A DNA stretch of 64,000 nucleotides from Macrostomum lignano. Taxonomy: Eukaryota. The position numbers were made by a program, and so were the translations under genes. The DNA is taken from NCBI GenBank assembly GCA_002269645.1, contig NIVC01001394.1:7148-71147 (forward strand). The letters are read 5' to 3'. The notes under the pieces are model-generated. The model saw only the letters and a program-made list of their open reading frames with translations. It ran no database searches and was not told the origin of the DNA. Shown one piece after another: positions 1 to 64,000 of this stretch (positions within the stretch are counted from its first letter, which is position 1; every line of letters begins with the position of its first letter).

Positions 1-3000
1 TCCAGGCTCTGCGACGATTCAAACAGCGATTATTGCAGCAATCTGTGGCAGCCGGTGGCAGCCTCACCAACCTCGGCATCCTGAGGCGGATGCGGCCGAC
101 ATTCAAGTGCTCAAATACCACAGGCCTGTTCTGGCCCGATGGCAAGGAGATTTTCAGGTTTGCTGCGTGTCTCATAATCGCTCTGTATCAAGCCCAATCT
201 CCATCTGAGCAATTCAATTCCCATTCCCCATGAGCTCGGTATTATCTCCATAAACTCAGTCTCATCCCCATCAACCCAGCCTCATCATCATCAACCCAGC
301 CTCATCCCCATCAACCCAGCCTTATCCCCATCAACCCAGCCTTATCCCCATCAACCCAGCCTCATCCCCATCAACTCAGTCTCATCCCCATCAACTCAGT
401 CTCATCCCCATCAACTCAGCCTCATCTCCATCAATTCAGCCTCATCCCCATCAATTCATCCTCATCCCCATCAACTCAGCTTCATCACCGTCAACTCAGT
501 CTCATCACCATCAACTCAGCCTCATCCCCATCAACTCAGCCTCATTCCCATCAACTCAGCCTCATCCCCAACATCCCGCACCCACCGAGCTGTCCCCAGG
601 CTGGCCCTCAACAGCTCCCACTGCTACGAGTGCGGCAACGAAGACAAACGCGAGTACATCGGTTTCGACCGTCGCGGCCTGCTCAACACAACCGAATTCG
701 TGCTGCTGAACTCGCGGCCCAACAGTCTGAAGGACTCCACCTATTGGCACCCGGTTGGCCGCTGGGCCATGAGCAGCCAGCACGAGTCTCTGGGCGGCAC
801 CTCATTCGACATGCAGGGCGTCACCTGGCCCGGCCTGGCCAGCCAGGCGCCTCTGGGCCGGCCGAAGAAATTTCGGCTGCGAGCGGCCACACTTAAAGAG
901 GACCCGTTCGTGCGCTACAGGCCCCCGGAGCCGCCCGGCAGCGAGGCCTGCGACCCGGTGTCCCTGCCGTGCCGGGTGCTGGCCGAGAATGCCAGCCTGC
1001 CCGACCGGTGAGCGACTGGCTATGACTGCATGATGACACTGGCTATGACTGCATGATGACACTGGCTATGACTGCATGATGACACTGGCTATGACTGCAT
1101 GATGACACAGGCTATGACTGCCTGCTGACACAGGCTATGACTGCATGATGACACTATAGCTATGACTGCCTGCTGACACAGGCTATGACTGCATGATGAC
1201 ACTATAGCTATGACTGCCTGCTGACACAGGCTATGACTGCATGATGACACTATAGCTATGACTGCCTGCTGACACTGGCTATGACTGCCTGCTGACACTG
1301 GCTATGACTGCCTGCTGACACTGGATACAACTGCCCGCTGACACAGTCTATAAATACCCGCTGACACTGGCTATGACTTTCTGCTGACACTGACACCCAA
1401 AATGGCCTCCAGACACCTACAATGACCTTCTGACACCTACAATGACCTCCTGACACTTGTTATGCTCTTTAGAGACTCGCTATCCCTCATTGGTACTAGC
1501 AGCGCCATATTTGTATATAATCAAATTGCACATTTCTCTCCCAGTTACAACTGGTCAGCTGGAAACCAGTCGGAGAGCCTGCCCTACACTGCCAGCTGCT
1601 GCTCCGGTCTGGCCATCGATCTGCTTCGAGAGCTGATGAAAGATCTGAACTTCGAGGTGGATCTGTTCGAGGTGCCCGACAAGAAGTGGGGCGGCTGGAC
1701 GGTAAGCTGGTCTGTGGCTTATGTTTCCTAGAAAATATTTGAAGGCCGAGTGAACGAAAAAATACACTACAGCAAAAGCAGTTCATATATTTTACTAACG
1801 ATTTACTAAAATTTCAGAAATGACACAAAATGATTTTATTTGGTATCATATTTACTTAAGCTGCTGAACCCCCTTGGAACTCCCAAAAACAGAACAACGA
1901 GTGGAACGGACTGGTCCGAGTGCTGCTGGAGGGCCAGGCCGACATGGTTGTCACGTCCCTGAAGATCACGCCGAATCGTAGTGAACAGATCGAGTTCAGC
2001 GTGCCCTTTCATAGAACCGGCATCACGATTCTGGTAGCTCTTCGCGAGGGGGCCATTTCTACTAAGGCCTTTCTCAGTGAGTCCCTCTCGGTGCCACTTT
2101 ATGCGCATTAGGAAATTTTAGTGCCGCTTCCAATTGGATTCTTTTTTTGCAGAGCCGTACGACTATCCGTCCTGGTGTCTCATTCTCGTGTTCTCAGTGC
2201 ACGCCTGCGGCGCTGCCCTGTTCTTGTTCGAGTGGCTCAGTCCACAGGGCCTCGATAAAGGCAACGTGCCGCCCAGGGGTGAGGAAAAGAAGGTTCAATC
2301 TATTCCAAAAAGCCGCCGCTCTGCAGAGCACAAGTTCAGCTGACAAGCCTATTCTACAACCCCCACCCCAACCCCACGGAGCAAATGTTCAGTCTATTTT
2401 ACAACCCTCACACCACCCCCCGCAGAGCACAAGTTCAGCCTATTCTACAACCCCCACCCCAACCCCACGGAGCAAATGTTCAGTCTATTTTACAACCCTC
2501 ACACCACCCCCCACAGAGCACAAGTTCAGCCTATTCCGTTCTCTCTGGCTGATCTGGTCGATGCTATTCGGCGCCGCGGTGAACGCTGACAACCCGCGCG
2601 GCGTTGCCAGCCGTTTCCTAGGCAACATCTGGGCCCTATTCGCCCTGGTGTTCCTGGCCTCGTACACGGCCAACCTTGCCGTCTTCATGATCGCCGAGGA
2701 GTCTTACTACGACCTGTCCGGCATCAACGACTGGCGTCTACGGGATCCGACCAGCCATCGACCGCCGTTCCGTTTCGCCACGGTACCGTCCGGAGCCACC
2801 GAGGAGAACATGCGGATGAATTATCCGGACATTGCGAAGCACATGCGCAACTATAGCAAAAGCAATATTGACGAGGGCATTCGCACTTTGAAAACTTTGT
2901 AAGATTATTCTATTTTATTGCAAAAATTAAAACTATATATCGAAATAAATACTCGTGGATAGACAGAGACTCGAACGATAGGAGAAGGCAGGGGATCCGA

Positions 3001-6000
3001 GAACAGGGAGAGGAGGAGAAGGGGCAGGGCAGAAAGACAAGGGAGAAAGGGCAGAGGAGAAAGGGCAGAGAAAGGGTGGAGGAGAAAGGGCAGAGGAAAA
3101 AGGGCAGGGAGAAAGGGCAGAGGAAACTACAACAACAGTTTGCCTTTTAATCCAGCGAAATCGACGCCTTCATTTACGACGCCACGGTGCTGCAGTACCG
3201 GGTTGGCAACGACGAAGACTGCAAGCTGAAGACGGTGGGCAACTGGTACTCCATGACCGGCTACGGGATCGGCCTGCCCAAGGGATCCAAATGGCGGCAC
3301 CGCATTAACCACAGGATCCTGTCCTACAGGAGCTCCGGTATGCTGCCTGCGTTTTAGCCCGCTAGAATTCTGTCTTCATTTAGATGGGATTGGGATGTAC
3401 ATTTAGGATTGGAATTGGGATCTAGGTTTGGCATTGAGATAGGGATTGGTATTGGGATGGGGATTGGGATGGGGATTTGGATTGGAATAGGAATTGGGAT
3501 TGGGATGTGGCTTTGGATTGAGATGGGGATTGGGATTGGGATGTGGCTTTGGATTGGGATGGGGATGTGGATTGCGATTGGGATGGGGATTTGGATTGGG
3601 ATGGGGATGTGGATTGGGATTGGCATTTGGATTGAGATGGAACAGCCACTAGAAAACATCAACTGCCGCAGGCCTGCTGGAGCGCTGGAGCAAGTACTGG
3701 ATCACGGGCGCCTGCCAGCAGAGCGGAAAGCTCAGGAACACCAACCAGACCCTGGGCGTTAAGAACTTCATCAGCGCTTTTATCCTCCTGATTGGCGGCA
3801 TGCTGTTCTGCTGTCTGCTGCTGCTGCTAGAGCACTGCTTCTACAGGCGGCTGAGACCGCAACTCAAGAAATGGGATCGCTACGGCTGCTGCGGCCTCGT
3901 GTCCATTGTGAGCCGCTGACGGGCTGCACTGCTCTGATATGGGGACTCCAGGCCCCTCACTGCCTCACCCCAGGCCCCTCACTGCCTCACTCCAGGCCCC
4001 TCACACCCTCACTCCAGGCCCCTCACACCCTCACTCCAGGCCCCTCACACCCTCACTCCAGGCCCCTCACACCCTCACTCCAGGCCCCTCACACCCTCAC
4101 TGCCTCACTCCAGGCCCCTCACACCCTCACTGCCTCACTCCAGGCCCCTCACACCCTCACTGCCTCACTCCAGGCCCCACAGACCCTACCACTTGGCACA
4201 TCTGATAATTGTATCAGCAGGATGAGGTTTAGAAAAAGTAAGAAAACAGAGCGGATAAAGCATTTTGTCCTCTGAGCAGCACCGCTTAATAAATAATGTA
4301 CGAACTGTGGCTGTAAAAGCAACAGAAAAAAAAATAAAGCAACCAAGCTGACTGGCCGTCACCCAGAAAACCAAAAGAAACACACACCCTACAAAAAAGC
4401 ACAAAATCCCAGCACAAAAATGAGTCTAGAAATCAATCAAATCTCGAATAGTACTCGCCCACTAGGGTTCGTGCTATATTTCATTCTGTTTAGAGGCACG
4501 CATCTTGAATTACTCATAAATTTTGCTAGATTCTGTGCTGCTATAGAGTGAGTCAGGTTTCTTATAGACCCAACTATTCGTGGACTGACCTATACGAGAT
4601 AAAACTCAATGATGAGTGGCTGTCTGACAGAGCTTATTTATATTCAAGCTTATTTACTTCTCAATTTGTTTTCTGCACTTGTCAACTCTGTTCAAAACAA
4701 AACATTTTGAAGTTTGAATCGAAGCGGAAGAAAAATAATACAGCTGATTCTGCCCTAATCCTTCTGAATTGCTGCTGACTGCTTTGTAGCTTTTACTGTA
4801 AAAATGACTGCAACTCAATTAGATAAACGAGAACAAATAAAGAACCATGCGTAAAGAACTTTCAATTCCCCTTGTCCCATCAAATACGTTCCAGGCACTT
4901 CACTCACTCACTGCCCCTCACTCCCTGCCCCTCACTCCCTGCCCCTCACTCCCTGCCCCTCACTCCCTGCCCCTCACTCCCTGCCCCTCACTCCCTGCCC
5001 CTCACTCCCTGCCCCTCACTCCCTGCCCCTCACTCCCTGCCCCTCACTCCCTGCCCCTCACTCCCTGCCCCTCACTCCCTGCCCCTCACTCCCTGCCCCT
5101 CACTCCCTGCCCCTCACTCCCTGCCCCTCACTCCCTGCCCCTCACTCCCCTTAAGGCTGTTTTGCCAAGTCTTGCGATTCCCTTCGACTAAATCGCTGCG
5201 CAATCCAACTCATCCAAACCAAACAGAGCATGGGCCAGCTGCTGTCATTCGAGCAGTCAGTGAACCAGACAGTCGACCTCATCAAGCATCACAAGTGCCA
5301 AAACCCGATCTGCGAGACCCAGCTATGGAAACTGCGTCACGAACTGGACACCACCAAACGCAAACTGCAACGACTGGAAGGCATGCTCAACGGACGCTTG
5401 CAGACGGCGACTTCGACATCAGAAAATGAAACCAGAGCCGTGACCGACTCCGCTCCGACAACTATCGGCAACAATGGACAGGAGTATTTGAGAATTACCA
5501 ACTGGTGAGTTAACAATATTCTATCTTGATACTATGGGTGTTGGTGTCTCCTCCGAATTTAAGGCTCATGGCCATTAAAATTTGTGTAAAATTTTAACTC
5601 AATTTCGCTGCAATAGACATTGCGCGAATCATTCATTTTTCGCTTTTCAATTATTAAATATTGTTTCTTATGCTTACATGTCTATGACTAACGTATTACC
5701 TGAACCTGGGAAACATGCAGATTTCTATTCAGAATTTGCTTCACATTTTCCGGCTTATGGGGGAATTGCTGAGATGGCAAGGCTTACGGGGGGAATTGCT
5801 GAGATGGCAAGGCTTACGGGGGGAATTGCTGAGATGGCAAGGCTTACGGGGGGAATTGCTGAGATGGCAAGGCATACGAGGGAATTGCTAAGATTTCAAG
5901 GCTTGGGGGAATTGCTGGGATGTCAAGGCTTACGGGGGGAATTGCTGAGATGGCAAGGCATACGAGGGAATTGCTAAGATTTCAAGGCTTGGGGGAATTG

Positions 6001-7171
6001 CTGGGATGTCAAGGCATACGGGGGAATTGCTGAGATGGCAAGGCATACGAGGGAATTGCTAAGATTTCAAGGCTTGGGGGAATTGCTGGGATGTCAAGGC
6101 TTACGGGGGAATTGCTGAGATGTCAAGGCTTACGGGGGGAATTGCTGAGATGTCAAGGCTTGAGGGGAATTGCTGAGATGTCAAGGCTTACGGGGGGAAT
6201 TGCTGAGATGGCAAGGCATACGAGGGAATTGCTAAGATTTCAAGGCTTGGGGGAATTGCTGGGATGTCAAGGCTTACGGGGGAATTGCTGAGATGTCAAG
6301 GCTTACGGGGGGAAGGGGGGAATTGCTGAGATGGCAAGGCTGGGAGGGGGAAATGCTGAGATGGCAAGGCTTACGGGGGAATTGCTGGGATGGCAAGGCT
6401 TACGGGGGAATTTCTGAGATGGCAAGGCTTACGGGGGAATTGCTGAGATGGCAAGGCTTACGGGGGGGAATTGCTGAGATGGCAAGGCTTAAGGGGGGAA
6501 TTGCTTAGATGACAAGGTTTGGGGGGATTGCTGAGATGGCAAGGCTTGGGGGGGAATGCTGAGATGTCAAGGCTTGGGGGGGAAATGCTGAGATGTCAAG
6601 GCAAGATTCACATAAACAATTTTCATCTCTTGCTTACGCGGCGCTTCGAAGGGGCACTAGATTGCTAGTATCCATAATACTAAAAATACATACATGTTGG
6701 AAAACCTTGGAAACCATATGTAGTGTTCTATTCAGAATTTGCTTCACCTTTTCTGGCTGTTTTTATAAGACCTAGAATGGATCAATCCAATACACTAATG
6801 ACAATATGTTTACTCGTACTTCTGAGTAATTGATTTAGCATTACATGTAATAAGACTCCTTCCTCTGCTCCCATCTACCGTATATACAGTAATCAGGGGG
6901 AGATTGCACAAAAACTTCTGCCGCTGCACGAAGTCGCAGTCTCCGAGAGGCGGGACTCGAACTGCGCCCGCCAGTCTCAGCCTGCCCTGCACCAGTGCCA
7001 GCAGGTTGTTCACAGTCAGAAGCGGCACCACTCGCAGCAGCAGCTGCAGGATCAGCAGCCGGCGTCATCAGCATCGTTTTCGACATCGTCGTGCCAGACT
7101 GCCGCTGGAAAGCGTCGCCCGAGATCTCATCGTCACGCGGGCTTGGTCCACTTCCAGGATGACCTGCCAGT

Positions 7172-7222
<51 letters not shown>

Positions 7223-7463
7223 ACCACCGCTCACGACTGCAGCTGGTGAAGAACAGGCCTCCTTGGGAGAGTCTGCCGACAGTATTCCCCCAGCAACGGC
7301 AAGCAGCCACTGGGTCCGCGGCCCGCAGCAGCCAGAGATTCTATACATGCACCCCAGCATCAGAAATGCCGCTCATCAGCATCAGGAGCGTCAGAGTATT
7401 ACGACAGAGGACAGGGAGAGCTCGACAGAGGGACGGGTGGTTCAGAAGGAGTCCGTGCTGTGA
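1..7463 (+). CDS. grin2-like: NMDA-type ionotropic glutamate receptor subunit 2 (GluN2/Nmdar2-like), spliced, 5' part upstream of the window
   Basis: Phase-consistent GT-AG exons read by eye: <1-157, 600-1007, 1545-1701, 1893-2076, 2153-2278, 2517-2898, 3156-3337, 3672-3907, 5227-5504, 6890 (or 6839)-7463. The translation contains S1 (CCSGLAIDLL, DMVVTSLKITPNRS), M1 (PYDYPSW...FLFEWLSP), M2-M3 (NPRG...SYTANLAVFMI), S2 (FATVPSGATE, DAFIYDA, GYGIGLPKGSKW), M4 (KNFISAFILL) and an invertebrate Nmdar2-type tail (SMGQLLSFEQSV...CQNPICETQLWKLRHEL), ending ...KESVL*. Confidence 0.93.
240..570. repeat. Intronic 20-bp minisatellite (CTCATCCCCATCAACTCAGC)n
   Basis: 20-bp period visible directly, about 16 copies, inside intron 158-599. 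Confidence 0.95.
1015..1460. repeat. Intronic 23-bp minisatellite (GACACTGGCTATGACTGCATGAT)n
   Basis: 23-bp period with occasional length variants; degenerates toward 1460; inside intron 1008-1544. Confidence 0.95.
3380..3640. repeat. Intronic 6-bp G-rich repeat (GGGATT/GGGATG/TGGATT)n
   Basis: Hexamer periodicity filling intron 3338-3671. Confidence 0.9.
3945..4190. repeat. Intronic 21-bp minisatellite (CCCTCACACCCTCACTCCAGG)n
   Basis: 21-bp period, about 11 copies, in intron 3908-5226. Confidence 0.95.
4905..5150. repeat. Intronic 15-bp minisatellite (CTCACTCCCTGCCCC)n
   Basis: Near-perfect 15-bp period, about 16 copies. Confidence 0.95.
5520..6668 (+). mobile_element. Putative non-autonomous Helitron in the last grin2 intron, carrying a 30-bp minisatellite
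   Basis: 3' end: GCTTC-GAA-GGGGC hairpin (6642-6655, with G-T pairs), then CTAG (6665-6668) followed by T. Candidate 5' TCTATC at 5520 is weaker and not preceded by A. Confidence 0.5.
5755..6600. repeat. 29-30 bp minisatellite (GGGAATTGCTGAGATGGCAAGGCTTACGGG)n
   Basis: 30-bp period at 5761/5791/5821 with variant units; degenerate relatives occur at 33400-34350. Confidence 0.95.
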
Positions 7464-7607
7464 ACAAGATTCTAATTCTTGCTCCGACATCATTCATTTG
7501 ATTGCCCAAAAATATACTTAGCAACAGTAAAAAATTCCACCCTCCAAGCGAGATGAAAATTTTCTCACTTATTGCGACAACTTCTCACTCACAATTAAAC
7601 CCTCCGG

Positions 7608-8135
7608 GGGGGTCTTTCTCGAAAGCAACTTACGATCGACCATAGACGTAAGTTGGGTAAGCTACACTTACGGGTTGCTCGAAGGGCTCGCAAGTTAGCT
7701 ATGCGTAAGATTGATCGCAACTTTACGAGTTCGTAACTTTGCGCAAAAGACTGTTTCTCGAAACGTTCGTATGTCTTTGGTCTTTCGTAAGATTGATCTT
7801 AACCCTACGACTGCTCGGTATCAGTCGTAAGACGCACATAAGCACTAATCGCATAGTACGTGAAGCTTTAGTCAAGCCAAGTCAAGTTAAACTTTATCGA
7901 AGGTGGGTCTTTCTCGAAAGCAACTTACGATAGACTAAGTAAAGATATTTGCAGATTTATATGACCATAGACATGCAACTTTTCGTTTCAGATACGACTT
8001 ACTAACAGCGTAAGCCACGCAAAGTCTAAGTGAGTTTTGAGAAAGCATCTTACGAGCAAACTTACGCTACACGTAAATTTCTTTCTTACGATCTAACTTA
8101 CCATAGAACTTACGTGAGTTTCGAGAAACACCCCC
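7608..8135. mobile_element. MITE with 17-bp TIRs and 3-bp TSD (PIF/Harbinger-like)
   Basis: Left GGGGGTCTTTCTCGAAA (7608-7624) versus right reverse complement GGGGGTGTTTCTCGAAA (one mismatch). CGG lies on both sides (7605-7607, 8136-8138). An internal copy of the left end sits at 7905-7931. Confidence 0.7.
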
Positions 8136-8241
8136 CGGTTACGCAACTTGGAAGGGAAAGTTGATTGAATCAATAATAAACGTCAGTCGCACAAAATCAA
8201 CAGTTTATTTATTATGCAATATGCAGTTAGAATCGCGATGC

Positions 8242-8564
8242 TTAATAACGCGTGAGAGATCCCCTCGCACGCAGAAGTGCATGCGGCGACTCTGCGGGGC
8301 ATCCCCAGGATGAGGCGGCACAGAAAGTCTTGGGGAAGCTGCTGCCAAGCGTTTTCAATGGCATGACGCAGCTCCGCAACATTCTGTGGTGAATTCTCTT
8401 TTCGAATAGTACATTAATACCCATGCTTTAAGGGCGTTAATGAGAAATCAGAGAGCATAGACAGATTCTTTCACGGCAGCAATTGCGTAAGCTGAAGCCG
8501 CGTAGCCATTACCTTTGTGCGAGCGGGCACAAAGGTCATAGTCCCAGACATGCTCGATGGGATT
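8242..8564 (-). pseudogene. Degenerate Tc1/IS630-type transposase C-terminal remnant
   Basis: Minus strand reads NPIEHVWD (8564-8541), then in another frame PQNVAELRHAIENAWQQLPQDFLCRLILGMPRRVAAC (from 8389), and after a frameshift ARGSLTRY*. This matches the Tc1 consensus NPIE.VW ... SMPRR.AVI.A.GG.T.Y as recalled. Confidence 0.7.
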
Positions 8565-9206
8565 GGGAACCGGGAAGGCAAGTGCAGAGTGCGCAGCTGT
8601 AGCTGTTCTTCCAGTTGACAAACAGCATCGGCTCGGTGTGGCGGCGTAATGGTACCATTAAGCAGATCCAGTCTTCCAGCGTGCCGTAAGTTGAGTCACT
8701 CGCAATAAGTAAGAGATAAATTTATCTCGCTTGTAGGGTGGAACTTTTGACTGTTGCCGAGTATGAATCTCAGTTTGTAGTTTAAAAGCGAATTCGAATC
8801 ATTTGCCAGCCACATATTTAACTGCACAAGCCAATCAACGAGTGTGAAAATATTGCAACCGCTTTCAACCGCTTTGAAGTGTAAATAAAATTAAATAAAG
8901 ACGCTGCATTTTTTTCGAAATAAGGCTACATGAACAACCTATGTGCTGATATATACTTGGTCTATTTATTTTGCGAATCAGAACGTCACAACAACAACTA
9001 CTCTGCTTGCCAATGAGGAATTAAAAAATGTTATTTTAGAGAGTGCGGAGTATTTTCCAAGAGGAATATTGACTTATGAAAAATGGCAAGTATTGGGGAA
9101 GAAATGGGAATTGGCCCAGCCCAGCCTGCGCTTAAGTCCGTATTGGGAATTCTAGTTTGCCAACAACTGCAAGTGTCCCGACTGCGTCTCGCCGCTGATT
9201 CTCCGT

Positions 9207-10034
9207 TCACTTCTCGGTCACTTCCATCTTGTTCTCCACCGGAATGTCGCGCGGCTCCGGCAGCGCCAGATTCGGCGCCGGCGCCTCGATCTGCAGGGTG
9301 CCGCAATCGGTCAGCCGGCTGACCAGACGCTCCCGGTCGACGCCCTGCGGCAGGGTGAACTCGCGGTGCATGCTGCGGTGCACCAGCTGGCCTTCACGCT
9401 CGTCGCGATGCTCGGCGCGGACGACAACTCTGTCGCCGACCTGGCGCACTGTAACCTCTTCCGGGTGGAAGTCGCGAACCGGCACGGTGACCTGGAAGCG
9501 AGTCTCGCCGGTCTTCTCGTCCTTCACCAGCTGCTCGTGCACGGAGGTGATGCCCGGACCGCGCAGCAGGCTACGCATCTCGTCCCAGCTGTTAGCGCCC
9601 AGCTGGGCCAGGGCGTTGCTGGCGTCGCCGCTGCCGCTCTTTTCAGCGCGGATGTAGGGCGCCCGCACGACGAGGAAGCCCTCCTTGGTCATGCGAGTCT
9701 CCACTTTGTCAGCGTCCACATCCTCCGGAAGGGCGACGGTCTTGCGCACCTCGGACATGTCTTCGCCTTCCTGGCGCTTGGCGTGAATGCGCACCTTGCG
9801 ATCCTCTACCTTGACGGCCACCTCGTCAGCGCGGAAGTCGCTCAGCTTGACGGCGGTGCTGAAGTAGCGGTGATGGGCGGCCCGGTGACGCTTGGGCTGC
9901 AGGTTGCGCTCCAGCTCGTAGAACGGGTGGAACAGGGCATCGCTGAACAGGTCGTTGAAGTCCTCGAAGATGCTCTGCATCCGGTTCGGATACTCGAACG
10001 ACTTGAACACGTTGCTCGGATAGAGGGCGGACAT
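9207..10034 (-). CDS. Small heat-shock protein with two alpha-crystallin domains (p40/Tsp36-like), 275 aa, intronless
   Basis: ORF from ATG 10034 (MSALYPS...). Domain 1: FSTAVKLSDFRADEVAVKVEDRKVRIHAK...VALPEDVDADKVETRMTKEGFLVVRAP. Domain 2: FQVTVPVRDFHPEEVTVRQVGDRVVVRAEH...REFTLPQGVDRERLVSRLTDCGTLQIEAP. C-terminal IPV (IxI/V) motif. Confidence 0.93.
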   Translation of the reverse strand: MSALYPSNVFKSFEYPNRMQSIFEDFNDLFSDALFHPFYELERNLQPKRHRAAHHRYFSTAVKLSDFRADEVAVKVEDRKVRIHAKRQEGEDMSEVRKTVALPEDVDADKVETRMTKEGFLVVRAPYIRAEKSGSGDASNALAQLGANSWDEMRSLLRGPGITSVHEQLVKDEKTGETRFQVTVPVRDFHPEEVTVRQVGDRVVVRAEHRDEREGQLVHRSMHREFTLPQGVDRERLVSRLTDCGTLQIEAPAPNLALPEPRDIPVENKMEVTEK

Positions 10035-10148
10035 CTTAATCAAGTTTGCTCTGAGAAGAGAAAGGAGAAAACAGGACAATCTGCAGACAGGAAGCGTCAA
10101 AATGTTATTGAAGTGGCAGTGAAGAGACAGCCAGCGAGTCTGGCCTGG

Positions 10149-10155
10149 TTATATA
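10149..10155 (-). promoter_or_regulatory. Candidate TATA box of the sHSP gene
   Basis: TATATAA on the minus strand about 115 nt upstream of the ATG; CCAAT (plus-strand ATTGG) near 10293. Confidence 0.55.
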
Positions 10156-10903
10156 GACAGCGGCTTGGCTTCCAGTCGGGGTGTGGCAGAGAGACTAACT
10201 CACAAAGTTCAGACTGTTGTGCACTGCGCTTAAGCCTAATTCGTAGCTTAGTTGCGCCTCTATTTCGCAATAATAAATTGGGCAGTTCTGATTGGCCTGT
10301 CTAGGCCAGAGGTGTGTTTTATAATTAATTGAATCGGCTTGGCTTGCAGGTCTACACAGTTCTGAACTGAATCGGGGCGGATCGATAATTGTCAGCCGAC
10401 TAGAATGTGAAGTGCTATAAATTGAATAGCTCTATTGACTCTGTGTACACTAGCTTAATTAGGTCATTTCTTATCGCTAATTGGCCTATAGCGCTGGTAC
10501 ATTCATTGTACAATAAGGCCGCCATGGAAGACTTACTAGCTGTTTATCACCTTCCAATTAGCAAAACAGCTTCTGTTTTGGACAACAAATACAACTTAGT
10601 AAGATAAAAGTACACCAAGGTTACAAGTGCATGCACTGACGACTCAGACATGATGACTCACCTATACTTACTGATGAAAAATCCTTCAACTGTTGAATGA
10701 GCTATTATGCTATGCAGTTAATTGATCCGTGAGAGTTGATCGAAAGGATTGCAATGGGACACAATGCGTCTGCTAAGAGAGTAAGAATTGGGACTTGTAG
10801 TGCTAAATATTCTAAGCCGGTTTAGTCTCTAATATATATCCTACAGACGGGCCCGACTAGCCTGTATTTCATTCTTTTAAGCTATTGTATTATTGTCCAT
10901 GGC

Positions 10904-10918
10904 TGAAAGTTCGAGAAT
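10904..10918. promoter_or_regulatory. Perfect three-unit heat-shock element upstream of the sHSP gene
   Basis: tGAAa-gTTCg-aGAAt fits nGAAnnTTCnnGAAn exactly; a further two-unit TTCgaGAA lies at 10988-10995. Confidence 0.65.
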
Positions 10919-11430
10919 TTAGTACTTTTTTGTTCCTTCGAGTACATTATAGTTAGTGGTATGATTTTTATTACTTATAGTAGGGATTTCGAGAATATCA
11001 ATGAAATGCATCAAGTATAAAACAAAGAAGCTTTTTGCCATAGATAAAAGTGGCTATATTTTCTTTTATCTTCTAAAAGTAGGCAATTCCAGTGGTAGCC
11101 CTGCTGCCGAAAGACCACGTTCACTCACTCCTGCTTCTCTGCGTCTAATGGCCAATGGATTGCCCATGCTCGGCAGTATATACTCAACAACATTGAAAAG
11201 TCGCAACCTTTGAGAGTGCGCAGTAAATTCTAGCTCAGTATTATTGACTTTTGAAATGGTTGGCCAGAGATAAAAATAAATGGCTCAGATTAGCACTCCA
11301 TTCTATTCTTTCCTCCATGGTAGTATCTGCATTGATTGAATTGTCTGTGGTCGAAACAAGACTCAGTTAATGACCAGCCATTAATTAAGCAGGGGTTTAT
11401 TACCGTGAAGTGAGACATTGTATCTCGCTA

Positions 11431-11969
11431 CACCTTTTTGCGTTCTTTTTCGATAAAACTGCATTCAATTTTGGCAAACTGACTTTCATTTTCGGCATCA
11501 GCTACGGCCGTACATCCAAACTTGCTTGCTGATGAGTGCACAGGTTTTTGCGTGTTCAATTACACCTTAACTGTACTCCAAATGCAGTACTTGTTCAGAA
11601 TCTAAGAAATCCTCTCTTCTGTCTTTATTCCCTTCTTAGATTGGCGCTGTCGAAATTGAGTGCAGTTTGCCGAAATTGAAAATCATTTTTGGGTTTAGAT
11701 GCGCTTATTTCCATAGACAGTCTGTGTCTGAGCTGTCTATGGAATTTCGGCTGGCTGCCGAAGTTGAATGCAGTTTGCCGAATTTGAATATCAGTTTGTC
11801 TAAATAGAAACTCGAGTTACCGAAATTGAATGCAGTTTGCCGAAATTGTTTCTCGGTTTGTCGAACTCGAATGCAGTTTGGATGTGCGGCCGTAGCTGAT
11901 GCCGAAAATGAAAGCCAGTTTTTTTCCGAAATTGAATGCAGTTTTATCGAATTAGAACGCAAAAAGGTG
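11431..11969. mobile_element. TA-flanked MITE with ~90-bp TIRs (Tc1/mariner-type TSD)
   Basis: TA|CACCTTTTTGCGTTCT...GCTACGGCCGTACATCCAAAC at left and its near-exact reverse complement ending ...AGAACGCAAAAAGGTG|TA at right. Internal AAATTGAATGCAGTTTGCCG sub-repeats. Confidence 0.85.
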
Positions 11970-12166
11970 TACGCTCGCAGTGCGTGTGTTAAATGGTAGA
12001 TTTATCTCTAGGTGATAGATTCATTGATTTATGGGCAAAGCATTCTTCTGGTTTTAGCCATAGACATATATAGATTGGAATTTACCGCACGCATGGACTA
12101 TAAGAGGGATAAGTGAAATTTAGGTTTGGCCAGAAAGTAGAGACGAGAGAAGAAATACAACCGAAA

Positions 12167-12637
12167 ATGTCTCGAATCATTAGACTAATTGACTACTCTA
12201 AATTTCCGAATGAAATGATTTCTGGTCTTACGTCTACGGAGATTGATCAGGCTTTGGCCTGGCAGGAAGTGATGGCACTGGTTGACGAGCAACTGGGTGT
12301 CGCTGACGATTTTACCGAAGATCTCCACGAGGTGAGCAACAAACTCTTCGAATTGTTACCGGAGATCGATGGACCTGGCCAGGAAGAATCTGCACTGACG
12401 CAGTTGGACGTAGATTTGCAGGAACTTGAGAAGATCAACTGTGTTGAAGGGACAAAGCGACAAGAAGTTCTCTACTTGGGCCTCTTTCGGAAGTTTGTAT
12501 CTGCATATCCGGCCATGAAGTTCGAAGAGACTTCCTGTACGAAGGAGGATCTGCATAATGCCCTGCGCTATTTCTACGGGACATTGAAGAGGCGTGATGG
12601 AAAGGCTTATGCTCCTGCGACATTTGGAAAGATGTGA
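12167..12637 (+). mobile_element. Truncated ORF resembling the N-terminal core-binding part of Crypton/DUF3504-type tyrosine recombinases
   Basis: TKRQEVLYLGLFRKF...LHNALRYFYGTLKRRDGKAYAPATF resembles the recalled T.R.T....F ... L..FY..LR..DG..Y.P.SL pattern. The ORF stops before any catalytic R-H-R-Y region. Confidence 0.55.
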
Positions 12638-14473
12638 AAGACGCCGCAACTAACAGGTGTGTTCTTGATGTACTAGGTTTGCCATAAAAACTTTGCTTTG
12701 TTTGTCGTTGCACTTTTTAATGTGCACTTGTTCATCTATTGACTTAAATAAATTTAATAAGTTGAATACGTGCGGGAATTTACAGCACGGTGGGTGGAAT
12801 TTACAGCAACGGCTTGGGATTTACTGCACAGTCGCGTTATTGGTGAAGGATTGCTTTTTGGCCATAGACAATGAATAGTGTCAGCAATTTAAGAATGCTT
12901 GGCCATATGTCAATGACTTGTTACTGTGTAAGAAACGCAGTTGTCTATGGTTTAAACACATTACACAAAGCGCGGGCGAGCAGCGTGAACAAAACGCAGG
13001 TCAGCGTGTAAGAAACGCAGTGTCTGGACCATAGACAACTGCGTCGATTACACGCTGACCAAAGTACGACGTATATTTCTTTTTTCAGGATGCAAGTAAA
13101 CTGATTATATAAACAGAGCAAATTCAACACCGTTCATAGATAGTAAGCTCACAATGTAAATCAGTGATTCCATCATCCATGTCTCTAACCACGAAACACT
13201 CAGTCGTAGAGTTGTCAGTGGAAATTGAACACAATATAGGTCGATTGCCAATCGTACACGAATCCGTGTAACAGTGGCAGGCGGTACATGTATTGATTGA
13301 CTGACCAATTGTCACTGACTCGATAGTTGAAACAACCGCGCCTTCTTGCCTGGCAGCTATTGGCATACATGCGGGATCTTTCTTGCGGGCTGATACCAGA
13401 TTCTTGCCATCGGAATGCAGCGACACAGCGACAGACTCTGTGACATTTGCCGCATCTCGGCATCTCGTCGACTGCCAAATCGAAGGTACCGCGATATCCA
13501 GGGTCCTTTAGAGCGGGCTCCATTCTAAAGTTCTATTTGCTATCTCAATCTTAGATTACTCCTTTCCTTTCTTATAGTCTTACAGTCAGTGTGAAAGGAA
13601 AATTCTCTATGGGTGACGGCCATTCAGTGCAGCGTGTAAGAAGCGAAGCCGCATGTCTATGAAATATACTATTGAGATTACAATTACACTTAATATATCG
13701 ATGCTTTGTGATAAAATAGTCTATGGCACAAGTCACGCGGCATCGACATATTAATCTTCCTTTTCCTTATAAAAAGCAGGAGACATGCAGTAATTGCAAG
13801 AAATAAACTAAAATCAGCCCACCCCAAAACCAGTGGTCAGCATACAAGTGGCAGATCGATAACTCTCCACTCTCTGCAGTTTTTACCAGCCTAAGCTGGG
13901 CCTTGTGACGCAAATTTCACCACCTACAGTTCAGTTGAGACAAGGACCCTGGACGCGTGGTGTCAATTATGTCACTTTGGGACTGAGATGTGAAAAAAGT
14001 TCACCACCGGTTTCGGGTTGGAAAATTGAACGTTTCAGCTTTTAGCAGTTCGACAGCGTTCAGTTGGTTCTTGTACGGCAGGCACGTCTCCAGTTGCAGC
14101 ACAGCGGCAGGTGTTGCTCAGAAACCAGGGGTCGCAAAAATCCCGGGATCGCATGGATTATAACATGTACACACCGTGTACAGTGTATAGTTTGCACACC
14201 ATACAGTCAACATCAGAACTTCATAGACTCACGTCACAACTCACAAGCATGGCTGATAAGTCACACAGACTCGCAAGCTTAAGATCTTTAAATGGTTTTT
14301 TTTCGACCCCCCCCCAAAGGTTAGACCATAGACATGTCCCGGGCCACACATTGATGAGTTCATAAATGTATGACAGCGATTTCCATATATCAAGACGCGC
14401 TATTTATGGTAGACTCAGATATTTACATTATTCGCATTGGGACGTGAGCAGATCCCGAAACTTCTCTCTCTTC

Positions 14474-16956
14474 TCTATATACTAAAGCTGACGTCGTGGT
14501 CCGGTGGTAGGGTGGGCCGGTGGGCCGGGTTTGTCGACGATCTCCTCCTAGGATTCTTGCAACTCAACTTTCAAACCGGTACCAAAACATGTCAAATGTC
14601 CCGACGATGCTACAATTTAAAATTCATTTTCAAATTTCAATTTTAAGTGCTTCAAAAAAGCAGAAAACAGCACAAACCAGACAGCCAGACCAGATGTCTA
14701 TATATCGCATTCCATGGACTTCCCACTTGACGCTATTTTGTATGGTTGCGCCACAACTTTTCTCCTATCTCTGCAGTGTATTTCATTTCAGCTGGGGGAG
14801 GGTCGCCGGCACTTGAGAATTGGCGGCCTACTTGCTCAGTGTTAAAAAGGGGTGGAGGTGCACACTGCGCGAGAATGGATGGCTTGATTTTTTTAACTCA
14901 TCACAGAGTGTACATTGCGCTCTGCAAGTAAGAAACGGGAAAACTTGCACCTTAATTTCTGCTTTTAATTTTCAAGCTACAGAAAAGTGAATCACACCGT
15001 TGGAAAGAGTTTGAAAAACTGAACAGAATGGTATAATTTTCTGTTCCGAAATCTCAACTGCATCAGAGCAATTTGTCATAGAAAATTTCTTGATTTCAAT
15101 TTGTCAACCCTGGCTCACTGGCTGACTTTATAGATAATTGCGCAATGATATGGCTACTGATAAGTTTTCCTGCCTTTCAATGGGCAGTCCTGTGTATTTG
15201 TTGGACATTGAAATTCAATGCATCATCTTGCAAGCAGGCAGTGAACGTACACTCGATATTTCAATGCTATAAATCAGACAGTTTCAAACGCTAACTGTTC
15301 CTCGAGTTTTAAACTTTGAGAGGAGAAACTTATATTGCTGGCAAGATCTTGCAACGCTGAGTTCGGGGATATAAGTTGTTTGCTTTAAATATGAAAAGAA
15401 AAAGCACAGCATTTGAAAAACTATTTCCATACTTTTAACTTTCTGCAAAGATTGTACTTTAATCTGCAAAGATTGTTGGGGGGAGGGTTCAACTTCTCAC
15501 TGCTGCTGTGTATTGGAGGGTTGATTTAGATTGCGCAATGTTTTTGTTAACTTTACCTGAGGCTGATACTGACTGACTGTGAAATCGGTTGCGCAATGAA
15601 TTGATTCAATTAGTTCAATATTTTTATCTGTGCCTTTTAACACGAAGCTGTGCGTAGTTCTAACCCTAACCCTAACCCTAACCCTAACCCTAATGAATCT
15701 GGCGAGTTGAGTTGTTTGACGGAAAAAATTCGATTAAGTCAAGTTTAGCGGAGACGATTTCAATGTTTAAATTCTGACGGAGAAGATTTCTGTTTCGTGG
15801 AGAGGATTTCGATGATGTTCAGTTTCACGAAAGGATTTCCATGGTGTTCAGTTTCACGGAGAGGATTTCGATCATGTTCAGCTTCACGGAGAGGCTTTCT
15901 GTTTCGCGGAGATAATTTATGATTGATATCTGTTTTATGGAAACAATTTTGATGGATTTAAGTTTCAAGGAGAGGATTTCGAAGGAGTCCAGTTTCACTG
16001 AGAGGATTTCGATGGTTTTTAGTTGCACAGACAGGATTTTTGCTTCGCGGAGAGGATCTTGATGGATTTGGCATCTTCAATCAGTCAGAGAAGAGAGTAA
16101 AGAGAAGACTGAAAAGAGAAGAGAGAAGAGATGATAGAAAACAGAGTATAATTGAGTGGAGATATTAGACATGACAGATTGGAGATGATAGGAGAGAGAA
16201 TAGATGAGGGATAAGAGCGTACAGAGGCAATAGAAGAGAGGGGAGAGTAGAGGAGAAAGAAAGAGTGAGATGAGGAGATGAGGGATGAGAGAGCAGGGGA
16301 GAGAGGAGACAGGAGAGAGTACAGACGAAAGACTAGGGAGAAGATATAAATAAGGTAGTAAAGATGAGAGGAGAGAGAGGAGAGAGAAGCGAAAGGAGAA
16401 GAGAGTGAGGAGAGAGGAGAGAGATGAAAGGAGCAAGGAAAGGAGAAAAGAGAGAATGGAGAGAATAGAAAAGAGAGAAGAGAAGAGACAGGGGATAGTG
16501 GAAAGGAGGAAGAAAGATGGGAGACAAGAAAGTAGTGTCAGAGCGTATATGAAATATGAGAAATGAGAGCAGAGAGAAGAGAAAAGAGAAGAGAGAGAGA
16601 GGGTTAAGAGAGACGATAGATAAGTGAGTAGAGATGACATATGAGAGAGGAGAGAAGAGGGAGAGATAAGAGTGAAGAGAGGAGACAGAAGACAGGAGAA
16701 GGTACAGACGAAAGACGAGGGAGAAGAGATAAATAAGGGAGCAGGGGTAGAGATGAGATGAGAGAGAGGAGAGAGGAGATATGAGAGACTTGAGAGTCTT
16801 TGAGCTATGGTCTTTGAAAGATTTTGTAAAGAATTTGGAGACGATTTGGAAGATAGGGTTAAAGACATGGAATTTCAGTTGATGGATATTACAGGGAATG
16901 GAATTCCGGTGATGGGAGTTCTTCCCCTTTCTCCTCCGAAGGAGGAGTTCCACTCG
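14474..16956 (+). mobile_element. Non-autonomous Helitron-like unit A1 (2483 bp)
   Basis: 5' TCTATATACTAAAG; 3' CTCCTCC-GAA-GGAGGAG hairpin followed by TTCCACTCG. No Rep/helicase ORF. Confidence 0.8.
15660..15693. repeat. Interstitial telomeric repeat (CCCTAA)5, one per A/B unit
   Basis: Also at 18483-18512, 21333-21366, 24155-24184 and 26963-26996; opposite orientation (TTAGGG)5 at 34202-34235. Confidence 0.95.
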
Positions 16957-19900
16957 TATATACTAAAGCTGACGTCGTGGTCCGGTGGTAGGGTGGGCCG
17001 GTGGGCCGGGTTTGTCGACGATCTCCTCCTAGGATTCTTGCAACTCAACTTTCAAACCGGTACCAAAACATGTCAAATGTCCCGACGATGCTACAATTTA
17101 AAATTCATTTTCAAATTTCAATTTTAAGTGCTTCAAAAAAGCAGAAAACAGCACAAACCAGACAGCCAGACCAGATGTCTATATATCGCATTCCATGGAC
17201 TTCCCACTTGACGCTATTTTGTATGGTTGCGCCACAACTTTTCTCCTATCTCTGCAGTGTATTTCATTTCAGCTGGGGGAGGGTCGCCGGCACTTGAGAA
17301 TTGGCGGCCTACTTGCTCAGTGTTAAAAAGGGGTGGAGGTGCACACTGCGCGAGAATGGATGGCTTGATTTTTTAACTCATCACAGAGTGTACATTGCGC
17401 TCTGCAAGTAAGAAACGGGAAAACTTGCACCTTAATTTCTGCTTTTAATTTTCAAGCTACAGAAAAGTGAATCACACCGTTGGAAAGAGTTTGAAAAACT
17501 GAACAGAATGGTATAATTTTCTGTTCCGAAATCTCAACTGCATCAGAGCAATTTGTCATAGAAAATTTCTTGATTTCAATTGTGAAAACGTTAAGTGGCT
17601 GGGGAGGGGTTTCATTAATTTCAATTCTGACTGTGCAATGCACAAGCCTAGACTCTCCCTGTGCATTTGGGGAGGTGCATGGGCTATAGACTGATTTTCA
17701 TATTGAGTGATTGGCTGGAGATAATATTGAGATTAAATAAATGAATCACCGCAGTGTAAACTGCTTTTTTGACCCCCAATAACCTTCTTTTGCCACTCTG
17801 CCTGGGGCTTCAGCCAGTTTGTAAAAATAGCCACCCCAACCTCCGCCCGCGGGCCGCTGTGTATTGAGGGGTGGTGGGTGCGCGTGTTCTACGTTCAATG
17901 CAAATAAAACCCCCGCGTGTTGGCGGGTTGAGTTAAATTTAATGCTTCCCCCGTAACGGGGGGTTGGGCTTGGACTGAGTGTACATAGCTGTTGTACAGT
18001 GTAAAAAGATAGATAGAACTGTGCCGAGATTCAATTGGTTTTATTATCGGCCCTGTGTATTAGCTGGGCAGTGAAATTCAATGAATAAACTTGCGAGCTT
18101 CTCTAGCAAGAAGTCGGGAAATCGGTAAATTTCAAACGCTAACTGTTCCTCGAGTTTTAAACTTTGAGAGGAGAAACTTATATTGCTGGAAAGATCTTGC
18201 AACGCTGAGTTCGGGGATATAAGTTGTTTGCTTTAAATATGAAAAGAAAAAGCACAGCATTTGAAAAACTATTTCCATACTTTTAACTTTCTGCAAAAAT
18301 TGTACTCAGTTTTGCGAGACGTAATAGATAAAGTTGGGGGAGGGTTCAACTTCTCACTGCTGCTGTGTATTGGAGGGTTGATTTAGATTGACTGACTGAC
18401 TGTGAAATCAGTTGCGCAATGAATTGATTCAATTAGTTCAATATTTTTATCAGTGCCTTTTAACACAAACCTGTGCGTAGTTCTAACCCTAACCCTAACC
18501 CTAACCCTAACCAATGAATCCGGAGAGTTGAGTTGTTTGACGGAAAAAATTCGATTGAGTCCAGTTTAGCGGAGACGATTTCAATGTTTTAATTTTGACG
18601 AAGAGGATTTCTGTTTCGTGGAGAGGATTTCGATGGTGTTCAGTTTCGTGGAGAGGATTTCGATGGCGTTCACTTTCGTGGAAAGGATTTCGATGATGTT
18701 CAGTTTCACGGAGAGGATTTCGATGATGTTCAGCTTCACGGAGAGGATTTCTGTTTCGCGGAGATAATTTATGATTGATTTCTGTTTTATGGAGACCATT
18801 TTGATGGATTTAAGTTTCAAGGAGAGGATTTCGAAGGAGTCCAGTTTCACGGAGAGGATTTCGATGGTTTTCAGTTGCACGGACAGGATTTTTCTGCTTC
18901 GCGGAGAGGATCTTGATGGATTTGGCATCTTCAATCAGTCAGAGAAGAGAGTAAAGAGAAGAATGAAAAGAGAAGAGAGATGAGATGATAGAAAACAGAG
19001 TAGAAATGAATGGAGAGATTAGACATGACAGATGGGAGAGAAGAGGGGAGTAAGGCGGGAACGAAGGAAGAGAAAAGAGAAGAGGAGAGAGGAGATGAAG
19101 GGAGAGGATATGAGAGAGGAGATATGAGATAGCAGAGAGGAGACAGGAGAGAAAAGAAAGGAGGGATAAGAGCGTACAGAGGCAAAAAAGAGAGGAAAGA
19201 GAGAAGAGAGGTGAGAGGTGAGAGGTGAGAGGAGAGAGATGAAAGATCAGAGATCAGAGATTCAAGAGAAGAAAGTAGTGAGGAGAAAGAAGAGGGTAAA
19301 GATAGAGTGCAGAGAGGAGAGAAACGAGAGGAGACAGGTGATAGAAAAGAGTGTAAAAAAACAGGATATAAGAAAGGAGAGGGTGAGAGTGAGAGCATAT
19401 AGGAAAGTGTAAAAGGGGAGAGAGAATAGATAAGTGAGTAGAGAAGAGATATGAGAGAGGAGAGAGGAGAGATTAGAGAAGAGATGAGGGGAGATAAGAG
19501 GAGAGAAGAGGGAATGGAGAGGAGAGAAAAGAGAGGAGAGGAGACAGGTGATGCAGTAGAAAGGGAAGAAAGATGGTAGATAAGAAAGGAGAGGGTGAGA
19601 GCGTATAAGAGATACGAGTACTGAAAGCAGAGAGAAGAGAGAAAAGGGAAGAGAGAAAGTAGAGCGGAGACGATAGATAAGTGAGTAGAGATGAGATATG
19701 AGAGAGGAGAGAAAAGGGGAGAGATAAGAGAGAAGATATGAGAGTAGACAGGAGAGGGTACAGACGAAAGGCGAGGGAGAAGAGATAAATAAGGGAGTAG
19801 AGATGAGATATGAGAGAGAAGAGATAAGCGAGAAGAGTAGGAATAGAGGAGAGAGAGAAGCGAGAGAAGGGAGAGAGGAGGGAGAAGAGAGATGAAAGAT

Positions 19901-20147
19901 CAGAGAGGAGAGAGATGAAAGTGTAGAGAGGAGTAATTAGTGAGGAGAAAGAAGAGAGTAAAAATAAAAATCAGAGCGCAGGGCGCAAGAGATGAGAGAT
20001 GGGAGTTGATAGATTGTAGAGGATTTGGAGATGATTTGGAAGATGGGATTCAATTCATTGAATTTCAGCTGATAGGAGTTCTTCCCCTTCAGAATTCCGG
20101 TGATGGGAGTTCTTCCCCTATCTCCTCCGAAGGAGGAGTTCCACTCG
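16957..20147 (+). mobile_element. Non-autonomous Helitron-like unit B1 (3191 bp)
   Basis: Same first ~590 bp as A, a different ~550-bp middle insert and a different GA-rich tract. Same 3' hairpin plus CTCG, abutting TCTATATAC at 20148. Confidence 0.8.
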
Positions 20148-22628
20148 TCTATATACTAAAGCTGACGTCGTGGTCCGGTGGTAGGGTGGGCCGGTGGGCC
20201 GGGTTTGTCGACGATCTCCTCCTAGGATTCTTGCAACTCAACTTTCAAACCGGTACCAAAACATGTCAAATGTCCCGACGATGCTACAATTTAAAATTCA
20301 TTTTCAAATTTCAATTTTAAGTGCTTCAAAAAAGCAGAAAACAGCACAAACCAGACAGCCAGACCAGATGTCTATATATCGCATTCCATGGACTTCCCAC
20401 TTGACGCTATTTTGTATGGTTGCGCCACAACTTTTCTCCTATCTCTGCAGTGTATTTCATTTCAGCTGGGGGAGGGTCGCCGGCACTTGAGAATTGGCGG
20501 CCTACTTGCTCAGTGTTAAAAAGGGGTGGAGGTGCACACTGCGCGAGAATGGATGGCTTGATTTTTTAACTCATCACAGAGTGTACATTGCGCTCTGCAA
20601 GTAAGAAACGGGAAAACTTGCACCTTAATTTCTGCTTTTAATTTTCAAGCTACAGAAAAGTGAATCACACCGTTGGAAAGAGTTTGAAAAACTGAACAGA
20701 ATGGTATAATTTTCTGTTCCGAAATCTCAACTGCATCAGAGCAATTTGTCATAGAAAATTTCTTGATTTCAATTTGTCAACCCTAGCTCACTGGCTGACT
20801 TTATAGATAATTGCGCAATGATATGGCTACTGATAAGTTTTCCTGCCTTTCAATGGGCAGTCCTGTGTATTTGTTGGACATTGAAATTCAATGCATCATC
20901 TTGCAAGCAGGCAGTGAACGTACACTCGATACTTCAATGCTATAAATCAGACAGTTTCAAACGCTAACTGTTCCTCGAGTTTTAAACTTTGAGAGAAGAG
21001 ACTTATATTGCTGGAAAGATCTTGCAACGCTGAGTTCGGGGAAATAAGTTGTTTGCTTTAAATATGAAAAGAAAAAGCACAGCATTTGAAAAACTATTTC
21101 CATACTTTTAACTTTCTGCAAAGATTGTACTTTAATCTGCAAAGATTGTTGGGGGAAGGGTTCAACTTCTCACTGCTGCTGTGTATTGGAGGGTTGATTT
21201 AGATTGCGCAATGTTTTTGTTAACTTTACCTGAGGCTGATACTGACTGACTGTGAAATCGGTTGCGCAATGAATTGATTCAATTAGTTCAATATTTTTAT
21301 CTGTGCCTTTTAACACGAAGCTGTGCGTAGTTCTAACCCTAACCCTAACCCTAACCCTAACCCTAATGAATCTGGCGAGTTGAGTTGTTTGACGGAAAAA
21401 ATTCGATTAAGTCAAGTTTAGCAGAGACGATTTCAATGTTTAAATTCTGACGGAGAAGATTTCTGTTTCGTGGAGAGGATTTCGATGATGTTCAGTTTCA
21501 CGAAAGGATTTCCATGGTGTTCAGTTTCACGGAGAGGATTTCGATCATGTTCAGCTTCACGGAGAGGCTTTCTGTTTCGCTGAGATAATTTATGATTGAT
21601 TTCTGTTTTATGGAAACAATTTTGATGGATTCAGGTTTCAAGGAGAGGATTTCGAAGGAGTCCAGTTTCACTGAGAGGATTTCGATGGTTTTTAGTTGCA
21701 CAGACAGGATTTTTGCTTCGCGGAGAGGATCTTGATGGATTTGGCATCTTCAATCAGTCAGAGAAGAGAGTAAAGAGAAGACTGAAAAGAGAAGAGAGAA
21801 GAGATGATAGAAAACAGAGTATAATTGAGTGGAGAGATTAGACATGACAGATTGGAGATGATAGGAGAGAGAATAGATGAGGGATAAGAGCGTACAGAGG
21901 CAATAGAAGAGAGGGGAGAGTAGAGGAGAAAGAAAGAGTGAGATGAGGAGATGAGGGATGAGAGAGGAGGGGAGAGAGGAGACAGGAGAGAGTACAGACG
22001 AAAGACTAGGGAGAAGATATAAATAAGGTAGTAAAGATGAGAGGAGAGAGAGGAGAGAGAAGCGAAAGGAGAAGAGAGTGAGGAGAGAGGAGAGAGATAA
22101 AAGGAGCAAGGAAAGGAGAAAAGAGAGAATGGAGAGAATAGAAAAGAGAGAAGAGAAGAGACAGGGGATAGTGAAAAGGAGGAAGAAAGATGGGAGACAA
22201 GAAAGTAGTGTCAGAGCGTATATGAAATATGAGAAATGAGAGCAGAGAGAAGAGAAAAGAGAAGAGAGAGAGAGGGTTAAGAGAGACGATAGATAAGTGA
22301 GTAGAGATGACATATGAGAGAGGAGAGAAGAGGGAGAGATAAGAGTGAAGAGAGGAGACAGAAGACAGGAGAAGGTACAGACGAAAGACGAGGGAGAAGA
22401 GATAAATAAGGGAGCAGGGGTAGAATGAGATGAGAGAGAGGAGAGAGGAGATACGAGAGACTTGAGAGTCTTTGAGCTATGGTCTTTGAAAGATTTTGTA
22501 AAGAATTTGGAGACGATTTGGAAGATAGGGTTAAAGACATGGAATTTCAGTTGATGGATATTACAGGGAATAGAATTCCGGTGATGGGAGTTCTTCCCCT
22601 TTCTCCTCCGAAGGAGGAGTTCCACTCG
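20148..22628 (+). mobile_element. Non-autonomous Helitron-like unit A2 (2481 bp)
   Basis: Intact TC start and same organisation as A1. Confidence 0.8.
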
Positions 22629-25600
22629 TATATACTAAAGCTGACGTCGTGGTCCGGTGGTAGGGTGGGCCGGTGGGCCGGGTTTGTCGACGATCTCCTC
22701 CTAGGATTCTTGCAACTCAACTTTCAAACCGGTACCAAAACATGTCAAATGTCCCGACGATGCTACAATTTAAAATTCATTTTCAAATTTCAATTTTAAG
22801 TGCTTCAAAAAAGCAGAAAACAGCACAAACCAGACAGCCAGACCAGATGTCTATATATCGCATTCCATGGACTTCCCACTTGACGCTATTTTGTATGGTT
22901 GCGCCACAACTTTTCTCCTATCTCTGCAGTGTATTTCATTTCAGCTGGGGGAGGGTCGCCGGCACTTGAGAATTGGCGGCCTACTTGCTCAGTGTTAAAA
23001 AGGGGTGGAGGTGCACACTGCGCGAGAATGGATGGCTTGATTTTTTAACTCATCACAGAGTGTACATTGCGCTCTGCAAGTAAGAAACGGGAAAACTTGC
23101 ACCTTAATTTCTGCTTTTAATTTTCAAGCTACAGAAAAGTGAATCACACCGTTGGAAAGAGTTTGAAAAACTGAACAGAATGGTATAATTTTCTGTTCCG
23201 AAATCTCAACTGCATCAGAGCAATTTGTCATAGAAAATTTCTTGATTTCAATTGTGAAAACGTTAAGTGGCTGGGGAGGGGTTTCATTAATTTCAATTCT
23301 GACTGTGCAATGCACAAGCCTAGACTCTCCCTGTGCATTTGGGGAGGTGCATGGGCTATAGACTGATTTTCATATTGAGTGATTGGCTGGAGATAATATT
23401 GAGATTAAATAAATGAATCACCGCAGTGTAAACTGCTTTTTTGACCCCCAATAACCTTCTTTTGCCACTCTGCCTGGGGCTTCAGCCAGTTTGTAAAAAT
23501 AGCCACCCCAACCTCCGCCCGCGGGCCGCTGTGTATTGAGGGGTGGTGGGTGCGCGTGTTCTACGTTCAATGCAAATAAAACCCCCCGCGTGTTGGCGGG
23601 TTGAGTTAAATTTAATGCTTCCCCCGTAACGGGGGTTGGGCTTGGACTGAGTGTACATAGCTGTTGTACAGTGTAAAAAGATAGATAGAACTGTGCCGAG
23701 ATTCAATTGGTTTTATTATCGGCCCTGTGTATTAGCTGGGCAGTGAAATTCAATGAATAAACTTGCGAGCTTCTCTAGCAAGAAGTCGGGAAATCGGTAA
23801 ATTTCAAACGCTAACTGTTCCTCGAGTTTTAAACTTTGAGAGGAGAAACTTATATTGCTGGAAAGATCTTGCAACGCTGAGTTCGGGGATATAAGTTGTT
23901 TGCTTTAAATATGAAAAGAAAAAGCACAGCATTTGAAAAACTATTTCCATACTTTTAACTTTCTGCAAAAATTGTACTCAGTTTTGCGAGACGTAATAGA
24001 TAAAGTTGGGGGAGGGTTCAACTTCTCACTGCTGCTGTGTATTGGAGGGTTGATTTAGATTGACTGACTGACTGTGAAATCAGTTGCGCAATGAATTGAT
24101 TCAATTAGTTCAATATTTTTATCAGTGCCTTTTAACACAAACCTGTGCGTAGTTCTAACCCTAACCCTAACCCTAACCCTAACCAATGAATCCGGAGAGT
24201 TGAGTTGTTTGACGGAAAAAATTCGATTGAGTCCAGTTTAGCGGAGACGATTTCAATGTTTTAATTTTGACGAAGAGGATTTCTGTTTCGTGGAGAGGAT
24301 TTCGATGGCGTTCACTTTCGTGGAAAGGATTTCGATGATGTTCAGTTTCACGGAGAGGATTTCGATGATGTTCAGCTTCACGGAGAGGATTTCTGTTTCG
24401 CGGAGATAATTTATGATTGATTTCTGTTTTATGGAGACCATTTTGATGGATTTAAGTTTCAAGGAGAGGATTTCGAAGGAGTCCAGTTTCACGGAGAGGA
24501 TTTCGATGGTTTTCAGTTGCACGGACAGGATTTTTCTGCTTCGCGGAGAGGATCTTGATGGATTTGGCATCTTCAATCAGTCAGAGAAGAGAGTAAAGAG
24601 AAGAATGAAAAGAGAAGAGAGATGAGATGATAGAAAACAGAGTAGAAATGAATGGAGAGATTAGACATGACAGATGGGAGAGAAGAGGGGAGTAAGGCGG
24701 GAACGAAGGAAGAGAAAAGAGAAGAGGAGAGAGGAGATGAAGGGAGAGGATATGAGAGAGGAGATATGAGATAGCAGAGAGGAGACAGGAGAGAAAAGAA
24801 AGGAGGGATAAGAGCGTACAGAGGCAATAGAAGAGAGGAAAGAGAGGAGAGAGGTGAGAGGTGAGAGGAGAGAGATGAAAGATCAGAGATCAGAGATTCA
24901 AGAGAAGAAAGTAGTGAGGAGAAAGAAGAGGGTAAAGATGAGAGTGCAGAGAGGAGAGAAACGAGAGGAGACAGGTGATAGAAAAGAGTGTAAAAAAACA
25001 GGATATAAGAAAGGAGAGGGTGAGAGTGAGAGCATATAGGAAAGTGTAAAAGGGGAGAGAGAATAGATAAGTGAGTAGAGAAGAGATATGAGAGAGGAGA
25101 GAAGAGAGATTAGAGAAGAGATGAGGGGAGATAAGAGAAGAGGGAATGGAGAGGAGAGAAAAGAGAGGAGAGGAGACAGGTGATGCAGTAGAAAGGGAAG
25201 AAAGATGGTAGATAAGAAAGGAGAGGGTGAGAGCGTATAAGAGATACGAGTAATGAAAGCAGAGAGAAGAGAGAAAAGGGAAGAGAGAAAGTAGAGCGGA
25301 GACGATAGATAAGTGAGTAGAGATGAGATATGAGAGAGGAGAGAAAAGGGGAGAGATAAGAGAGAAGATATGAGAGTAGACAGGAGAGGGTACAGACGAA
25401 AGGCGAGGGAGAAGAGATAAATAAGGGAGTAGAAATGAGATATGAGAGAGAAGAGATAAGCGAGAAGAGTAGGAATAGAGGAGAGAGAGAAGCGAGAGAA
25501 GGGAGAGAGGAGGGAGAAGAGAGATGAAAGATCAGAGATGAGAGAGATGAAAGTGTAGAGAGGAGTAATTAGTGAGTAGAAAGAAGAGAGTAAAAATAAA

Positions 25601-25779
25601 AATCAGAGCGCAGGGCGCAAGAGATGAGAGATGGGAGTTGATAGATTGTAGAGGATTTGGAGATGATTTGGAAGATGGGATTCAATTCATTGAATTTCAG
25701 CTGATAGGAGTTCTTCCCCTTCAGAATTCCGGTGATGGGAGTTCTTCCCCTTTCTCCTCCAGAGGAGGAGTTCCACTCG
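22629..25779 (+). mobile_element. Non-autonomous Helitron-like unit B2 (3151 bp)
   Basis: Copy of B1 with one fewer 30-bp sub-repeat; hairpin loop is AGA instead of GAA with the stem preserved. Confidence 0.8.
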
Positions 25780-28259
25780 TATATACTAAAGCTGACGTCG
25801 TGGTCCGGTGGTAGGGTGGGCCGGTGGGCCGGGTTTGTCGACGATCTCCTCCTAGGATTCTTGCAACTCAACTTTCAAACCGGTACCAAAACATGTCAAA
25901 TGTCCCGACGATGCTACAATTTAAAATTCATTTTCAAATTTCAATTTTAAGTGCTTCAAAAAAGCAGAAAACAGCACAAACCAGACAGCCAGACCAGATG
26001 TCTATATATCGCATTCCATGGACTTCCCACTTGACGCTATTTTGTATGGTTGCGCCACAACTTTTCTCCTATCTCTGCAGTGTATTTCATTTCAGCTGGG
26101 GGAGGGTCGCCGGCACTTGAGAATTGGCGGCCTACTTGCTCAGTGTTAAAAAGGGGTGGAGGTGCACACTGCGCGAGAATGGATGGCTTGATTTTTTAAC
26201 TCATCACAGAGTGTACATTGCGCTCTGCAAGTAAGAAACGGGAAAACTTGCACCTTAATTTCTGCTTTTAATTTTCAAGCTACAGAAAAGTGAATCACAC
26301 CGTTGGAAAGAGTTTGAAAAACTGAACAGAATGGTATAATTTTCTGTTCCGAAATCTCAACTGCATCAGAGCAATTTGTCATAGAAAATTTCTTGATTTC
26401 AATTTGTCAACCCTAGCTCACTGGCTGACTTTATAGATAATTGCGCAATGATATGGCTACTGATAAGTTTTCCTGCCTTTCAATGGGCAGTCCTGTGTAT
26501 TTGTTGGACATTGAAATTCAATGCATCATCTTGCAAGCAGGCAGTGAACGTACACTCGATACTTCAATGCTATAAATCAGACAGTTTCAAACGCTAACTG
26601 TTCCTCGAGTTTTAAACTTTGAGAGAAGAGACTTATATTGCTGGAAAGATCTTGCAACGCTGAGTTCGGGGATATAAGTTGTTTGCTTTAAATATGAAAA
26701 GAAAAAGCACAGCATTTGAAAAACTATTTCCATACTTTTAACTTTCTGCAAAGATTGTACTTTAATCTGCAAAGATTGTTGGGGGAAGGGTTCAACTTCT
26801 CACTGCTGCTGTGTATTGGAGGGTTGATTTAGATTGCGCAATGTTTTTGTTAACTTTACCTGAGGCTGATACTGACTGACTGTGAAATCGGTTGCGCAAT
26901 GAATTGATTCAATTAGTTCAATATTTTTATCTGTGCCTTTTAACACGAAGCTGTGCGTAGTTCTAACCCTAACCCTAACCCTAACCCTAACCCTAATGAA
27001 TCTGGCGAGTTGAGTTGTTTGACGGAAAAAATTCGATTAAGTCAAGTTTAGCAGAGACGATTTCAATGTTTAAATTCTGACGGAGAAGATTTCTGTTTCG
27101 TGGAGAGGATTTCGATGATGTTCAGTTTCACGAAAGGATTTCCATGGTGTTCAGTTTCACGGAGAGGATTTCGATCATGTTCAGCTTCACGGAGAGGCTT
27201 TCTGTTTCGCTGAGATAATTTATGATTGATTTCTGTTTTATGGAAACAATTTTGATGGATTCAGGTTTCAAGGAGAGGATTTCGAAGGAGTCCAGTTTCA
27301 CTGAGAGGATTTCGATGGTTTTTAGTTGCACAGACAGGATTTTTGCTTCGCGGAGAGGATCTTGATGGATTTGGCATCTTCAATCAGTCAGAGAAGAGAG
27401 TAAAGAGAAGACTGAAAAGAGAAGAGAGAAGAGATGATAGAAAACAGAGTATAATTGAGTGGAGAGATTAGACATGACAGATTGGAGATGATAGGAGAGA
27501 GAATAGATGAGGGATAAGAGCGTACAGAGGCAATAGAAGAGAGGGGAGAGTAGAGGAGAAAGAAAGAGTGAGATGAGGAGATGAGGGATGAGAGAGGAGG
27601 GGAGAGAGGAGACAGGAGAGAGTACAGACGAAAGACTAGGGAGAAGATATAAATAAGGTAGTAAAGATGAGAGGAGAGAGAGGAGAGAGAAGCGAAAGGA
27701 GAAGAGAGTGAGGAGAGAGGAGAGAGATAAAAGGAGCAAGGAAAGGAGAAAAGAGAGAATGGAGAGAATAGAAAAGAGAGAAGAGAAGAGACAGGGGATA
27801 GTGAAAAGGAGGAAGAAAGATGGGAGACAAGAAAGTAGTGTCAGAGCGTATATGAAATATGAGAAATGAGAGCAGAGAGAAGAGAAAAGAGAAGAGAGAG
27901 AGAGGGTTAAGAAAGACGATAGATAAGTGAGTAGAGATGACATATGAGAGAGGAGAGAAGAGGGAGAGATAAGAGTGAAGAGAGGAGACAGAAGACAGGA
28001 GAAGGTACAGACGAAAGACGAGGGAGAAGAGATAAATAAGGGAGCAGGGGTAGAAATGAGATGAGAGAGAGGAGAGAGGAGATACGAGAGACTTGAGAGT
28101 CTTTGAGCTATGGTCTTTGAAAGATTTTGTAAAGAATTTGGAGACGATTTGGAAGATAGGGTTAAAGACATGGAATTTCAGTTGATGGATATTACAGGGA
28201 ATAGAATTCCGGTGATGGGAGTTCTTCCCCTTTCTCCTCCGAAGGAGGAGTTCCACTCG
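25780..28259 (+). mobile_element. Non-autonomous Helitron-like unit A3 (2480 bp)
   Basis: Nearly identical to A2; ends with hairpin plus CTCG. Confidence 0.8.
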
Positions 28260-28800
28260 TAATATACTAAAAATGAAATGCTTGGTTGCTTGCTTGTAAT
28301 TGATTTTCTCCCGAACGGCTCAACCGATTTTCTTCAAACTTGCACCATTCGATCAGAAATTTTCCCGGGACGGTACATGCATATTGGCTAAGAAATTTCT
28401 CAATGTTAAAGGGATTAAATATTCGAAAAACATGATTTTTTGCAAAGGTCAAGCAGCTCTTTCGACCTGAAATGCATTGTAAGAATGCTAGAGAAAAATC
28501 TGACTGGTTGAATTCTGATTCTGAAATAGATTGCATCACAATACACTTTATTTATCGTCTGTGTACTGGCTGAATTTGACACTCAATTGAATTGCGTCAC
28601 AGCTTTGAGGGTGAAAGTATAGTGCAGTACTGAATTTATATTACGTAACCATATTGTTAACTTTCATAGACACTGGTACTGACTTGCCTAAGAAATTGAT
28701 TATGTCATAACTGCTTCGCGTGACTTTTTACTCTACCTGACTTGGTGTGAGTGTTGAATTAATTATATAAGTGGTACAAATTCACTGATAACTTCGATGA

Positions 28801-28866
28801 GAGCTAGCCTAGAGCTGAGCAGACCAGACTGCTAATGCAGCGACCTGGGTTCGAATCTAAGTAGTT
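28801..28866 (+). other. tRNA-derived Pol III-type head (SINE-like), copy 1
   Basis: A-box-like TAGCCTAGAG, anticodon-loop-like AGACTGCTAAT, B box GGTTCGAATC; no closed acceptor stem. Confidence 0.55.
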
Positions 28867-28929
28867 TAAAAGTAGTAGTGTAAAATTTTTTATTAAAAGC
28901 TTTTATTAAAGGACTAAATAAAAACACTT

Positions 28930-31900
28930 AGATTACTGCACTCGATAAGCTAAGGATTATTGCTCTTGGCAAACCAAGGAATACTGCACTCGATAAGCCA
29001 AGGATTATTGCTCTTGGCAAACCAAGGATTACTGCACTCGATAAGCCATGGATTATTGCTATTAATAAACCAAGGATTACTGCACTCGATAAGCCAAGGA
29101 TTATTGCTATTAATAAACCAAGGATTACTGCACTCGATAAGCCAAGGATTATTGCTATTAATAAACCAAGGATTACTGCACTCATAAGCCATGGATTATT
29201 GCTATTAATAAACCAAGGATTACTGCACTCGATAAGCCAAGGATTATTGCTATTAATAAACCAAGGATTACTGCACTCGATAAACCAAGGATTATTGCTA
29301 TTAATAAACCAAGGATTACTGCACTCGATAAGCCAAGGACTATTGCTATTAATAAACCAAGGATTACTGCACTCAATAAACCAAGGACTATTGCTCTTGG
29401 CAAACCAAGGATTACTGCACTCGATAAGCCAAGGACTATTGCTCTTGGCAAACCAAGGATTACTGCACTCGATAAGCCATGGATTATTGCTATTAATAAA
29501 CCAAGGATTACTGCACTCGATAAGCCAAGGATTATTGCTATTAATAAACTAAGGATTACTGCACTCGATAAACCAAGGATTATTGCTATTAATAAACCAA
29601 GGATTATGCACTTGGCAAACCAAGGATTACTGCAATCGATAAGCCAAGGATTATTGCTATTAATAAACCAAGCATTACTGCACTCAATAAACCAAGGACT
29701 ATTGCTATTAATAAACCAAGGATTACTGCACTCAAAAAACCAAGGACTATTGCTCTTGGCAAACCAAGGATTACTGCACTCGATAAGCCAAGGATTATTG
29801 CTATTAATAAACCAAGGATTACTGCACTCGATAAGCCAAGGATTATTGCTATTAATAAACCAAGGATTAATGCACTCGATAAACCAAGGATTATTGCTAT
29901 TAATAAACCAAGGATTACTGCACTCGATAAGCCAAGGATTATTGCTATTAATAAACCAAGGATTATGCACTTGGCAAACGAAGGATTACTGCACTCGATA
30001 AGCCAAGGATTATTGCTATTAATAAACCAAGGATTACTGCACTCAATAAACCAAGGACTATTGCTATTAATAAACCAAGGATTACTGCACTCAATAAACC
30101 AAGGACTATTGCTCTTGGCAAACCAAGGATTACTGCACTCGATAAGCCAAGGACTATTGCTCTTGGCAAACCAAGGATTACTGCACTCGATAAGCCATGG
30201 ATTATTGCTATTAATAAACCAAGGATTACTGCACTCGATAAGCCAAGGATTATTGCTATTAATAAACCATGAATTACTGCACTCGATAAGCCAAGGATTA
30301 TTGCTATTAATAAACCAAGGATTACTGCACTCATAAGCCATGGATTATTGCTATTAATAAACCAAGGATTACTGCACTCGATAAGCCAAGGATTATTGCT
30401 ATTAATAAACCAAGGATTACTGCACTCGATAAACCAAGGATTATTGCTATTAATAAACCAAGGATTACTGCACTCAATAAACCAAGGACTATTGCTCTTG
30501 GCAAACCAAGGATTACTGCACTCGATAAGCCAAGGACTATTGCTCTTGGCAAACCAAGGATTACTGCACTCGATAAGCCATGGATTATTGCTATTAATAA
30601 ACCAAGGATTACTGCACTCGATAAGCCAAGGATTATTGCTATTAATAAACTAAGGATTACTGCACTCGATAAACCAAGGATTATTGCTATTAATAAACCA
30701 AGGATTATGCACTTGGCAAACCAAGGATTACTGCAATCGATAAGCCAAGGATTATTGCTATTAATAAACCAAGCATTACTGCACTCAATAAACCAAGGAC
30801 TATTGCTATTAATAAACCAAGGATTACTGCACTCAAAAAACCAAGGACTATTGCTCTTGGCAAACCAAGGATTACTGCACTCGATAAGCCAAGGATTATT
30901 GCTATTAATAAACCAAGGATTACTGCACTCAATAAGCCATGGATTATTGCTATTAATAAACCAAGGATTAATGCACTCGATAAACCAAGGATTATTGCTA
31001 TTAATAAACCAAGGATTACTGCACTCGATAAGCCAAGGATTATTGCTATTAATAAACCAAGGATTATGCACTTGGCAAACCAAGGATTACTGCACTCGAT
31101 AAGCCAAGGATTATTGCTATTAATAAACCAAGGATTACTGCACTCAATAAACCAAGGACTATTGCTATTAATAAACCAAGGATTACTGCACTCAATAAAC
31201 CAAGGACTATTGCTCTTGGCAAACCAAGGATTACTGCACTCGATAAGCCAAGGACTATTGCTCTTGGCAAACCAAGGATTACTGCACTCGATAAGCCATG
31301 GATTATTGCTATTAATAAACCAAGGATTACTGCACTCGATAAGCCAAGGATTATTGCTATTAATAAACCAAGGATTACTGCACTCGATAAACCAAGGATT
31401 ATGCACTTGGCAAACCAAGGATTACTGCACTCGATAAGCCAAGGATTATTGCTATTAATAAACCAAGGATTACTGCACTCAATAAACCAAGGACTATTGC
31501 TATTAATAAACCAAGGATTACTGCACTCAATAAACCAAGGACTATTGCTCTTGGCAAACCAAGGATTACTGCACTCGATAAGCCAAGGACTATTGCTCTT
31601 GGCAAACCAAGGATTACTGCACTCGATAAGCCATGGATTATTGCTATTAATAAACCAAGGATTACTGCACTCGATAAGCCAAGGATTATTGCTATTAATA
31701 AACCAAGGATTACTGCACTCGATAAGGCATGGATTATTGCTATTAATAAACCAAGGATTACTGCACTCGATAAGCCAAGGATTATTGCTATTAATAAACC
31801 ATGAATTACTGCACTCGATAAGCCAAGGATTATTGCTATTAATAAACCAAGGATTACTGCACTCGATAAGCCATGGATTATTGCTATTAATAAACCAAGG

Positions 31901-31935
31901 ATTACTGCACTCGATAGCCAAGGATTACTGGGCTT
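28930..31935. repeat. 3-kb satellite, 48-bp dimer of two 24-bp monomers (CCAAGGATTACTGCACTCGATAAG / CCAAGGATTATTGCTATTAATAAA)
   Basis: 16-aa periodicity in the spurious ORFs equals 48 bp; variant monomers recur with a higher-order period. Confidence 0.97.
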
Positions 31936-31959
31936 GATAAGCTTGGCTACATGTATAGG

Positions 31960-32190
31960 ATTATTTCTATCCAGGGATGCTTGCTATTTAGGGATTCTTG
32001 CTATGTGCAGGATGCTTGCTATCTGGAAGGATGCTTCTACATTATTTGGGGTATGCTTGCTATCTGCAAGATGCTTGCTATCTGCAAGATGCTTGCTATC
32101 TGCAGATGCTTGCTATCTGGGTGGATGCTTGCTAGGAGTATTAGGGGATGCTTGCTACTGGGGGGATGCTTGCTGTCTTGGGAATATTTT
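31960..32190. repeat. Degenerate 18-bp minisatellite (GATGCTTGCTATCTGCAA)n
   Basis: Exact 18-bp units at 32052-32105, degenerate on both sides. Confidence 0.85.
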
Positions 32191-32220
32191 CTATTTAGGG
32201 GTAATGACTAAAATTCATGA

Positions 32221-32285
32221 GAGCTAGCCTAGAGGTAAACAGACTAAACTGCTAAATGCAGGGACGATGGTTCGAATTTTTAGAG
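32221..32285 (+). other. tRNA-derived Pol III-type head (SINE-like), copy 2
   Basis: GAGCTAGCCTAGAGGTAA...AACTGCTAAATG...GGTTCGAATT, a diverged paralogue of 28801-28866. Confidence 0.5.
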
Positions 32286-32339
32286 AGTAGAGTTTTTTTA
32301 ATTAAAGCCTTTTAACGCCAAGACAAAAAAAATTATGGA

Positions 32340-33260
32340 AGCGTCATGTAAACAATCATACAAGCGTCATGTAAACAATCATAGAAGCGTCATGTAAACA
32401 ATCATAGAAGCGTCATGTAAACAATCATAGAAGCGTCATGTAAAAATCATAGAAGCGTAATGTAAACAATCATAGAAGCGTCATGTTAAAATCATAAAAG
32501 CGTCATGTAAACAATCATACAAGCGTCATGTAAACAATCATAGAAGCGTCATGTAAAAAAATCATAGAAGCGTCATGTTAAAATCATAAAAGCGTCATAA
32601 AAAATCATAGAAGCGTCATGCAAGCAATCATAGAAGCGTAATGTAAACAATCATAGAAGCGTCATGTTAAAATCATACAAGCGTCATGTAAACAATCATA
32701 CAAGCGTCATGTAAACAATCATAGAAGCGTCATGTAAAAAAATCATAGAAGCGTCATGTTAAAATCATAGAAGCGTCATGTAAACAATCATAGAAGCGTC
32801 ATGTAAACAATCATAGAAGCGTCATGTAAAAATCATAGAAGCGTCATGTAAAAATCATAGAAGCGTCATGTAAACAATCATAAAAGCGTCATGTAAACAA
32901 TCATAGAAGCGTCATGTATACAATCATAGAAGCGTCATGTAAACAATCATAGAAGCGTCATGTAAAAAATCATAGAAGCGTCATGTAAAAATCATAGAAG
33001 CGTCATGTAAAAATCATAGAAGCGTCATGTAAAAATCATAGAAGCGTCATGTAAAAATCATAGAAGCGTCATGTAAAAAATCATAGAAGCGTCATGTAAA
33101 AATCATAAAAGCGTCATGTAAAAAATCATAGAAGCGTCATGTAAACAATCATACAAGCGTCATGTAAACAATCATAGAAGCGTCATGTAAAAATCATACA
33201 AGCGTCATGTAAACAAGCATAGAAGCGTCATGAAAAAATTATAGAAGCCTCATATAAAAA
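32340..33260. repeat. 22-24 bp satellite (AGAAGCGTCATGTAAACAATCAT)n
   Basis: About 40 copies with length variation in the A-run; decays toward 33350. Confidence 0.95.
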
Positions 33261-33399
33261 CTAATGAAAGTGTGTCATTTAAAAAATTAAGAAGCATCAT
33301 GGAAGAATAAAAGAAGCGTAACGTAAAAATCAAAAGAAGCGTCATGTCAGACATGAAAGAAATGTCATATATAAAAATTAAATGAAGCTATAGTACAGT

Positions 33400-34350
33400 G
33401 CTGTGCTGGGGAGAATTACTGAAACGTCAAGGCTCACAGAGAATAACTGAGATTACAGGGGGGTTTCTGAGATGTTAAAGCAAAAGTCAGAAGCTACTTC
33501 AAAGTACATGTACTTTACTTAAGTTTTTTATTGCATTCTTTGTTGGCTTGCCACGGTGGGGGGGGGCGCTGATAGAAGAAGAGTCATGTAAAAATAAAAG
33601 GAGCACTATGTATACATAAAATAAAAGTCATGTCAAAGTTAAAAGATTCATTTGGGAATTGCTACGATGTCAAAGCTTGGAGGGAATCGTTATAGTGCTG
33701 TGATTCTTAAAGAAGGAATCACTTAAATGCCAAGGCTTAGGGAAGAAGAATTGCTGTGATTTCAAGGCTTTAGGTTGGGTGAAAGTTAGGTTTACGTCAG
33801 GTTTGGGTTGAGGGTTAGATTTTAGCGCGTTTCAAGGTTAACAGGGGATTTTTTAGATTTCAAGGTTTATGGGGGGCATCGCTGACATGTCAAGGCTTAC
33901 GAGGGAGCCTATCTATCTATCTATAGCTGAGATGTCAAGGCTCACGGGGGAATAAATGAGATGTCAAGGCTAATGTCAGAAGCTACATGTAGTTTATTGG
34001 AAAAAAGTTATTACATTATTTGTTGGCTCCTCACGGGAGGGATCGCTGATAGAAAAAGCGTAATGTAAAAAAAAAGAAGCTTCATGTCAAAGTTAAGAGA
34101 TTCATTTGGGAATCCCTACGATGTCGAGGCTTGCAGGGAATCGCTATAATGCTGTAGTAGTGCTATAGACTCTTAGAGAGAATTACTGAAATTTCAATGC
34201 TTTAGGGTTAGGGTTAGGGTTAGGGTTAGGGTTAGAAAATAGACAGATTTTTTAAGATTTCAAGGCTTGTGGGAGCATTGCTGAGATGTCAAGGGGGGAG
34301 TTGATATGTTAAGGCTTGTGGGGGGGATTGCTGACATGTCAAGGCTTACA
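33400..34350. repeat. Degenerate copies of the 30-bp GGGAATTGCTGAGATGTCAAGGCTT family, with an internal ~520-bp duplication
   Basis: Recurring (G)GGGATTGCTGA(G/C)ATGTCAAGGCTT motifs; the block near 33490-33720 is repeated in diverged form near 33980-34200. Confidence 0.75.
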
Positions 34351-35696
34351 AGGGTACTGGTAGCGTACTGAAGCATACTGGTAGAAGTAGCTCTGAAAGA
34401 AGGCAAGTATGGTTGAATTTCAATGTCTGTTATAAAATTCTGCACAAACATGTTTTATTGGTACATAAGCCTGGAATTAAAATGAGAATTCGATTCCTAG
34501 CCCCCCTCCCTAAGAATTTTTTTTCATTTAAAAGGATTCGTCCCTTGCTTATTGGCCACCCCGAAGGCCATTTTTTATCAAAAATGATAAAAATAATTTT
34601 TATCAAACACGTTGACATATACAGGGCTCTAAACTAAAAACTGTAAAAAGTTGATAGTTTTGTTTTACCTAAAATGCGTTATTAACGATCTCCAAAAATT
34701 CCTATTTTAAGTTTAAGCTTAAGAAAAACACTTAAAGTACTCCTGCTAAGAGGTATATTATATTAGACGAATATTAATTATTTCTGCTCCCCGAAGGGGG
34801 GCAAAACTTTAGCTAGTCACATTGTCTAAATTCTTAACCAGCCGTTTCACAACGCCGAGGTGCACTGGAAAGACTCTCGGGATACTTCACGAAGCCGAAG
34901 CAAAATTTTGGCACTTCCCATTCCTCAATCTTCGCATTTTCTTCGTTTTCATTTCCAAAAGTTGCTAAGCAAATTGCATGTAAAACTTTTTGAAGCACCA
35001 TGAAGTAAAAATTAGTTAGCTTTAACATTGAATAAAGAAATGAATTATTAGCTCAACAATGATTACCTAGTTCAGCGCATAAAATAATTATTCCTCTTGC
35101 AACTCTGAAGTCTAGCTCACTGATTATGTTAGGTTCCATACATGTACAACCATATTTCAGCCATTCAGGTTTGTGAAGTCTCGTATCTCTCCAGAGCAAT
35201 TCGACGCGAAACAACCCCACGCAAGCTGATGCAAGCAAATATAAAAAAAACAGCTTTTACTTTAATAAACTATCGCGTAAATGACAGTTGCTGCGTCATT
35301 TGATTTCACCTCATGGAGAATTTCCAAAAACAGAAACAAATAGTCATCAATTGCATTTTACGCCTTATAAAGTTATCTACTCAACATATCGGGCCAACTA
35401 GAATTTTGTCTTGCAGTGAAGAATTTAATTTAAAATTATTGGGCAAATGAATTAATTTTATCTTACTATTACCAAAATTTCGGAAAATTGTATTCCTAGC
35501 CATTTATTTACATATATGTGGTAGGTACAACTGTAGTATAAAAGTACTCAGTACAATGCTCTCTTAAAAAATTTCTTGACCTCCCGTCATAAAAAATTGA
35601 TTGAATTGTTCGTTAGACGGTAACTATAGTGAACGTAAAATTGTAATGGATGTGAAAAATGATGTAAAAAACCCGTCATGGGCCGCTTATTTAGCT

Positions 35697-35769
35697 AGGT
35701 CCCACCGAGATTCGAACTCGGGTCGCTGGATTCAAAGTCCAGTGTGTTAAACCACTACACCATGGGACC
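35697..35769 (-). tRNA. trnQ-UUG: tRNA-Gln (anticodon UUG)
   Basis: GGTCCCA-TG-GTGT-AGTGGTTTA-ACAC-A-CTGGA-CT-TTG-AA-TCCAG-CGAC-CCGAG-TTCGAAT-CTCGG-TGGGACC-T: all four stems pair perfectly; T5 terminator about 25 nt downstream. Confidence 0.95.
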
Positions 35770-36556
35770 CCGATCAAATGGCAGAGAAGCTGTGTATTAT
35801 AACCCTATTCATACCGTTTTCGGCAATCGAAGCCAATGCGCATCATTTAATTATTTCTAGTTGCAACTTGCAAGAACAAGAAGCCTTAGTAACTACCACA
35901 ATTAAATTTCGACGTAATGTGCATAATGAATTATTTAACTCTGTATCAGCTATAACATTATATTAGACTTAGACTTAGAGTTAAGACGGCAGTTAGCGTT
36001 AACCGTTAGATTTAATTTTTAATTAATACATATTTTGATTATTAGCAGTAGTAACAAAAACAATAAGCTAATTCATTACAATATATTTTGCGTGAATAGC
36101 TCAAATTTAGATAGAAAAAAAATGAAAGCAATATATTATATGAAAAACTACACTAACTGACTAACATCAGACAATCGATTTAAAATAATTAAGAGGTTCC
36201 ATGATTTCATGACAAAACGAACAGCTAAAGCAGACTTAAAGAATAAGCTTGCTTATGAAATTAAATAAATTTAAGTAGAAGTATTTACCGATTAGACGAT
36301 CTTTTTATATCTTTCCAATCAAATTTCGGAATAAAACACTTTATACTTGCTGAAAGTAGCGTCAAAGCGAATTACTGACAAAATACGACCAAATTAAAAA
36401 AGCAAATTTGCACCAAGAAAAAAACATTTTTTACAAACAAAGTTGGTAAAATGCGCATAATTTTAAATTTTCTCCATCTATTATACACTGAAGTAATACA
36501 GAGTAAATTTGTTAATACAGTGAGAATACAGTGGGAAACTTTTTGTTAATTATCTT

Positions 36557-36895
36557 TCATTCTTTCTTACTGCGAGATTTTTTAATATTTGCATCTCGGC
36601 GCTGTTTCCGCTTCTGGTCTTTGTTTCGCTGTTCAATCTCCTTAGCCAACTTGTAGGCGCATATTGCACTGAGAATCAGCAATGGAGACATCACTATTAG
36701 CACATAGTAAACAAATGTAGTAGGATTATTTGCTGCATACACAAGCAGCATGGCCAGGTGCTTCTTGATCCAGCCACCCCAAGTGCCATCATCAATAGCA
36801 TCAATCATCTGGTCAACACCTGGCTGAGAGACCTTGTCTGATGCGAAATTGTCTCCATCTGCTGCTGAATTTGATGGGTCAGCACTACTAGCCAT
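36557..36895 (-). CDS. smim15: Small integral membrane protein 15 homologue, 112 aa, with acidic N-terminal extension
   Basis: YAANNPTTFVYYVLIVMSPLLILSAICAYKLAKEIEQRNKDQKRKQRRDANIKKSRSKKE aligns with the recalled SMIM15 pattern [52 protein letters not shown]. Confidence 0.85.
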   Translation of the reverse strand: MASSADPSNSAADGDNFASDKVSQPGVDQMIDAIDDGTWGGWIKKHLAMLLVYAANNPTTFVYYVLIVMSPLLILSAICAYKLAKEIEQRNKDQKRKQRRDANIKKSRSKKE

Positions 36896-37011
36896 TTGCT
36901 GAAATGATTGGGATCAATATTAATAATATTTAATTTGGAAATTTTGGAAAAAAATTCAGCAAGTCTACAATTAACAAAAAATATGCATATTTAACATTAT
37001 ATATACAAGCT

Positions 37012-38778
37012 AAGGGCTGTCCAAAAATTAGTGTTACTTTTCACTATATCTCTTGTTCTGCTGATCCAAATAACATCATTTTGCAAAGATTTATAGCAGC
37101 AACTATCTTCTTTATAATCCATAGAAATAAAGACTTTCCGTGACAATATTTGCGTTCTCCGGGATTTTATTTGGTAATATTCAATAATATCCCATAAAGT
37201 CTTTATGTCTATGGTTTATACGAGATTACACATGCCTTTTTCGGGAGTTATTTTCATAAATCCCTCGGGCCTCAGGCCCTCATGATTTATACAAATAACT
37301 CCCTCAAAAGGCATGTTTAATCTGATACATGTTAACTTTAACTTTATAAAAAGTTATAAACTTAAATGTAGCAGGACCTTGACCATAGACTTACAGTAGT
37401 TCAACAAGTTAGTGGAAAGTAGCAAAAGTACTTTTGATAGAATGCACTCAGACTTCTTTGTTAGGCTACTGTGACAAAAAGATATCTATGGAAAATTAGA
37501 GAAGCATATTTTGTTGAAGCAACAGAATATTTTAAACTGGGCTTCAACTATAGTACTGTTTGTTCCCTCTTTTTGCTATGCAAAAATTCCTAGATGTGCA
37601 TTCAAGTGTTGCTCAAAGGAGTATGATATATACCCTTTAGGGGACGTGGGGACAGTTGAGTCAAGATTCATGCTCAACTTTCATAGGCTCATGGGTCTTT
37701 TGCAGTCATTTACTGTGGCCAGTTGCTTACTTACTGTAAGTCTATTGTTGAGGTCCTACTACATTTTAGTTTATAACTTTTGTTTCCATTGTCTGTTTTT
37801 AATGATGTTAAAGTTAACATAAAGAAGAGAGTTGCCACCATAAATCTGTGCAAAATGATGTTATTTGTGAGGTAGGGCGCATAGTAATTACTCGTTTCTG
37901 TCTATTTCTTAGAAGAGCCGATTTCAAATTCGCGCTAAAACTTTGTTTTAATTTGGTGAGTTGCAAAAATATTTTCGCGATTAATATTTGTTATAAACTG
38001 TAATGATTTCTACTATAAATAGAAGCTCTGAGTGGGCCAGGAGGACTAACTCGGACAACTTGCCCAGCTCATTCAACTTGTTCGTTCGTGTGCTTAACAA
38101 AAAGCTAAAACTGACGAGAAGAATCGAAAATTGACTTGTTCATTTCTTAGAGTATAAGAACCCCAATTGGGAGAGTCAGAAATCTGCTAAAAGCGAGAAA
38201 CGCCTCAGGGCGGAAGAATCGCTTCAGAGCAGGAATATTCGCCTCAGGGCAGAAGAATTGCTTCAGAGCAGGAATAAACACCTCAGGGCAGGGATTTCGC
38301 TTTAGAGCTGTGACCCTCTGATCCCGGGAACGCCAGGACTGAGAGAATAATATTTTTAGGGAAGTATAGGAATAGAATAGACAGTGCCGATAGACCGCTC
38401 AGGCCAGAAGGTACAATAACAGTACATACGCTACCAATAACAGTACATACGCTACCAATAGAAGTACAGACGCTACCAATAGAAGTACATGCGCTACGAG
38501 TAAAGGGCAAGTAATAACCAGCAATATTAACAAGAAGGAATAAATAAGAGCCCTGGGACAGCTTTTGGTGGCATTGTGAGATTATTAATAGAGGCAGAAG
38601 TAACCCCTAGGACAACTTTGGTGACTTAGCGATAGGATTTTGTATCGTACGGGAACACCCCTACGTCAACTTTGGTGTCAGCGGTTGAAATTGTATAGAG
38701 AGACGGAGCCCTACGTCATTTGGATCAGCAGAACAAGAGATTTAGTGAAAAGTAATACTACTATTTGGACAGCCCTCA
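37012..38778. mobile_element. Putative non-autonomous DNA transposon bounded by ~60-bp inverted repeats (mariner-like ends)
   Basis: AGGGCTGTCCAAAAATTAGTGTTACTTTTCACTATATCTCTTGTTCTGCTGATCCAAAT (from 37013) is the near reverse complement of ATTTGGATCAGCAGAACAAGAGATTTAGTGAAAAGTAATACTACTATTTGGACAGCCCT (to 38776). TA at both outer ends; the extreme termini are imperfect. Confidence 0.6.
37223..37323. repeat. ~100-bp palindrome (about 40-bp arms) with GC-rich CCCTCGGGCCTCAGGCCCTC centre
   Basis: Left arm AGATTACACATGCCTTTTTCGGGAGTTATTTTCATAAATC; right arm GATTTATACAAATAACTCCCTCAAAAGGCATGTTTAATCT. Confidence 0.85.
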
Positions 38779-41084
38779 TATATATTATATTCTAATAAAT
38801 TAGTGATTAACCTAAAACCAACCTGTCCTTCAATGTCCCAATGACAATTATTTATTATAATCAAATGTCTAACTTATAGCTATATTCTTCAAGTACATTA
38901 GGTAGGCTGCTAGTATATAATTATATTTGATCAAAATGTTCAAATTCTTATAACATTATGCCAAGCATGCCAACCCTATTAGCTTTCATCTATGTAGCTG
39001 ATATTATACCAACCTATATATCAAACAAAGATGAATAGCTAGAATACTAAATTCAGGAATCTTAGCATAAAGATAATATTTTAAATCAGGGATTGCCAAA
39101 CTTTTTATTTAAGTTCCAAATAGAAAAACTAGGGGCCTAGAGTATGACAATGGTCTAGAAAAGGGAAGAGAGAAGAAGGAATAGAGACAAAGAAGAGAGA
39201 TAGCAGAAAAGAGGCAACAAAAATAAGGAGAGAAGAGAAGATAGAAGAAAGAGAGAAGAAAAAAGAAAAGAAAAAAGAAAAGAAGAAAGTAAAGGAGAGG
39301 AAAAGAGATTAGAAAGAAGGGAGCTGAAAAGAGACATAAGCCTTGACTTAGCTATATTGCTAGGGCCTATTGTGAAATTTCAAAGGACTCTAAGACCATA
39401 TAGGCTTTAAGGCTTTGTAGACTATGGACAATTACTTATAGGTGCACTTTTCAATTAATTTTTCAAGTTTATTTTACTTTAGAAAAATAAAATATATAAA
39501 ATTCTAGATTATTTAAAGATAAAAAACTAAGGATAGTTGCAATCTTTATCAAATTGAGGATCTAGGATTGACTAGGAAGGTAGTTGGAAGTCTTTTAAAA
39601 GCTTACTGGAAAAATAAGTAGAGCTTAATACTTGTTTTATTTACATAAGTCAATTGTTTGCCTTATTCTAATAGTTCTCAAACTAAATATTTAATTAGAA
39701 ACAGTTTCTAATTTTAAAACAGATAGGCCTTATATACTATTAACTAACATTTACATTTACAAACCTCAAACTTGATTGACCTGGCAATATCTTTGGACTT
39801 GTTTCACTTTTTTTCACTTCAAGACAGAAATTTGAATGGCAACCACAAGCAAATAATACATTATATATCATATATCATATAATACATGCCCAATACCTGA
39901 CCATAATGGCCGCCAGCTAAGGTAAGTCTCAAAATTGAAAAACACGAAAAATGAAAAATTGGGGGAAAAAGGAGAGAAAGAGAAAAGGAAAAGAAAGGAA
40001 GGAGAAGAAAGAGAGGGGAAAGAGGAAAGAGAAAGAAGAGTAAAAGGCAAAAAAGTCATATTACAAAGTGAAAATTAAGTTGCAATTGAGAGGAACTAAG
40101 TCACAATTGGGAAAAACAAAGTTGCAAAGTTGCACTGGATAGGTGAAATTTTGAGGTTGGGCATGATATCATATATTGCCATTTTTAAAATCTTATATGA
40201 CATATATACATAGCTTGCTACTTGGCTTAGTAATCTGTATCCCCATTCAAAATTTTATAGATTTGCAACTGCCAAAACTCTAGCCATTGAAATAAAAATG
40301 AGAAAGATTTTTTACATTAAATATTTTGTGTTTAGGGAATCTTTTTAAGCTGCATATTGTTATGTCTCAATGTCTCATATTTGTTATAATATGATTTCTA
40401 ATGCATTTTTATGCAATTTTCCATTTTTAGATCTAGATTGATGGGCAAAGATGAGAATTTTTACTTTCTTTTAGTTTTTAGTAAAGTTGGGAAAAATTGA
40501 ATAGCCCATTTGACATCTTGTTATAGGGTTATACTGAATTTGTCAATATCTAATTTGTCAACAGACCTAAAATTTAAGAAATTGAAGGAAATCAAATTTG
40601 TCAACAGTTAGAAAGCTGAGCGAATTCGTCAACAACAAGACAGACTTACTAAAAGTTTATTGCTTGAAGCAATAACCATAATTTTTTTTATTCAATGAGC
40701 AAAATATTGCCAAAGACTTCAATAAGACTTCATGAGTACTCATTCTAAATGCTATTGTGCATACACAACACAACTCAAATCTATTGAATTGGGCAATCAA
40801 TGCTAAGTATATAATATATGTACTACATTCTATTTAGTTGAGTATCCAGATGCAAGTATATCAAGAACTAGTCTATTGGGTGTTTGTGTGCTGCATATGC
40901 TTCATTATAGTTTATTGCACCTTTAGAGTGAAGCAGGTCATTTTAATTCTATTTTTATTCCAAGTTTGTTATCTCTTTAACTATTCACAAAGTATGACTT
41001 TAGATTTTAAAATGTATACAAAGTTCCAGGGATTTATTGCAATTCACTGAATTTAGCAGATTTAAAATCCACATACATACGAAG

Positions 41085-41270
41085 AGCTTGCGTGTACAGC
41101 AGCCATTCATGCAAGCTCAGAATTGCGTGCACAGCAGACATTCACGTAAGCTCAGAATTGCGTGCACGGCAACCATTCACGTAAGCTCAGAATTGCGTGC
41201 ACAGCAGCCATTCACGTAAGCTCAGAATTGCGTGCACGGCAGCCATTCATGTAAGCTCAGAATTGTGTAC
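41085..41270. repeat. 35-bp tandem repeat (GTGCACAGCAGCCATTCACGTAAGCTCAGAATTGC) x5
   Basis: Period 35 (41121/41156); inverted diverged counterpart at 48074-48170. Confidence 0.9.
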
Positions 41271-42236
41271 ACGACATTGAATGAAATGTGCTACACACAG
41301 TTTACCAATTTATGATTGGTCTGTGAAGCTGAAAGCCTGAAACCCCTCTTTTAATTGCTGCAATATATCACGACGACAGCATATACGTCATGATGTACAA
41401 TGTACATATCATGCACATGTAGATATACGACATAGTTATACGTCTACTAGGTATGTCTGAGTATTGCCATATTAAGATTTCCTTTTTCTTGTATGTTTTA
41501 GTATTCCAAGTGTATAATACTTCATATTGAGATATATCTTCCGAGTCTGAGTTCTAAAAAGGACAAAGTAAAATTAATTGATTTGTGCCAGCATATAATC
41601 GAAAGGCTAAATGCTGAATATTCAAATTTTTGTCGGCAGACAATCTAACCTCATTCATTCAACATTGATTGACATGAAAAATTGTCCTGTGGCAGTGCAT
41701 GCACAGACACGTTTATGAGAGAGCTATAGTAGGGTGCATTCGAACTTGCATGCAGGCTCCAGCATGCGTTGCACAGGGTGACTCCTACCCAACTAGATGT
41801 GTCTGCAGTGGCAGATGACTCACGTCACTGTTTGTGCACCCCCCTTTATGCCTGGCTTCCTATTATACAGTGTAATGGTATAAGAATTTTGTTTGACAAA
41901 TAAACTATGTACCCTTAAGCTCTCTTGCACCATTTCTCTTGCAAGCCTCTTGTTCTGTTGTTGAATTAATGAACGCAAAAACAAGATAGATAATTATCCA
42001 GGTGCTCAGTGGCACCAAAAGAGGGCTTGGCCAATAGGAGGGCAGCTTATATATTTATGCACACAGGGAAAGAAAGTTCTAGAAAGACCAGGGAAGGAAA
42101 CTTCTGGAACTATGCGTAAACAAGTCTGCGGTGGAAGTTTCTAGAAACGCTGTCCCCGAACTACCCCTACGCATTGCATGCCTTTGCAATACACAACACC
42201 TCTAATAATTGTTCACTAATATTTTGTTCTCGTCTG

Positions 42237-45103
42237 CAGGGTTTTTTTTGTGCGCAGAGTGTGCGTATGCACCCTAAATTTTAAAATCGCACCCTGAAAT
42301 TAAAAAAGTAGGTGCGGTTTAGGTGCGGTCTTATAACCATTTTTCTTTAAAGGCTTAACCATGCTTAAGCTATTTTTTATGCACTGCCTTAAAATATGAA
42401 ACAAAATAACTCTTTAAATCCTATTAAGTCATATAGGCGATATAGCCTATAGCTATAGCCTTATGTAAGATATTAAAATATACATTCCCAGTTGTCTGAA
42501 ATGTGAGCAATGTGAGGGTTTCACGAGAGATATTCAGACAAAGGCTCCCTAAAACACGCCCCGCACCGGGCCCCGAACTGCTACACATTATAACATTTTT
42601 TGTCAATGCAGTATTTGATTGCAAGGAAAAGTTAAAATAGTAATGGAATGAATATCTTTATTTATTTTTTTAAATATTATTATTTTTTATATTCTCGTTT
42701 TCATTATTTAATTATAATATTATTATTTTATTAATATTATTATTAATATCACTTATTGTTCACCGAATTTTATATTTCAAAGTAAAAAAACTAAATTTAA
42801 TAAAAACTTGAAGCTTAACAGAAAACGCATTCTGAAGTGTCTTTAGTTATAGTCCAATTTGTTTTAATGTGTAGCGCTGCAGGGCGGTGCGGGGCGTGTT
42901 TTAGGGAGACCCATTCAGACAGACATTCAAAATGATTGTCTGTAACTTCAAACAAAATTGACCCGCTTCAACCATCTTTTTGGCAAATATTTACGCAGGT
43001 GTTGGGCGTCGAATAAGCTTTAATTTATTAACTGAAGTAAAAATCCTTCTGACATACATTGATTTAAAAATTGCTTAGCAACACTAGCTCTGATTAGAAA
43101 TTGCTTTACTGTTGACTAAAATTGTTTTGATCGTAGCAGCCTAAAAGCAGATACTGGATTTAAAAATGCTTCGATTTACTCTATACGCATGTCTCAGCTT
43201 TAAAATGACACCTCAGGCGTCGCAAAAGACAGCTTTGATGCTGAGATATTCGACACTAAACATGCATTGCTTTGCGCAATCTCACATTCAGAAATTTCAC
43301 TGATTTTTTGTCGATATTTGTGCAGTTGCCGTGTCCTTGTTTTTCATCAGAATCTTGTCAAATTCTAGTCATGTCTATACGCATGTCTCAGCTTTAAAAT
43401 GACACCTCAGGCATTGCAAAAGACAGCTTTGATGCTGAGATATTTGACACTAAACATTGCTTTGCTCAAACTCACATTCGGAAACTTCACTGATTTTTAT
43501 TCAATATTTGTTCAGATGCTTGTCTACTTCTCCATTTATTAACCATCACATGGAGCCTTGCTAACGTACAAGTGTATGTAGTTACAGTAAATGGGGTTTT
43601 TGTGACTCACTTAAACTTGTTTACGCATTCTGCAGCTATTCGCCGCCTTTCATTGGAGTGATTCATGGAGTCCAGTTGATAAATTTCCACAAATTGGACT
43701 GCTTCTACGTCAGATCTCAACATTTGGAACCGTCCTTGAACTATTTCAGAGTTAAGTGAGCTAATGGCATCAAATGGAAGGCTAGTGCTCGTACTTGTAA
43801 GCGAAGCAGGTTCACAATTGAAATGGTTGTATTCATGGCCATGGGATCTAAACTGATCTGTTTTACTTTCACGATCGCTTTGGTCTCAGAAGGAGCAGCA
43901 GTTGATGGACTGAGGTGAGAAGAAGATGTGTCACGACTTGAGCTGTTTTTAGAAAATATCTTTATCCAATTAAATATTTTCATGCGGCTCCTTAGGTTGT
44001 TCCGAATTCCGAGTCTAGAAGTCAAGACAGAAAAAAAGTTAAGAACTGCTACTGTAGTCCGTAGGGATTGGAAAGCTTAGCAGTACATTAGAAATCGCCA
44101 GTTCAATCTAAAAAGTTTGAAGTACATATAGCTATTGGGTTGCAACAACAGTAGAAAAAATTCTTCCTTTTTATTTTATTCCCACCGCTTACCTCATTCC
44201 GATTTGGATAGCAGAATTGCCACGCAAAAAAAGTAAAAACATAACAATAAACTATTTGCTTCATATTAATTGCCACTGACTGTTAATAAACGCGACGTCA
44301 ATTTCTCTCAATAACAGTTGGAACATGTTTCTCGTACACTCGTATATTTATTTGAACCACAAAGCGGTGAAAAAGTCATGATTGGTTGCCATATGTACAA
44401 ATGTACACTCACAGACTCACTGACTCAGGTACAATCTATGCAATATAAAGGCAGGAATCATTAAAAATCAAATACTTAAGACAGTTTAAGAGAAGTCCAG
44501 GTTTAAACTGGACATGACTAGAATTTGACAAGTTTCTGATGAAAAACAAGGACACGGCAACTGCACAAATATCGACAAAAAATCAGTGAAATTTCTGAAT
44601 GTGAGATTGCGCAAAGCAATGCATGTTTAGTGTCGAATATCTCAGCATCAAAGCTGTCTTTTGCGACGCCTGAGGTGTCATTTTAAAGCTGAGACATGCG
44701 TATAGAGTAAATCGAAGCATTTTTAAATCCAGTATCTGCTTTTAGGCTGCTACGATCAAAACAATTTTAGTCAACAGTAAAGCGATTTCTAATCAGAGCT
44801 AGTGTTGCTAAGCAATTTTTAAATCAATGTATATCAGAAGGATTTTTACTTCAGTTAATAAATTAAAGCTTATTCGATGCCCAACACTTGCGTAAGTATT
44901 TGCCAAAAAGATGGTTGAAGCGGGTCAATTTTGTTTAAAGTTACAGACGATCGTTTCGAATGTCTGTCTGAATATCTCTCGTGAAACCCTCACATTCTAA
45001 ACAAGACTCAAGAGAAATTGCACTCTGAGCCTTAAAATTGCACCTTGAAATTTGGCACAAGGTGCGATTTCGCACCTTATCTCTGGCGAAAAAAAAAACC
45101 CAG
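42237..45103. mobile_element. Non-autonomous hAT-type element (2867 bp) with 8-bp TSD and long internal inverted arms
   Basis: TSD CTCGTCTG at 42229-42236 and 45104-45111. Termini CAGGGTTTTTTT and AAAAAAACCCAG. Internal arms ~42505-43375 and ~44512-44997 are reverse complements once the nested MITE is removed. Confidence 0.85.
42541..42912. mobile_element. Merlin-like MITE copy 1 (372 bp), 9-bp TSD
   Basis: TSD ATTCAGACA at 42532-42540 and 42913-42921. TIR ...CTCCCTAAAACACGCCCCGCACC / GGTGCGGGGCGTGTTTTAGGGAGACCC. An empty site with a single ATTCAGACA is present in the opposite hAT arm near 44965. Confidence 0.88.
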
Positions 45104-46060
45104 CTCGTCTGTCAGCGCAGGTTACATACTTTTTATGCTGAAAAACATCCTTTATATAAATGATAGAAAAAGGCAAAACATTTAATACGAAATTAAGGTG
45201 TACTATATAACGTATGAGTACACTATACTTACCAAGACAACGTAACTTGCAATGCGAGGGAGTCTGAAGGATTATTAACATTTAACACCCATCATCTGGC
45301 TTGAAGAGGAGGGGGGTTGGATTATGACTATATATATGTAACCATTCATGTTTTTGGCAATCAAGCCTCACACTTCCTTCTTTTTTCGCCTCACCATCAT
45401 CTGAACAGCAAAGTGCCACGCTTAATTGTGTGCATGACAGCCCTACACTCTTTAATTCTTTGCTCTACAGCCCGACCACATTCTACTTCTGTCAGTTAGG
45501 CAGCCTAAGAGTGCGCCTCTAGCTGGTTAAGAGTGGTCTAGATAGGTGACCAAATTGTCAAAGTCATTATAATATTGAATACTTAGATGTAATATAGATA
45601 AATGTCGTAATACTGTACATGCATGCCATGATATGCATCAGCAATTAAAAGAGAGGTTTCAGGCTTTCAGCTTCATAGATCAATCATAAATCGGTAAACT
45701 GTGTGTAGCACATTTCATTTCAAGCAAACTTTAGAACCAGCTAAAACCAGTTAATTTTAACTTAAAGCACAATAATGCATGCATGCATCATCATATATGC
45801 TATATGAGCTGAATTGAAGAAATAAAGTTTCCCGGGCAGCAAAATTAAAAAAATGGCCGGAACCTGGAATGAAAAGTTTGCATTCCTACATTCAGGAAGT
45901 TAGAAACGCATGCTGTGGGCACAATTCGGACTTCTTCAAGTTTATGTTGATAAAATAGTTTCAATTTGGATAGGATCATAATTTTGTCTCTATAGGGGTT
46001 TTTGATGGTGCTGATTTCAAATTTGAGCTCCATTTTTAGGTAGCTTTAACCCAAATATAT

Positions 46061-47035
46061 GTAGCTTAAAACCAACCACCGGGGCATGGGGAATGGGGGG
46101 TTTTAGGGTGGGGAGATTCTTCATAGGGATTGATTTTATCAACATAAACTTGAATAGAGGCATAGAGACCTATTCAAGATTGTGCTGATAAATTCCAATT
46201 CTAATAGGGGGGGGTTGTAGCTTAAAACCAACCACCGGGGCATGGGGAATGGGGGGGGTTTAGGGTGGGGAGATTCTTCATGGGGATTGATTTTATCAAC
46301 ATAAACTTGAATAGAGGCATAGAGACCTATTCAAGATTGTGCTGATAAATTCCAATTCTAATAGGGGGGGGGGGGGGTTGTAGCTTAAAACCAACCACCG
46401 GGGCATGGGGAATGGGGGGGTTTAGGGTGGGGAGATTCTTCATGGGGATTGATTTTATCAACATAAACTTGAATAGAGGCATAGAGACCTATTCAAGATT
46501 GTGCTGATAAATTCCAATTCTAATAGGGGGGGGGGGTTGTAGCTTAAAACCAACCACCGGGGCATGGGGAATGGGAGGGGGGGTTTAGGGTGGGGAGATT
46601 CTTCATGGGGATTGATTTTATCAACATAAACTTGAATAGAGGCATAGAGACCTATTCAAGATTGTGCTGATAAATTCCAATTCTAATAGGGGGGGGGGGT
46701 TGTAGCTTAAAACCAACCACCGGGGCATGGGGAATGGGGGGGGGGGGGTTTAGGGTGGGGAGATTCTTCATGGGGATTGATTTTATCAACATAAACTTGA
46801 ATAGAGGCATAGAGACCTATTCAAGATTGTGCTGATAAATTCCAATTCTAATAGGGGGGGGGGGGGGGGTTGTAGCTTAAAACCAACCACCGGGGCATGG
46901 GGAATGGGGGGGGTTTAGGGTGGGGAGATTCTTCATGGGGATTGATTTTATCAACATAAACTTGAATAGAGGCATAGAGACCTATTCAAGATTGTGCTGA
47001 TAAATTCCAATTCTAATAGGGGGGGGGGGGGTTGA
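46061..47035. repeat. Six tandem ~156-171 bp units inside the Merlin-like element
   Basis: Units start near 46061, 46217, 46380, 46539, 46702 and 46872; differences are almost confined to poly-G run lengths. Confidence 0.95.
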
Positions 47036-47311
47036 AACAAGTTGGAATTTATTTGACAATGAATCTCTGTTTAATTATATCAACATAAACTTGAATCAAC
47101 ATAACTTTATCTAAATGAATTTGCTTACCGAAATTAAGTGCTGTTACTACCTTAATACAATAGAATTAATAATCTAGCCTTGTACAGTAGTTGGTTTTGA
47201 GGTGCGAAATACAAGTGCGTGTTTTAAACATTGCTTTGGCTGGGTGCAGTGAAAGTGCAAGTGCAAAGATTGAGCGGGTTGTGACGTCGCAGTTTTTAAA
47301 AAAAAGCACAC

Positions 47312-47690
47312 GGGTCTCCCCAAAACACGCACCGCACCGCCCCAAACTGCTACACATTATAACATTTTTTGTCAATGCAGTATTTGATTGCAAGGAAAAC
47401 TATTTGTTGTAAGAGTAATGGAATAAATATCTTTAATTATTATTATAAATATTGTTATTATTTTTTATATTCTCGTTTTCATTATTAAATTATATTATTA
47501 TTACTTGAATAATATTATTATTAATATCACTTATTATTCACTGAATTTTATATTTCAAATTAAAAAAACTAAATTTAATAAAAGCTTTGAAGCTTAACAG
47601 AAAACGCATTTTTTTAGTCTTCAGTTATAGTCCAATTTGTTTTAATGTGTAGCGCTGCAGGGCGGTGCGGGGCGTGTTTTAGGGAGACCC
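47312..47690. mobile_element. Merlin-like MITE copy 2 (379 bp), 8-bp TSD
   Basis: TSD AAGCACAC at 47304-47311 and 47691-47698; termini GGGTCTCCC / GGGAGACCC; homologous to 42541-42912 over its full length. Confidence 0.9.
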
Positions 47691-49674
47691 AAGCACACAG
47701 TGACATGGCACTGTCTATGCATTATAACTAAATTGAAAAACTATAATCCGCAAACATAAAAAACATTTGCATATTAATTTGTAGATATTAATATTCATCT
47801 TTAATTGGCCTAATGAAGTTCTAGCACATGTGCCATAAAATTAAAAGTCAAGTGGATACACTTTCAAAAATGTATTTGTAGAAACTTTTTCTCACCGAAC
47901 CTCATTAAGAGAATAGGGAATCAAGTAAATCGTCATTGCTTCAACCATACATGTAACTTTCTACACTTTTTTTTGCATTTTTGTAATTTTGGGTGCCCCA
48001 TAAGTCTCCACTGCAAGTTTCAGAAAAATCGAAAAATCGGAAGTATTTTATCAACATAAACTTGAAGAAGTCCCACAATTCTGAGCTTACGTGAATGGCT
48101 GCCCTGCCATGCACGCAATTCTAAGCTTATGTGAACAGCTGCCGTGCACGCAAGCTCTTTGTACATACAAATATAATTCCCTATAAAAATATACTAGCTA
48201 GTCAATAGCATATCATCAGGTAACCGAATTTGTCAACAATGCTTGATAAGGTAAACCGAATTCGTCAACAGAGATGACGAATTAGATGTTGACGAATTCG
48301 GTGGCACCCTTGATAATTCAATTACTTCAATTAGTGCGAGAATTTGCACCTAGCCCTAGGCCTTGTACTGACCTGACCTACATTTTACATATATATAGGT
48401 TACCTTTTTTACGTTTACCTTTGCATCCTGCAAAGTTAATACAAATACAATTTATCACAAAAAGGTTGTAATAGCATTCAGCGCTCTTATAAACCATAGG
48501 CCTAGGCCTAGTCAGGATGACGCACCGTCTGGCGTCTGCGAGAGAAAAAAGCCTTTTCGCTGCCTGCCTGCCTGAAACAATAGATGGCTTACTTAATCTA
48601 CACACTGTACCCTCTGCACCGAAAAAATCGGGTCAGCTAATAACACCTAATAATAATAATAATTATTATTATAATTATAATAATAATAAATACTATATAC
48701 CAGATATATTCAGTTTTGCATTTGCACCATCTACGTCAGAAATTAGAGTAAAAAATAGTAGATTTAATAGATTTAAAAATCTTTGAAAACGTTTTTATTA
48801 CTGGTAAAACAAACTACAATGTTATAAATAGTAGCTTTATAGCCCAATGCATTAAGGACAGTTAAAAGCTTAAAAAAATTAATTTAAAGTTGGAATTATA
48901 TGCTTTAACTAAATTAGACAAGGTTACATTTGCAATTGATGTATTTGCACGTCTGTTAAAAATTTGTACACAAGATGTACATGCTATAGTATGTGTACTG
49001 TAGATTCACATGGATAAGCAAGTAAAGGAAAGAGCCAATAATTATACGTCCGCTAAATGGAAAGTAAAATGTTAATTGTTTACATACGATCGTACTGCTG
49101 AACACAAATTGAATGCAATGTAACGTACAGGCACTAGAAAAGGCTGTCTTCTAGTTGTCTTTTTTAGTTGTCCCTGATCGCAAACTGGGGATTTTTAAAA
49201 GGAGCAAGGTAAATGTGTGCGGCATATTAGTTCGAACCTATTTGAACCTTCTGGGGTGCGAGATGTTGACGAATTCGGTGTAATCCGAAGCTGCAGTCGC
49301 AGATTGACAAAGTGACATACTACACTATAGGTAAAAATTTAGACGCATTTCCTCACACCATGACAATTTCAAATCACGTAAAACTTTATGCTACGTTATC
49401 ATAACATTTTATGTTATTATCTAATAAGAATCAACAACTCGTAAATTGTATTTGAATAGACTAATATTGAATTTAATATGCATGTAAAGCGCAGCAAGAA
49501 AATTTGCTATAGTTACTATCCTTTCCTTAGCGTTTTGCAGTAATGAGTCCTCAGTTTTCGAAGTTAATGTGCACCGTATTGCTATATAGAGGCACTTTAC
49601 ATGTAGGCTAATTCAGTGAGTGGAGAATATGATTGCCGTAGATCTACGAATCTCTCGTAATTGAGCCTTGAAGA

Positions 49675-60724
<11,050 letters not shown>

Positions 60725-60849
60725 CTTTAGATGGTGGAGTGAGGTTGTTTTTATTTAGGTTGTTCCCGTAGCAACAGTAGAAATAACAAGTGAATAAAAC
60801 CCTCTTAGTACTCCTTAGCACCGTTTAAGGCTGATTTTTAATCAATCGT

Positions 60850-61145
60850 CTGCATTTTCCCTTCATTTTGACTCAATCGATTGCATTTTCACTCCATTGT
60901 CATTCAATTGTCTGCATTTTCCCTTCATTGTGACCCAATCGGCTGCATTTTCACTCCATTGTCATTCAATTGTCTGCATTTTCACTCCATTGTCACTCAA
61001 CTGTCTGATTTTCACTCTATTGTCACTCATTGTCTGAACTTCTATTCCATTGTCACTCAATTGTCTGCATTTTCACTCCATTGTCACTCAACTGTCTGAT
61101 TTTCACTCTATTGTCACTCATTGTCTGAACTTCTACTCCATTGTG
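60850..61145. repeat. ~30-31 bp degenerate minisatellite (TTTTCACTCCATTGTCACTCAATTGTCTGCA)n
   Basis: About 9-10 copies. Confidence 0.85.
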
Positions 61146-61674
61146 ACTGAAGCTGACTCTGCTCGGAAATCCTCAAATATTACTGGGTAATCAAAAGTTT
61201 TCAATAATCCTGAAGAAAACACAAATCTGGGAGAAGCTGAGTCTTCAATCAGCTGTTCCCAATCTAATCCTTATCTACATACAATTGATATTCTGCTCGT
61301 TGAGTCCCATAGAAATTCCCCACAAAAAAACGCAGTTCATCTAGATCAGCAGAACAGAAAGATAAGCAGCCTGTGTTGCGTCTGCAAAAGGCTGCTTTTG
61401 CAAAAGCAGCAAAAAAAAGAAAAAGAAAAGTATGATTGCCAACCCTTCCTCTTGCTATTCTGCGAGGAGCTGAGGGGAGAGAAATTGGATCGGCACGAGA
61501 GGACGAAGAGGGGTGAGAATTGAAGTATCTGGATCTGGCTGCAGCCTGTCAGGTGCGATACGAGCGCATTTCATGCAGCCTCTTCCACTGCAAGAAAGAG
61601 TTCTTGGACAGAAGAGATCTTGAGAATCACTAAGCAGCTGAGCCAGAGTTTTGTAACCTAAAAGTGCAAATAGC

Positions 61675-62493
<819 letters not shown>

Positions 62494-62837
62494 GGCACAA
62501 GCTCACTTTGAGCTTAGATTAAGCGGCTAGAGAGATGATGGAGGAGGCTGTCCGAGGTGGCCGGCCTGGGCCCTGCACTCTATAATAATCATTAATTAAC
62601 GGCCAGCCGAGACGGAATGCAACTGCCTCAGGACAAGGATGCGTGTGGGAAATTGGGTAGCTTTGGGAATTCGAGGCTGCTGGCAGCAAGTTGCCCTGAC
62701 GCTTCTGGCTGAAACCCCGAGTGTGGCTGAGGCTCTGAGCTTCCCTCCCCGCCTGCCGTCTCCGCCTCTAGACGGGACGTCTAAGATTTTTCCTTGAGTT
62801 GTAAAAAATTTAAATATGAAATAATTGCAGACACCCT

Positions 62838-63148
<311 letters not shown>

Positions 63149-64000
63149 GCAAACAAAAATGCCAGCCGGTGTCCCAGAGAGTCCAGTATAACTGGTCAAT
63201 AAAACTGGCTGACTGCCCCGCCCATTGAGAGGCAGCCAGAAGGCTGATCGGGTGTAAGCAGGAGAACAGTCTCTAGAAATTTCTTCCGCTCCCGTGCACT
63301 CGATGGGCCGATGGAAAGTTTTTCACGCGAGCAGTTCTGCTTTGCAGGTTAATTTCTATTCATTGAAGGAAGCGCCTTAGGTGACTCTTTTGAGATGAAG
63401 GACCCTCGCTTGCTCCGCGAAAGGACAGCTTTCGAGTTTGTGACAATAAAGATAATGTAGTATTGTCCAAGCCAGCGTAGGAGCTTAGCTATTTTATCCT
63501 TTATGAGATATTCAAGCCATTGAAGATTTGCTTTTCATTGTCTATGGCCTTAAAGGGGGCCTTTGGAGCAACCATAGACTTGGGCATAGATCTTTATATA
63601 AGGGAATATTAGATCTATGGACTTGGGCCATAGACAATTAAAAGGAAGCCTTCAATAGCTAGATTTTCACAGGCTGCTCCCCGCTTGCGGACAATGCTAT
63701 TAATTGTGCATATTTGTAGGGATGTCTTACCTTAAGCCGCCGATTAAAGTTCATAGAATGGCGGTACATCACAAATGCTATTGGATCGTCAATTTTGAGA
63801 ACGTTTTTGTCAGGGCCAGAGAGAAGCGAGCGGGTGGATGCATGCAGTTTATAGTTCACTGACAGGAGCACTGGGAGGGAAGGGAAACACTGGGCTCCCG
63901 CTCATAGTCAGTCATTCATCCAATGAAAATCTCCTTGCCCCCAAATACTGACTGGCCCTCAGGCTTTTCTCCCATTTTTCCCCAATCTCATCCCTCCGTT

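What the first reader, a model, noticed from the sequence alone, without database searches (positions are those of the whole stretch)
14474..28259. Alternating head-to-tail Helitron train (A-B-A-B-A) with seamless 3'-to-5' junctions
Seen: five units of 2483, 3191, 2481, 3151 and 2480 bp. Each starts (TC)TATATACTAAAG and ends CTCCTCC-NNN-GGAGGAG-TTCCACTCG, with no spacer or TSD between units. A and B share an apparently identical ~590-bp 5' module and the 3' terminus but differ in a middle insert and in the GA-rich tract. A2 and A3 share variants absent from A1 (ccctAgctca, acttcaatgc, gagagAagag), so the youngest event copied the ~5.65-kb B+A dimer. Established: Helitrons begin 5'-TC, end in a hairpin plus CTRR, make no TSD, and can form tandem arrays by rolling-circle replication. 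Inference: strict alternation of two variants suggests terminator bypass and amplification of a heterodimer, a snapshot of a transposon becoming a macrosatellite.
Basis: partly seen in the sequence, partly recalled or inferred. Interest (0 to 1): 0.85.

Follow-up and report, generated by a model that had tools for sequence, protein, structure and literature searches.

The report
Tandem Helitron units inside larger Helitron
The five alternating repeats are real and look like rolling-circle transposon (Helitron) copies joined tail-to-head, but they lie inside one 20.35-kb Helitron of the flatworm Macrostomum lignano whose true ends are at 14463 and 34816, so this is a well-documented new example of a known phenomenon and not a new kind of element.

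Summary
There are five head-to-tail units (2483, 3191, 2481, 3151 and 2480 bp) in the order A-B-A-B-A. All end in the hairpin CTCCTCC-NNN-GGAGGAG plus TTCCACTCG. The first 626 bp of every unit carry no substitution.

The window is M. lignano contig NIVC01001394.1. Two other contigs of the same assembly carry a 93-97% identical copy of the locus that lacks window 14463-34816 exactly. That 20,354-bp block starts with TC. It ends with a 19-nt palindrome, then 13 nt closing in CTAG. It has no target duplication and no inverted ends, and it sits in a T|T site. It is therefore a canonical Helitron insertion, with the array at its 5' end.

A diverged relative (L010, 88-90% identical) has the unit hairpin joined directly to TCTCTCTCTT. 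So the units are Helitron copies joined 3' end to 5' end, and the window's internal junctions have lost this leader.

Unit 3' ends are not CTRR, and solo copies could not be searched for. The alternation fits ordinary dimer duplication plus gene conversion. Tandem Helitron arrays are already known.

The parts
14463..34816 (+). Whole mobile block: a 20,354-bp non-autonomous composite Helitron (5'-TC ... CTAG-3'). It is inserted between T (14462) and T (34817). The TC dinucleotide is ambiguous, so the boundaries could shift by up to 2 nt.
   Evidence: Absent from the paralogous or allelic loci L006 and L008, whose sequence reads ...CCCGAAACT|TCACATTG.... There are no inverted ends.
14463..14475 (+). 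5' leader TCTCTCTCTTCTC of the left terminal sequence. It is missing at the internal junctions.
   Evidence: Defined by the empty site. The same TCTCTCTCTT follows the 3' hairpin in L010.
14476..16956 (+).
16957..20147 (+). Unit B1 (3191 bp). It has a 537-bp B-specific segment in place of 169 bp in A, and a longer GA-rich tract.
20148..22628 (+). Unit A2, preceded by the only internal TC (20148-20149)
22629..25779 (+). Unit B2 (3151 bp; hairpin loop AGA instead of GAA)
25780..28259 (+). Unit A3 (2 substitutions from A2)
14476..15101 (+). Invariant 5' module. The same module lies at 16957-17581, 20150-20774, 22629-23253 and 25780-26404. It has 0 substitutions among the five copies.
   Evidence: joint probability of zero substitutions is 1.8e-5 for same-type copies; 0 A-B differences against 5.2% next door
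16931..16956 (+). Unit 3' end: 7-bp stem, 3-nt loop hairpin CTCCTCC-GAA-GGAGGAG plus TTCCACTCG. Further copies lie at 20122-20147, 22603-22628, 25754-25779 and 28234-28259. Each is followed by T.
   Evidence: Only 39 perfect hairpins with a stem of 6 or more were found on the + strand of the 64-kb window.
28260..34816 (+). Part C: 6,557 bp unrelated to A and B except for its first 13 nt, TAATATACTAAAA (12/13 match to the unit start). It is filled with minisatellites and carries the canonical 3' end.
34785..34816 (+). Right terminal sequence of the composite: 19-nt palindrome TGCTCCCC-GAA-GGGGGGCA (8 pairs, one T.G), then AAACTTTAGCTAG ending in CTAG (34813-34816)
15660..15693 (+). (CTAACC)5-6 telomere-type hexamer run inside each unit. 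Further runs lie at 18483-18512, 21333-21366, 24155-24184 and 26963-26996.

Best explanation
Window 14463-34816 is one non-autonomous Helitron of Macrostomum lignano that transposed as a single 20.35-kb block into a T|T site. Its 5' 13.8 kb is a train of five copies of a smaller Helitron-type element in two variants, A and B, joined 3' end to 5' end. A sixth, unrelated part C follows. C keeps only the 5' core motif and supplies the one canonical terminator (palindrome plus CTAG).

Shown:
- the presence/absence of the block at paralogous loci;
- its TC and CTAG ends, its palindrome, and the lack of a target duplication or inverted ends;
- the five units and their hairpin ends;
- a diverged relative in which the hairpin end abuts the complete 5' end.

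Inferred:
- The first tail-to-head joints arose from rolling-circle products: a circle junction or a concatemer.
- The unit terminators (hairpin plus ...CACTCG, one base away from CTAG) and the leader-less internal 5' ends are not used, so the transposase starts at the outer TCTCTCTCTT leader and reads through to the CTAG end of C.
- The present A-B-A-B-A order came from ordinary recombination: duplication of a B+A dimer, plus gene conversion or unequal exchange that homogenised the first 626 bp of all units.
For: Source and empty site:
- The window is NIVC01001394.1 of GCA_002269645.1, M. lignano.
- L006 (NIVC01002027.1) and L008 (NIVC01001357.1) align to both flanks at 93-97% identity and join window 14462/14464 directly to 34817.
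- The same pair of loci differ by other, unrelated transposon insertions, as expected of independently evolving copies.

Termini of the block:
- They are TC and CTAG, with a 19-nt palindrome 13 nt from the end. Helraiser has a 19-bp palindrome 11 nt from the end (PMC4778049). The canonical definition is in PMC4067079.
- TT is the leading alternative target of Helraiser.

Unit ends:
- The hairpin has the same GAA loop and the same pyrimidine/purine arm design as the proven terminus. It lies 9 nt from the unit end, and every unit end is followed by T.
- L010 (JGI Ga0392306_0204067, 88-90% identical) is a circular permutation of one unit of about 955 bp. Its hairpin plus TTCCACT is followed at once by TCTCTCTCTT..TACTAAAGCTGACG, the 5' terminus that the empty site defines independently.

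Age and history:
- A-B divergence in unique sequence is 5.2%. The flanks differ from the empty copy by 1.7-2.9%. This suggests A and B were already distinct when the block inserted.
- The dimer copy is supported by the A2=A3 variants and by B1=B2 over 1,680 bp.
- Homogenisation of the 5' module is supported.

Known mechanism: read-through of weak 3' ends and circle junctions are established for Helraiser.
Against: - Unit 3' ends read CTCG (CACT in L010), not CTRR.
- Three of five units have no 5' TC, and all internal junctions lack the leader. No internal junction in the window is therefore a perfect terminus-to-terminus joint.
- No solo A, B or C copy and no Rep/helicase partner could be looked for, because no M. 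lignano genome search was available. About 100 kb of M. lignano DNA in hand holds no other copy.
- Only one independent empty copy exists and there is no outgroup. Insertion against precise loss therefore rests on the termini, not on polarity.
- L010 may be a tandem array, a circle or a transcript, and its organism is unknown.
- B1->A2 and B2->A3 should be identical under a simple dimer copy, yet they differ by a TC indel, a loop change and one stem-flank base.
Confidence: 0.65

Rival explanations
1. The array is an ordinary macrosatellite. A 2.5-3-kb internal segment of a Helitron's cargo was duplicated in place by unequal exchange or replication slippage between short direct repeats (TATATACTAAA at the unit start and again after the last unit). 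Rolling-circle chemistry played no part in the joints.
For: - A 12/13-nt direct repeat brackets the array.
- The internal junctions lack the true 5' leader.
- The unit ends are not CTRR.
- The A-B-A-B-A pattern, the shared A2/A3 variants and the homogenised 5' module are classic higher-order-repeat behaviour.
- About a dozen exact 12-mer repeat pairs are expected by chance in 20 kb. This is my own estimate.
Against: - The unit boundary falls 9 nt after a hairpin of the same design as the proven terminator. Such hairpins are rare: 39 on the + strand of the 64-kb window.
- In L010 the same hairpin end abuts the complete, independently defined 5' terminus with no extra base. Random duplication breakpoints would not reproduce this.
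Confidence: 0.2
2. The train was built by successive independent insertions. Each new Helitron copy landed exactly at the end of a resident copy, because Helitron ends mimic the target.
For: - End-abutting insertions are reported in bats (PMC4778049) and in fungi (PMC5148889).
- The junctions differ in detail: a TC indel and loops GAA or AGA.
- The target here (AAACT|T) resembles the unit end in L010 (CCACT|T).
Against: - Strict A-B-A-B-A order and near-identity of A2/A3 and B1/B2 fit copying of a dimer better than five separate hits.
- All five units are missing together from the empty copy.
Confidence: 0.08
3. The repeat count or the alternation is an assembly artefact of a long-read contig, and the real locus has fewer units.
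For: - The M. lignano genome is extremely repeat-rich: 129 tandem-repeat rows in this window.
- L006 and L008 show that the assembly holds redundant contigs differing mostly by indels.
- The perfect identity of the 5' module could partly reflect short-read polishing. This is an inference.
Against: - The units are not identical. A1 differs from A2/A3 at 18 of the 20 substitution sites that vary among the A copies.
- B1 differs from B2 by 16 mismatches and by 30-, 6- and 5-bp indels, and the junctions differ. A looped assembly would not produce this.
Confidence: 0.05
4. The 20-kb difference is a deletion in the L006/L008 copy, not an insertion in the window copy.
For: There is only one independent empty copy and no outgroup. 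Large indels are common between these loci.
Against: A deletion would have to start exactly at a TC and end exactly after a palindrome plus CTAG, leaving no scar. Precise Helitron excision would give the same picture and would still imply a mobile Helitron.
Confidence: 0.05

Closest known systems
Canonical animal Helitrons (Helibat/Helraiser type; Kapitonov & Jurka 2001; Grabundzija et al. 2016, PMC4778049)
   Same: 5'-TC and CTAG-3' ends, a 19-nt palindrome 11-13 nt from the 3' end, no target duplication, no inverted ends, an A/T-rich 5' core (TATATACTAAAG), a T after the 3' end, and read-through of weak terminators as the route to composite elements.
   Different: The target is T|T, not A|T (the commonest minor target of Helraiser). 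The element is non-coding, 20 kb long and almost wholly tandem repeats. It has a TC-rich 13-nt leader at the 5' end. No Rep/helicase partner has been identified.
Tandem Helitron arrays or concatemers (plant centromeres, Xiong, Dooner & Du 2016 Plant J, as cited in PMC11934779 and PMC5148889; also bat, Drosophila, rice, maize, Hydractinia subtelomeres)
   Same: Head-to-tail Helitron copies, partly decayed internal ends, and several 5' ends with one good 3' end. All are read as products of rolling-circle replication.
   Different: Here the array is short (five units) and made of two alternating variants. It lies inside a block whose mobility as a whole is documented by an empty site, and the host is a flatworm.
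Helentron-associated non-autonomous elements (HINE, DINE-1, oyster Cg_HINE; PMC4067079, PMC7492417)
   Same: T|T target, a 3' stem-loop, and internal micro- and minisatellites that make the element a carrier of satellite-like DNA.
   Different: No subterminal inverted repeats were found, either for the units or for the composite. There are no T runs at the ends. The ends are TC/CTAG as in canonical Helitrons.
Higher-order repeats of satellites and macrosatellites
   Same: Two diverged monomers amplified as a dimer, local homogenisation, and unit-number change by unequal exchange.
   Different: The monomer boundaries coincide with transposon termini, and the whole array is transposon cargo.

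Membership tests
Canonical Helitron (the 20,354-bp block 14463-34816) | 5' end TC | tested here: met
   The empty-site comparison places TC at 14463-14464. There is a 2-nt ambiguity because the target also reads TC.
Canonical Helitron (the 20,354-bp block 14463-34816) | 3' end CTRR | tested here: met
   CTAG at 34813-34816, directly followed by flank T.
Canonical Helitron (the 20,354-bp block 14463-34816) | 16-20-nt palindrome about 11 nt from the 3' end | tested here: met
   19-nt palindrome at 34785-34803, with 8 pairs including one T.G and loop GAA, 13 nt from the end. The fold z-score is only -1.8.
Canonical Helitron (the 20,354-bp block 14463-34816) | No target-site duplication and no terminal inverted repeats | tested here: met
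   The flanks are contiguous in L006 and L008. The best inverted match of the two ends scores 9, against a shuffle mean of 8.0.
Canonical Helitron (the 20,354-bp block 14463-34816) | Insertion between A and T | tested here: not met
   The target is ...AAACT|TCACA..., that is T|T. TT is the leading alternative target of Helraiser (PMC4778049).
Canonical Helitron (the 20,354-bp block 14463-34816) | Dispersed family members and a Rep/helicase-encoding partner with the same ends | not testable with these tools
   No eukaryotic genome search was available. One relative was found (L010). Metagenome pattern scans gave nothing real.
Canonical Helitron (each unit A or B taken as an element) | 5' end TC | tested here: inconclusive
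   TC directly precedes TATATAC only at A1 and A2. The family's real 5' end is the leader TCTCTCTCTT, which the internal junctions lack.
Canonical Helitron (each unit A or B taken as an element) | 3' end CTRR | tested here: not met
   All five units end in CTCG. L010 ends in CACT before the leader.
Canonical Helitron (each unit A or B taken as an element) | Palindrome about 11 nt from the 3' end | tested here: met
   7-bp stem, 3-nt loop, 9 nt from the end in all five units. L010 keeps the stem with a different loop, AAC.
Canonical Helitron (each unit A or B taken as an element) | Independent insertions with empty sites | not testable with these tools
   There is no solo copy in the window, L006, L008 or L009.
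Helentron / HINE (Helitron2) | 12-15-bp subterminal inverted repeats (2-4 nt from the 5' end, 38-60 nt from the 3' end) | tested here: not met
   No inverted match was found between the 5' terminus and the 3' subterminal region of the units or of the composite. The definition is from PMC4067079.
Helentron / HINE (Helitron2) | Insertion into TT, with short T runs at the boundaries | tested here: inconclusive
   The target is T|T, but the ends are TC and CTAG, without T runs.
Higher-order tandem repeat (macrosatellite) | Diverged monomers repeated as a multi-monomer block, with block copies more alike than neighbouring monomers | tested here: met
   A-B identity is about 89%, against A2-A3 at 99.9% and B1-B2 at 99.5%. 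There are only 2.5 dimer copies.

The most novel reading that the evidence does not exclude
The block is a still-mobile heteromeric Helitron concatemer. The unit terminators (hairpin plus CACT/CTCG) are systematically read through, and only the outer leader and the distal CTAG end are used. A rolling-circle transposon is thus carrying a 14-kb two-variant macrosatellite, plus several minisatellites and telomere-type repeats, to new chromosomal sites. L010 is the matching circular or concatemeric intermediate of a short family member. On this reading, Helitron transposition would be a direct way of seeding satellite arrays in the very repeat-rich M. lignano genome.
Probability: 0.2. Interest if true: 0.6.

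Novelty: new member of a known kind. Interest (0 to 1): 0.4.

Why it matters
The locus is a clean, coordinate-exact case with an empty site. It shows a Helitron moving a whole train of Helitron-derived units and several satellites as one 20-kb piece. Three processes are visible in one place: rolling-circle joining, terminator read-through and ordinary recombination.

I found no paper describing Helitrons in Macrostomum lignano. The termini defined here (TCTCTCTCTT...TACTAAAGCTGACG, and two 3' end types) would let annotators mask and count a family that may explain part of this genome's tandem-repeat load.

It does not change what is known about Helitron mechanism.

Tried and rejected
- Rfam at gathering threshold over the window, and at E<=1 over 14300-20300. 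This gave no RNA gene in the units, only tRNA-Gln at 35696-35770. A tandem RNA-gene cluster is rejected.
- BLAST of A, B and C against the rest of the window and against L006 and L008. Only simple-repeat matches appeared, so there is no second copy.
- Protein search with the junction-spanning ORF 16807-17127. No hit.
- Metagenome scan for the 3' hairpin end: 0 hits. Scan for a 21-mer of the 5' module: three bacterial chance matches with no flanking homology.
- Helentron-type subterminal inverted repeats. None found.
- Coding potential of the invariant 5' module. The only relative, L010, differs by 5-nt and 4-nt indels and by substitutions spread 3/1/2 over the codon positions. The module is not coding, and the ORFs have no Pfam hits.
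- Deeper homology between part C and the unit 5' module. None beyond the first 13 nt.
- A second protein search with the 5'-module ORF returned only P0012 again.
- A literature string search for a remembered Helraiser 5' end found nothing. The resemblance of TCTATATACTAAAG to that end therefore remains a recollection only.


Full report
OBSERVATION. The repeat finder, pattern searches and a MAFFT alignment confirm five head-to-tail units at 14474-16956, 16957-20147, 20148-22628, 22629-25779 and 25780-28259. Their lengths are 2483, 3191, 2481, 3151 and 2480 bp. The 5' motif TATATACTAAAGCTGACG and the 3' motif CTCCTCCNNNGGAGGAGTTCCACTCG each occur exactly five times in the 64-kb window, and essentially none are expected by chance. 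A copies are 99.2-99.9% identical and B copies 99.5%. A and B are about 89% identical over aligned columns, with about 800 gap columns. Three junctions read CTCG|TATATAC and one (B1->A2) reads CTCG-TC-TATATAC. The 'TC' is therefore not a constant feature of the units. The shared 5' module is 626 bp long and has no substitution among the five copies.

WHERE THE WINDOW COMES FROM. The window carries several animal gene exons: an ionotropic glutamate-receptor exon, a two-domain small heat-shock protein, an anoctamin exon and a UPF0542 gene. The exact heat-shock protein is annotated in Macrostomum lignano assembly GCA_002269645.1. The window itself is positions 7148-71147 of contig NIVC01001394.1.

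THE DECISIVE COMPARISON. Two other contigs of the same assembly, NIVC01002027.1 (L006) and NIVC01001357.1 (L008), carry the same gene order: UPF0542, then the heat-shock gene, then the glutamate receptor. In them the first two genes are 5.6 kb apart instead of 26.5 kb. L006 and L008 are 99.5% identical to each other, so they count as one independent comparator seen twice. They align to the window at 93-97% identity on both sides and join window position 14464 directly to 34817.
- Empty copy: ...CCCGAAACT|TCACATTGTC...
- Window: ...CCCGAAACT|TCTCTCTCTTCTCTATATACTAAAG ... TGCTCCCCGAAGGGGGGCAAAACTTTAGCTAG|TCACATTGTC...

The extra block is 14463-34816 (20,354 bp). Its boundaries have a 2-nt ambiguity because the target also reads TC. 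The block begins with TC and ends with CTAG. A 19-nt palindrome lies 13 nt from the 3' end. There is no target duplication and no inverted ends. These are the defining features of canonical Helitrons (PMC4067079; PMC4778049). The exception is the target, which is T|T rather than A|T. TT is the most frequent alternative target of Helraiser. The two loci also differ by other, unrelated transposon insertions, which fits independently evolving paralogues or haplotypes. I therefore treat the block as a Helitron insertion with high confidence. Precise loss from the other copy is the only alternative, and it would imply a Helitron too.

WHAT THIS DOES TO THE FINDING. The array is the 5' two-thirds of that Helitron, not an element train bounded at 14474 and 28259. 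The true 5' terminus is a 13-nt leader, TCTCTCTCTTCTC (14463-14475), upstream of the first TATATAC. Downstream of unit A3 come 6,557 bp (part C) that are unrelated to A and B. C consists largely of a 48-bp and a 23-bp minisatellite and other repeats. C starts with TAATATACTAAAA, a 12/13 match to the unit start, and it carries the only canonical 3' end.

ARE THE UNITS HELITRON COPIES? The evidence for is as follows.
- Every unit ends 9 nt after a 7-bp-stem hairpin with a GAA (once AGA) loop and a pyrimidine-rich left arm. This is the design of the proven terminator, TGCTCCCC-GAA-GGGGGGCA.
- Perfect hairpins with a stem of 6 or more are rare: 39 on the + strand of the whole window.
- Every unit end is followed by T.
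- The best evidence came from outside the window. A phmmer search with a fortuitous ORF of the 5' module found one related 'protein', P0012. Its 930-bp contig L010 (JGI Ga0392306_0204067) is 88-90% identical to the units.
- L010 is a circular permutation of one short unit of about 955 bp. It runs from module position about 392 through a short body to the hairpin TCTCCTCC-AAC-GGAGGAG plus TTCCACT. It then continues without any spacer into TCTCTCTCTTATTACTAAAGCTGACGTCG and on to module position about 356.
- The first ten bases after the hairpin end in L010 are the same leader that the empty site defines as the 5' terminus in the window.

A tail-to-head joint whose two sides coincide with independently defined transposon termini is what a Helitron circle junction or a rolling-circle concatemer looks like (Helraiser circles). 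A random duplication breakpoint would not look like that.

The evidence against is as follows.
- The unit ends read CTCG (CACT in L010), not CTRR.
- The window's internal junctions have lost the leader, except for a TC at B1->A2.
- I could not search the M. lignano genome for solo copies or for a Rep/helicase partner. The only collections open to DNA patterns gave nothing real.

HISTORY OF THE ARRAY.
- A1 differs from A2 and A3 at 18 of the 20 substitution sites that vary among the A copies. A2 and A3 differ at 2 sites.
- B1 and B2 have no substitution in their first 1,680 bp. They differ only in the minisatellite, the GA-rich tract and the last 60 nt.
- It is not clean, however. The B1->A2 and B2->A3 junctions differ by the TC, by the loop (GAA or AGA) and by one base.
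- The first 626 bp are invariant among all five units. The adjacent unique sequence differs by 1.2% among A copies and by 5.2% between A and B. The joint probability of seeing no same-type substitution there is about 2e-5. This sharp block points to gene conversion or unequal exchange within the array. Assembly polishing is a possible minor contributor.
- The module is not coding and matches no RNA family.
- A-B divergence in unique sequence (5.2%, or about 3.4% away from indels) is not smaller than the divergence of the flanks from the empty copy (1.7-2.9%). Under a uniform clock, A and B were already distinct when the block inserted, so at least an A+B pair travelled together. This is an inference from small numbers.

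MECHANISM PROPOSED. Shown: one Helitron-type insertion of 20.35 kb that contains five Helitron-end-delimited units and one canonical terminator. Inferred:
1. Tail-to-head joints arose from rolling-circle products.
2. Internal 5' ends without the leader, and internal 3' ends without CTAG, are not used. Transposition starts at the outer leader and reads through to the CTAG end of C. This matches the read-through seen experimentally when the Helraiser terminator is weakened.
3. The A-B-A-B-A order and the uniform 5' module are products of ordinary recombination.

The main rival holds that all joints are recombinational and that the units were never separate elements. It keeps some weight (about 0.2) because of the 12/13-nt direct repeat bracketing the array and the imperfect internal junctions. 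Serial end-adjacent insertions, an assembly artefact and deletion in the comparator are minor rivals.

COMPARISON WITH WHAT IS KNOWN. Tandem Helitron arrays have been described in several systems. They often have several 5' ends and a single good 3' end, and they are read as rolling-circle concatemers. Reports cover plant centromeres, bat, Drosophila, rice, maize, fungi and Hydractinia subtelomeres (PMC5148889; PMC11934779, citing Xiong et al. 2016). Satellite-carrying non-autonomous relatives (DINE-1, HINE, oyster elements) are Helentrons. The present element fails the Helentron test for subterminal inverted repeats. I found no paper on Helitrons of M. lignano. The finding is therefore a new member of a known kind. 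It is well documented and somewhat unusual in that the train is mobilised as a whole and alternates two variants.

VERDICT. Interest is moderate (0.4).

Noticed in passing
window 28799-31927 and 32219-33347: Two modules of the same build lie inside part C. Each has a tRNA-like head of about 65 nt (GAGAGCTAGCCTAGAG...GGTTCGAAT), an AT-rich linker and then a minisatellite (48-bp unit x62, and 23-bp unit x45). This may be a separate kind of satellite-carrying element nested in the Helitron.
   Followed up: partly
window 15660-15693, 18483-18512, 21333-21366, 24155-24184, 26963-26996; 34202-34235; L010 461-475: Telomere-type hexamers occur inside the elements. There are (CTAACC)5-6 in every unit, (TTAGGG)5.7 in the opposite orientation in part C, and (TTAGGG)2 in the relative L010.
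   Followed up: no
window 33654-33971 and 34244-34349 versus window 5752-6602: The 29-bp satellite at 5752-6602 lies outside the Helitron and is present in both filled and empty loci. It recurs in degenerate form inside part C, so the same satellite family sits both inside and outside transposon cargo.
   Followed up: no
window 2162-5149 versus L006 14906-17930: This 3-kb stretch has only 1 mismatch (0.03%) between the two loci, while the rest of the alignment is 1.7-7% diverged. It suggests gene conversion between paralogues or assembly redundancy at a contig end.
   Followed up: no
L006 1411-2692 (site = window 38948-38954): A 1.28-kb insertion is present only in the empty-site contig. It has inverted ends TAGGGACTTCAGTGAG/CTCACTGAAGTGCCTA and a TTATAAC duplication, so it is a hAT-like non-autonomous transposon.
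   Followed up: partly
window 11996-12911: A 916-bp segment is absent from L006 and is bounded by AATG on both sides. It holds a 174-aa ORF (12113-12637) without a Pfam match, possibly a fragment of another mobile element.
   Followed up: partly
window 17948-17962 and 23621-23635: The B-specific 537-bp segment contains a G+C hairpin, CCCCCG-TAA-CGGGGG, preceded by AT-rich sequence. It is reminiscent of a further decayed Helitron 3' end.
   Followed up: no
window 17067-17297 (and the same stretch in the other units) versus L010 697-915: About 220 nt of the 5' module are 97% identical between L010 and the window units, while neighbouring module parts are 84-87% identical. The stretch is not coding, which hints at a conserved cis-acting sequence.
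   Followed up: partly
window 9207-10034 (-): An intronless small heat-shock protein gene with two alpha-crystallin domains lies here. It is identical in the filled and empty loci, and relatives at 70-92% identity occur in transcriptome-like contigs of unknown organisms.
   Followed up: partly
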